NCBI GenBank assembly: GCA_051294905.1
Contig: CM119371.1
Coordinates: forward strand, 35,528,001 to 35,592,000
Length of the DNA: 64,000 nt
Direction: 5' to 3'
Source of the DNA: Botryllus schlosseri
Lineage: Eukaryota
Of the stretch, positions 1 through 64,000 are shown in pieces; the stretch's first letter is position 1, and each line of letters starts with the position of its first letter. The translations under genes were made by a program, and so were the position numbers. Under the pieces are notes generated by a model that did not search any database, was not told the DNA's origin, and saw only the letters and a list, made by a program, of their open reading frames with translations.

Positions 1-3000
1 GTCTTTCGCAAAATTACACGTATAGCTCTCGGATTAAAGACGCCGATATTTCTATCTTAGACAAGTGCTCCACTTTTAACCACGTTCAGGAGTCGAGGCT
101 TGTCCCAAAGCATATTCGAACCGAGTTTTAGCTAATTCTACCGTCTAGTTCGAGTCTAATTTCATCTCTACTTTTCAGAGAAATTGCACGAGTATCATCA
201 CCTGACCAACGTCTTTCGCAAAATTACACGTATAGCTCTCGGATTAAAGACGCCGATATTTCTATCTTAGACAAGTGCTCCACTTTTAACCACGTTCAGG
301 AGTCGAGGCTTGTCCCAAAGCATAATCGAACCGAATTTCAGCCAATTCTACCGTCTAGTTCGAGTCGAATCTCATCTCTACTTTTCAGAGAAATAGCGCG
401 AGTATCATCACCTGGCCAACGTCTTTCGCAAAATTACACGTATAGCTCTCGGATTAAAGACGCCGATATTTCTATCTTAGCCAAGTGCTCCACTTTTAAT
501 CACGTTCACGAGTCGAGGCTTGTCCCAAAGCATAATCGAACCGAGTTTTAGCCAATTCTACCGTCTAGTTCGAGTCGAATTTCATCTCTACTTTTCAGAG
601 AAATTGCACGAGTATCATCACCTGGCCAACGTCTTTCGCAAAATTACACGTATAGCTTTCGGATTAAAGACGCCGATATTTCTATCTTAGACAAGTGCTC
701 CACTTTTAATCACGTTCACGAGTCGAGGCTTGTCCCAAAGCATAATCGAACCGAGTTTTAGCCAATTCTACCGTCTAGTTCGAGTCGAATTTCATCTCTA
801 CTTTTCAGAGAAATTGCACGAGTATCATCACCTGGCCAACGTCTTTCGCAAAATTACACGTATAGCTTTCGGATTAAAGACGCCGATATTTCTATCTTAG
901 ACAAGTGCTCCACTTTTAATCACGTTCAGGAGTCGAGGCTTGTCCCAAAGCATAATCGAACCGAGTTTTAGCCAATTCTACCGTCTAGTTCGAGTCGAAT
1001 CTCATCTCTACTTTTCAGAGAAATAGCGCGAGTATCATCACTTGGCCAACGTCTTTCGCAAAATTACACGTATAGCTCTCGGATTAAAGACGCCGATATT
1101 TCTATCTTAGCCAAGTGCTCCACTTTTAATCACGTTCACGAGTCGAGGCTTGTCCCAAAGCATAATCGAACCGAGTTTTAGCCAATTCTACCGTCTAGTT
1201 CGAGTCGAATTTCATCTCTACTTTTCAGAGAAATTGCACGAGTATCATCACCTGGCCAACGTCTTTCGCAAAATTACACGTATAGCTCTCGGATTAAAGA
1301 CGCCGATATTTCTATCTTAGACAAGTGCTCCACGTTTAACCACGTTCAGGAGTCGAGGCTTGTCCCAAAGCATAATCGAACCTAATTTAAGCCAATTCTA
1401 CCGTCTAGTTCGAGTCGAATATCATCTCTACTTTTCAGAGAAATTGCACGAGTATCATCACCTGGCCAACGTTTTTCGCAAAATTACACGTATAGCTCTC
1501 GGATTAAAGACGCCGATATTTCTATCTTAGACGAGTGCTCCACTTTTAATTACGTTCACGAGTCGAGGCTTGTCCCAAAGCATAATCGAACCGAGTTTTA
1601 GCCAATTCTACCGTCTAGTTCGAGTCGAATTTCATCTCTACTTTTCAGAGAAATTGCACGAGTATCATCACCTGGCCAACGTCTTTCGCAAAATTACACG
1701 TATAGCTTTCGGATTAAAGACGCCGATATTTCTATCTTAGACAAGTGCTCCACTTTTAATCACGTTCAGGAGTCGAGGCTTGTCCCAAAGCATAATCGAA
1801 CCGAGTTTTAGCCAATTCTACCGTCTAGTTCGAGTCGAATTTCATCTCTACTTTTCAGAGAAATTGCACGAGTATCATCACCTGGCCAACGTCTTTCGCA
1901 AAATTACACGTATAGCTCTCGGATTAAAGACGCCGATATTTCTATCTTAGACAAGTGCTCCACTTTTAATCACGTTCAGGAGTCGAGGCTTGTCCCAAAG
2001 CATAATCGAACCGAGTTTTAGCCAATTCTACCGTCTAGTTCGAGTCGAATTTCATCTCTACTTTTCAGAGAAATTGCACGATTATCATCACCTGGCCAAC
2101 GTCTTTCGCAAAATTACACGTATAGCTCTCGGATTAAAGACGCCGATATTTATATCTTAGACAAGTGCTCCACTTTTAATCACGTTCAGGAGTCGAGGCT
2201 TGTACCAAAGCATAATCGAACCGAGTTTTAGCCAATTCTACCGTCTAGTTCGAGTCGAATTTCATCTCTACTTTTCAGAGAAATTGCACGAGTATCATCA
2301 CCTGGCCAACGTCTTTCGCAAAATTACACGTATAGCTCTCGGATTAAAGACGCCGATATTTCTATCTTAGACAAGTGCTCCACTTTTAACCACGTTCAGG
2401 AGTCGAGGCTTGTCCCAAAGCATAATCGAACCTAATTTAAGCCAATTCTACCGTCTAGTTCGAGTGGAATATCATCTCTACTTTTCAGAGAAATAGCGCG
2501 AGTATCATCACCTGGCTAACGTCTTTCGCCAAATTACACGTATAGCTCTCGGATTAAAGACGCCGACATTTCTATCTTAGACAAGTGCTCCACTTTTAAC
2601 CACGTTCAGGATTCGAGGCTTGTCCCAAAGCATAATCGAACCGAATTTCAGCCAATTCTACCGTCTAGTTCGAGTCGAATCTCATCTCTACTTTTCAGAG
2701 AAATTGCACGAGTATCATCACCTGGCCAACGTTTTTCGCAAAATTACACGTATAGCTCTCGGATTAAAGACGCCGATATTTCTATCTTAGACGAGTGCTC
2801 CACTTTTAATCACGTTCACGAGTCGAGGCTTGTCCCAAAGCATAATCGAACCGAGTTTTAGCCAATTCTACCGTCTAGTTCGAGTCGAATTTCATCTCTA
2901 CTTTTCAGAGAAATTGCACGATTATCATCACCTGGCCAACGTCTTTCGCAAAATTACACGTATAGCTCTCGGACTAAAGACGCCGATATTTCTATCTTAG

Positions 3001-6000
3001 ACAAGTGCTCCACTTTTATTCACGTTCAGGAGTCGAGGCTTGTACCAAAGCATAATCGAACCGAGTTTTAGCCAATTCTACCGTCTAGTTCGAGTCGAAT
3101 TTCATCTCTACTTTTCAGAGAAATTGCACGAGTATCATCACCTGGCCAACGTCTTTCGCAAAATTACACGTATGGCTCTCGGATTAAAGACGCCGATATT
3201 TCTATCTTAGACAAGTGCTCCACTTTTAATCACGTTCAGGAGTCGAGGCTTGTACCAAAGCATAATCGAACCGAGTTTTAGCCAATTCTACCGTCTAGTT
3301 CGAGTCGAATTTCATCTCTACTTTTCAGAGAAATTGCACGAGTATCATCACCTGGCCAACGTCTTTCGCAAAATTACACGTATAGCTCTCGGATTAAAGA
3401 CGCCGATATTTCTATCTTAGACAAGTGCTCCACTTTTAATCACGTTCAGGAGTCGAGGCTTGTACCAAAGCATAATCGAACCGAGTTTTAGCCAATTCTA
3501 CCGTCTAGTTCGAGTCGAATTTCATCTCTACTTTTCAGAGAAATTGCACGAGTATCATCACCTGGCCAACGTCTTTTGCAAAATTACACGTATAGCTCTC
3601 GGATTAAAGACGCCGATATTTCTATCTTAGACAAGTGCTACACTTTTAATCACTTTCAGGAGTCGAGGCTTGTCCAAAAGCATAATCGAACCGAGTTTTA
3701 GCCAATTCTACCGTCTAGTTCGAGTCGAATTTCATCTCTACTTTTCAGAGAAATTGCACGAGTATCATCACCTGGCAAACGTCTTTCGCAAAATTACACG
3801 TATAGCTCTCGGATTAAAGACGCCGATATTTCTATCTTAGACAAGTGCTCCACTTTTAACCACGTTCAGGAGTCGAGGCTTGTCCCAAAGCATAATCGAA
3901 CCTAATTTCAGCCAATTCTACCGTCTAGTTCGAGTCGAATATCATCTCTACTTTTCAGAGAAATAGCGCGAGTATCATCACCTGGCTAACGTCTTTCGCA
4001 AAATTACACGTATAGCTCTCGGATTAAAGACGCCGACATTTCTATCTTAGACAAGTGCTCCACTTTTAATCACGTTCACGAGTCGAGGCTTGTCCCAAAG
4101 CATAATCGAACCGAGTTTTAGCCAATTCTACCGTCTAGTTCGAGTCGAATTTCATGTCTACTTTTCAGAGAAATTGCACGAGTATCATCACCTGGCCAAC
4201 GTCTTTCGCAAAATTACACGTATAGCTCTCGGATTAAAGACGCCGATATTTCTATCTTAGACAAGTGCTCCACTTTTAATCACGTTCAGGAGTCGAGGCT
4301 TGTCCCAAAGCATAATCGAACCGAGTTTTAGCCAATTCTACCGTCTAGTTCGAGTCGAATTTCATCTCTACTTTTCAGAGAAATTGTACGAGTATCATCC
4401 CCTGGCCAACGTCTTTCGCAAAATTACACGTATAGCTCTCGGATTAAAGACGCCGATATTTCTATCTTAGACAAGTGCTCAACTTTTAACCACGTTCAGG
4501 AGTCGAGGCTTGTCCAAAAGCATAATCGAACCTAATTTCAGCCAATTCTACCGTCTAGTTCGAGTCGAATATCATCTCTACTTTTCAGAGAAATAGCGCG
4601 AGTATCATCACCTGGCTACCGTCTTTCGCAAAATTACACCTATAGCTCTCGGATTAAAGACGCCGACATTTCTATCTTAGACAAGTGCTCCACTTTTAAT
4701 CACGTTCACGAGTCGAGGCTTGTCCCAAAGCATAATCGAACCTAATTTCAGCCAATTCTACCGTCTAGTTCGAGTCGAATCTCATCTCTACTTTTCAGAG
4801 AAATTGCACGAGTATCATCACCTGGCCAACGTCTTTCGAAAAATTACACGTATAGCTCTCGGATTAAAGACGCCGATATTTCTATCTTAGACAAGTGCTC
4901 CACTTTTAATCACGTTCACGAGTCGAGGCTTGTCCCAAAGCATAATCGAACCGAGTTTTAGCCAATTCTACCGTCTAGTTCGAGTCGAATTTCATCTCTA
5001 CTTTTCAGAGAAATTGCACGAGTATCATCACCTGGCCAACGTCTTTCGCAAAATTACACGTATAGCTCTCGGATTAAAGACGCCGATATTTCTATCTTAG
5101 ACAAGTGCTCCACTTTTAATCACGTTCAGGAGTCGAGGCTTGTCCCAAAGCATAATCGAACCGAGTTTTAGCCAATGCTACCGTCTAGTTCGAGTCGAAT
5201 CTCATCTCTACTTTTCAGAGAAATTGCACGAGTATCATCACCTGGCCAACGTCATTCGCAAAATTACACGTATAGCTCTCGGATTAAAGACGCCGATATT
5301 TCTATCTTAGACAAGTGCTCCACTTTTAATCACGTTCACGAGTCGAGGCTTGTCCCAAAGCATAATCGAACCGAGTTTTTGGCAATTCTACCGTCTAGTT
5401 CGAGTCGAATTTCATCTCTACTTTTCAGAGAAATTGCACGAGTATCATCACCTGGCCAACGTCTTTCGCAAAATTACACGTATAGCTCTCGGATTAAAGA
5501 CGCCGATATTTCTATCTTAGACAAGTACTCCACTTTTAATCACGTTCAGGAGTCGAGGCTTGTCCCAAAGCATAATCGACCCGAGTTTTAGCCAATTCTA
5601 CCGTCTAGTTCGAGTCGAATTTCATCTCTACTTTTCAGAGAAATTGCACGAGTATCATCACCTGGCCAACGTCTTTCGCAAAATTACACGTATAGCTCTC
5701 GGATTAAAGACGCCGATATTTCTATCTTAGACAAGTGCTCCACTTTTATTCACGTTCAGGAGTCGAGGCTTGTCCAAAAGCATAATCGAACCGAGTTTTA
5801 GCCAATCTACCGTCTAGTTCGAGTCGAATTTCATCTCTACTTTTCAGAGAAATTGCACGAGTATCATCACCTGGCCAACGTCTTTCGCAAAATTACACGT
5901 ATAGCTCTCGGATTAAAGACGCCGATATTTCTATCTTAGACAAGTGCTCCAATTTTAACCACGTTCAGGAGTCGAGGCTTGTCCCAAAGCATAATCGAAC

Positions 6001-8007
6001 CGAAGTTCAGCCAATTCTACCGTCTAGTTCAAGTCGAATCTCATCTCTACTTTTCAGAGAAATAGCGCGAGTATCATCACCTGGCCAACGTCTTTCGCAA
6101 AATTACACGTATAGCTCTCGGATTAAAGACGCCGATATTTCTATCTTAGACAAGTGCTACACTTTTAATCACGTTCAGGAGTCGAGGCTTGTCACAAAGC
6201 ATAATCGAACCGAGTTTTAGCCAATTCTACCGTCTAGCTCGAGTCGAATTTCATCTCTACTTTTCAGAGAAATTGCACGAGTATCATCACCTGGCCAACG
6301 TCTTTCGCAAAATTACACGTATAGCTCTCGGATTAAAGACGCCGATATTTCTATCTTAGACAAGTGCTCCACTTTTAATCACGTTCAGGAGTCGAGGCTT
6401 GTCCCAAAGCATAATCGAACCGAGTTTTAGCCAATTCTACCGTCTAGTTCGAGTCTAATTTCATCTCTACTTTTCAGAGAAATTGCACGAGTATCATCAC
6501 CTGGCCAACGTCTTTCGCAAAATTACACGTATAGCTCTCGGATTAAAGACGCCGATATTTCTATCTTAGACAAGTGCTCCACTTTTAATCACGTTCAGGA
6601 GTCGAGGCTTGTCCCAAAGCATAATCGAACCGAGTTTTAGCCAATTCTACCGTCTAGTTCGAGTCTAATTTCATCTCTACTTTTCAGAGAAATTGCACGA
6701 GTATCATCACCTGGCCAACGTCTTTCGCAAAATTACACGTCTAGCTCTCGGATTAAAGACGCCGATATTTCTATCTTAGACAAGTGCTCCACTTTTAACC
6801 ACGTTCAGGAGTCGAGGCTTGTCCCAAAGCATAATCGAACCGAATTTCAGCCAATTCTACCGTCTAGTTCGAGTCGAATCTCATCTCTACTTTTCAGAGA
6901 AATAGCGCGAGTATCATCACCTGGCCAACGTCTTTCGCAAAATTACACGTATATCTCTCGGATTAAAGACGCCGATATTTCTATCTTAGCCAAGTGCTCC
7001 ACTTTTAATCACGTTCACGAGTCGAGGCTTTTCCCAAAGCATAATCGAACCGAGTTTTAGCCAATTCTACCGTCTAGTTCGAGTCGAATATCATCTCTAC
7101 TTTTCAGAGAAGTAGCGCGAGTATCATCACCTGGCTAACGTCTTTCGCAAAATTACACGTATAGCTCTCGGATTAAAGACGCCGACATTTCTATCTTAGA
7201 CAAGTGCTCCACTTTTAATAACGTTCACGAGTCGGGGCTTGTCCCAAAGCATAATCGAACCGAGTTTTAGCCAATTCTACCGTCTAGTTCGAGTCGAATT
7301 TCATCTCTACTTTTCAGAGAAATTGCACGCGTATCATCACCAGGCCAACGTCTTTCGCAAAATTACACGTATAGCTCTCGGATTAAAGACGCCGATATTT
7401 CTATCTTAGACAAGTGCTCCACTTTTAATCACGTTCAGGAGTCGAGGCTTGTCCCAAAGCATAATCGAACCGAGTTTTAGCCAATTCTACCGTCTAGTTC
7501 GAGTCGAATTTCATCTCTACTTTTCAGAGAAATTGCACGATTCTCATCACCTGGCCAACGTCTTTCGCAAAATTACACGTATAGCTCTCGGATTAAAGAC
7601 GCCGATATTTCTATCTTAGACAAGTGCTCCACTTTTAATTACGTTCAGGAGTCGAGGCTTGTCCCAAAGCATAATCGAACCGAGTTTTAGCCAATTCTAC
7701 CGTCTAGTTCGAGTCGAATTTCATCTCTACTTTTTCAGAGAAATTGCACGAGTATCATCACCTGGCAAACGTCTTTCGCAAAATCACACGTATAGCTCTC
7801 GGATTAAAGACGCCGATATTTCTATCTTAGACAAGTGCTCCACTTTTAATCCCGTTCAGGAGTCGAGGCTTGTCACAAAGCATAATCGAACCGAGTTTTA
7901 GCCAATTCTACAGTCTAGCTCGAGTCGAATTTCATCTCTACTTTTCAGAGAAATTGCACGAGTATCATCACCTGGCCAACGTCTGTCGCAAAATTACACG
8001 TATAGCT
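1..8007 (+). repeat. 210-bp tandem satellite array, segment 1 (about 38 monomers; continues beyond the left edge)
   Basis: GTCTTTCGCAAAATTACACGTATAGCTCTCGG... recurs at 1, 211, 421, 631 and so on. Monomers differ by a few substitutions. There is a 1-bp deletion near 5806 and a 1-bp insertion in the T-run at 7731-7735. Confidence 0.99.
7995..8007 (+). repeat. 5' target-site duplication TACACGTATAGCT of element A copy 1
   Basis: The same 13-mer flanks the other end at 13563-13575. It corresponds to monomer positions 15-27. The first 1-2 nt (TA) are ambiguous with the TAA tail. Confidence 0.93.
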
Positions 8008-8045
8008 GGCATTCCCGTCTGACCGTCGTCGAGTACGGAGGTCTC
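8008..8045 (+). promoter_or_regulatory. Putative internal Pol II promoter of element A (Inr-like CATT plus downstream element)
   Basis: CATT at 8010-8013. CGTCGTCGAGTACGGA at 8024-8039 matches family B 62417-62432 at 14/16 nt, at nearly the same distance from the 5' end. I and jockey group LINEs are known to use internal Inr/DPE promoters. Confidence 0.6.
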
Positions 8046-8204
8046 TCGTGAAAGAATAATTATCGCTAGTCTTCGTTTGCCTCATTAGGTATCGATACTC
8101 CGCGAGGTTAGGTCTTTACGTAGTGTATATGCAGACGTGTCTCTTGGGATCTTTGTCAGGTAGTTAGTAGAGTGTATACCCTCACCGCCTTGAAAGGGTA
8201 GGTG

Positions 8205-9698
8205 ATGGAGGGTATAACCTCTAATCTCAAACGTAGAATGGAAGATCCAGATAGCGACGAGGGAGCTGTTGGATCTTGCGGGAATACCAAGATTCCTGCG
8301 AGGAAATTCGCGATCGTAGATAATCCCAACGCTACGACGACTTCTCAGCCATCGTCTAGCCAAAACTTAGATAGCTCTTCACCGAGCATTATCCCCAGTG
8401 CATCATTGGCCACTCCGGTGTCAAGTGGGGGATCCGCATTCGTGACGGATCCCGTCAATAGTATGACCGTTATAATTTCGGGCAGAGATAGGGTGATGAC
8501 ACGATATCACCCTGTGAAAGTTAACAGAGCTCTATACGCTATCATCGACAGCTATGCTGGTATCAAGCCACTCCCTTCGGGAGATCTTCTACTTACGTGT
8601 CATAACCACAAGCAAGTGACTAAAATGTTAGAATGCGTTTCATTAAGTGACACGACCACAAATACTAAAATTGCTATCTCAGTTACACCTCACACCGCAC
8701 AGAAGCCATACGCCAGTCGCGCAGTCATCAAAGGGGTACCCTTAGAAATACCGGAGAGTGAGTTGTTAGAAGACCTGGCTGCCAGTAGTGTGTCACACCT
8801 CAAACGCCTGAAACGGAGGGCAGAGAAAGGGTTTGAGCCAAGCCTGTCCGTCTTGCTATACTTTAGTTCAACAGAAGTACCCAACTACGTCACGTTCGGT
8901 TACCTTCGCTTCCGCACGAACACTTACAACCCACCACCAACTCGCTGCTTCAGATGTAACAAATTCGGACATACCTCTAAATCTTGCCGCGGAAAACCGA
9001 GCTGCACAAAATGTGGCGCCATGGACCATGCATACAATGACTGCCAAAATAACAGAAAATGCATCAATTGCAATGAAAATCATAGTGCCGCTTATGGTGG
9101 GTGCCCCGTCTATAAAGAAGAGGCAAAAATCCAAATCGTCAAAGAGAGGGAAAACCTCTCCTTCCCCGAGGCGAGGCATCAAGTACGTACACAGGATCTC
9201 GTATCGGACTCTTCGACAACGCCGCAGGATTCCATTTCTGCTTCGTCAACAATGCCAAAAGAGTCCTACGCACATAAAGTCACCGCCAAGAACAAATCTT
9301 TGAGAGTCAGAAATCCCCTAAACAGAAATATACCAACCGCGCCATCACCCAATGAAGGGGACTTTAGAGAACTACAGAGAAATCAATCAGAACAATCTGC
9401 GTTACGTAAACCCACCGCAACACAGACTGATAATACTGCAGGCAACACGACAGTTCACCCGAATCAATTAGAACCGATGCAACTGCTGGTGATGGTAGCA
9501 GAAATCGTCCAGGTTACGATTACAGCTTGCCAAACTGGCAACGGAAACATATTTAACATCGTCGCAGAAGCGTTTGGAAAGTACTTTGGACAGCATATCG
9601 ACTCGACCTTGTTGCAGAAAATGTCGAAAAACGCAAACAATCAGAATTCGGAGGCACGAAAGGAAGCCACGGTCCCACAAAATCGCAATGGACAATAA
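8205..9698 (+). CDS. ORF1p, Gag-like nucleic-acid-binding protein with three CCHC zinc knuckles (497 aa)
   Basis: Knuckles CFRCNKFGHTSKSC, CTKCGAMDHAYNDC and CINCNENHSAAYGGC, preceded by an RRM-like VIKGVP region. First ATG is 8205 (the track start at 8202 is a GTG). Stop TAA at 9696-9698. Confidence 0.95.
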   Translation: MEGITSNLKRRMEDPDSDEGAVGSCGNTKIPARKFAIVDNPNATTTSQPSSSQNLDSSSPSIIPSASLATPVSSGGSAFVTDPVNSMTVIISGRDRVMTRYHPVKVNRALYAIIDSYAGIKPLPSGDLLLTCHNHKQVTKMLECVSLSDTTTNTKIAISVTPHTAQKPYASRAVIKGVPLEIPESELLEDLAASSVSHLKRLKRRAEKGFEPSLSVLLYFSSTEVPNYVTFGYLRFRTNTYNPPPTRCFRCNKFGHTSKSCRGKPSCTKCGAMDHAYNDCQNNRKCINCNENHSAAYGGCPVYKEEAKIQIVKERENLSFPEARHQVRTQDLVSDSSTTPQDSISASSTMPKESYAHKVTAKNKSLRVRNPLNRNIPTAPSPNEGDFRELQRNQSEQSALRKPTATQTDNTAGNTTVHPNQLEPMQLLVMVAEIVQVTITACQTGNGNIFNIVAEAFGKYFGQHIDSTLLQKMSKNANNQNSEARKEATVPQNRNGQ

Positions 9699-12600
9699 AA
9701 CGCTAACCATATTACAATGGAATTGCCGTAGTATATATAAAAAATTGCCGGAGTTCAAGCATTTTCTTTCGACCCTAGATCACAAACCAGATGTTATTCT
9801 TTTGCAAGAGACTCACCTAATCGACAAATATACTCCGAAATTACGGGGCTATCGGCTTTTCCGACGCGACAAGACGGTTCACAAGGGTGGTCTGGCAGCT
9901 TTCGTTGCAGAATCTCTGAGTTGTAGCGAGGACGTTTCCGTGGCGTCGAATTGCTTCGAGTTGATGTGCCTGAGACTTGCCGACATAACTATATGCAACG
10001 TCTATATACCTCCCGATTACACTTTGAGCCAAGACGACCTCTCTTTCCTGTCATCTTTAGAGTCGCGGTCACTCATTTGTGGTGACTTTAATGCTCACCA
10101 TTGGGCATGGAGCCATCGCTCAAACCAACGGGGTAACCGACTTTATGATTATATTGACAGGCATAACTTCGTTTTGCTCAACAATTCGCAACCTACGAGA
10201 ATCAACCTGTCCGCAGATGCCATACATCGCTCATCCCTGATTGATTTAACCCTTGCGTCACCAGACATTGCGGCTTGTTGTCACACCAGCGTTTCAGGTC
10301 ACCTCATTGGCAGCGATCACTTTTTAGTGTCCACGACATTTCACTGCAATGTGGCACGTTCGCAAAAAATACCAAGATGGTGTTTGAAAAAAGCCAACTG
10401 GCTGGATTTCTCGCAGAACGTGGACCGTGCCCTCAGCAGCCCAATGCCGGAAAATGTACAGCAACTCAATACTGCTCTCACAAATATCATAGTCAATTCC
10501 GCCAAAATCACAATTCCCCGGACGCGAAACACCAACAAGATCCCTGTGCCTTGGTGGAATAAGGACTGTGAAAGGGCCGTTCGACGCAAGAAAGCTGCAT
10601 TCTTGAAAATGAAAAGATCTTTCAATTACCGTGACGTGATCTGCTTTAGGCGACTGCGGTCGGAATGCCGCAAAACCATTCTGACTGCAAAGAGGTCGTG
10701 CTGGGAAGAGTTTTGCGATTCTATTAACCGAAAAACGGACTTCCGCAAGGTGTGGAAAATTGTGGCATCGATGTCCAGGGCCTCCGCACCTCGCTCAATA
10801 CCAATACTCAATGTCAACAACACTACATTGAAGACCGATCGACGCAAAACCGAAGCCCTCTCGGTGGCCTTCTGTAAAGTCAGTAGTAACGCGAATTACC
10901 CAGTGACCTTCATGCAATATAGAAATGAAATCGAAAGAATTCAAATGCCCACCGCAAATTCAAATCGTATTGGAGGTGAATTGAACATACCCTTCAGTAT
11001 GTCAGAGTTGGAATGCGCAATACGCTCCCGGAAAGACACGTCTCCAGGGGGCGATTCAATCTGTTATGCAATGTTGAAACACCTTTCCGGCAACTCGCTG
11101 CAGCATCTACTACGCCTCTTCAATGAATCCTGGGTCAGCGGAGAAATTCCCTCCGACTGGAAGCATTCTATTGTAATCCCGATTTTCAAGCAAGGCAAAG
11201 ATGGCACCGATCCCAAGTCATATCGACCAATTTCTCTTACGAGTCATCTCTGCAAAGTGATGGAGGTTATGGTCGCAAACAGAATACGCTGGCACTTGGA
11301 GGCCCACAATTTGCTACATCCCTCTCAGTCAGGCTTCCGAAAGGGGAGGTGTACTCTAGACCACGCCATACGACTCCATGACTCGATATACAAGGCTATC
11401 AATAACCAACGGTCAACGATAGCCGTATTTCTCGATATAGAACGCGCTTACGACATGGTTTGGCGAAAAGGTTTACTATTGAAGCTATCTCGGCTTGGTA
11501 TTGGTGAGAAAGCACTCTGCTGGATCCAGAATTTCCTTACAAATCGAACCTACCAAGTGCGTGTCGGAAATACGCTGTCCGATGTAAACAGCCTCGATAA
11601 CGGAATCCCCCAAGGAAGCGTTTTGAGTCCGTTGCTTTTCACCGTGATGTTGAACGATGTGCCCCTAGATGTTCGAAGCAGCGTTGGCATTTACGCGGAT
11701 GACTGTGCCATATGGGAGAGCGGTCTTGGTATACCCACGATCGTTTCATCAATTCAGAGGTCTCTTGACTCGGTGCAGGAATGGTGTAGTAAATGGGGAT
11801 TCGTTCTCTCAAAAACGAAGTCTGTAGCAATGCTCTTCACTAGGAAAAGAAAGATTCCCGATGTGCACTTGCACATTGACGGAAATCGCATCAACCTCGT
11901 TGACAACTTCAAGTATCTTGGTATTACTTTTGATAAGTTGTTGACGTACAAAACACATATTGACAACGTCGCGAAAAAATGCTCCAGACGAATGGGATTA
12001 CTTCGTGTCGTCACACACACCGCATGGGGTGCTAATAAACACGCACTTCTACAGTTATACAGATCTCTTATCAGATCCGTCATCGACTATGGTATGCCAG
12101 CATACTTTTTCACATCGAAATATAACACTCACAAATTAGGGCTAATACAGAACCAAGCTTTACGCTTGTGTTGCGGAGCAATGCGGAGTACACCCATATG
12201 TGCTTTGCAAGCCGCCTGTAACGAACCTCCTCTCCACATTCGACACAAATATTTGTGTATGAATTATCGGTGCCACTTGCTTGGTCAGGAATACAACCAA
12301 CACCCATCAACTGAACTACTAACTGATTCATGGCATGAAATTTACTCCTTGATAAGACCGAACTTCAAGACGTTCAATACCCTGTCAAAATCCCCTATTC
12401 TGGAACGGTTAATGGTGGAAAAAGAACGAATTCAGTTCGTGGCACCCTGGACAGTTCCACTTCCCACGGTCGACAGATCATTAACTCGGCTTATACGAAA
12501 GGGGGACTCGCCAATCTCAGTGAACTCGTGTTTCAGAGATTACCTTTTCGAGTGCCACGACCAAGCCGTCGAGATCTACACAGACGGTTCAAAGACGGAT

Positions 12601-13416
12601 ACAGCAACGGCTTTCGCGATTTACATACCATCACAGTCAGTCCGACTTAGCCAGATCTGCCCGAGTTTATTTTCCGTTTTTCAAGTGGAGATGCTAGCTA
12701 TCGCTAATGCTCTATCGTGGATAATCCATCATGGCAGTCGAACCGATAAATATGTTATTCTGACAGATTGTCTTAGTGTTCTGAACACAATCGCCACCCC
12801 GAACCGCACACCGAGCAGAACGTTCAATAAGATTTTTCCTCTCTTCCTGCAGATTGTAGGGATGGGGATCGACGTTGCCTTCTCCTGGGTTCCAGGACAT
12901 AGTGGCATTCCCGGCAATGAGGTTGCAGATGAACTTGCACGTTCCACCGCCTCTTTCGCATTTGACAGTCAGGGAATACCTCAAATTACCTATAGAGATG
13001 TCAAGAACGAAGTACGAAAATACGTCCGGACTGAGTGGCAGACCGAGTACCGTTCAACAGAGACGGGAAACCACTACAAACGTTTCCACCGAACGGTACG
13101 AACAACGTTTCCCTCGATGCACAGATCGCGTTTGTATGAAACGATAATATTCCGTCTCCGGTCCGGCCATTGTCGCCTAAAGGGGCATTTATTTAAAATA
13201 GGCTGCATCGACACGCCTTTGTGTGACTTATGCCACGTACCCGAGAATGTAGATCACTTCCTCCTCGCATGCTCAAAATACGATTGGCACCGAGCATATT
13301 TAATTGATTTCTGCTTGAACTTGAAAGTTGAGTTGACCACATATAACCTTCTCGTACGACCAGAACTTCTCTCGCCTCTCGTCGAGTTCGTCCTGGCAAG
13401 CAATGTTTTGATTTGA
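9688..13416 (+). CDS. ORF2p: APE endonuclease, reverse transcriptase, RNase H and C-terminal CCHC (1242 aa)
   Basis: APE motifs QWNCRS, LQET, GDFNAH, IDLT, SDH. RT motifs YRPISL, QSGFR, FLDIERAYD, PQGSVLSP, YADD, YLG. RNase H motifs YTDGS, TDC, WVPGHSGIPGNEVAD. Zinc motif CDLCHVPENVDHFLLAC. ATG at 9688 (the track start at 9574 is a TTG). Confidence 0.97.
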   Translation: MDNKTLTILQWNCRSIYKKLPEFKHFLSTLDHKPDVILLQETHLIDKYTPKLRGYRLFRRDKTVHKGGLAAFVAESLSCSEDVSVASNCFELMCLRLADITICNVYIPPDYTLSQDDLSFLSSLESRSLICGDFNAHHWAWSHRSNQRGNRLYDYIDRHNFVLLNNSQPTRINLSADAIHRSSLIDLTLASPDIAACCHTSVSGHLIGSDHFLVSTTFHCNVARSQKIPRWCLKKANWLDFSQNVDRALSSPMPENVQQLNTALTNIIVNSAKITIPRTRNTNKIPVPWWNKDCERAVRRKKAAFLKMKRSFNYRDVICFRRLRSECRKTILTAKRSCWEEFCDSINRKTDFRKVWKIVASMSRASAPRSIPILNVNNTTLKTDRRKTEALSVAFCKVSSNANYPVTFMQYRNEIERIQMPTANSNRIGGELNIPFSMSELECAIRSRKDTSPGGDSICYAMLKHLSGNSLQHLLRLFNESWVSGEIPSDWKHSIVIPIFKQGKDGTDPKSYRPISLTSHLCKVMEVMVANRIRWHLEAHNLLHPSQSGFRKGRCTLDHAIRLHDSIYKAINNQRSTIAVFLDIERAYDMVWRKGLLLKLSRLGIGEKALCWIQNFLTNRTYQVRVGNTLSDVNSLDNGIPQGSVLSPLLFTVMLNDVPLDVRSSVGIYADDCAIWESGLGIPTIVSSIQRSLDSVQEWCSKWGFVLSKTKSVAMLFTRKRKIPDVHLHIDGNRINLVDNFKYLGITFDKLLTYKTHIDNVAKKCSRRMGLLRVVTHTAWGANKHALLQLYRSLIRSVIDYGMPAYFFTSKYNTHKLGLIQNQALRLCCGAMRSTPICALQAACNEPPLHIRHKYLCMNYRCHLLGQEYNQHPSTELLTDSWHEIYSLIRPNFKTFNTLSKSPILERLMVEKERIQFVAPWTVPLPTVDRSLTRLIRKGDSPISVNSCFRDYLFECHDQAVEIYTDGSKTDTATAFAIYIPSQSVRLSQICPSLFSVFQVEMLAIANALSWIIHHGSRTDKYVILTDCLSVLNTIATPNRTPSRTFNKIFPLFLQIVGMGIDVAFSWVPGHSGIPGNEVADELARSTASFAFDSQGIPQITYRDVKNEVRKYVRTEWQTEYRSTETGNHYKRFHRTVRTTFPSMHRSRLYETIIFRLRSGHCRLKGHLFKIGCIDTPLCDLCHVPENVDHFLLACSKYDWHRAYLIDFCLNLKVELTTYNLLVRPELLSPLVEFVLASNVLI

Positions 13417-13562
13417 ACAAATTTTCGTTAAGGTACACACACGACTTGCGAAGGTACACGACTTGCAACTGGTAATACAACATTTCTGTCGTGGCGCACC
13501 AGACCGATAAGGTGACAAGCGCCACAATGTCCCATTTTCAAAATTAATAATAATAATAATAA
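13417..13562 (+). other. 3' UTR with short direct repeat, stem-loop and (TAA)6 tail
   Basis: AAGGTACAC(ACAC)GACTTGC occurs twice (13430-13449, 13451-13466). GTGGCGC (13491-13497) and GCGCCAC (13519-13525) form an inverted repeat. TAA x6 at 13545-13562. Confidence 0.85.
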
Positions 13563-16500
13563 TACACGTATAGCTCTCGGATTAAAGACGCCGATATTTC
13601 TATCTTAGACAAGTGCTCCACTTTTAATCACGTTCAGGAGTCGAGGCTTGTCCCAAAGCATAATCGAACCGAGTTTTAGCCAATTCTAATGTCTAGTTCA
13701 AGTCTAATTTCATCTCTACTTTTCAGAGAAATTGCACGAGTATCATCACCTGGCCAACGTCTTTCGCAAAATTACACGTATAGCTCTCGGATTAAAGACG
13801 CCAATATTTCTTTCTTAGACAGGTGCTCCACTTTTAACCACGTTCAGGAGTCGAGGCTTGTCCCAAAGCATACTCGAACCGAATTTCAGCCAATTCTACC
13901 GTCTAGTTCGAGTCGAATCTCATCTCTACTTTTCAGAGAAATAGCGCGAGTATCATCACCTGGCCAACGTCTTTCGCAAAATTACACGTATAGCTCTCGG
14001 ATTAAAGACGCCGATATTTCTATCTTAGCCAAGTGCTCCACTTTTAATCACGTTCACGAGTCAAGGCTTGTCCCAAAGCATAATCGAACCGAGTTTTAGC
14101 CAATTCTACCGTCTAGTTCGAGTCGAATTTCATCTCTACTTTTCAGAGAAATTGCACGAGTATCATCACCTGGCCAACGTCTTTCGCAAAATTACACGTA
14201 TAGCTTTCGGATTAAAGACGCCGATATTTCTATCTTAGACAAGTGCTCCACTTTTAATCACGTTCAGGAGTCGAGGCTTGTCCCAAAGCATAATCGAACC
14301 GAGTTTTACCCAATTCTACCGTCTAGTTCGAGTCGAATTTCATCTCTACTTTTCAGAGAAATTGCACGAGTATCATCACCTGGCCAACGTCTTTCGCAAA
14401 ATTACACGTATAGCTCTCGGATTAAAGACGCCGATATTTCTATCTTAGACAAGTGCTCTACTTTAAACCACGTTCAGGAGTCGAGGCTTGTCCCAAAGCA
14501 TAATCGAACCTAATTTAAGCCAATTCTACCGTCTAGTTCGAGTCGAATATCATCTCTACTTTTCAGAGAAATAGCGCGAGTATCATCACCTGGCTAACGT
14601 CTTTCGCAAAATTACACGTATAGCTCTCGGATTAAAGACGCCGACATTTCTATCTTAGACAAGTGCTCCACTTTTAACCACGTTCAGGATTCGAGGCTTG
14701 TCCCAAAGCATAATCGAACCGAATTTCAGCCAATTCTACCGTCTAGTTCGAGTCGAATCTCATCTCTACTTTTCAGAGAAATTGCACGAGTATCATCACC
14801 TGGCCAACGTTTTTCGCAAAATTACACGTATAGCTCTCGGATTAAAGACGCCGATATTTCTATCTTAGACAAGTGCTCCACTTTTAATCACGTTCAGGAG
14901 TCGAGGCTTGTCCCAAAGCATAATCGAACCGAGTTTTAGCCAATTCTACCGTCTAGTTCGAGTCGAATTTCATCTCTACTTTTCAGAGAAATTGCACGAG
15001 TATCATCACCTGGCCAACGTCTTTCGCAAAATTACACGTATAGCTCTCGGATTAAAGACGCCGATATTTCTATCTTAGACAAGTGCTACACTTTTAATCA
15101 CGTTCAGGAGTCGAGGCTTGTCACAAAGCATAATCGAACCGAGTTTTAGCCAATTCTACCGTCTAGTTCGAGTCTAATTTCATCTCTACTTTTCAGAGAA
15201 ATTGCACGAGTATCATCACCTGGCCAACGTCTTTCGCAAAATTACACGTATAGCTCTCGGATTAAAGACGCCGATATTTCTATCTTAGACAAGTGCTCCA
15301 TATTTAATCACGTTCAGGAGTCGAGGCTTGTCCCAAAGCATATTCGAACCGAGTTTTAGCCAATTCTACCGTCTAGTTCGAGTCTAATTTCATCTCTACT
15401 TTTCAGAGAAATTGCACGAGTATCATCACCTGGCCAACGTCTTTCGCAAAATTACACGTATAGCTCTCGGATTAAAGACGCCGATATTTCTATCTTAGAC
15501 AAGTGCTCCACTTTTAACCACGTTCAGGAGTCGAGGCTTGTCCCAAAGCATAATCGAACCGAATTTCAGCCAATTCTACCGTCTAGTTCGAGTCGAATCT
15601 CATCTCTACTTTTCAGAGAAATAGCGCGAGTATCATCACCTGGCCAACGTCTTTCGCAAAATTACACGTATAGCTCTCGGATTAAAGACGCCGATATTTC
15701 TATCTTAGCCAAGTGCTCCACTTTTAATCACGTTCATGAGTCGAGGCTTGTCCCAAAGCATAATCGAACCGAGTTTTAGCCAATTCTACCGTCTAGTTCG
15801 AGTCGAATTTCATCTCTACTTTTCAGAGAAATTGCATGAGTATCATCACATGGCCAACGTCTTTCGCAAAATTACACGTATAGCTTTCGGATTAAAGACG
15901 CCGATATTTCTATCTTAGACAAGTGCTCCACTTTTAATCACGTTCAGGAGTCGAGGCTTGTACCAAAGCATAATCGAACCGAGTTTTAGCCAATTCTACC
16001 GTCTAGTTCGAGTCGAATTTCATCTCTACTTTTCAGAGAAATTGCACGAGTATCATCACCTGGCCAACGTCTTTCGCAAAATTACACGTATAGCTCTCGG
16101 ATTAAAGACGCCGATATTTCTATCTTAGACAAGTGCTCCACTTTAAACCACGTTCAGGAGTCGAGGCTTGTCCCAAAGCATAATCGAACCTAATTTAAGC
16201 CAATTCTACCGTCTAGTTCGAGTCGAATATCATCTCTACTTTTCAGAGAAATAGCGCGAGTATCATCACCTGGCTAACGTCTTTCGCAAAATTACACGTA
16301 TAGCTCTCGGATTAAAGACGCCGACATTTCTATCTTAGACAAGTGCTCCACTTTTAACCACGTTCAGGATTCGAGGCTTGTCCCAAAGCATAATCGAACC
16401 GAATTTCAGCCAATTCTACCGTCTAGTTCGAGTCGAATCTCATCTCTACTTTTCAGAGAAATTGCACGAGTATCATCACCTGGCCAACGTTTTTCGCAAA

Positions 16501-19500
16501 ATTACACGTATAGCTCTCGGATTAAAGACGCCGATATTTCTATCTTAGACAAGTGCTCCACTTTTAATCACGTTCAGGAGTCGAGGCTTGTCCCAAAGCA
16601 TAATCGAACCGAGTTTTAGCCAATTCTACCGTCTAGTTCGAGTCGAATTTCATCTCTACTTTTCAGAGAAATTGCACGAGTATCATCACCTGGCCAACGT
16701 CTTTCGCAAAATTACACGTATAGCTCTCGGATTAAAGACGCCGATATTTCTATCTTAGACAAGTGCTACACTTTTAATCACGTTCAGGAGTCGAGGCTTG
16801 TCACAAAGCATAATCGAACCGAGTTTTAGCCAATTCTACCGTCTAGTTCGAGTCTAATTTCATCTCTACTTTTCAGAGAAATTGCACGAGTATCATCACC
16901 TGGCCAACGTCTTTCGCAAAATTACACGTATAGCTCTCGGATTAAAGACGCCGATATTTCTATCTTAGACAAGTGCTCCATATTTAATCACGTTCAGGAG
17001 TCGAGGCTTGTCCCAAAGCATATTCGAACCGAGTTTTAGCCAATTCTACCGTCTAGTTCGAGTCTAATTTCATCTCTACTTTTCAGAGAAATTGCACGAG
17101 TATCATCACCTGGCCAACGTCTTTCGCAAAATTACACGTATAGCTCTCGGATTAAAGACGCCGATATTTCTATCTTAGACAAGTGCTCCACTTTTAACCA
17201 CGTTCAGGAGTCGAGGCTTGTCCCAAAGCATAATCGAACCGAATTTCAGCCAATTCTACCGTCTAGTTCGAGTCGAATCTCATCTCTACTTTTCAGAGAA
17301 ATAGCGCGAGTATCATCACCTGGCCAACGTCTTTCGCAAAATTACACGTATAGCTCTCGGATTAAAGACGCCGATATTTCTATCTTAGCCAAGTGCTCCA
17401 CTTTTAATCACGTTCATGAGTCGAGGCTTGTCCCAAAGCATAATCGAACCGAGTTTTAGCCAATTCTACCGTCTAGTTCGAGTCGAATTTCATCTCTACT
17501 TTTCAGAGAAATTGCATGAGTATCATCACATGGCCAACGTCTTTCGCAAAATTACACGTATAGCTTTCGGATTAAAGACGCCGATATTTCTATCTTAGAC
17601 AAGTGCTCCACTTTTAATCACGTTCAGGAGTCGAGGCTTGTACCAAAGCATAATCGAACCGAGTTTTAGCCAATTCTACCGTCTAGTTCGAGTCGAATTT
17701 CATCTCTACTTTTCAGAGAAATTGCACGAGTATCATCACCTGGCCAACGTCTTTCGCAAAATTACACGTATAGCTCTCGGATTAAAGACGCCGATATTTC
17801 TATCTTAGACAAGTGCTCCACTTTTAACCACGTTCAGGAGTCGAGGCTTGTCCCAAAGCATATTCGAACCGAGTTTTAGCTAATTCTACCGTCTAGTTCG
17901 AGTCTAATTTCATCTCTACTTTTCAGAGAAATTGCACGAGTATCATCACCTGACCAACGTCTTTCGCAAAATTACACGTATAGCTCTCGGATTAAAGACG
18001 CCGATATTTCTATCTTAGACAAGTGCTCCACTTTTAACCACGTTCAGGAGTCGAGGCTTGTCCCAAAGCATAATCGAACCGAATTTCAGCCAATTCTACC
18101 GTCTAGTTCGAGTCGAATCTCATCTCTACTTTTCAGAGAAATAGCGCGAGTATCATCACCTGGCCAACGTCTTTCGCAAAATTACACGTATAGCTCTCGG
18201 ATTAAAGACGCCGATATTTCTATCTTAGCCAAGTGCTCCACTTTTAATCACGTTCACGAGTCGAGGCTTGTCCCAAAGCATAATCGAACCGAGTTTTAGC
18301 CAATTCTACCGTCTAGTTCGAGTCGAATTTCATCTCTACTTTTCAGAGAAATTGCACGAGTATCATCACCTGGCCAACGTCTTTCGCAAAATTACACGTA
18401 TAGCTTTCGGATTAAAGACGCCGATATTTCTATCTTAGACAAGTGCTCCACTTTTAATCACGTTCACGAGTCGAGGCTTGTCCCAAAGCATAATCGAACC
18501 GAGTTTTAGCCAATTCTACCGTCTAGTTCGAGTCGAATTTCATCTCTACTTTTCAGAGAAATTGCACGAGTATCATCACCTGGCCAACGTCTTTCGCAAA
18601 ATTACACGTATAGCTTTCGGATTAAAGACGCCGATATTTCTATCTTAGACAAGTGCTCCACTTTTAATCACGTTCAGGAGTCGAGGCTTGTCCCAAAGCA
18701 TAATCGAACCGAGTTTTAGCCAATTCTACCGTCTAGTTCGAGTCGAATCTCATCTCTACTTTTCAGAGAAATAGCGCGAGTATCATCACTTGGCCAACGT
18801 CTTTCGCAAAATTACACGTATAGCTCTCGGATTAAAGACGCCGATATTTCTATCTTAGCCAAGTGCTCCACTTTTAATCACGTTCACGAGTCGAGGCTTG
18901 TCCCAAAGCATAATCGAACCGAGTTTTAGCCAATTCTACCGTCTAGTTCGAGTCGAATTTCATCTCTACTTTTCAGAGAAATTGCACGAGTATCATCACC
19001 TGGCCAACGTCTTTCGCAAAATTACACGTATAGCTCTCGGATTAAAGACGCCGATATTTCTATCTTAGACAAGTGCTCCACGTTTAACCACGTTCAGGAG
19101 TCGAGGCTTGTCCCAAAGCATAATCGAACCTAATTTAAGCCAATTCTACCGTCTAGTTCGAGTCGAATATCATCTCTACTTTTCAGAGAAATTGCACGAG
19201 TATCATCACCTGGCCAACGTTTTTCGCAAAATTACACGTATAGCTCTCGGATTAAAGACGCCGATATTTCTATCTTAGACGAGTGCTCCACTTTTAATTA
19301 CGTTCACGAGTCGAGGCTTGTCCCAAAGCATAATCGAACCGAGTTTTAGCCAATTCTACCGTCTAGTTCGAGTCGAATTTCATCTCTACTTTTCAGAGAA
19401 ATTGCACGAGTATCATCACCTGGCCAACGTCTTTCGCAAAATTACACGTATAGCTTTCGGATTAAAGACGCCGATATTTCTATCTTAGACAAGTGCTCCA

Positions 19501-22500
19501 CTTTTAATCACGTTCAGGAGTCGAGGCTTGTCCCAAAGCATAATCGAACCGAGTTTTAGCCAATTCTACCGTCTAGTTCGAGTCGAATTTCATCTCTACT
19601 TTTCAGAGAAATTGCACGAGTATCATCACCTGGCCAACGTCTTTCGCAAAATTACACGTATAGCTCTCGGATTAAAGACGCCGATATTTCTATCTTAGAC
19701 AAGTGCTCCACTTTTAATCACGTTCAGGAGTCGAGGCTTGTCCCAAAGCATAATCGAACCGAGTTTTAGCCAATTCTACCGTCTAGTTCGAGTCGAATTT
19801 CATCTCTACTTTTCAGAGAAATTGCACGATTATCATCACCTGGCCAACGTCTTTCGCAAAATTACACGTATAGCTCTCGGATTAAAGACGCCGATATTTA
19901 TATCTTAGACAAGTGCTCCACTTTTAATCACGTTCAGGAGTCGAGGCTTGTACCAAAGCATAATCGAACCGAGTTTTAGCCAATTCTACCGTCTAGTTCG
20001 AGTCGAATTTCATCTCTACTTTTCAGAGAAATTGCACGAGTATCATCACCTGGCCAACGTCTTTCGCAAAATTACACGTATAGCTCTCGGATTAAAGACG
20101 CCGATATTTCTATCTTAGACAAGTGCTCCACTTTTAACCACGTTCAGGAGTCGAGGCTTGTCCCAAAGCATAATCGAACCTAATTTAAGCCAATTCTACC
20201 GTCTAGTTCGAGTGGAATATCATCTCTACTTTTCAGAGAAATAGCGCGAGTATCATCACCTGGCTAACGTCTTTCGCCAAATTACACGTATAGCTCTCGG
20301 ATTAAAGACGCCGACATTTCTATCTTAGACAAGTGCTCCACTTTTAACCACGTTCAGGATTCGAGGCTTGTCCCAAAGCATAATCGAACCGAATTTCAGC
20401 CAATTCTACCGTCTAGTTCGAGTCGAATCTCATCTCTACTTTTCAGAGAAATTGCACGAGTATCATCACCTGGCCAACGTTTTTCGCAAAATTACACGTA
20501 TAGCTCTCGGATTAAAGACGCCGATATTTCTATCTTAGACGAGTGCTCCACTTTTAATCACGTTCACGAGTCGAGGCTTGTCCCAAAGCATAATCGAACC
20601 GAGTTTTAGCCAATTCTACCGTCTAGTTCGAGTCGAATTTCATCTCTACTTTTCAGAGAAATTGCACGATTATCATCACCTGGCCAACGTCTTTCGCAAA
20701 ATTACACGTATAGCTCTCGGACTAAAGACGCCGATATTTCTATCTTAGACAAGTGCTCCACTTTTATTCACGTTCAGGAGTCGAGGCTTGTACCAAAGCA
20801 TAATCGAACCGAGTTTTAGCCAATTCTACCGTCTAGTTCGAGTCGAATTTCATCTCTACTTTTCAGAGAAATTGCACGAGTATCATCACCTGGCCAACGT
20901 CTTTCGCAAAATTACACGTATGGCTCTCGGATTAAAGACGCCGATATTTCTATCTTAGACAAGTGCTCCACTTTTAATCACGTTCAGGAGTCGAGGCTTG
21001 TACCAAAGCATAATCGAACCGAGTTTTAGCCAATTCTACCGTCTAGTTCGAGTCGAATTTCATCTCTACTTTTCAGAGAAATTGCACGAGTATCATCACC
21101 TGGCCAACGTCTTTCGCAAAATTACACGTATAGCTCTCGGATTAAAGACGCCGATATTTCTATCTTAGACAAGTGCTCCACTTTTAATCACGTTCAGGAG
21201 TCGAGGCTTGTACCAAAGCATAATCGAACCGAGTTTTAGCCAATTCTACCGTCTAGTTCGAGTCGAATTTCATCTCTACTTTTCAGAGAAATTGCACGAG
21301 TATCATCACCTGGCCAACGTCTTTTGCAAAATTACACGTATAGCTCTCGGATTAAAGACGCCGATATTTCTATCTTAGACAAGTGCTACACTTTTAATCA
21401 CTTTCAGGAGTCGAGGCTTGTCCAAAAGCATAATCGAACCGAGTTTTAGCCAATTCTACCGTCTAGTTCGAGTCGAATTTCATCTCTACTTTTCAGAGAA
21501 ATTGCACGAGTATCATCACCTGGCAAACGTCTTTCGCAAAATTACACGTATAGCTCTCGGATTAAAGACGCCGATATTTCTATCTTAGACAAGTGCTCCA
21601 CTTTTAACCACGTTCAGGAGTCGAGGCTTGTCCCAAAGCATAATCGAACCTAATTTCAGCCAATTCTACCGTCTAGTTCGAGTCGAATATCATCTCTACT
21701 TTTCAGAGAAATAGCGCGAGTATCATCACCTGGCTAACGTCTTTCGCAAAATTACACGTATAGCTCTCGGATTAAAGACGCCGACATTTCTATCTTAGAC
21801 AAGTGCTCCACTTTTAATCACGTTCACGAGTCGAGGCTTGTCCCAAAGCATAATCGAACCGAGTTTTAGCCAATTCTACCGTCTAGTTCGAGTCGAATTT
21901 CATGTCTACTTTTCAGAGAAATTGCACGAGTATCATCACCTGGCCAACGTCTTTCGCAAAATTACACGTATAGCTCTCGGATTAAAGACGCCGATATTTC
22001 TATCTTAGACAAGTGCTCCACTTTTAATCACGTTCAGGAGTCGAGGCTTGTCCCAAAGCATAATCGAACCGAGTTTTAGCCAATTCTACCGTCTAGTTCG
22101 AGTCGAATTTCATCTCTACTTTTCAGAGAAATTGTACGAGTATCATCCCCTGGCCAACGTCTTTCGCAAAATTACACGTATAGCTCTCGGATTAAAGACG
22201 CCGATATTTCTATCTTAGACAAGTGCTCAACTTTTAACCACGTTCAGGAGTCGAGGCTTGTCCAAAAGCATAATCGAACCTAATTTCAGCCAATTCTACC
22301 GTCTAGTTCGAGTCGAATATCATCTCTACTTTTCAGAGAAATAGCGCGAGTATCATCACCTGGCTACCGTCTTTCGCAAAATTACACCTATAGCTCTCGG
22401 ATTAAAGACGCCGACATTTCTATCTTAGACAAGTGCTCCACTTTTAATCACGTTCACGAGTCGAGGCTTGTCCCAAAGCATAATCGAACCTAATTTCAGC

Positions 22501-25500
22501 CAATTCTACCGTCTAGTTCGAGTCGAATCTCATCTCTACTTTTCAGAGAAATTGCACGAGTATCATCACCTGGCCAACGTCTTTCGAAAAATTACACGTA
22601 TAGCTCTCGGATTAAAGACGCCGATATTTCTATCTTAGACAAGTGCTCCACTTTTAATCACGTTCACGAGTCGAGGCTTGTCCCAAAGCATAATCGAACC
22701 GAGTTTTAGCCAATTCTACCGTCTAGTTCGAGTCGAATTTCATCTCTACTTTTCAGAGAAATTGCACGAGTATCATCACCTGGCCAACGTCTTTCGCAAA
22801 ATTACACGTATAGCTCTCGGATTAAAGACGCCGATATTTCTATCTTAGACAAGTGCTCCACTTTTAATCACGTTCAGGAGTCGAGGCTTGTCCCAAAGCA
22901 TAATCGAACCGAGTTTTAGCCAATGCTACCGTCTAGTTCGAGTCGAATCTCATCTCTACTTTTCAGAGAAATTGCACGAGTATCATCACCTGGCCAACGT
23001 CATTCGCAAAATTACACGTATAGCTCTCGGATTAAAGACGCCGATATTTCTATCTTAGACAAGTGCTCCACTTTTAATCACGTTCACGAGTCGAGGCTTG
23101 TCCCAAAGCATAATCGAACCGAGTTTTTGGCAATTCTACCGTCTAGTTCGAGTCGAATTTCATCTCTACTTTTCAGAGAAATTGCACGAGTATCATCACC
23201 TGGCCAACGTCTTTCGCAAAATTACACGTATAGCTCTCGGATTAAAGACGCCGATATTTCTATCTTAGACAAGTACTCCACTTTTAATCACGTTCAGGAG
23301 TCGAGGCTTGTCCCAAAGCATAATCGACCCGAGTTTTAGCCAATTCTACCGTCTAGTTCGAGTCGAATTTCATCTCTACTTTTCAGAGAAATTGCACGAG
23401 TATCATCACCTGGCCAACGTCTTTCGCAAAATTACACGTATAGCTCTCGGATTAAAGACGCCGATATTTCTATCTTAGACAAGTGCTCCACTTTTATTCA
23501 CGTTCAGGAGTCGAGGCTTGTCCAAAAGCATAATCGAACCGAGTTTTAGCCAATCTACCGTCTAGTTCGAGTCGAATTTCATCTCTACTTTTCAGAGAAA
23601 TTGCACGAGTATCATCACCTGGCCAACGTCTTTCGCAAAATTACACGTATAGCTCTCGGATTAAAGACGCCGATATTTCTATCTTAGACAAGTGCTCCAA
23701 TTTTAACCACGTTCAGGAGTCGAGGCTTGTCCCAAAGCATAATCGAACCGAAGTTCAGCCAATTCTACCGTCTAGTTCAAGTCGAATCTCATCTCTACTT
23801 TTCAGAGAAATAGCGCGAGTATCATCACCTGGCCAACGTCTTTCGCAAAATTACACGTATAGCTCTCGGATTAAAGACGCCGATATTTCTATCTTAGACA
23901 AGTGCTACACTTTTAATCACGTTCAGGAGTCGAGGCTTGTCACAAAGCATAATCGAACCGAGTTTTAGCCAATTCTACCGTCTAGCTCGAGTCGAATTTC
24001 ATCTCTACTTTTCAGAGAAATTGCACGAGTATCATCACCTGGCCAACGTCTTTCGCAAAATTACACGTATAGCTCTCGGATTAAAGACGCCGATATTTCT
24101 ATCTTAGACAAGTGCTCCACTTTTAATCACGTTCAGGAGTCGAGGCTTGTCCCAAAGCATAATCGAACCGAGTTTTAGCCAATTCTACCGTCTAGTTCGA
24201 GTCTAATTTCATCTCTACTTTTCAGAGAAATTGCACGAGTATCATCACCTGGCCAACGTCTTTCGCAAAATTACACGTATAGCTCTCGGATTAAAGACGC
24301 CGATATTTCTATCTTAGACAAGTGCTCCACTTTTAATCACGTTCAGGAGTCGAGGCTTGTCCCAAAGCATAATCGAACCGAGTTTTAGCCAATTCTACCG
24401 TCTAGTTCGAGTCTAATTTCATCTCTACTTTTCAGAGAAATTGCACGAGTATCATCACCTGGCCAACGTCTTTCGCAAAATTACACGTCTAGCTCTCGGA
24501 TTAAAGACGCCGATATTTCTATCTTAGACAAGTGCTCCACTTTTAACCACGTTCAGGAGTCGAGGCTTGTCCCAAAGCATAATCGAACCGAATTTCAGCC
24601 AATTCTACCGTCTAGTTCGAGTCGAATCTCATCTCTACTTTTCAGAGAAATAGCGCGAGTATCATCACCTGGCCAACGTCTTTCGCAAAATTACACGTAT
24701 ATCTCTCGGATTAAAGACGCCGATATTTCTATCTTAGCCAAGTGCTCCACTTTTAATCACGTTCACGAGTCGAGGCTTTTCCCAAAGCATAATCGAACCG
24801 AGTTTTAGCCAATTCTACCGTCTAGTTCGAGTCGAATATCATCTCTACTTTTCAGAGAAGTAGCGCGAGTATCATCACCTGGCTAACGTCTTTCGCAAAA
24901 TTACACGTATAGCTCTCGGATTAAAGACGCCGACATTTCTATCTTAGACAAGTGCTCCACTTTTAATAACGTTCACGAGTCGGGGCTTGTCCCAAAGCAT
25001 AATCGAACCGAGTTTTAGCCAATTCTACCGTCTAGTTCGAGTCGAATTTCATCTCTACTTTTCAGAGAAATTGCACGAGTATCATCACCAGGCCAACGTC
25101 TTTCGCAAAATTACACGTATAGCTCTCGGATTAAAGACGCCGATATTTCTATCTTAGACAAGTGCTCCACTTTTAATCACGTTCAGGAGTCGAGGCTTGT
25201 CCCAAAGCATAATCGAACCGAGTTTTAGCCAATTCTACCGTCTAGTTCGAGTCGAATTTCATCTCTACTTTTCAGAGAAATTGCACGATTCTCATCACCT
25301 GGCCAACGTCTTTCGCAAAATTACACGTATAGCTCTCGGATTAAAGACGCCGATATTTCTATCTTAGACAAGTGCTCCACTTTTAATTACGTTCAGGAGT
25401 CGAGGCTTGTCCCAAAGCATAATCGAACCGAGTTTTAGCCAATTCTACCGTCTAGTTCGAGTCGAATTTCATCTCTACTTTTTCAGAGAAATTGCACGAG

Positions 25501-25755
25501 TATCATCACCTGGCAAACGTCTTTCGCAAAATCACACGTATAGCTCTCGGATTAAAGACGCCGATATTTCTATCTTAGACAAGTGCTCCACTTTTAATCC
25601 CGTTCAGGAGTCGAGGCTTGTCACAAAGCATAATCGAACCGAGTTTTAGCCAATTCTACAGTCTAGCTCGAGTCGAATTTCATCTCTACTTTTCAGAGAA
25701 ATTGCACGAGTATCATCACCTGGCCAACGTCTGTCGCAAAATTACACGTATAGCT
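13563..25755 (+). repeat. 210-bp satellite array, segment 2 (58 monomers plus the 13-bp TSD)
   Basis: Resumes in register at TACACGTATAGCTCTCGG. Contains a 1680-bp (8-mer) duplication, marked at 15736 and 17416. Confidence 0.99.
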
Positions 25756-25952
25756 GGCATTCCCGTCTGACCGTCGTCGAGTACGGAGGTCTCTCGTGAA
25801 AGAATAATTATCGCTAGTCTTCGTTTGCCTCATTAGGTATCGATACTCCGCGAGGTTAGGTCTTTACGTAGTGTATATGCAGACGTGTCTCTTGGGATCT
25901 TTGTCAGGTAGTTAGTAGAGTGTATACCCTCACCGCCTTGAAAGGGTAGGTG

Positions 25953-27446
25953 ATGGAGGGTATAACCTCTAATCTCAAACGTAGAATGGAAGATCCAGAT
26001 AGCGACGAGGGAGCTGTTGGATCTTGCGGGAATACCAAGATTCCTGCGAGGAAATTCGCGATCGTAGATAATCCCAACGCTACGACGACTTCTCAGCCAT
26101 CGTCTAGCCAAAACTTAGATAGCTCTTCACCGAGCATTATCCCCAGTGCATCATTGGCCACTCCGGTGTCAAGTGGGGGATCCGCATTCGTGACGGATCC
26201 CGTCAATAGTATGACCGTTATAATTTCGGGCAGAGATAGGGTGATGACACGATATCACCCTGTGAAAGTTAACAGAGCTCTATACGCTATCATCGACAGC
26301 TATGCTGGTATCAAGCCACTCCCTTCGGGAGATCTTCTACTTACGTGTCATAACCACAAGCAAGTGACTAAAATGTTAGAATGCGTTTCATTAAGTGACA
26401 CGACCACAAATACTAAAATTGCTATCTCAGTTACACCTCACACCGCACAGAAGCCATACGCCAGTCGCGCAGTCATCAAAGGGGTACCCTTAGAAATACC
26501 GGAGAGTGAGTTGTTAGAAGACCTGGCTGCCAGTAGTGTGTCACACCTCAAACGCCTGAAACGGAGGGCAGAGAAAGGGTTTGAGCCAAGCCTGTCCGTC
26601 TTGCTATACTTTAGTTCAACAGAAGTACCCAACTACGTCACGTTCGGTTACCTTCGCTTCCGCACGAACACTTACAACCCACCACCAACTCGCTGCTTCA
26701 GATGTAACAAATTCGGACATACCTCTAAATCTTGCCGCGGAAAACCGAGCTGCACAAAATGTGGCGCCATGGACCATGCATACAATGACTGCCAAAATAA
26801 CAGAAAATGCATCAATTGCAATGAAAATCATAGTGCCGCTTATGGTGGGTGCCCCGTCTATAAAGAAGAGGCAAAAATCCAAATCGTCAAAGAGAGGGAA
26901 AACCTCTCCTTCCCCGAGGCGAGGCATCAAGTACGTACACAGGATCTCGTATCGGACTCTTCGACAACGCCGCAGGATTCCATTTCTGCTTCGTCAACAA
27001 TGCCAAAAGAGTCCTACGCACATAAAGTCACCGCCAAGAACAAATCTTTGAGAGTCAGAAATCCCCTAAACAGAAATATACCAACCGCGCCATCACCCAA
27101 TGAAGGGGACTTTAGAGAACTACAGAGAAATCAATCAGAACAATCTGCGTTACGTAAACCCACCGCAACACAGACTGATAATACTGCAGGCAACACGACA
27201 GTTCACCCGAATCAATTAGAACCGATGCAACTGCTGGTGATGGTAGCAGAAATCGTCCAGGTTACGATTACAGCTTGCCAAACTGGCAACGGAAACATAT
27301 TTAACATCGTCGCAGAAGCGTTTGGAAAGTACTTTGGACAGCATATCGACTCGACCTTGTTGCAGAAAATGTCGAAAAACGCAAACAATCAGAATTCGGA
27401 GGCACGAAAGGAAGCCACGGTCCCACAAAATCGCAATGGACAATAA
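25953..27446 (+). CDS. ORF1p, Gag-like, 3xCCHC (copy 2)
   Basis: Translation identical to that of 8205-9698 in the ORF track. Confidence 0.95.
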   Translation: MEGITSNLKRRMEDPDSDEGAVGSCGNTKIPARKFAIVDNPNATTTSQPSSSQNLDSSSPSIIPSASLATPVSSGGSAFVTDPVNSMTVIISGRDRVMTRYHPVKVNRALYAIIDSYAGIKPLPSGDLLLTCHNHKQVTKMLECVSLSDTTTNTKIAISVTPHTAQKPYASRAVIKGVPLEIPESELLEDLAASSVSHLKRLKRRAEKGFEPSLSVLLYFSSTEVPNYVTFGYLRFRTNTYNPPPTRCFRCNKFGHTSKSCRGKPSCTKCGAMDHAYNDCQNNRKCINCNENHSAAYGGCPVYKEEAKIQIVKERENLSFPEARHQVRTQDLVSDSSTTPQDSISASSTMPKESYAHKVTAKNKSLRVRNPLNRNIPTAPSPNEGDFRELQRNQSEQSALRKPTATQTDNTAGNTTVHPNQLEPMQLLVMVAEIVQVTITACQTGNGNIFNIVAEAFGKYFGQHIDSTLLQKMSKNANNQNSEARKEATVPQNRNGQ

Positions 27447-30400
27447 AACGCTAACCATATTACAATGGAATTGCCGTAGTATATATAAAAAATTGCCGGA
27501 GTTCAAGCATTTTCTTTCGACCCTAGATCACAAACCAGATGTTATTCTTTTGCAAGAGACTCACCTAATCGACAAATATACTCCGAAATTACGGGGCTAT
27601 CGGCTTTTCCGACGCGACAAGACGGTTCACAAGGGTGGTCTGGCAGCTTTCGTTGCAGAATCTCTGAGTTGTAGCGAGGACGTTTCCGTGGCGTCGAATT
27701 GCTTCGAGTTGATGTGCCTGAGACTTGCCGACATAACTATATGCAACGTCTATATACCTCCCGATTACACTTTGAGCCAAGACGACCTCTCTTTCCTGTC
27801 ATCTTTAGAGTCGCGGTCACTCATTTGTGGTGACTTTAATGCTCACCATTGGGCATGGAGCCATCGCTCAAACCAACGGGGTAACCGACTTTATGATTAT
27901 ATTGACAGGCATAACTTCGTTTTGCTCAACAATTCGCAACCTACGAGAATCAACCTGTCCGCAGATGCCATACATCGCTCATCCCTGATTGATTTAACCC
28001 TTGCGTCACCAGACATTGCGGCTTGTTGTCACACCAGCGTTTCAGGTCACCTCATTGGCAGCGATCACTTTTTAGTGTCCACGACATTTCACTGCAATGT
28101 GGCACGTTCGCAAAAAATACCAAGATGGTGTTTGAAAAAAGCCAACTGGCTGGATTTCTCGCAGAACGTGGACCGTGCCCTCAGCAGCCCAATGCCGGAA
28201 AATGTACAGCAACTCAATACTGCTCTCACAAATATCATAGTCAATTCCGCCAAAATCACAATTCCCCGGACGCGAAACACCAACAAGATCCCTGTGCCTT
28301 GGTGGAATAAGGACTGTGAAAGGGCCGTTCGACGCAAGAAAGCTGCATTCTTGAAAATGAAAAGATCTTTCAATTACCGTGACGTGATCTGCTTTAGGCG
28401 ACTGCGGTCGGAATGCCGCAAAACCATTCTGACTGCAAAGAGGTCGTGCTGGGAAGAGTTTTGCGATTCTATTAACCGAAAAACGGACTTCCGCAAGGTG
28501 TGGAAAATTGTGGCATCGATGTCCAGGGCCTCCGCACCTCGCTCAATACCAATACTCAATGTCAACAACACTACATTGAAGACCGATCGACGCAAAACCG
28601 AAGCCCTCTCGGTGGCCTTCTGTAAAGTCAGTAGTAACGCGAATTACCCAGTGACCTTCATGCAATATAGAAATGAAATCGAAAGAATTCAAATGCCCAC
28701 CGCAAATTCAAATCGTATTGGAGGTGAATTGAACATACCCTTCAGTATGTCAGAGTTGGAATGCGCAATACGCTCCCGGAAAGACACGTCTCCAGGGGGC
28801 GATTCAATCTGTTATGCAATGTTGAAACACCTTTCCGGCAACTCGCTGCAGCATCTACTACGCCTCTTCAATGAATCCTGGGTCAGCGGAGAAATTCCCT
28901 CCGACTGGAAGCATTCTATTGTAATCCCGATTTTCAAGCAAGGCAAAGATGGCACCGATCCCAAGTCATATCGACCAATTTCTCTTACGAGTCATCTCTG
29001 CAAAGTGATGGAGGTTATGGTCGCAAACAGAATACGCTGGCACTTGGAGGCCCACAATTTGCTACATCCCTCTCAGTCAGGCTTCCGAAAGGGGAGGTGT
29101 ACTCTAGACCACGCCATACGACTCCATGACTCGATATACAAGGCTATCAATAACCAACGGTCAACGATAGCCGTATTTCTCGATATAGAACGCGCTTACG
29201 ACATGGTTTGGCGAAAAGGTTTACTATTGAAGCTATCTCGGCTTGGTATTGGTGAGAAAGCACTCTGCTGGATCCAGAATTTCCTTACAAATCGAACCTA
29301 CCAAGTGCGTGTCGGAAATACGCTGTCCGATGTAAACAGCCTCGATAACGGAATCCCCCAAGGAAGCGTTTTGAGTCCGTTGCTTTTCACCGTGATGTTG
29401 AACGATGTGCCCCTAGATGTTCGAAGCAGCGTTGGCATTTACGCGGATGACTGTGCCATATGGGAGAGCGGTCTTGGTATACCCACGATCGTTTCATCAA
29501 TTCAGAGGTCTCTTGACTCGGTGCAGGAATGGTGTAGTAAATGGGGATTCGTTCTCTCAAAAACGAAGTCTGTAGCAATGCTCTTCACTAGGAAAAGAAA
29601 GATTCCCGATGTGCACTTGCACATTGACGGAAATCGCATCAACCTCGTTGACAACTTCAAGTATCTTGGTATTACTTTTGATAAGTTGTTGACGTACAAA
29701 ACACATATTGACAACGTCGCGAAAAAATGCTCCAGACGAATGGGATTACTTCGTGTCGTCACACACACCGCATGGGGTGCTAATAAACACGCACTTCTAC
29801 AGTTATACAGATCTCTTATCAGATCCGTCATCGACTATGGTATGCCAGCATACTTTTTCACATCGAAATATAACACTCACAAATTAGGGCTCATACAGAA
29901 CCAAGCTTTACGCTTGTGTTGCGGAGCAATGCGGAGTACACCCATATGTGCTTTGCAAGCCGCCTGTAACGAACCTCCTCTCCACATTCGACACAAATAT
30001 TTGTGTATGAATTATCGGTGCCACTTGCTTGGTCAGGAATACAACCAACACCCATCAACTGAACTACTAACTGATTCATGGCATGAAATTTACTCCTTGA
30101 TAAGACCGAACTTCAAGACGTTCAATACCCTGTCAAAATCCCCTATTCTGGAACGGTTAATGGTGGAAAAAGAACGAATTCAGTTCGTGGCACCCTGGAC
30201 AGTTCCACTTCCCACGGTCGACAGATCATTAACTCGGCTTATACGAAAGGGGGACTCGCCAATCTCAGTGAACTCGTGTTTCAGAGATTACCTTTTCGAG
30301 TGCCACGACCAAGCCGTCGAGATCTACACAGACGGTTCAAAGACGGATACAGCAACGGCTTTCGCGATTTACATACCATCACAGTCAGTCCGACTTAGCC

Positions 30401-31164
30401 AGATCTGCCCGAGTTTATTTTCCGTTTTTCAAGTGGAGATGCTAGCTATCGCTAATGCTCTATCGTGGATAATCCATCATGGCAGTCGAACCGATAAATA
30501 TGTTATTCTGACAGATTGTCTTAGTGTTCTGAACACAATCGCCACCCCGAACCGCACACCGAGCAGAACGTTCAATAAGATTTTTCCTCTCTTCCTGCAG
30601 ATTGTAGGGATGGGGATCGACGTTGCCTTCTCCTGGGTTCCAGGACATAGTGGCATTCCCGGCAATGAGGTTGCAGATGAACTTGCACGTTCCACCGCCT
30701 CTTTCGCATTTGACAGTCAGGGAATACCTCAAATTACCTATAGAGATGTCAAGAACGAAGTACGAAAATACGTCCGGACTGAGTGGCAGACCGAGTACCG
30801 TTCAACAGAGACGGGAAACCACTACAAACGTTTCCACCGAACGGTACGAACAACGTTTCCCTCGATGCACAGATCGCGTTTGTATGAAACGATAATATTC
30901 CGTCTCCGGTCCGGCCATTGTCGCCTAAAGGGGCATTTATTTAAAATAGGCTGCATCGACACGCCTTTGTGTGACTTATGCCACGTACCCGAGAATGTAG
31001 ATCACTTCCTCCTCGCATGCTCAAAATACGATTGGCACCGAGCATATTTAATTGATTTCTGCTTGAACTTGAAAGTTGACTTCACCACATATAACCTTCT
31101 CGTACGACCAGAACTTCTCTCGCCTCTCGTCGAGTTCGTCCTGGCAAGCAATGTTTTGATTTGA
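27436..31164 (+). CDS. ORF2p APE-RT-RNaseH-CCHC (copy 2)
   Basis: Same as copy 1 except KVELTT becomes KVDFTT near the C-terminus. Confidence 0.97.
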   Translation: MDNKTLTILQWNCRSIYKKLPEFKHFLSTLDHKPDVILLQETHLIDKYTPKLRGYRLFRRDKTVHKGGLAAFVAESLSCSEDVSVASNCFELMCLRLADITICNVYIPPDYTLSQDDLSFLSSLESRSLICGDFNAHHWAWSHRSNQRGNRLYDYIDRHNFVLLNNSQPTRINLSADAIHRSSLIDLTLASPDIAACCHTSVSGHLIGSDHFLVSTTFHCNVARSQKIPRWCLKKANWLDFSQNVDRALSSPMPENVQQLNTALTNIIVNSAKITIPRTRNTNKIPVPWWNKDCERAVRRKKAAFLKMKRSFNYRDVICFRRLRSECRKTILTAKRSCWEEFCDSINRKTDFRKVWKIVASMSRASAPRSIPILNVNNTTLKTDRRKTEALSVAFCKVSSNANYPVTFMQYRNEIERIQMPTANSNRIGGELNIPFSMSELECAIRSRKDTSPGGDSICYAMLKHLSGNSLQHLLRLFNESWVSGEIPSDWKHSIVIPIFKQGKDGTDPKSYRPISLTSHLCKVMEVMVANRIRWHLEAHNLLHPSQSGFRKGRCTLDHAIRLHDSIYKAINNQRSTIAVFLDIERAYDMVWRKGLLLKLSRLGIGEKALCWIQNFLTNRTYQVRVGNTLSDVNSLDNGIPQGSVLSPLLFTVMLNDVPLDVRSSVGIYADDCAIWESGLGIPTIVSSIQRSLDSVQEWCSKWGFVLSKTKSVAMLFTRKRKIPDVHLHIDGNRINLVDNFKYLGITFDKLLTYKTHIDNVAKKCSRRMGLLRVVTHTAWGANKHALLQLYRSLIRSVIDYGMPAYFFTSKYNTHKLGLIQNQALRLCCGAMRSTPICALQAACNEPPLHIRHKYLCMNYRCHLLGQEYNQHPSTELLTDSWHEIYSLIRPNFKTFNTLSKSPILERLMVEKERIQFVAPWTVPLPTVDRSLTRLIRKGDSPISVNSCFRDYLFECHDQAVEIYTDGSKTDTATAFAIYIPSQSVRLSQICPSLFSVFQVEMLAIANALSWIIHHGSRTDKYVILTDCLSVLNTIATPNRTPSRTFNKIFPLFLQIVGMGIDVAFSWVPGHSGIPGNEVADELARSTASFAFDSQGIPQITYRDVKNEVRKYVRTEWQTEYRSTETGNHYKRFHRTVRTTFPSMHRSRLYETIIFRLRSGHCRLKGHLFKIGCIDTPLCDLCHVPENVDHFLLACSKYDWHRAYLIDFCLNLKVDFTTYNLLVRPELLSPLVEFVLASNVLI

Positions 31165-31310
31165 ACAAATTTTCGTTAAGGTACACACACGACTTGCGAA
31201 GGTACACGACTTGCAACTGGTAATACAACATTTCTGTCGTGGCGCACCAGACCGATAAGGTGACAAGCGCCACAATGTCCCATTTTCAAAATTAATAATA
31301 ATAATAATAA

Positions 31311-34300
31311 TACACGTATAGCTCTCGGATTAAAGACGCCGATATTTCTATCTTAGACAAGTGCTCCACTTTTAATCACGTTCAGGAGTCGAGGCTTGTC
31401 CCAAAGCATAATCGAACCGAGTTTTAGCCAATTCTAATGTCTAGTTCAAGTCTAATTTCATCTCTACTTTTCAGAGAAATTGCACGAGTATCATCACCTG
31501 GCCAACGTCTTTCGCAAAATTACACGTATAGCTCTCGGATTAAAGACGCCAATATTTCTTTCTTAGACAGGTGCTCCACTTTTAACCACGTTCAGGAGTC
31601 GAGGCTTGTCCCAAAGCATACTCGAACCGAATTTCAGCCAATTCTACCGTCTAGTTCGAGTCGAATCTCATCTCTACTTTTCAGAGAAATAGCGCGAGTA
31701 TCATCACCTGGCCAACGTCTTTCGCAAAATTACACGTATAGCTCTCGGATTAAAGACGCCGATATTTCTATCTTAGCCAAGTGCTCCACTTTTAATCACG
31801 TTCACGAGTCAAGGCTTGTCCCAAAGCATAATCGAACCGAGTTTTAGCCAATTCTACCGTCTAGTTCGAGTCGAATTTCATCTCTACTTTTCAGAGAAAT
31901 TGCACGAGTATCATCACCTGGCCAACGTCTTTCGCAAAATTACACGTATAGCTTTCGGATTAAAGACGCCGATATTTCTATCTTAGACAAGTGCTCCACT
32001 TTTAATCACGTTCAGGAGTCGAGGCTTGTCCCAAAGCATAATCGAACCGAGTTTTACCCAATTCTACCGTCTAGTTCGAGTCGAATTTCATCTCTACTTT
32101 TCAGAGAAATTGCACGAGTATCATCACCTGGCCAACGTCTTTCGCAAAATTACACGTATAGCTCTCGGATTAAAGACGCCGATATTTCTATCTTAGACAA
32201 GTGCTCTACTTTAAACCACGTTCAGGAGTCGAGGCTTGTCCCAAAGCATAATCGAACCTAATTTAAGCCAATTCTACCGTCTAGTTCGAGTCGAATATCA
32301 TCTCTACTTTTCAGAGAAATAGCGCGAGTATCATCACCTGGCTAACGTCTTTCGCAAAATTACACGTATAGCTCTCGGATTAAAGACGCCGACATTTCTA
32401 TCTTAGACAAGTGCTCCACTTTTAACCACGTTCAGGATTCGAGGCTTGTCCCAAAGCATAATCGAACCGAATTTCAGCCAATTCTACCGTCTAGTTCGAG
32501 TCGAATCTCATCTCTACTTTTCAGAGAAATTGCACGAGTATCATCACCTGGCCAACGTTTTTCGCAAAATTACACGTATAGCTCTCGGATTAAAGACGCC
32601 GATATTTCTATCTTAGACAAGTGCTCCACTTTTAATCACGTTCAGGAGTCGAGGCTTGTCCCAAAGCATAATCGAACCGAGTTTTAGCCAATTCTACCGT
32701 CTAGTTCGAGTCGAATTTCATCTCTACTTTTCAGAGAAATTGCACGAGTATCATCACCTGGCCAAAGTCTTTCGCAAAATTACACGTATAGCTCTCGGAT
32801 TAAAGACGCCGATATTTCTATCTTAGACAAGTGCTACACTTTTAATCACGTTCAGGAGTCGAGGCTTGTCACAAAGCATAATCGAACCGAGTTTTAGCCA
32901 ATTCTACCGTCTAGTTCGAGTCTAATTTCATCTCTACTTTTCAGAGAAATTGCACGAGTATCATCACCTGGCCAACGTCTTTCGCAAAATTACACGTATA
33001 GCTCTCGGATTAAAGACGCCGATATTTCTATCTTAGACAAGTGCTCTACTTTAAACCACGTTCAGGAGTCGAGGCTTGTCCCAAAGCATAATCGAACCTA
33101 ATTTAAGCCAATTCTACCGTCTAGTTCGAGTCGAATATCATCTCTACTTTTCAGAGAAATAGCGCGAGTATCATCACCTGGCTAACGTCTTTCGCAAAAT
33201 TACACGTATAGCTCTCGGATTAAAGACGCCGACATTTCTATCTTAGACAAGTGCTCCACTTTTAACCACGTTCAGGATTCGAGGCTTGTCCCAAAGCATA
33301 ATCGAACCGAATTTCAGCCAATTCTACCGTCTAGTTCGAGTCGAATCTCATCTCTACTTTTCAGAGAAATTGCACGAGTATCATCACCTGGCCAACGTTT
33401 TTCGCAAAATTACACGTATAGCTCTCGGATTAAAGACGCCGATATTTCTATCTTAGACAAGTGCTCCACTTTTAATCACGTTCAGGAGTCGAGGCTTGTC
33501 CCAAAGCATAATCGAACCGAGTTTTAGCCAATTCTACCGTCTAGTTCGAGTCGAATTTCATCTCTACTTTTCAGAGAAATTGCACGAGTATCATCACCTG
33601 GCCAACGTCTTTCGCAAAATTACACGTATAGCTCTCGGATTAAAGACGCCGATATTTCTATCTTAGACAAGTGCTACACTTTTAATCACGTTCAGGAGTC
33701 GAGGCTTGTCACAAAGCATAATCGAACCGAGTTTTAGCCAATTCTACCGTCTAGTTCGAGTCTAATTTCATCTCTACTTTTCAGAGAAATTGCACGAGTA
33801 TCATCACCTGGCCAACGTCTTTCGCAAAATTACACGTATAGCTCTCGGATTAAAGACGCCGATATTTCTATCTTAGACAAGTGCTCCATATTTAATCACG
33901 TTCAGGAGTCGAGGCTTGTCCCAAAGCATATTCGAACCGAGTTTTAGCCAATTCTACCGTCTAGTTCGAGTCTAATTTCATCTCTACTTTTCAGAGAAAT
34001 TGCACGAGTATCATCACCTGGCCAACGTCTTTCGCAAAATTACACGTATAGCTCTCGGATTAAAGACGCCGATATTTCTATCTTAGACAAGTGCTCCACT
34101 TTTAATCACGTTCATGAGTCGAGGCTTGTCCCAAAGCATAATCGAACCGAGTTTTAGCCAATTCTACCGTCTAGTTCGAGTCGAATTTCATCTCTACTTT
34201 TCAGAGAAATTGCATGAGTATCATCACATGGCCAACGTCTTTCGCAAAATTACACGTATAGCTTTCGGATTAAAGACGCCGATATTTCTATCTTAGACAA

Positions 34301-37300
34301 GTGCTCCACTTTTAATCACGTTCAGGAGTCGAGGCTTGTACCAAAGCATAATCGAACCGAGTTTTAGCCAATTCTACCGTCTAGTTCGAGTCGAATTTCA
34401 TCTCTACTTTTCAGAGAAATTGCACGAGTATCATCACCTGGCCAACGTCTTTCGCAAAATTACACGTATAGCTCTCGGATTAAAGACGCCGATATTTCTA
34501 TCTTAGACAAGTGCTCCACTTTTAACCACGTTCAGGAGTCGAGGCTTGTCCCAAAGCATATTCGAACCGAGTTTTAGCTAATTCTACCGTCTAGTTCGAG
34601 TCTAATTTCATCTCTACTTTTCAGAGAAATTGCACGAGTATCATCACCTGACCAACGTCTTTCGCAAAATTACACGTATAGCTGTCGGATTAAAGACGCC
34701 GATATTTCTATCTTAGACAAGTGCTCCACTTTTAACCACGTTCAGGAGTCGAGGCTTGTCCCAAAGCATAATCGAACCGAATTTCAGCCAATTCTACCGT
34801 CTAGTTCGAGTCGAATCTCATCTCTACTTTTCAGAGAAATAGCGCGAGTATCATCACCTGGCCAACGTCTTTCGCAAAATTACACGTATAGCTCTCGGAT
34901 TAAAGACGCCGATATTTCTATCTTAGCCAAGTGCTCCACTTTTAATCACGTTCACGAGTCGAGGCTTGTCCCAAAGCATACTCGAACCGAATTTCAGCCA
35001 ATTCTACCGTCTAGTTCGAGTCGAATCTCATCTCTACTTTTCAGAGAAATAGCGCGAGTATCATCACCTGGCCAACGTCTTTCGCAAAATTACACGTATA
35101 GCTCTCGGATTAAAGACGCCGATATTTCTATCTTAGCCAAGTGCTCCACTTTTAATCACGTTCACGAGTCAAGGCTTGTCCCAAAGCATAATCGAACCGA
35201 GTTTTAGCCAATTCTACCGTCTAGTTCGAGTCGAATTTCATCTCTACTTTTCAGAGAAATTGCACGAGTATCATCACCTGGCCAACGTCTTTCGCAAAAT
35301 TACACGTATAGCTTTCGGATTAAAGACGCCGATATTTCTATCTTAGACAAGTGCTCCACTTTTAATCACGTTCAGGAGTCGAGGCTTGTCCCAAAGCATA
35401 ATCGAACCGAGTTTTACCCAATTCTACCGTCTAGTTCGAGTCGAATTTCATCTCTACTTTTCAGAGAAATTGCACGAGTATCATCACCTGGCCAACGTCT
35501 TTCGCAAAATTACACGTATAGCTCTCGGATTAAAGACGCCGATATTTCTATCTTAGACAAGTGCTCTACTTTAAACCACGTTCAGGAGTCGAGGCTTGTC
35601 CCAAAGCATAATCGAACCTAATTTAAGCCAATTCTACCGTCTAGTTCGAGTCGAATATCATCTCTACTTTTCAGAGAAATAGCGCGAGTATCATCACCTG
35701 GCTAACGTCTTTCGCAAAATTACACGTATAGCTCTCGGATTAAAGACGCCGACATTTCTATCTTAGACAAGTGCTCCACTTTTAACCACGTTCAGGATTC
35801 GAGGCTTGTCCCAAAGCATAATCGAACCGAATTTCAGCCAATTCTACCGTCTAGTTCGAGTCGAATCTCATCTCTACTTTTCAGAGAAATTGCACGAGTA
35901 TCATCACCTGGCCAACGTTTTTCGCAAAATTACACGTATAGCTCTCGGATTAAAGACGCCGATATTTCTATCTTAGACAAGTGCTCCACTTTTAATCACG
36001 TTCAGGAGTCGAGGCTTGTCCCAAAGCATAATCGAACCGAGTTTTAGCCAATTCTACCGTCTAGTTCGAGTCGAATTTCATCTCTACTTTTCAGAGAAAT
36101 TGCACGAGTATCATCACCTGGCCAAAGTCTTTCGCAAAATTACACGTATAGCTCTCGGATTAAAGACGCCGATATTTCTATCTTAGACAAGTGCTACACT
36201 TTTAATCACGTTCAGGAGTCGAGGCTTGTCACAAAGCATAATCGAACCGAGTTTTAGCCAATTCTACCGTCTAGTTCGAGTCTAATTTCATCTCTACTTT
36301 TCAGAGAAATTGCACGAGTATCATCACCTGGCCAACGTCTTTCGCAAAATTACACGTATAGCTCTCGGATTAAAGACGCCGATATTTCTATCTTAGACAA
36401 GTGCTCTACTTTAAACCACGTTCAGGAGTCGAGGCTTGTCCCAAAGCATAATCGAACCTAATTTAAGCCAATTCTACCGTCTAGTTCGAGTCGAATATCA
36501 TCTCTACTTTTCAGAGAAATAGCGCGAGTATCATCACCTGGCTAACGTCTTTCGCAAAATTACACGTATAGCTCTCGGATTAAAGACGCCGACATTTCTA
36601 TCTTAGACAAGTGCTCCACTTTTAACCACGTTCAGGATTCGAGGCTTGTCCCAAAGCATAATCGAACCGAATTTCAGCCAATTCTACCGTCTAGTTCGAG
36701 TCGAATCTCATCTCTACTTTTCAGAGAAATTGCACGAGTATCATCACCTGGCCAACGTTTTTCGCAAAATTACACGTATAGCTCTCGGATTAAAGACGCC
36801 GATATTTCTATCTTAGACAAGTGCTCCACTTTTAATCACGTTCAGGAGTCGAGGCTTGTCCCAAAGCATAATCGAACCGAGTTTTAGCCAATTCTACCGT
36901 CTAGTTCGAGTCGAATTTCATCTCTACTTTTCAGAGAAATTGCACGAGTATCATCACCTGGCCAACGTCTTTCGCAAAATTACACGTATAGCTCTCGGAT
37001 TAAAGACGCCGATATTTCTATCTTAGACAAGTGCTACACTTTTAATCACGTTCAGGAGTCGAGGCTTGTCACAAAGCATAATCGAACCGAGTTTTAGCCA
37101 ATTCTACCGTCTAGTTCGAGTCTAATTTCATCTCTACTTTTCAGAGAAATTGCACGAGTATCATCACCTGGCCAACGTCTTTCGCAAAATTACACGTATA
37201 GCTCTCGGATTAAAGACGCCGATATTTCTATCTTAGACAAGTGCTCCATATTTAATCACGTTCAGGAGTCGAGGCTTGTCCCAAAGCATATTCGAACCGA

Positions 37301-40300
37301 GTTTTAGCCAATTCTACCGTCTAGTTCGAGTCTAATTTCATCTCTACTTTTCAGAGAAATTGCACGAGTATCATCACCTGGCCAACGTCTTTCGCAAAAT
37401 TACACGTATAGCTCTCGGATTAAAGACGCCGATATTTCTATCTTAGACAAGTGCTCCACTTTTAATCACGTTCATGAGTCGAGGCTTGTCCCAAAGCATA
37501 ATCGAACCGAGTTTTAGCCAATTCTACCGTCTAGTTCGAGTCTAATTTCATCTCTACTTTTCAGAGAAATTGCACGAGTATCATCACCTGGCCAACGTCT
37601 TTCGCAAAATTACACGTATAGCTCTCGGATTAAAGACGCCGATATTTCTATCTTAGACAAGTGCTCTACTTTAAACCACGTTCAGGAGTCGAGGCTTGTC
37701 CCAAAGCATAATCGAACCTAATTTAAGCCAATTCTACCGTCTAGTTCGAGTCGAATATCATCTCTACTTTTCAGAGAAATAGCGCGAGTATCATCACCTG
37801 GCTAACGTCTTTCGCAAAATTACACGTATAGCTCTCGGATTAAAGACGCCGACATTTCTATCTTAGACAAGTGCTCCACTTTTAACCACGTTCAGGATTC
37901 GAGGCTTGTCCCAAAGCATAATCGAACCGAATTTCAGCCAATTCTACCGTCTAGTTCGAGTCGAATCTCATCTCTACTTTTCAGAGAAATTGCACGAGTA
38001 TCATCACCTGGCCAACGTTTTTCGCAAAATTACACGTATAGCTCTCGGATTAAAGACGCCGATATTTCTATCTTAGACAAGTGCTCCACTTTTAATCACG
38101 TTCAGGAGTCGAGGCTTGTCCCAAAGCATAATCGAACCGAGTTTTAGCCAATTCTACCGTCTAGTTCGAGTCGAATTTCATCTCTACTTTTCAGAGAAAT
38201 TGCACGAGTATCATCACCTGGCCAACGTCTTTCGCAAAATTACACGTATAGCTCTCGGATTAAAGACGCCGATATTTCTATCTTAGACAAGTGCTACACT
38301 TTTAATCACGTTCAGGAGTCGAGGCTTGTCACAAAGCATAATCGAACCGAGTTTTAGCCAATTCTACCGTCTAGTTCGAGTCTAATTTCATCTCTACTTT
38401 TCAGAGAAATTGCACGAGTATCATCACCTGGCCAACGTCTTTCGCAAAATTACACGTATAGCTCTCGGATTAAAGACGCCGATATTTCTATCTTAGACAA
38501 GTGCTCCATATTTAATCACGTTCAGGAGTCGAGGCTTGTCCCAAAGCATATTCGAACCGAGTTTTAGCCAATTCTACCGTCTAGTTCGAGTCTAATTTCA
38601 TCTCTACTTTTCAGAGAAATTGCACGAGTATCATCACCTGGCCAACGTCTTTCGCAAAATTACACGTATAGCTCTCGGATTAAAGACGCCGATATTTCTA
38701 TCTTAGACAAGTGCTCCACTTTTAATCACGTTCATGAGTCGAGGCTTGTCCCAAAGCATAATCGAACCGAGTTTTAGCCAATTCTACCGTCTAGTTCGAG
38801 TCGAATTTCATCTCTACTTTTCAGAGAAATTGCATGAGTATCATCACATGGCCAACGTCTTTCGCAAAATTACACGTATAGCTTTCGGATTAAAGACGCC
38901 GATATTTCTATCTTAGACAAGTGCTCCACTTTTAATCACGTTCAGGAGTCGAGGCTTGTACCAAAGCATAATCGAACCGAGTTTTAGCCAATTCTACCGT
39001 CTAGTTCGAGTCGAATTTCATCTCTACTTTTCAGAGAAATTGCACGAGTATCATCACCTGGCCAACGTCTTTCGCAAAATTACACGTATAGCTCTCGGAT
39101 TAAAGACGCCGATATTTCTATCTTAGACAAGTGCTCCACTTTTAACCACGTTCAGGAGTCGAGGCTTGTCCCAAAGCATATTCGAACCGAGTTTTAGCTA
39201 ATTCTACCGTCTAGTTCGAGTCTAATTTCATCTCTACTTTTCAGAGAAATTGCACGAGTATCATCACCTGACCAACGTCTTTCGCAAAATTACACGTATA
39301 GCTGTCGGATTAAAGACGCCGATATTTCTATCTTAGGCAAGTGCTCCACTTTTAACCACGTTCAGGAGTCGAGGCTTGTCCCAAAGCATAATCGAACCGA
39401 ATTTCAGCCAATTCTACCGTCTAGTTCGAGTCGAATCTCATCTCTACTTTTCAGAGAAATAGCGCGAGTATCATCACCTGGCCAACGTCTTTCGCAAAAT
39501 TACACGTATAGCTCTCGGATTAAAGACGCCGATATTTCTATCTTAGCCAAGTGCTCCACTTTTAATCACGTTCACGAGTCGAGGCTTGTCCCAAAGCATA
39601 CTCGAACCGAATTTCAGCCAATTCTACCGTCTAGTTCGAGTCGAATCTCATCTCTACTTTTCAGAGAAATAGCGCGAGTATCATCACCTGGCCAACGTCT
39701 TTCGCAAAATTACACGTATAGCTCTCGGATTAAAGACGCCGATATTTCTATCTTAGCCAAGTGCTCCACTTTTAATCACATTCACGAGTCAAGGCTTGTC
39801 CCAAAGCATAATCGAACCGAGTTTTAGGCAATTCTACCGTCTAGTTCGAGTCGAATTTCATCTCTACTTTTCAGAGAAATTGCACGAGTATCATCACCTG
39901 GCCAACGTCTTTCGCAAAATTACACGTATAGCTTTCGGATTAAAGACGCCGATATTTCTATCTTAGACAAGTGCTCCACTTTTAATCACGTTCAGGAGTC
40001 GAGGCTTGTCCCAAAGCATAATCGAACCGAGTTTTACCCAATTCTACCGTCTAGTTCGAGTCGAATTTCATCTCTACTTTTCAGAGAAATTGCACGAGTA
40101 TCATCACCTGGCCAACGTCTTTCGCAAAATTACACGTATAGCTCTCGGATTAAAGACGCCGATATTTCTATCTTAGACAAGTGCTCTACTTTAAACCACG
40201 TTCAGGAGTCGAGGCTTGTCCCAAAGCATAATCGAACCTAATTTAAGCCAATTCTACCGTCTAGTTCGAGTCGAATATCATCTCTACTTTTCAGAGAAAT

Positions 40301-43300
40301 AGCGCGAGTATCATCACCTGGCTAACGTCTTTCGCAAAATTACACGTATAGCTCTCGGATTAAAGACGCCGACATTTCTATCTTAGACAAGTGCTCCACT
40401 TTTAACCACGTTCAGGATTCGAGGCTTGTCCCAAAGCATAATCGAACCGAATTTCAGCCAATTCTACCGTCTAGTTCGAGTCGAATCTCATCTCTACTTT
40501 TCAGAGAAATTGCACGAGTATCATCACCTGGCCAACGTTTTTCGCAAAATTACACGTATAGCTCTCGGATTAAAGACGCCGATATTTCTATCTTAGACAA
40601 GTGCTCCACTTTTAATCACGTTCAGGAGTCGAGGCTTGTCCCAAAGCATAATCGAACCGAGTTTTAGCCAATTCTACCGTCTAGTTCGAGTCGAATTTCA
40701 TCTCTACTTTTCAGAGAAATTGCACGAGTATCATCACCTGGCCAAAGTCTTTCGCAAAATTACACGTATAGCTCTCGGATTAAAGACGCCGATATTTCTA
40801 TCTTAGACAAGTGCTACACTTTTAATCACGTTCAGGAGTCGAGGCTTGTCACAAAGCATAATCGAACCGAGTTTTAGCCAATTCTACCGTCTAGTTCGAG
40901 TCTAATTTCATCTCTACTTTTCAGAGAAATTGCACGAGTATCATCACCTGGCCAACGTCTTTCGCAAAATTACACGTATAGCTCTCGGATTAAAGACGCC
41001 GATATTTCTATCTTAGACAAGTGCTCTACTTTAAACCACGTTCAGGAGTCGAGGCTTGTCCCAAAGCATAATCGAACCTAATTTAAGCCAATTCTACCGT
41101 CTAGTTCGAGTCGAATATCATCTCTACTTTTCAGAGAAATAGCGCGAGTATCATCACCTGGCTAACGTCTTTCGCAAAATTACACGTATAGCTCTCGGAT
41201 TAAAGACGCCGACATTTCTATCTTAGACAAGTGCTCCACTTTTAACCACGTTCAGGATTCGAGGCTTGTCCCAAAGCATAATCGAACCGAATTTCAGCCA
41301 ATTCTACCGTCTAGTTCGAGTCGAATCTCATCTCTACTTTTCAGAGAAATTGCACGAGTATCATCACCTGGCCAACGTTTTTCGCAAAATTACACGTATA
41401 GCTCTCGGATTAAAGACGCCGATATTTCTATCTTAGACAAGTGCTCCACTTTTAATCACGTTCAGGAGTCGAGGCTTGTCCCAAAGCATAATCGAACCGA
41501 GTTTTAGCCAATTCTACCGTCTAGTTCGAGTCGAATTTCATCTCTACTTTTCAGAGAAATTGCACGAGTATCATCACCTGGCCAACGTCTTTCGCAAAAT
41601 TACACGTATAGCTCTCGGATTAAAGACGCCGATATTTCTATCTTAGACAAGTGCTACACTTTTAATCACGTTCAGGAGTCGAGGCTTGTCACAAAGCATA
41701 ATCGAACCGAGTTTTAGCCAATTCTACCGTCTAGTTCGAGTCTAATTTCATCTCTACTTTTCAGAGAAATTGCACGAGTATCATCACCTGGCCAACGTCT
41801 TTCGCAAAATTACACGTATAGCTCTCGGATTAAAGACGCCGATATTTCTATCTTAGACAAGTGCTCCATATTTAATCACGTTCAGGAGTCGAGGCTTGTC
41901 CCAAAGCATATTCGAACCGAGTTTTAGCCAATTCTACCGTCTAGTTCGAGTCTAATTTCATCTCTACTTTTCAGAGAAATTGCACGAGTATCATCACCTG
42001 GCCAACGTCTTTCGCAAAATTACACGTATAGCTCTCGGATTAAAGACGCCGATATTTCTATCTTAGACAAGTGCTCCACTTTTAATCACGTTCATGAGTC
42101 GAGGCTTGTCCCAAAGCATAATCGAACCGAGTTTTAGCCAATTCTACCGTCTAGTTCGAGTCGAATTTCATCTCTACTTTTCAGAGAAATTGCATGAGTA
42201 TCATCACATGGCCAACGTCTTTCGCAAAATTACACGTATAGCTTTCGGATTAAAGACGCCGATATTTCTATCTTAGACAAGTGCTCCACTTTTAATCACG
42301 TTCAGGAGTCGAGGCTTGTACCAAAGCATAATCGAACCGAGTTTTAGCCAATTCTACCGTCTAGTTCGAGTCGAATTTCATCTCTACTTTTCAGAGAAAT
42401 TGCACGAGTATCATCACCTGGCCAACGTCTTTCGCAAAATTACACGTATAGCTCTCGGATTAAAGACGCCGATATTTCTATCTTAGACAAGTGCTCCACT
42501 TTTAACCACGTTCAGGAGTCGAGGCTTGTCCCAAAGCATATTCGAACCGAGTTTTAGCTAATTCTACCGTCTAGTTCGAGTCTAATTTCATCTCTACTTT
42601 TCAGAGAAATTGCACGAGTATCATCACCTGACCAACGTCTTTCGCAAAATTACACGTATAGCTGTCGGATTAAAGACGCCGATATTTCTATCTTAGACAA
42701 GTGCTCCACTTTTAACCACGTTCAGGAGTCGAGGCTTGTCCCAAAGCATAATCGAACCGAATTTCAGCCAATTCTACCGTCTAGTTCGAGTCGAATCTCA
42801 TCTCTACTTTTCAGAGAAATAGCGCGAGTATCATCACCTGGCCAACGTCTTTCGCAAAATTACACGTATAGCTCTCGGATTAAAGACGCCGATATTTCTA
42901 TCTTAGCCAAGTGCTCCACTTTTAATCACGTTCACGAGTCGAGGCTTGTCCCAAAGCATAATCGAACCGAGTTTTAGCCAATTCTACCGTCTAGTTCGAG
43001 TCGAATTTCATCTCTACTTTTCAGAGAAATTGCACGAGTATCATCACCTGGCCAACGTCTTTCGCAAAATTACACGTATAGCTTTCGGATTAAAGACGCC
43101 GATATTTCTATCTTAGACAAGTGCTCCACTTTTAATCACGTTCACGAGTCGAGGCTTGTCCCAAAGCATAATCGAACCGAGTTTTAGCCAATTCTACCGT
43201 CTAGTTCGAGTCGAATTTCATCTCTACTTTTCAGAGAAATTGCACGAGTATCATCACCTGGCCAACGTCTTTCGCAAAATTACACGTATAGCTTTCGGAT

Positions 43301-46300
43301 TAAAGACGCCGATATTTCTATCTTAGACAAGTGCTCCACTTTTAATCACGTTCAGGAGTCGAGGCTTGTCCCAAAGCATAATCGAACCGAGTTTTAGCCA
43401 ATTCTACCGTCTAGTTCGAGTCGAATCTCATCTCTACTTTTCAGAGAAATAGCGCGAGTATCATCACTTGGCCAACGTCTTTCGCAAAATTACACGTATA
43501 GCTCTCGGATTAAAGACGCCGATATTTCTATCTTAGCCAAGTGCTCCACTTTTAATCACGTTCACGAGTCGAGGCTTGTCCCAAAGCATAATCGAACCGA
43601 GTTTTAGCCAATTCTACCGTCTAGTTCGAGTCGAATTTCATCTCTACTTTTCAGAGAAATTGCACGAGTATCATCACCTGGCCAACGTCTTTCGCAAAAT
43701 TACACGTATAGCTCTCGGATTAAAGACGCCGATATTTCTATCTTAGACAAGTGCTCCACGTTTAACCACGTTCAGGAGTCGAGGCTTGTCCCAAAGCATA
43801 ATCGAACCTAATTTAAGCCAATTCTACCGTCTAGTTCGAGTCGAATATCATCTCTACTTTTCAGAGAAATTGCACGAGTATCATCACCTGGCCAACGTTT
43901 TTCGCAAAATTACACGTATAGCTCTCGGATTAAAGACGCCGATATTTCTATCTTAGACGAGTGCTCCACTTTTAATTACGTTCACGAGTCGAGGCTTGTC
44001 CCAAAGCATAATCGAACCGAGTTTTAGCCAATTCTACCGTCTAGTTCGAGTCGAATTTCATCTCTACTTTTCAGAGAAATTGCACGAGTATCATCACCTG
44101 GCCAACGTCTTTCGCAAAATTACACGTATAGCTTTCGGATTAAAGACGCCGATATTTCTATCTTAGACAAGTGCTCCACTTTTAATCACGTTCAGGAGTC
44201 GAGGCTTGTCCCAAAGCATAATCGAACCGAGTTTTAGCCAATTCTACCGTCTAGTTCGAGTCGAATTTCATCTCTACTTTTCAGAGAAATTGCACGAGTA
44301 TCATCACCTGGCCAACGTCTTTCGCAAAATTACACGTATAGCTCTCGGATTAAAGACGCCGATATTTCTATCTTAGACAAGTGCTCCACTTTTAATCACG
44401 TTCAGGAGTCGAGGCTTGTCCCAAAGCATAATCGAACCGAGTTTTAGCCAATTCTACCGTCTAGTTCGAGTCGAATTTCATCTCTACTTTTCAGAGAAAT
44501 TGCACGATTATCATCACCTGGCCAACGTCTTTCGCAAAATTACACGTATAGCTCTCGGATTAAAGACGCCGATATTTATATCTTAGACAAGTGCTCCACT
44601 TTTAATCACGTTCAGGAGTCGAGGCTTGTACCAAAGCATAATCGAACCGAGTTTTAGCCAATTCTACCGTCTAGTTCGAGTCGAATTTCATCTCTACTTT
44701 TCAGAGAAATTGCACGAGTATCATCACCTGGCCAACGTCTTTCGCAAAATTACACGTATAGCTCTCGGATTAAAGACGCCGATATTTCTATCTTAGACAA
44801 GTGCTCCACTTTTAACCACGTTCAGGAGTCGAGGCTTGTCCCAAAGCATAATCGAACCTAATTTAAGCCAATTCTACCGTCTAGTTCGAGTGGAATATCA
44901 TCTCTACTTTTCAGAGAAATAGCGCGAGTATCATCACCTGGCTAACGTCTTTCGCCAAATTACACGTATAGCTCTCGGATTAAAGACGCCGACATTTCTA
45001 TCTTAGACAAGTGCTCCACTTTTAACCACGTTCAGGATTCGAGGCTTGTCCCAAAGCATAATCGAACCGAATTTCAGCCAATTCTACCGTCTAGTTCGAG
45101 TCGAATCTCATCTCTACTTTTCAGAGAAATTGCACGAGTATCATCACCTGGCCAACGTTTTTCGCAAAATTACACGTATAGCTCTCGGATTAAAGACGCC
45201 GATATTTCTATCTTAGACGAGTGCTCCACTTTTAATCACGTTCACGAGTCGAGGCTTGTCCCAAAGCATAATCGAACCGAGTTTTAGCCAATTCTACCGT
45301 CTAGTTCGAGTCGAATTTCATCTCTACTTTTCAGAGAAATTGCACGATTATCATCACCTGGCCAACGTCTTTCGCAAAATTACACGTATAGCTCTCGGAC
45401 TAAAGACGCCGATATTTCTATCTTAGACAAGTGCTCCACTTTTATTCACGTTCAGGAGTCGAGGCTTGTACCAAAGCATAATCGAACCGAGTTTTAGCCA
45501 ATTCTACCGTCTAGTTCGAGTCGAATTTCATCTCTACTTTTCAGAGAAATTGCACGAGTATCATCACCTGGCCAACGTCTTTCGCAAAATTACACGTATG
45601 GCTCTCGGATTAAAGACGCCGATATTTCTATCTTAGACAAGTGCTCCACTTTTAATCACGTTCAGGAGTCGAGGCTTGTACCAAAGCATAATCGAACCGA
45701 GTTTTAGCCAATTCTACCGTCTAGTTCGAGTCGAATTTCATCTCTACTTTTCAGAGAAATTGCACGAGTATCATCACCTGGCCAACGTCTTTCGCAAAAT
45801 TACACGTATAGCTCTCGGATTAAAGACGCCGATATTTCTATCTTAGACAAGTGCTCCACTTTTAATCACGTTCAGGAGTCGAGGCTTGTACCAAAGCATA
45901 ATCGAACCGAGTTTTAGCCAATTCTACCGTCTAGTTCGAGTCGAATTTCATCTCTACTTTTCAGAGAAATTGCACGAGTATCATCACCTGGCCAACGTCT
46001 TTTGCAAAATTACACGTATAGCTCTCGGATTAAAGACGCCGATATTTCTATCTTAGACAAGTGCTACACTTTTAATCACTTTCAGGAGTCGAGGCTTGTC
46101 CAAAAGCATAATCGAACCGAGTTTTAGCCAATTCTACCGTCTAGTTCGAGTCGAATTTCATCTCTACTTTTCAGAGAAATTGCACGAGTATCATCACCTG
46201 GCAAACGTCTTTCGCAAAATTACACGTATAGCTCTCGGATTAAAGACGCCGATATTTCTATCTTAGACAAGTGCTCCACTTTTAACCACGTTCAGGAGTC

Positions 46301-49300
46301 GAGGCTTGTCCCAAAGCATAATCGAACCTAATTTCAGCCAATTCTACCGTCTAGTTCGAGTCGAATATCATCTCTACTTTTCAGAGAAATAGCGCGAGTA
46401 TCATCACCTGGCTAACGTCTTTCGCAAAATTACACGTATAGCTCTCGGATTAAAGACGCCGACATTTCTATCTTAGACAAGTGCTCCACTTTTAATCACG
46501 TTCACGAGTCGAGGCTTGTTCCAAAGCATAATCGAACCGAGTTTTAGCCAATTCTACCGTCTAGTTCGAGTCGAATTTCATGTCTACTTTTCAGAGAAAT
46601 TGCACGAGTATCATCACCTGGCCAACGTCTTTCGCAAAATTACACGTATAGCTCTCGGATTAAAGACGCCGATATTTCTATCTTAGACAAGTGCTCCACT
46701 TTTAATCACGTTCAGGAGTCGAGGCTTGTCCCAAAGCATAATCGAACCGAGTTTTAGCCAATTCTACCGTCTAGTTCGAGTCGAATTTCATCTCTACTTT
46801 TCAGAGAAATTGTACGAGTATCATCCCCTGGCCAACGTCTTTCGCAAAATTACACGTATAGCTCTCGGATTAAAGACGCCGATATTTCTATCTTAGACAA
46901 GTGCTCCACTTTTAACCACGTTCAGGAGTCGAGGCTTGTCCAAAAGCATAATCGAACCTAATTTCAGCCAATTCTACCGTCTAGTTCGAGTCGAATATCA
47001 TCTCTACTTTTCAGAGAAATAGCGCGAGTATCATCACCTGGCTACCGTCTTTCGCAAAATTACACCTATAGCTCTCGGATTAAAGACGCCGACATTTCTA
47101 TCTTAGACAAGTGCTCCACTTTTAATCACGTTCACGAGTCGAGGCTTGTCCCAAAGCATAATCGAACCTAATTTCAGCCAATTCTACCGTCTAGTTCGAG
47201 TCGAATCTCATCTCTACTTTTCAGAGAAATTGCACGAGTATCATCACCTGGCCAACGTCTTTCGAAAAATTACACGTATAGCTCTCGGATTAAAGACGCC
47301 GATATTTCTATCTTAGACAAGTGCTCCACTTTTAATCACGTTCACGAGTCGAGGCTTGTCCCAAAGCATAATCGAACCGAGTTTTAGCCAATTCTACCGT
47401 CTAGTTCGAGTCGAATTTCATCTCTACTTTTCAGAGAAATTGCACGAGTATCATCACCTGGCCAACGTCTTTCGCAAAATTACACGTATAGCTCTCGGAT
47501 TAAAGACGCCGATATTTCTATCTTAGACAAGTGCTCCACTTTTAATCACGTTCAGGAGTCGAGGCTTGTCCCAAAGCATAATCGAACCGAGTTTTAGCCA
47601 ATGCTACCGTCTAGTTCGAGTCGAATCTCATCTCTACTTTTCAGAGAAATTGCACGAGTATCATCACCTGGCCAACGTCATTCGCAAAATTACACGTATA
47701 GCTCTCGGATTAAAGACGCCGATATTTCTATCTTAGACAAGTGCTCCACTTTTAATCACGTTCACGAGTCGAGGCTTGTCCCAAAGCATAATCGAACCGA
47801 GTTTTTGGCAATTCTACCGTCTAGTTCGAGTCGAATTTCATCTCTACTTTTCAGAGAAATTGCACGAGTATCATCACCTGGCCAACGTCTTTCGCAAAAT
47901 TACACGTATAGCTCTCGGATTAAAGACGCCGATATTTCTATCTTAGACAAGTACTCCACTTTTAATCACGTTCAGGAGTCGAGGCTTGTCCCAAAGCATA
48001 ATCGACCCGAGTTTTAGCCAATTCTACCGTCTAGTTCGAGTCGAATTTCATCTCTACTTTTCAGAGAAATTGCACGAGTATCATCACCTGGCCAACGTCT
48101 TTCGCAAAATTACACGTATAGCTCTCGGATTAAAGACGCCGATATTTCTATCTTAGACAAGTGCTCCACTTTTATTCACGTTCAGGAGTCGAGGCTTGTC
48201 CAAAAGCATAATCGAACCGAGTTTTAGCCAATCTACCGTCTAGTTCGAGTCGAATTTCATCTCTACTTTTCAGAGAAATTGCACGAGTATCATCACCTGG
48301 CCAACGTCTTTCGCAAAATTACACGTATAGCTCTCGGATTAAAGACGCCGATATTTCTATCTTAGACAAGTGCTCCAATTTTAACCACGTTCAGGAGTCG
48401 AGGCTTGTCCCAAAGCATAATCGAACCGAAGTTCAGCCAATTCTACCGTCTAGTTCAAGTCGAATCTCATCTCTACTTTTCAGAGAAATAGCGCGAGTAT
48501 CATCACCTGGCCAACGTCTTTCGCAAAATTACACGTATAGCTCTCGGATTAAAGACGCCGATATTTCTATCTTAGACAAGTGCTCCACTTTTAACCACGT
48601 TCAGGAGTCGAGGCTTGTCCCAAAGCATAATCGAACCGAAGTTCAGCCAATTCTACCGTCTAGTTCGAGTCGAATCTCATCTCTACTTTTCAGAGAAATT
48701 GCACGAGTATCATCACCTGGCCAACGTGTTTCGCAAAATTACACGTATAGCTCTCGGATTAAAGACGCCGATATTTCTATCTTAGACAAGTGCTCCACTT
48801 TTAATCACGTTCACGAGTCGAGGCTTGTCCCAAAGCATAATCGAACCGAGTTTTAGCCAATACTACCGTCTAGTTCGAGTCGAATTTCATTTCTACTTTT
48901 CAGAGAAATTGCACGAGTATCATCACCTGGCCAACGTCTTTCGCAAAATTACACGTATAGCTCTCGGATTAAAGACGCCGACATTTCTATCTTAGACAAG
49001 TGCTCCACTTTTAACCACGTTCAGGAGTCGAGGCTTGTCCCAAAGCATAATCGAACCGAGTTTTAGCCAATTCTACCGTCTAGTTCGAGTCGAATTTCAT
49101 CTCTACTTTTCAGAGAAATTGCACGAGTATCATCACCTTGCCAACGTCTTTCGCAAAATTACACGTATAGCTCTCGGATTAAAGACGCCGATATTTCTAT
49201 CTTAGACAAGTGCTCCACTTTTAACCACGTTCAGGAGTCGAGGCTTGTCCCAAAGCATAATCGAACCTAATTTCAGCCAATTCTACCGTCTAGTTCGAGT

Positions 49301-52300
49301 CGAATATCATCTCTACTTTTCAGAGAAATAGCGCGAGTATCATCACCTGGCTAACGTCTTTCGCAAAATTACACGTATAGCTCTCGGATTAAAGACGCCG
49401 ATATTTCTATTTTAGACAAGTGCTCCACTTTTAACCACGTTCAGGAGTCGAGGCTTGTCCCAAAGCATAATCGAACCGAGTTTTAGCCAATTCTACCGTC
49501 TAGTTCGAGTCGAATCTCATCTCTACTTTTCAGAGAAATTGCACGAGTATCATCACCTGGCCAACGTCTTTCGCAAAATTACACGTATAGCTCTCGGATT
49601 AAAGACGCCGATATTTCTATCTTAGACAAGTGCTCCACTTTTAATCACGTTCACGAGTCGAGGCTTGTCCCAAAGCATAATCGAACCGAGTTTTAGCCAA
49701 TTCTACCGTCTAGTTCGAGTCGAATTTCATCTCTACTTTTCAGAGAAATTGCACGAGTATCATCACCTGGCCAACGTCTTTCGCAAAATTACACGTATAG
49801 CTCTCGGATTAAAGATGCCGATATTTCTATCTTAGACAAGTGCTCCACTTTTAATCACGTTCAGGAGTCGAGGCTTGTCCCAAAGCATAATCGAACCGAG
49901 TTTTAGCCAATTCTACCGTCTAGTTCGAGTCGAATCTCATCTCTACTTTTCAGAGAAATTGCACGATTATCATCACCTGGCCAACGTCTTTCGCAAAATT
50001 ACACGTATAGCTCTCGGATTAAAGACGCCGATATTTCTATCTTTGACAAGTGCTCAACTTTTAATCACGTTCAGGAGTCGAGGCTTGTCCTAAAGCATAA
50101 TCGAACCGAGTTTTAGCCAATTCTACCGTCTAGTTCGAGTCGAATTTCATCTATACTTTTCAGAGAAATTGCACGAGTATCATCACCTGGCCAACGTCTT
50201 TCGCAAAATTACACGTATAGCTCTCGGAATAAAGACGCCGATATTTCTATCTTAGACAAGTGCTACACTTTTAATCACGTTCAGGAGTCGAGGCTTGTCC
50301 AAAAGCATAATCGAACCGAGTTTTAGTCAATTCTACCGTCTAGTTCGAGTCGAATTTCATCTCTACTTTTCAGAGAAATTGCACGAGTATCATCACCTGG
50401 CCAACGTCTTTCGCAAAATTACACGTATAGCTCTCGGATTAAAGACGCCGATATTTCTATCTTAGACAAGTGCTCCACTTTTAATCACGTTCACGAGTCG
50501 AGGCTCGTCCCAAAGCATAATCGAACCGAGTTTTAGCCAATTCTACCGTCTAGTTCGAGTCGAATTTCATCTATACTTTTCAGAGAAATTGCACGAGTAT
50601 CATCACCTGGCCAACGTCTTTCGCAAAATTACACGTATAGCTCTCGGATTAAAGACGCCGATATTTCTATCTTAGACAAGTGCTCCACTTTTAATCACGT
50701 TCAGGAGTCGAGGCTTGTCCCAAAGCATAATCGAACCGAGTTTTAGCCAATTCTACCGTCTAGTTCGAGTCGAATTTCATCTCTACTTTTCAGAGAAATT
50801 GCACGAGTATCATCACCTGGCCAACGTCTTTCGCAAAATTACACGTATAGCTCTCGGATTAAAGACGCCGATATTTCTATCTTAGATAAGTGCTCCACTT
50901 TTAATCACGTTCAGGAGTCGAGGCTTGTCCCAAAGCATAATCGAACCGAGTTTTAGCCAATTCTACCGTCTAGTTCGAGTCGAATCTCATCTCTACTTTT
51001 CAGAGAAATTGCACGAGTATCATCACCTGGCCAACGTCTTTCGCAAAATTACACGTATAGCTCTCGGATTAAAGACGCCGATATTTCTATCTTAGACAAG
51101 TGCTCCACTTTTAATCACGTTCACGAGTCGAGGCTTGTCCCAAAGCATAATCGAACCGAGTTTTTGCCAATTCTACCGTCTAGTTCGAGTCGAATTTCAT
51201 CTCTACTTTTCAGAGAAATTGCACGAGTATCATCACCTGGCCAACGTCTTTCGCAAAATTACACGTATAGCTCTCGGATTAAAGACGCCGATATTTCTAT
51301 CTTAGACAAGTACTCCACTTTTAATCACGTTCAGGAGTCGAGGCTTGTCCCAAAGCATAATCGAACCGAGTTTTAGCCAATTCTACCGTCTAGTTCGAGT
51401 CGAATTTCATCTCTACTTTTCAGAGAAATTGCACGAGTATCATCACCTGGCCAACGTCTTTCGCAAAATTACACGTATAGCTCTCGGATTGAAGACGCCG
51501 ATATTTCTATCTTAGACAAGTGCTCCACTTTTATTCACGTTCAGGAGTCGAGGCTTGTCCAAAAGCATAATCGAACCGAGTTTTAGCCAATCTACCGTCT
51601 AGTTCGAGTCGAATTTCATCTCTACTTTTCAGAGAAATTGCACGAGTATCATCACCTGGCCAACGTCTTTCGCAAAATTACACGTATAGCTCTCGGATTA
51701 AAGACGCCGATATTTCTATCTTAGACAAGTGCTCCAATTTTAACCACGTTCAGGAGTCGAGGCTTGTCCCAAAGCATAATCGAACCGAAGTTCAGCCAAT
51801 TCTACCGTCTAGTTCAAGTCGAATCTCATCTCTACTTTTCAGAGAAATAGCGCGAGTATCATCACCTGGCCAACGTCTTTCGCAAAATTACACGTATAGC
51901 TCTCGGATTAAAGACGCCGATATGTCTATCTTAGACAAGTGCTCCACTTTTAACCACGTTCAGGAGTCGAGGCTTGTCCCAAAGCCTAATCGAACCGAAT
52001 TTCAGCCAATTCTACCGTCTAGTTCGAGTCGAATCTCATCTCTACTTTTCAGAGAAATTGCACGAGTATCATCACCTGGCCAACGTGTTTCGCAAAATTA
52101 CACGTATAGCTCTCGGATTAAAGACGCCGATATTTCTATCTTAGACAAGTGCTCCACTTTTAATCACGTTCACGAGTCGAGGCTTGTCCCAAAGCATAAT
52201 CGAACCGAGTTTTAGCCAATACTACCGTCTAGTTCGAGTCGAATTTCATTTCTACTTTTCAGAGAAATTGCACGAGTATCATCACCTGGCCAACGTCTTT

Positions 52301-55300
52301 CGCAAAATTACACGTATAGCTCTCGGATTAAAGACGCCGATATTTCTATCTTAGACAAGTGCTCCACTTTTAACCACGTTCAGGAGTCGAGGCTTGTCCC
52401 AAAGCATAATCGAACCGAGTTTTAGCCAATTCTACCGTCTAGTTCGAGTCGAATTTCATCTCTACTTTTCAGAGAAATTGCACGAGTATCATCACCTTGC
52501 CAACGTCTTTCGCAAAATTACACGTATAGCTCTCGGATTAAAGACGCCGATATTTCTATCTTAGACAAGTGCTCCACTTTTAACCACGTTCAGGAGTGGA
52601 GGCTTGTCCCAAAGCATAATCGAACCTAATTTCAGCCAATTCTACCGTCTAGTTCGAGTCGAATATCATCTCTACTTTTCAGAGACATAGCGCGAGTATC
52701 ATCACCTGGCTAACGTCTTTCGCAAAATTACACGTATAGCTCTCGGATTAAAGACGCCGATATTTCTATTTTAGACAAGTGCTCCACTTTTAACCACGTT
52801 CAGGAGTCGAGGCTTGTCCCAAAGCATAATCGAACCGAGTTTTAGCCAATTCTACCGTCTAGTTCGAGTCGAATCTCATCTCTACTTTTCAGAGAAATTG
52901 CACGAGTATCATCACCTGGCCAACGTCTCTCGCAAAATTACACGTATAGCTCTCGGATTAAAGACGCCGATATTTCTATCTCAGACAAGTGCTCCACTTT
53001 TAATCACGTTCACGAGTCGAGGCTTGTCCCAAAGCATAATCGAACCGAGTTTTAGCCAATTCTACCGTCTAGTTCGAGTCGAATTTCATCTCTACTTTTC
53101 AGAGAAATTGCACGAGTATCATCACCTGGCCAACGTCTTTCGCAAAATTACACGTATAGCTCTCGGATTAAAGACGCCGATATTTCTATCTTAGACAAGT
53201 GCTCCACTTTTAATCACGTTCAGGAGTCGAGGCTTGTCCCAAAGCATAATCGAACCGAGTTTTAGCCAATTCTACCGTCTAGTTCGAGTCGAATCTCATC
53301 TCTACTTTTCAGAGAAATTGCACGATTATCATCACCTGGCCAACGTCTTTCGCAAAATTACACGTATAGCTCTCGGATTAAAGACGCCGATATTTCTATC
53401 TTTGACAAGTGCTCCACTTTTAATCACGTTCAGGAGTCGAGGCTTGTCCTAAAGCATAATCGAACCGAGTTTTAGCCAATTCTACCGTCTAGTTCGAGTC
53501 GAATTTCATCTCTACTTTTCAGAGAAATTGCACGAGTATCATCACCTGGCCAACGTCTTTCGCAAAATTACACGTATAGCTCTCGGAATAAAGACGCCGA
53601 TATTTCTATCTTAGACAAGTGCTACACTTTTAATCACGTTCAGGAGTCGAGGCTTGTCCAAAAGCATAATCGAACCGAGTTTTAGTCAATTCTACCGTCT
53701 AGTTCGAGTCGAATTTCATCTCTACTTTTCAGAGAAATTGCACGAGTATCATCACCTGGCCAACGTCTTTCGCAAAATTACACGTATAGCTCTCGGATTA
53801 AAGACGCCGATATTTCTATCTTAGACAAGTGCTCCACTTTTAATCACGTTCACGAGTCGAGGCTCGTCCCAAAGCATAATCGAACCGAGTTTTAGCCAAT
53901 TCTACCGTCTAGTTCGAGTCGAATTTCATCTCTACTTTTCAGAGAAATTGCACGAGTATCATCACCTGGCCAACGTCTTTCGCAAAATTACACGTATAGC
54001 TCTCGGATTAAAGACGCCGATATTTCTATCTTAGACAAGTGCTCCACTTTTAATCACGTTCAGGAGTCGAGGCTTGTCCGAAAGCATAATCGAACCGAGT
54101 TTTAGCCAATACTACCGTCTAGTTCGAGTCGAATTTCATTTCTACTTTTCAGAGAAATTGCACGAGTATCATCACCTGGCCAACGTCTTTCGCAAAATTA
54201 CACGTATAGCTCTCGGATTAAAGACGCCGATATTTCTATCTTAGACAAGTGCTCCACTTTTAATCACGTTCAGGAGTCGAGGCTTGTCCCAAAGCATAAT
54301 CGAACCGAGTTTTAGCCAATTCTGCCGTCTAGTTCGAGTCGAATTTCATCTCTACTTTTCAGAGAAATTGCACGAGTATCATCACCTGGCCAACGTCTTT
54401 CGCAAAATTACACGTATAGCTCTCGGATTAAAGACGCCGATATTTCTATCTTAGACAAGTGCTCCTCTTTTAATCACGTTCAGGAGTCGAGGCTTGTCCC
54501 AAAGCATAATCGAACCGAGTTTTAGCCAATTCTACCGTCTAGTTCGAGTCGAATTTCATCTCTACTTTTCAGAGAAATTGCACGAGTATCATCACCTGGC
54601 CAACGTCTTTCGCAAAATTACACGTATAGCTCTCGGATTAAAGACGCCGATATTTCTATCTTAGACAAGTGCTCCACTTTTAATCACGTTCAGGAGTCGA
54701 GGCTTGTCCCAAAGCATAATCGAACCGAGTTTTAGCCAATTCTACCGTCTAGTTCGAGTCGAATCTCATCTCTACTTTTCAGAGAAATTGCACGAGTATC
54801 ATCACCTGGCAAACGTCTTTCGCAAAATTACACGTATAGCTCTCGGATTAAAGACGCCGATATTTCTATCTTAGACAAGTGCTCCACTTTTAATCACGTT
54901 CACGAGTCGAGGCTTGTCCCAAAGCATAATCGAACCGAGTTTTAGCCAATACTACCGTCTAGTTCGAGTCGAATTTCATTTCTACTTTTCAGAGAAATTG
55001 CACGAGTATCATCACCTGGCCAACGTCTTTCGCAAAATTACACGTATAGCTCTCGGATTAAAGACGCCGATATTTCTATCTTAGACAAGTGCTCCACTTT
55101 TAATCACGTTCAGGAGTCGAGGCTTGTCCCAAAGCATAATCGAACCGAGTTTTAGCCAATTCTACCGTCTAGTTCGAGTCGAATTTCATCTCTACTTTTC
55201 AGAGAAATTGCACGAGTATCATCACCTGGCCAACGTCTTTCGCAAAATTACACTTATAGCTCTCGGATTAAAGACGCCGATATTTCTATCTTAGACAAGT

Positions 55301-58300
55301 GCTCCACTCTTAATCACGTTCACGGGTCGAGGCTTGTCCCAAAGCATAATCGAACCGAGTTTTAGCCAATTCTACCGTCTAGTTCGAGTCGAATTTCATC
55401 TCTACTTTTCAGAGAAATTGCACGAGTATCATCACCTGGCCAACGTCTTTCGCAAAATTACACGTATAGCTCTCGGATTAAAGACGCCGATATTTCTATC
55501 TTAGACAAGTGCTCCACTTTTAATCACGTTCAGGAGTCGAGGCTTGTCCGAAAGCATAATCGAACCGAGTTTTAGCCAATTCTACCGTCTAGTTCGAGTC
55601 GAATTTCATCTCTACTTTTCAGAGAAATTGCACGAGTATCATCACCTGGCCAACGTCTTTCGCAAAATTACACGTATAGCTCTCGGATTAAAGACGCCGA
55701 TATTTCTATCTTAGACAAGTGCTCCACTTTTAATCACGTTCAGAAGTCGAGGCTTGTCCCAAAGCATAATCGAACCGAGTTTTAGCCAATTCTACCGTCT
55801 AGTTCGAGTCGAATTTCATCTCTACTTTTCAGAGAAATTGCACGAGTATCATCACCTGGCCAACGTCTTTCGCAAAATTACACGTATAGCTCTCGGATTA
55901 AAGACGCCGATATTTCTATCTTAGACAAGTGCTCCACTTTTAATCACGTTCAGGAGTCGAGGCTTGTCCGAAAGCATAATCGAACCGAGTTTTAGCCAAT
56001 TCTACCGTCTAGTTCGAGTCGAATTTCATCTCTACTTTTCAGAGAAATTGCACGAGTATCATCACCTGGCCAACGTCTTTCGCAAAATTACACGTATAGC
56101 TCTCGGATTAAAGACGCCGATATTTCTATCTTAGACAAGTGCTCCACTTTTAATCACGTTCAGAAGTCGAGGCTTGTCCCAAAGCATAATCGAACCGAGT
56201 TTTAGCCAATTCTACCGTCTAGTTCGAGTCGAATTTCATCTCTACTTTTCAGAGAAATTGCACGAGTATCATCACCTGGCCAACGTCTTTCGCAAAATTA
56301 CACGTATAGCTCTCGGATTAAAGACGCCGATATTTCTATCTTAGACAAGTGCTCCACTTTTAATCACGTTCAGGAGTCGAGGCTTGTCCGAAAGCATAAT
56401 CGAACCGAGTTTTAGCCAATTCTACCGTCTAGTTCGAGTCGAATTTCATCTCTACTTTTCAGAGAAATTGCACGAGTATCATCACCTGGCCAACGTCTTT
56501 CGCAAAATTACACGTATAGCTCTCGGATTAAAGACGCCGATATTTCTATCTTAGACAAGTGCTCCACTTTTAATCACGTTCAGGAGTCGAGGCTTGTCCC
56601 AAAGCATAATCGAACCGAGTTTTAGCCAATTCTACCGTCTAGTTCGAGTCGAATTTCATCTCTACTTTTCAGAGAAATTGCACGAGTATCATCACCTGGC
56701 CAACGTCTTTCGCAAAATTACACGTATAGCTCTCGGATTAAAGACGCCGATATTTCTATCTTAGACAAGTGCTCCACTTTTAATCACGTTCACGAGTCGA
56801 GGCTTGTCCCAAAGCATAATCGAACCGAGTTTTAGCCAATACTACCGTCTAGTTCGAGTCGAATTTCATTTCTACTTTTCAGAGAAATTGCACGAGTATC
56901 ATCACCTGGCCAACGTCTTTCGCAAAATTACACGTATAGCTCTCGGATTAAAGACGCCGATATTTCTATCTTAGACAAGTGCTCCACTTTTAATCACGTT
57001 CAGGAGTCGAGGCTTGTCCAAAAGCATAATCGAACCGAGTTTTAGCCAATTCTACCGTCTAGTTCGAGTCGAATTTCATCTCTACTTTTCAGAGAAATTG
57101 CACGAGTATCATCACCTGGCCAACGTCTTTCGCAAAATTACACGTATAGCTCTCGGATTAAAGACGCCGATATTTCTATCTTAGACAAGTGCTCCTCTTT
57201 TAATCACGTTCAGGAGTCGAGGCTTGTCCGAAAGCATATTCGAACCGAATTTCAGCCAATTCTACCGTCTAGTTCGAGTCGAATCTCATCTCTACTTTTC
57301 AGAGAAATTGCACGAGTATCATCACCTGGCCAACGTCTTTCGCAAAATTACACGTATATCTCTCGGATTAAAGACGCCGATATTTCTATCTTAGACAAGT
57401 GCTCCACTTTTAATCACGTTCACGTGTCGAGGCTTGTCCCAAAGTATAATCGAACCGAGTTTTAGCCAATACTACCGTCTAGTTCGAGTCGAATTTCATT
57501 TCTACTTTTCAGAGAAATTGCACGAGTATCATCACCTGGCCAACGTCTTTCGCAAAATTACACGTATAGCTCTCGGATTAAAGACGCCGATATTTCTATC
57601 TTAGACAAGTGCTCCACTTTTAATCACGTTCAGGAGTCGAGGCTTGTCCCAAAGCATGATCGAACCGAATGTCAGCCAATTCTACCGTCTAGTTCGAGTC
57701 GAATATCATCTCTACTTTTCAGAGAAATAGCGCGAGTATCATCACCTTGCTAACGTCTTTCGCAAAATTACACGTATAGCTCTCGGATTAAAGACGCCGA
57801 TATTTCTATCTTGGACAAGTGCTCCACTTTTAACCATGTTCAGTAGTCGAGGCTTGTCCCAAAGCATAATCGAACCGAATTGCAGCCAATTCTACCGTCT
57901 AGTTTGAGTCGAATCTCATCTCTACTTTTCAGAGAAATTGCACGAGTATCATCACCTGGCCAACGTCTTTCGCAAAATTACACGTATAGCTCTCGGATTA
58001 AAGACGCCGATATTTTTATCTTAGACAAGTGCTCCACTTTTACCCACGTTCAGGAGTCGAGGCTTGTCCCAAAGCATAATCGAACCGAATTTCAGCCAAT
58101 TCTACCGTCTAGTTCGAGTCGAATCTCATCTCTACTTTTCAGAGAAATTGCACGATTATCATCACCTGGCCAACGTCTTTCGCAAAATTACACGTATAGC
58201 TCTCGGATTAAAGACGCCGATATTTCTATCTTTGACAAGTGCTCCACTTGTAATCACGTTCAGGAGTCGAGGCTTGTCCTAAAGCATAATCGAACCGAGT

Positions 58301-61300
58301 TTTAGCCAATTCTACCGTCTAGTTCGAGTCGAATTTCATCTCTACTTTTCAGAGAAATTGCACGAGTATCATCACCTGGCCAACGTCTTTCGCAAAATTA
58401 CACGTATAGCTCTCGGATTAAAGACGCCGATATTTCTATCTTAGACAAGTGCTCCACTTTTAATCACGTTCAGGAGTCGAGGCTTGTCCCAAAGCATAAT
58501 CGAACCGAGTTTTAGCCAATTCTACCGTCTAGTTCGAGTCGAATTTCATCTCTACTTTTCAGAGAAATTGCACGAGTATCATCACCTGGCAAACGTGTTT
58601 CGCAAAATTACACGTATAGCTCTCGGATTAAAGACGCCGATATTTCTATCTTAGACAAGTGCTCCACTTTTAATCACGTTCACGGGTCGAGGCTTGTCCC
58701 AAAGCATAATCGAACCGAATTTCAGCCAATTCTACCGTCTAGTTCGAGTCGAATCTCATCTCTACTTTTCAGAGAAATTGCACGAGTATCATCACCTGGC
58801 CAACGTGTTTCGCAAAATTACACGTATAGCTCTCGGATTAAAGACGCCGATATTTCTATCTTAGACAAGTGCTCCACTTTTAATCACGTTCACGAGTCGA
58901 GGCTTGTCCCAAAGCATAATCGAACCGAGTTTTAGCCAATACTACCGTCTAGTTCGAGTCGAATTTCATTTATACTTTTCAGAGAAATTGCACGAGTATC
59001 ATCACCTGGCCAACGTCTTTCGCAAAATTACACGTATAGCTCTCGGATTAAAGACGCCGATATTGCTATCTTAGACAAGTGCTCCACTTTTAACCACGTT
59101 CAGGAGTCGAGGCTTGTCCCAAAGCATAATCGAACCGAGTTTTAGCCAATTCTACCGTCTAGTTCGAGTCGAATTTCATCTCTACTTTTCAGAGAAATTG
59201 CACGAGTATCATCACCTTGCCAACGTCTTTCGCAAAATTACACGTATAGCTCTCGGATTAAAGACGCCGATATTTCTATCTTAGACAAGTGCTCCACTTT
59301 TAACCACGTTCAGGAGTCGAGGCTTGTCCCAAAGCATAATCGAACCTAATTTCAGCCAATTCTACCGTCTAGTTCGAGTCGAATATCATCTCTACTTTTC
59401 AGAGAAATAGCGCGAGTATCATCACCTGGCTAACGTCTTTCGCAAAATTACACGTATAGCTCTCGGATTAAAGACGCCGATATTTCTATTTTAGACAAGT
59501 GCTCCACTTTTAACCACGTTCAGGAGTCGAGGCTTGTCCCAAAGCATAATCGAACCGAGTTTTAGCCAATTCTACCGTCTAGTTCGAGTCGAATCTCATC
59601 TCTACTTTTCAGAGAAATTGCACGAGTATCATCACCTGGCCAACGTCTTTCGCAAAATTACACGTATAGCTCTCGGATTAAAGACGCCGATATTTCTATC
59701 TTAGACAAGTGCTCCACTTTTAATCACGTTCAGGAGTCGAGGCTTGTCCCAAAGCATAATCGAACCGAGTTTTAGCCAATTCTACCGTCTAGTTCGAGTC
59801 GAATCTCATCTCTACTTTTCAGAGAAATTGCACGATTATCATCACCTGGCCAACGTCTTTCGCAAAATTACACGTATAGCTCTCGGATTAAAGACGCCGA
59901 TATTTCTATCTTTGACAAGTGCTCCACTTTTAATCACGTTCAGGAGTCGAGGCTTGTCTTAAAGCATAATCGAACCGAGTTTTAGCCAATTCTACCGTCT
60001 AGTTCGAGTCGAATTTCATCTCTACTTTTCAGAGAAATTGCACGAGTATCATCACCTGGCCAACGTCTTTCGCAAAATTACACGTATAGCTCTCGGATTA
60101 AAGACGCCGATATTTCTATCTTAGACAAGTGCTCCACTTTCAATCACGTTCAGGAGTCGAGGCTTGTCCCAAAGCATAATCGAACCGAGTTTTAGCCAAT
60201 TCTACCGTCTAGTTCGAGTCGAATTTCATCTCTACTTTTCAGAGAAATTGCACGAGTATCATCACCTGGCCAACGTGTTTCGCAAAATTACACGTATAGC
60301 TCTCGGATTAAAGACGCCGATATTTCTATCTTAGACAAGTGCTCCACTTTTAATCACGTTCACGGGTCGAGGCTTGTCCCAAAGCATAATCGAACCGAAT
60401 TTCAGCCAATTCTACCGTCTAGTTCGAGTCGAATCTCATCTCTACTTTTCAGAGAAATTGCACGAGTATCATCACCTGGCCAACGTCTTTCGCAAAATTA
60501 CACGTATAGCTCTCGGATTAAAGACGCCGATATTTCTATCTTAGACAAGTGCTCCACTTTTAATCACGTTCACGAGTCGAGGCTTGTCCCAAAGCATAAT
60601 CGAACCGAGTTTTAGCCAATACTACCGTCTAGTTCGAGTCGAATTTCATTTCTACTTTTCAGAGAAATTGCACGAGTATCATCACCTGGCCAACGTCTTT
60701 CGCAAAATTACACGTATAGCTCTCGGATTAAAGACGCCGATATTTCTATCTTAGACAAGTGCTCCACTTTTAATCACGTTCAGGAGTCGAGGCTTGTCCC
60801 AAAGCAAAATCGAACCGAGTTTTAGCCAATTCAACCGTCTAGTTCGAGTCGAATTTCATCTCTACTTTTCAGAGAAATTGCACGAGTATCATCACCTGGC
60901 CAACGTCTTTCGCAAAATTACACTTATAGCTCTCGGAATAAAGACGCCGATATTTCTATCTTAGACAAGTGCTCCACTTTTAATCACGTTCACGGGTCGA
61001 GGCTTGTCCCAAAGCATAATCGAACCGAGTTTTAGCCAATTCTACCGTCTAGTTCGAGTCGAATTTCATCTCTACTTTTCAGAGAAATTGCACGAGTATC
61101 ATCACCTGGCCAACGTCTTTCGCAAAATTACACGTATAGCTCTCGGGTTAAAGACGCCGATATTTCTATCTTAGACAAGTGCTCCACTTTTAATCACGTT
61201 CAGGAGTCGAGGCTTGTCCGAAAGCATAATCGAACCGAGTTTTAGCCAATTCTACCGTCTAGTTCGAGTCGAATTTTATCTCTACTTTTCAGAGAAATTG

Positions 61301-62401
61301 CACGAGTATCATCACCTGGCCAACGTCTTTCGCAAAATTACACGTATAGCTCTCGGATTAAAGACGCCGATATTTCTATCTTAGACAAGTGCTCCACTTT
61401 TAATCACGTTCAGGAGTCGAGGCTTGTCCCAAAGCATAATCGAACCGAGTTTTAGCCAATTCTACCGTCTAGTTCGAGTCGAATTTCATCTCTACTTTTC
61501 AGAGAAATTGCACGAGTATCATCACCTGGCCAACGTGTTTCGCAAAATTACACGTATAGCTCTCGGATTAAAGACGCCGATATTTCTATCTTAGACAAGT
61601 GCTCCACTTTTAACCACGTTCAGGAGTCGAGGCTTGTCCCAAAGCATAATCGAACCGAGTTTTAGCCAATTCTACCGTCTAGTTCGAGTCGAATTTCATC
61701 TCTACTTTTCAGAGAAATTGCACGAGTATCATCACCTGGCCAACGTCTTTCGCAAAATTACACGTATAGCTCTCGGATTAAAGACGCCGATATTTCTATC
61801 TTAGACAAGTGCTCCACTTTTAATCACGTTCAGGAGTCGAGGCTTGTCCGAAAGCATAATCGAACCGAATTTCAGCCAATTCTACCGTCTAGTTCGAGTC
61901 GAATCTCATCTCCTCTTTTCAGAGAAATTGCACGAGTATCATCACCTGGCCAACGTGTTTCGCAAAATTACACGTATAGCTCTCGGATTAAAGACGCCGA
62001 TATTTCTATCTTAGACAAGTGCTCCACTTTTAACCACGTTCAGGAGTCGAGGCTTGTCCCAAAGCATAATCGAACCGAGTTTTAGCCAATTCTACCGTCT
62101 AGTTCGAGTCGAATTTCATCTCTACTTTTCAGAGAAATTGCACGAGTATCATCACCTGGCCAACGTCTTTCGCAAAATTACACGTATAGCTCTCGGATTA
62201 AAGACGCCGATATTTCTATCTTAGACAAGTGCTCCACTTTTAATCACGTTCAGGAGTCGAGGCTTGTCCGAAAGCATAATCGAACCGAATTTCAGCCAAT
62301 TCTACCGTCTAGTTCGAGTCGAATCTCATCTCCTCTTTTCAGAGAAATTGCACGAGTATCATCACCTGGCCAACGTCTTTCGCAAAATTACACGTATAGC
62401 T
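31311..62401 (+). repeat. 210-bp satellite array, segment 3 (about 148 monomers) with 2-, 4-, 6- and 16-mer higher-order duplications
   Basis: Continuous 210-bp period with 1-bp deletions near 48232 and 51591. Diagnostic variants recur at 420, 840, 1260, 3359/3360 and 4620 bp spacing. Confidence 0.99.
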
Positions 62402-62514
62402 ATTTTCGGCTTGAGACGTCGTCGCGTGCGGACCTCTTGCTGCGCTTCCTAACTGAGTAGTCTGAGATAGACAAGCGCTCTATAATAATTAGTGATCTAC
62501 AACGCCAGTATCGG

Positions 62515-63882
62515 ATGGAAGTCTCTTCCTCTGGCAAACGCAAACTGTCGTGTGTTTCTACGGACGTGGTCAATAGTGATAGTGATAGCGATGCTCGTGC
62601 TTCTTTAGCGAAAGTCTCCGCTAAGGATTATGCTAGTCAGCCTACGAAGCAACCTCCTAGCACCCAGGAACCGGAATTGAGCGAGCGACCTCAGGATGGA
62701 GCAGGTCAACAACATAGTAGCCAAATGAGAGTCGTGGTATCAGGTGAAGGCCTTTCGTTGAAGCGCCTCCATCCTACAGTAGTGCATAGGGCACTCTATT
62801 CATTGATCGGCGAATATGAGGGACCTCGTCCTCTTCGGTCAGGAGACCTTCTAATCACATGCACTAGTCCGAAACAGGTTCAAGCTCTCCTCCAGTCTGA
62901 CTGTTTGACAGACAAAGTTTCCGGCTCTAAAATTAACGTAAAAACCTCTCTGTACCCCGAAAAATCATTTGCTAGCAGAGCTGTCATTTCTGGCGTGCCC
63001 CTAGATATCAAGGAGTCAGAACTACTCGACAACCTTAGCGGTGTTGGAGTATCAGCCGTAAAACGCCTTAAGAGGAAAGTCGACAAAGGTTACGACTCCT
63101 GTTCCGCCGTTCTCCTCTACTTCCGCTGTGACAAGGTACCTGAGAGTGTCAATTTCTCTTACCTTCGGTTCTGGACTAGGCCTTATAATCCTCCCCCTTT
63201 GAGATGCTATCGCTGCAATAGGTACGGCCACTCCAAAGAATCGTGTAGAGGAAAAGCAACTTGTAGTAAATGTGGTAGTTCTGACCACGAACATGCCTCG
63301 TGCACGAAGGAAAAATTTTGCATCAACTGCAAAAAACCTCACAGTGCCGCATATGGCGGTTGTAGCGTATATAAAACCGAAGCTAAACTGCAAATTATCA
63401 AAGAACGTACAAAAATCAGTTATTCCGAAGCGAAGGTCGTGTTGAACTCTGCCACCGTTGCTACCTCTTTGCCTACTTCTCATATGGACAGGACTTTTAG
63501 TGAAGTCCTTGCTAACGACTCTACATATTTTCGACAACCACGACCTCGTCGCACTAAAACCAGTTCGATCCTTAGCAAACATACCATTTCCGCTCCTGCT
63601 CCCAATGACGGGGATTTGCGACATTTCAGTCAGACCAAATCGAAAGAAAATACTGTTAGCGATGCTGCTAGCCATAGGCCTACCGAATTGGAAGAGAATA
63701 CCCCTATGTCTTCGTGTCAAACATCCACCCCAGATCTTTCGCAGTTACTTTCCCTACTTGTTGGAATCGTTGAATATACGATGGAGGCTGTCAAATCAGG
63801 TCAATGCAATGCGCTTGAAATCGTTTCCAGAGCATGCCTTAAGCATGGTTTTTCGGCTCCTGCTCCTAAAGTAAATGTCTAA
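62515..63882 (+). CDS. ORF1p of family B, Gag-like, 3xCCHC (455 aa)
   Basis: Knuckles CYRCNRYGHSKESC, CSKCGSSDHEHASC and CINCKKPHSAAYGGC. Shares SGDLL, ASRAVIxGVPL, ESELL, KRLKR, YNPPP and HSAAYGGCxVYK with family A. Confidence 0.95.
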   Translation: MEVSSSGKRKLSCVSTDVVNSDSDSDARASLAKVSAKDYASQPTKQPPSTQEPELSERPQDGAGQQHSSQMRVVVSGEGLSLKRLHPTVVHRALYSLIGEYEGPRPLRSGDLLITCTSPKQVQALLQSDCLTDKVSGSKINVKTSLYPEKSFASRAVISGVPLDIKESELLDNLSGVGVSAVKRLKRKVDKGYDSCSAVLLYFRCDKVPESVNFSYLRFWTRPYNPPPLRCYRCNRYGHSKESCRGKATCSKCGSSDHEHASCTKEKFCINCKKPHSAAYGGCSVYKTEAKLQIIKERTKISYSEAKVVLNSATVATSLPTSHMDRTFSEVLANDSTYFRQPRPRRTKTSSILSKHTISAPAPNDGDLRHFSQTKSKENTVSDAASHRPTELEENTPMSSCQTSTPDLSQLLSLLVGIVEYTMEAVKSGQCNALEIVSRACLKHGFSAPAPKVNV

Positions 63883-64000
63883 TCAAGCTCTTCGTTTCAT
63901 CCAATGGAATTGTAGAGGTATTTATCGTAAACTACCCGAGCTTAAACAATATATCAATAACCTACCAAATACCCCTGATGTGATATTGCTTCAAGAGACT
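63875..64000 (+). CDS. ORF2p of family B, N-terminal 42 aa of the APE endonuclease (partial; absent from the ORF track)
   Basis: Hand translation gives MSNQALRFIQWNCRGIYRKLPELKQYINNLPNTPDVILLQET, against family A MDNKTLTILQWNCRSIYKKLPEFKHFLSTLDHKPDVILLQET. Confidence 0.93.
   Translation, partial: MSNQALRFIQWNCRGIYRKLPELKQYINNLPNTPDVILLQET

Follow-up and report, generated by a model that had tools for sequence, protein, structure and literature searches.

Independent insertions of dispersed I-like LINE families at two positions of a 210-bp satellite monomer in Botryllus schlosseri

In site-specific APE-type LINEs, such as those of the R1 clade (R1, TRAS, SART) and of the Tx1 clade (Keno, Mutsu and others), independent insertions into a tandem repeat have the same junctions, a feature that the elements described below have in common with them. 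The closest behavioural analogue of these elements is, rather, L1 in human alpha-satellite, a dispersed and weakly specific LINE with same-site insertions and few good endonuclease sites per monomer; Laurent et al. are said to have found in 1997 (Genomics 46:127) that L1 insertions recur at preferred sites within the alpha-satellite monomers. The Drosophila I factor, the type of the I-group elements, has a (TAA)n tail and CCHC knuckles in ORF1. One account (PMC4640811) places target-specific families mostly in the early-branching, Tx1 and R1 groups, describes Keno and Utopia as having converged on one position of U2, and lists RNase H among the characters of the I-group clades. Another (10.64898/2026.09.17.752431) explains identical LINE copies with identical target site duplications (TSDs) in satellite arrays as one integration copied by host recombination. 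Within those portions of the open-access full texts that we consulted, we met no description of a single satellite nucleotide on which several I-group families converge.

The window analysed here is a stretch of 64,000 nucleotides of the Botryllus schlosseri genome (C1:35528001-35592000), and searches for further copies covered the 495.5-Mb, 219-contig assembly to which it belongs. An array of a 210-bp satellite occupies positions 1-62401 of the window, save for two copies of a LINE family that we term A; a second family, B, begins where the array ends (Table 1). The spacing of a 10-nt landmark defines the period, with 214 of 233 intervals measuring 210 bp and two measuring 5568 bp, the latter holding the two identical 5.56-kb elements of family A. 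Across the genome the 18-mer TACACGTATAGCTCTCGG was counted 2310 times, and from these exact landmarks the number of monomers is estimated at roughly 3000 and the share of the satellite in the genome at about 0.12%, with arrays seen on contigs C1, C2, C4, C7 and C15.

Table 1. Coordinates of the satellite, the LINE copies and their target sites in the window
Feature	Position	Strand	Remarks
210-bp satellite array	1..8007, then 13565-25755 and 31313-62401	+	period 210, landmark spacing
TSD of A, 5' copy, TACACGTATAGCT (site S)	7995..8007	+	
Family A I-like LINE, copy 1	8008..13564	+	two extra G at 5' junction
A copy 1, ORF1	8205-9698	+	497 aa
A copy 1, ORF2	9688-13416	+	1242 aa; APE, RT, RNase H
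A copy 1, (TAA)n tail	13546-13564	+	
TSD of A, 3' copy	13563..13575	+	first two bases indistinguishable from tail
Family A, copy 2	25756..31312	+	same insertion event as copy 1
A copy 2, ORFs	25953-27446 and 27436-31164	+	
Site R, unoccupied example, AATTGCACGAGTA on + strand	62346..62358	-	about 30 bp from S
TSD of B, 5' copy, (AC)ACGTATAGCT (site S)	62390..62401	+	
Family B I-like LINE, 5' part	62402..64000	+	goes on to window-equivalent 67828
B ORF1	62515-63882	+	455 aa, intact
B ORF2	starts 63875	+	1247 aa, intact

The original prediction held that A and B begin after the same satellite nucleotide in the same orientation, and the junctions (8007/8008, 25755/25756 and 62401/62402) bear this out. 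At each of the three the satellite ends in ...CGCAAAATTACACGTATAGCT, and both families thus start directly after ...ACACGTATAGCT, a position that we call site S and past which an intact monomer reads on as CTCGGATTAAAG. The first letters after the junction are GGCATTCCCGTC in A (twice) and ATTTTCGGCTTGAG in B. Given that the canonical 5' ends known from other copies are (CA)TTCCCGTCTGACC for A and (CA)TTCGGCTTGAG for B, the GG of A and the ATT of B are extra junction nucleotides, such as are present in other copies too, and the target junction itself is unmoved. At its other end family A has a (TAA)n tail followed by TACACGTATAGCT, which makes a 13-bp TSD. Family B is 5.43 kb long in total and its 3' end lies 3.8 kb past the window, where a (CAA)n tail is followed by ACGTATAGCTCTCGG. 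This yields a TSD of 10-12 bp, depending on the assignment of the AC common to tail and target, at the same place as that of A; a matching TSD at this end had been set beforehand as a test, and it is present.

As to the class of these elements, Pfam domains found in the ORF2 of A are Exo_endo_phos_2 (E 5e-20, residues 100-214), RVT_1 (E 1.2e-38, residues 506-748) and, downstream of the RT, RNase_H (E 6.5e-13, residues 959-1088), in agreement with the I-group assignment in the original prediction. The ORF2s of B and of a further family, D, described below, align end to end with it, with identities of 48% (A-B), 58% (A-D) and 48% (B-D). Pfam gives no match for ORF1 at E <= 0.001, and in an alignment of the ORF1s of A and B three C-X2-C-X3/4-H-X4/6-C motifs are kept in both. 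The tails are (TAA)n in A, D and a family C, also described below, and (CAA)n in B. Among PDB sequences the closest relatives with a solved structure are L1 ORF2p and L1-EN, a result uninformative on clade. Judged from the sequences, the architecture and behaviour of families A-D are those of I-group non-LTR elements, belonging to I, Nimb or another I-group clade. What they share with I and Nimb-like elements, the Drosophila I factor included, is an APE-RT-RNase H ORF2, three CCHC-type knuckles in ORF1, TSDs of 10-14 bp, the (TAA)n tail of A, C and D, dispersed copies and a weak A/T-rich preference; they differ in the (CAA)n tail of B and in the (TAAA)n or (ATAC)n tails of close relatives of C.

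Family C was met while probing variants of the site: on C15 a (TAA)n tail adjoins CACGTATAGCTCTCGG. The other candidate junctions that the point-variant patterns returned were monomer variants on reading. The element is full length (about 5.3 kb), with a 5' junction of ...ACACGTATAGCTCT followed by TTCGCTCAGAGACG and a TSD of (A)CACGTATAGCT(CT), and its 3' region resembles that of A over 79 nt only (80%) and that of B over 80 nt only (71%). Since the search that found it had looked at site S only, searches blind to the phase of the monomer were then run, in which the roughly 3000 monomers were screened for a tail repeat 0-215 nt from a satellite landmark, whichever way the two were oriented to each other; two landmarks and four types of tail were used and, in addition, a motif of the 3'UTR that does not depend on the tail. 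With (TAA)n in the forward orientation these returned the three known copies of A (two in the window and one upstream of it) together with C, and no others; with (CAA)n forward they returned B alone; and with either tail in the reverse orientation they returned C1:35.037 Mb and C7:1.187 Mb, both occupied by family D (copies D1 and D2, respectively), and no others. The second landmark with shorter tails led to the same places, plus several non-satellite matches and two reverse-tail matches, at C1:35057706 and 35065056, that were rejected as the monomer point variant TTTTTATTATTG. Near satellite landmarks there were 0 matches to (TAAA)n and (TACA)n tails, and 0 to poly(A) tails in both orientations. 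The 3'UTR motif ANGCGCCA recovered the same seven places (A three times, B, C, D1 and D2). It also matched two identical places on C7, of which the printed portion is unlike a LINE 3' end.

D1 and D2 have the same 3' junction, at which (TAA)nTA adjoins CTCGCGCAATTTC; this position, which we call site R, is on the other strand at a distance of about 30 bp from S. D1 is a 5'-truncated copy of 1.5 kb with satellite on both sides and a TSD of its own, ATACTCGCGCAAT. D2 has an intact ORF2 of 1270 aa, and the 1.9 kb upstream of this frame is not satellite and contains no open frame of more than 150 aa. The survey thus puts the number of independent I-like insertions in the satellite at five, namely A, B and C at S, agreeing within 2 nt at both junctions, and D twice at R, all of them inside a segment of about 45 bp of the 210-bp unit. 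The two sites form the arms of an imperfect inverted repeat, and their TSDs, read in element orientation, match at 8 of 13 positions; a spacer of 31 bp lies between the first-strand nicks, which are turned towards each other, and the TSDs point away from it.

The count of five depends on which of the copies descend from one another, and one explanation of the shared junctions would be a single inherited insertion that has since diverged, or gene conversion between monomers or arrays. This is true of the copies of A. Besides the two in the window there is a third, 100% identical, 17,748 bp upstream of the window, and the flanks of the copies are identical at a spacing of 17,748 bp, which corresponds to a higher-order unit of the element and 58 monomers; on these grounds the triplicate is one event, as had been proposed for the two copies in the window. 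Host recombination copied the 17.7-kb unit, without repeated integration, much as in the description of LINEs in satellite higher-order repeats (10.64898/2026.09.17.752431), and the triplicate documents a LINE swept into such a unit. The same process accounts for the triplicate only and not for the convergence of A, B and C. Common descent of the A, B and C insertions is refuted by their different 5' and 3' UTRs, ORFs and tail types; between A and B, which had been predicted to be diverged and independent, amino acid identity is 40% over 377 aa in ORF1, and 40-48% across the two ORFs. B also shares 99-100% identity with dispersed copies along 596 nt, and hence arrived recently. The two D elements are identical (0 differences over 927 nt) and their flanks are not, with 22 differences over about 670 nt (3.3%) and an in-register likeness no greater than the out-of-register one. 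These diverged flanks, together with the different 5' ends and D1's own TSD, indicate that D1 and D2 are independent. For the five events as a set, descent or conversion is therefore a very improbable explanation.

Pure chance has in its favour that a large scan was made and the shared junction singled out only afterwards. Against it, with insertions uniform over the 420 positions and strands of the monomer, the probability that two further events fall within 2 nt of the first is about (5/420)^2 = 1.4e-4, and the exact coincidence of D1 and D2 adds a factor of about 1/420. Moreover, C, D1 and D2 were found afterwards, and the phase-blind searches recover all three. Chance is very unlikely. The suspicion that the coincidence of A and B was non-random is strengthened by the third family at S, C, which lies on another chromosome, and by the use of S in three of the five independent insertions. 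The satellite site NEVERTHELESS is a real insertion hot spot, beyond chance.

From the coincidence of A and B it had further been proposed that the lineage has a conserved specificity for the satellite and uses it as a safe harbour. The copies examined outside the array contradict this part of the prediction. For family A, the 5' end is visible in 16 of 19 loci, representing 15 distinct places, of which three are the satellite triplicate and 12 lie in unrelated DNA, i.e. 12 of 13 independent insertions are dispersed. Its 3' ends (n=30) comprise the triplicate and 27 in unrelated DNA and, with two of these (L068 and L073) counted as one duplicated event, 26 of 27 independent ends lie outside the satellite. 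For family B, 25 loci match the first 599 nt and the 5' end could be located in 22, 21 of which have unrelated and mutually different non-satellite flanks, the copy in the window alone following satellite; 13 of the 21 dispersed ends belong to B proper (85-100% identity) and eight to a relative (66-68%). The 3' ends of B are non-satellite in 20 of 20 cases among the best 20 of 41 matches besides the window copy, and hence in 20 of 21 with that copy included. By coordinate, one of 44 matches of C and two of 40 matches of D fall within known arrays, and the further 3' flanks that were fetched are non-satellite in 8/8 cases for C-type elements and 7/7 for D (8/9 and 7/9 overall). The satellite-resident fraction is thus below about 5% of the examined copies in each family, as opposed to the R1-clade and Tx1-clade elements with essentially all copies in their target. 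Nearly all copies in the target, 5'-truncated ones included, the hallmark of site-specific non-LTR elements, is not what these families show; the other hallmark of site-specific LINEs, the shared junction, is seen in them only where they have entered the satellite, at S for A, B and C and at R for the two copies of D. The original prediction had itself named copies lying mostly outside the satellite as evidence against it, and this is what both the 5' and the 3' ends reveal. What remains of the predicted specificity is the shared junctions and the non-random use of S, and a site-specific, satellite-targeting lineage is not supported, copies of all four families lying mostly in unrelated non-satellite DNA. 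Set against the share of the satellite in the genome (0.12%), the five satellite events among 646 first-look 3'-end candidates are about six times the roughly 0.8 expected, which may mean that the elements truly favour the satellite or that they survive better in it.

The dispersed copies also provide a view of how these elements choose their targets. A TSD of 10-14 bp accompanies all 15 of the full-length dispersed copies whose two flanks were paired (11 of B and four of A). Among the 5'-truncated copies of A (n=21), a repeat of at least 9 nt at the truncation point is present in 10, of which eight were retained, L064 (repeat not next to the tail) and L073 (the duplicate of L068) being left out. 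At the start of the TSD, 23 dispersed sites have T at -1 in 13 cases, A at +1 in 17 and C at +2 in eight, and positions -5 to -2 are A/T-rich, amounting to a weak T^A(C) preference. A matrix built from these 23 dispersed and ambiguously aligned sites only was used to score the 420 positions and strands of the monomer, and in it the AATT^AC of site S ranks first with columns -4 to +2, second with -5 to +3 and 19th with -8 to +6. The model assigns to S 2-4% of the probability of the monomer, the simulated chance of three of four insertions coinciding within 2 nt is 0.3-0.6%, and site R ranks only about 50th of 420. With a share of 2-4%, the weak preference names the right site and explains the concentration there only in part. 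Regarding the idea of RNA-guided homing, a comparison of the monomer with the elements found no homology, only chance matches of 10-11 nt.

Taken together, these observations are best explained, with a probability that we put at roughly three in four, by a weakly specific I-like LINE lineage that has a strong local hot spot in the satellite and does not target the satellite as such. A-D would be four young families of this one I-like non-LTR lineage, which enter nearly any part of the genome through ordinary target-primed reverse transcription, with a weak choice of T^A(C) after an A/T-rich stretch that is probably aided where the RNA tail and the nicked end share a microhomology of 1-3 nt. 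On entry into the 210-bp monomer this choice would collapse to a handful of positions, with site S (AAAATT^ACACGTATAGCT^CTCGG) being taken by A, B and C and site R (GGTGATGA^TACTCGCGCAAT^, on the opposite strand) being taken twice by D. The collapse could come about in that the preference of the endonuclease is sharper than the 23-site matrix reveals or, alternatively, in that only the segment of about 45 bp that holds S and R is accessible in satellite chromatin. Such behaviour recalls L1 in alpha-satellite, with the difference that here it involves four diverged families of another LINE group and an agreement within 0-2 nt at both junctions.

The first of these two possibilities can be carried further, to a cryptic but true specificity in which the ORF2p or its endonuclease reads T(A)^C[A/T]CG where the TSD begins, beside promiscuous insertion, in a state intermediate towards targeting of the R1 or Tx1 type. 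The monomer contains this motif exactly two times, once in each arm of the inverted repeat (S and R), and all five satellite events are at places where the letters next to the tail are TA followed by CACG or by CTCG. The likeness of the TSDs of S and R in element orientation points the same way, as does a dispersed copy of A (L063) inserted at T^ACACGCA, and the concentration that the weak-preference model leaves unexplained would find an explanation here. The dispersed insertions argue against it: ACACG adjoins the tail in one of 27 flanks of A (L063 itself) and in 0/20 flanks of B, TACTCG occurs in 0/7 flanks of D, and there is no excess of CG past the tail, with 10/405 dinucleotides in the first 10 nt versus 83/2025 further out. 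Likewise, among 95 listed non-satellite TAATAATAATACNNG places CACG follows in seven and CTCG in four, about the expectation from base composition, and 10 fetched TAATAATAATA places resemble S or R over no more than 4 nt; in the genome-wide TAATAATAATA set, a reversed-pattern control gave 90 as against 135, so about two thirds of that set may be ordinary microsatellites. This specificity is accordingly unlikely as an account of the hot spot. The notion of a latent sequence-specific mode for the two dyad arms (T^AC[A/T]CGT...), kept across families with 48-58% ORF2 identity beside promiscuous insertion, we hold to be doubtful.

The second possibility likewise has a stronger form, in which the structure of the chromatin or of the DNA determines the hot region, and a phased nucleosome or some bound factor leaves only the 31-bp spacer and its edges open to any nicking enzyme. 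A length of 210 bp is about that of one nucleosome plus linker. The clustering of 5/5 events within about 45 bp of the unit is consistent with such an arrangement, and so is the geometry of S and R, with nicks facing across the spacer and TSDs directed outwards. The agreement of three families to 0-2 nt argues for a determinant at the level of sequence too, and retroelements of other kinds, which might have served for comparison, were not found in the array, as the search for poly(A) tails indicates. We therefore think it improbable that structure by itself sets the hot region, and the weakly specific lineage with a local hot spot in the satellite is the reading that we retain.

For the biology of these elements, the principal observation is that four diverged and scattered families have, in five independent integrations, used one of two nucleotides of a 210-bp repeat. 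The label of a first satellite-specific I-clade LINE, which the junctions in the window make tempting, is wrong and is now removed. In its place the satellite offers a natural experiment on the hidden target selectivity of an APE endonuclease regarded as unspecific, and on whether satellite chromatin narrows the choice. If the latent sequence-specific mode were true, it would constitute a natural intermediate on the way from a weakly specific to a site-specific LINE, in a clade without known target specificity.

An imperfect inverted repeat, consisting of site R (AATTGCACGAGTA), the opposite-strand site used by the family D LINEs, and site S (TACACGTATAGCT), the site taken by the satellite insertions of families A, B and C, with a 31-bp spacer between them, is present in every satellite monomer. 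The first-strand nicks of both kinds of insertion point to this spacer, while the corresponding target-site duplications (TSDs) are directed outwards, away from it. At the 5' junctions, most full-length copies, 13 of the 15 flank pairs compared, have 1-4 nucleotides, among them GG, ATT, GGTA, CCT and ACCA, separating the TSD from the canonical (CA)TTC... start; where these are only an A or a CA, they may be part of that start.

At the other end of the elements, relatives of the family C element on C15 with 3' UTRs 93-98% identical to its own carry tails of (TAAA)n or (ATAC)n in place of (TAA)n. Family B in turn has a (CAA)n tail. Tail repeats turn over fast among close subfamilies.

Upstream of the intact ORF2 of D2, the family D insertion on C7, the stretch covered by L113 and L115 (G000:C7:1181350-1183243) contains neither satellite nor an open frame of more than 150 aa, and neither the ORF1 nor the 5' junction of D2 was found in it; it holds short repeats resembling GAAGTAGAAGTA. 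Elsewhere on C7, two places 4369 bp apart share the same matched sequence; in each case a satellite landmark follows within about 200 nt downstream. The displayed part of both matches is non-satellite and unlike a LINE 3' end, and these places could represent an array edge or an insertion of another kind.

Coordinates of the features (window positions unless a contig is named)
Feature	Location	Remarks
Extra 5'-junction nucleotides, A	8008-8009	also L004, L009, L013, L031 and others
Extra 5'-junction nucleotides, B	62402-62404	
Inverted repeat R-S	62346-62401	example
Family C relatives	L134-L141	C2, C4, C5, C8, C13, C17
Paired C7 places	G000:C7:1155745-1155967; 1160114-1160336	
Monomer subvariants	G000:C1:35057706; G000:C1:35065056; 7780	and others
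17,748-bp unit	8008-25755	
17,748-bp unit, next copy	25756-43503	
17,748-bp unit, third copy	G000:C1:35518260	start

Subvariants of the monomer (TTTTTATTATTG; AAAATCACACG; the landmark followed by AGCTT or AGCTG) reappear at distances that are multiples of 210 bp, the two C1 places tabulated being 7350 bp, or 35 monomers, apart. This spacing suggests additional higher-order periodicities in the satellite array. The 17,748-bp higher-order unit comprises one 5.56-kb family A LINE and 58 monomers, and occurs in at least three head-to-tail copies. As the first 593 nt of the LINE are 100% identical across all three, the element has been incorporated into the repeat structure of the satellite.
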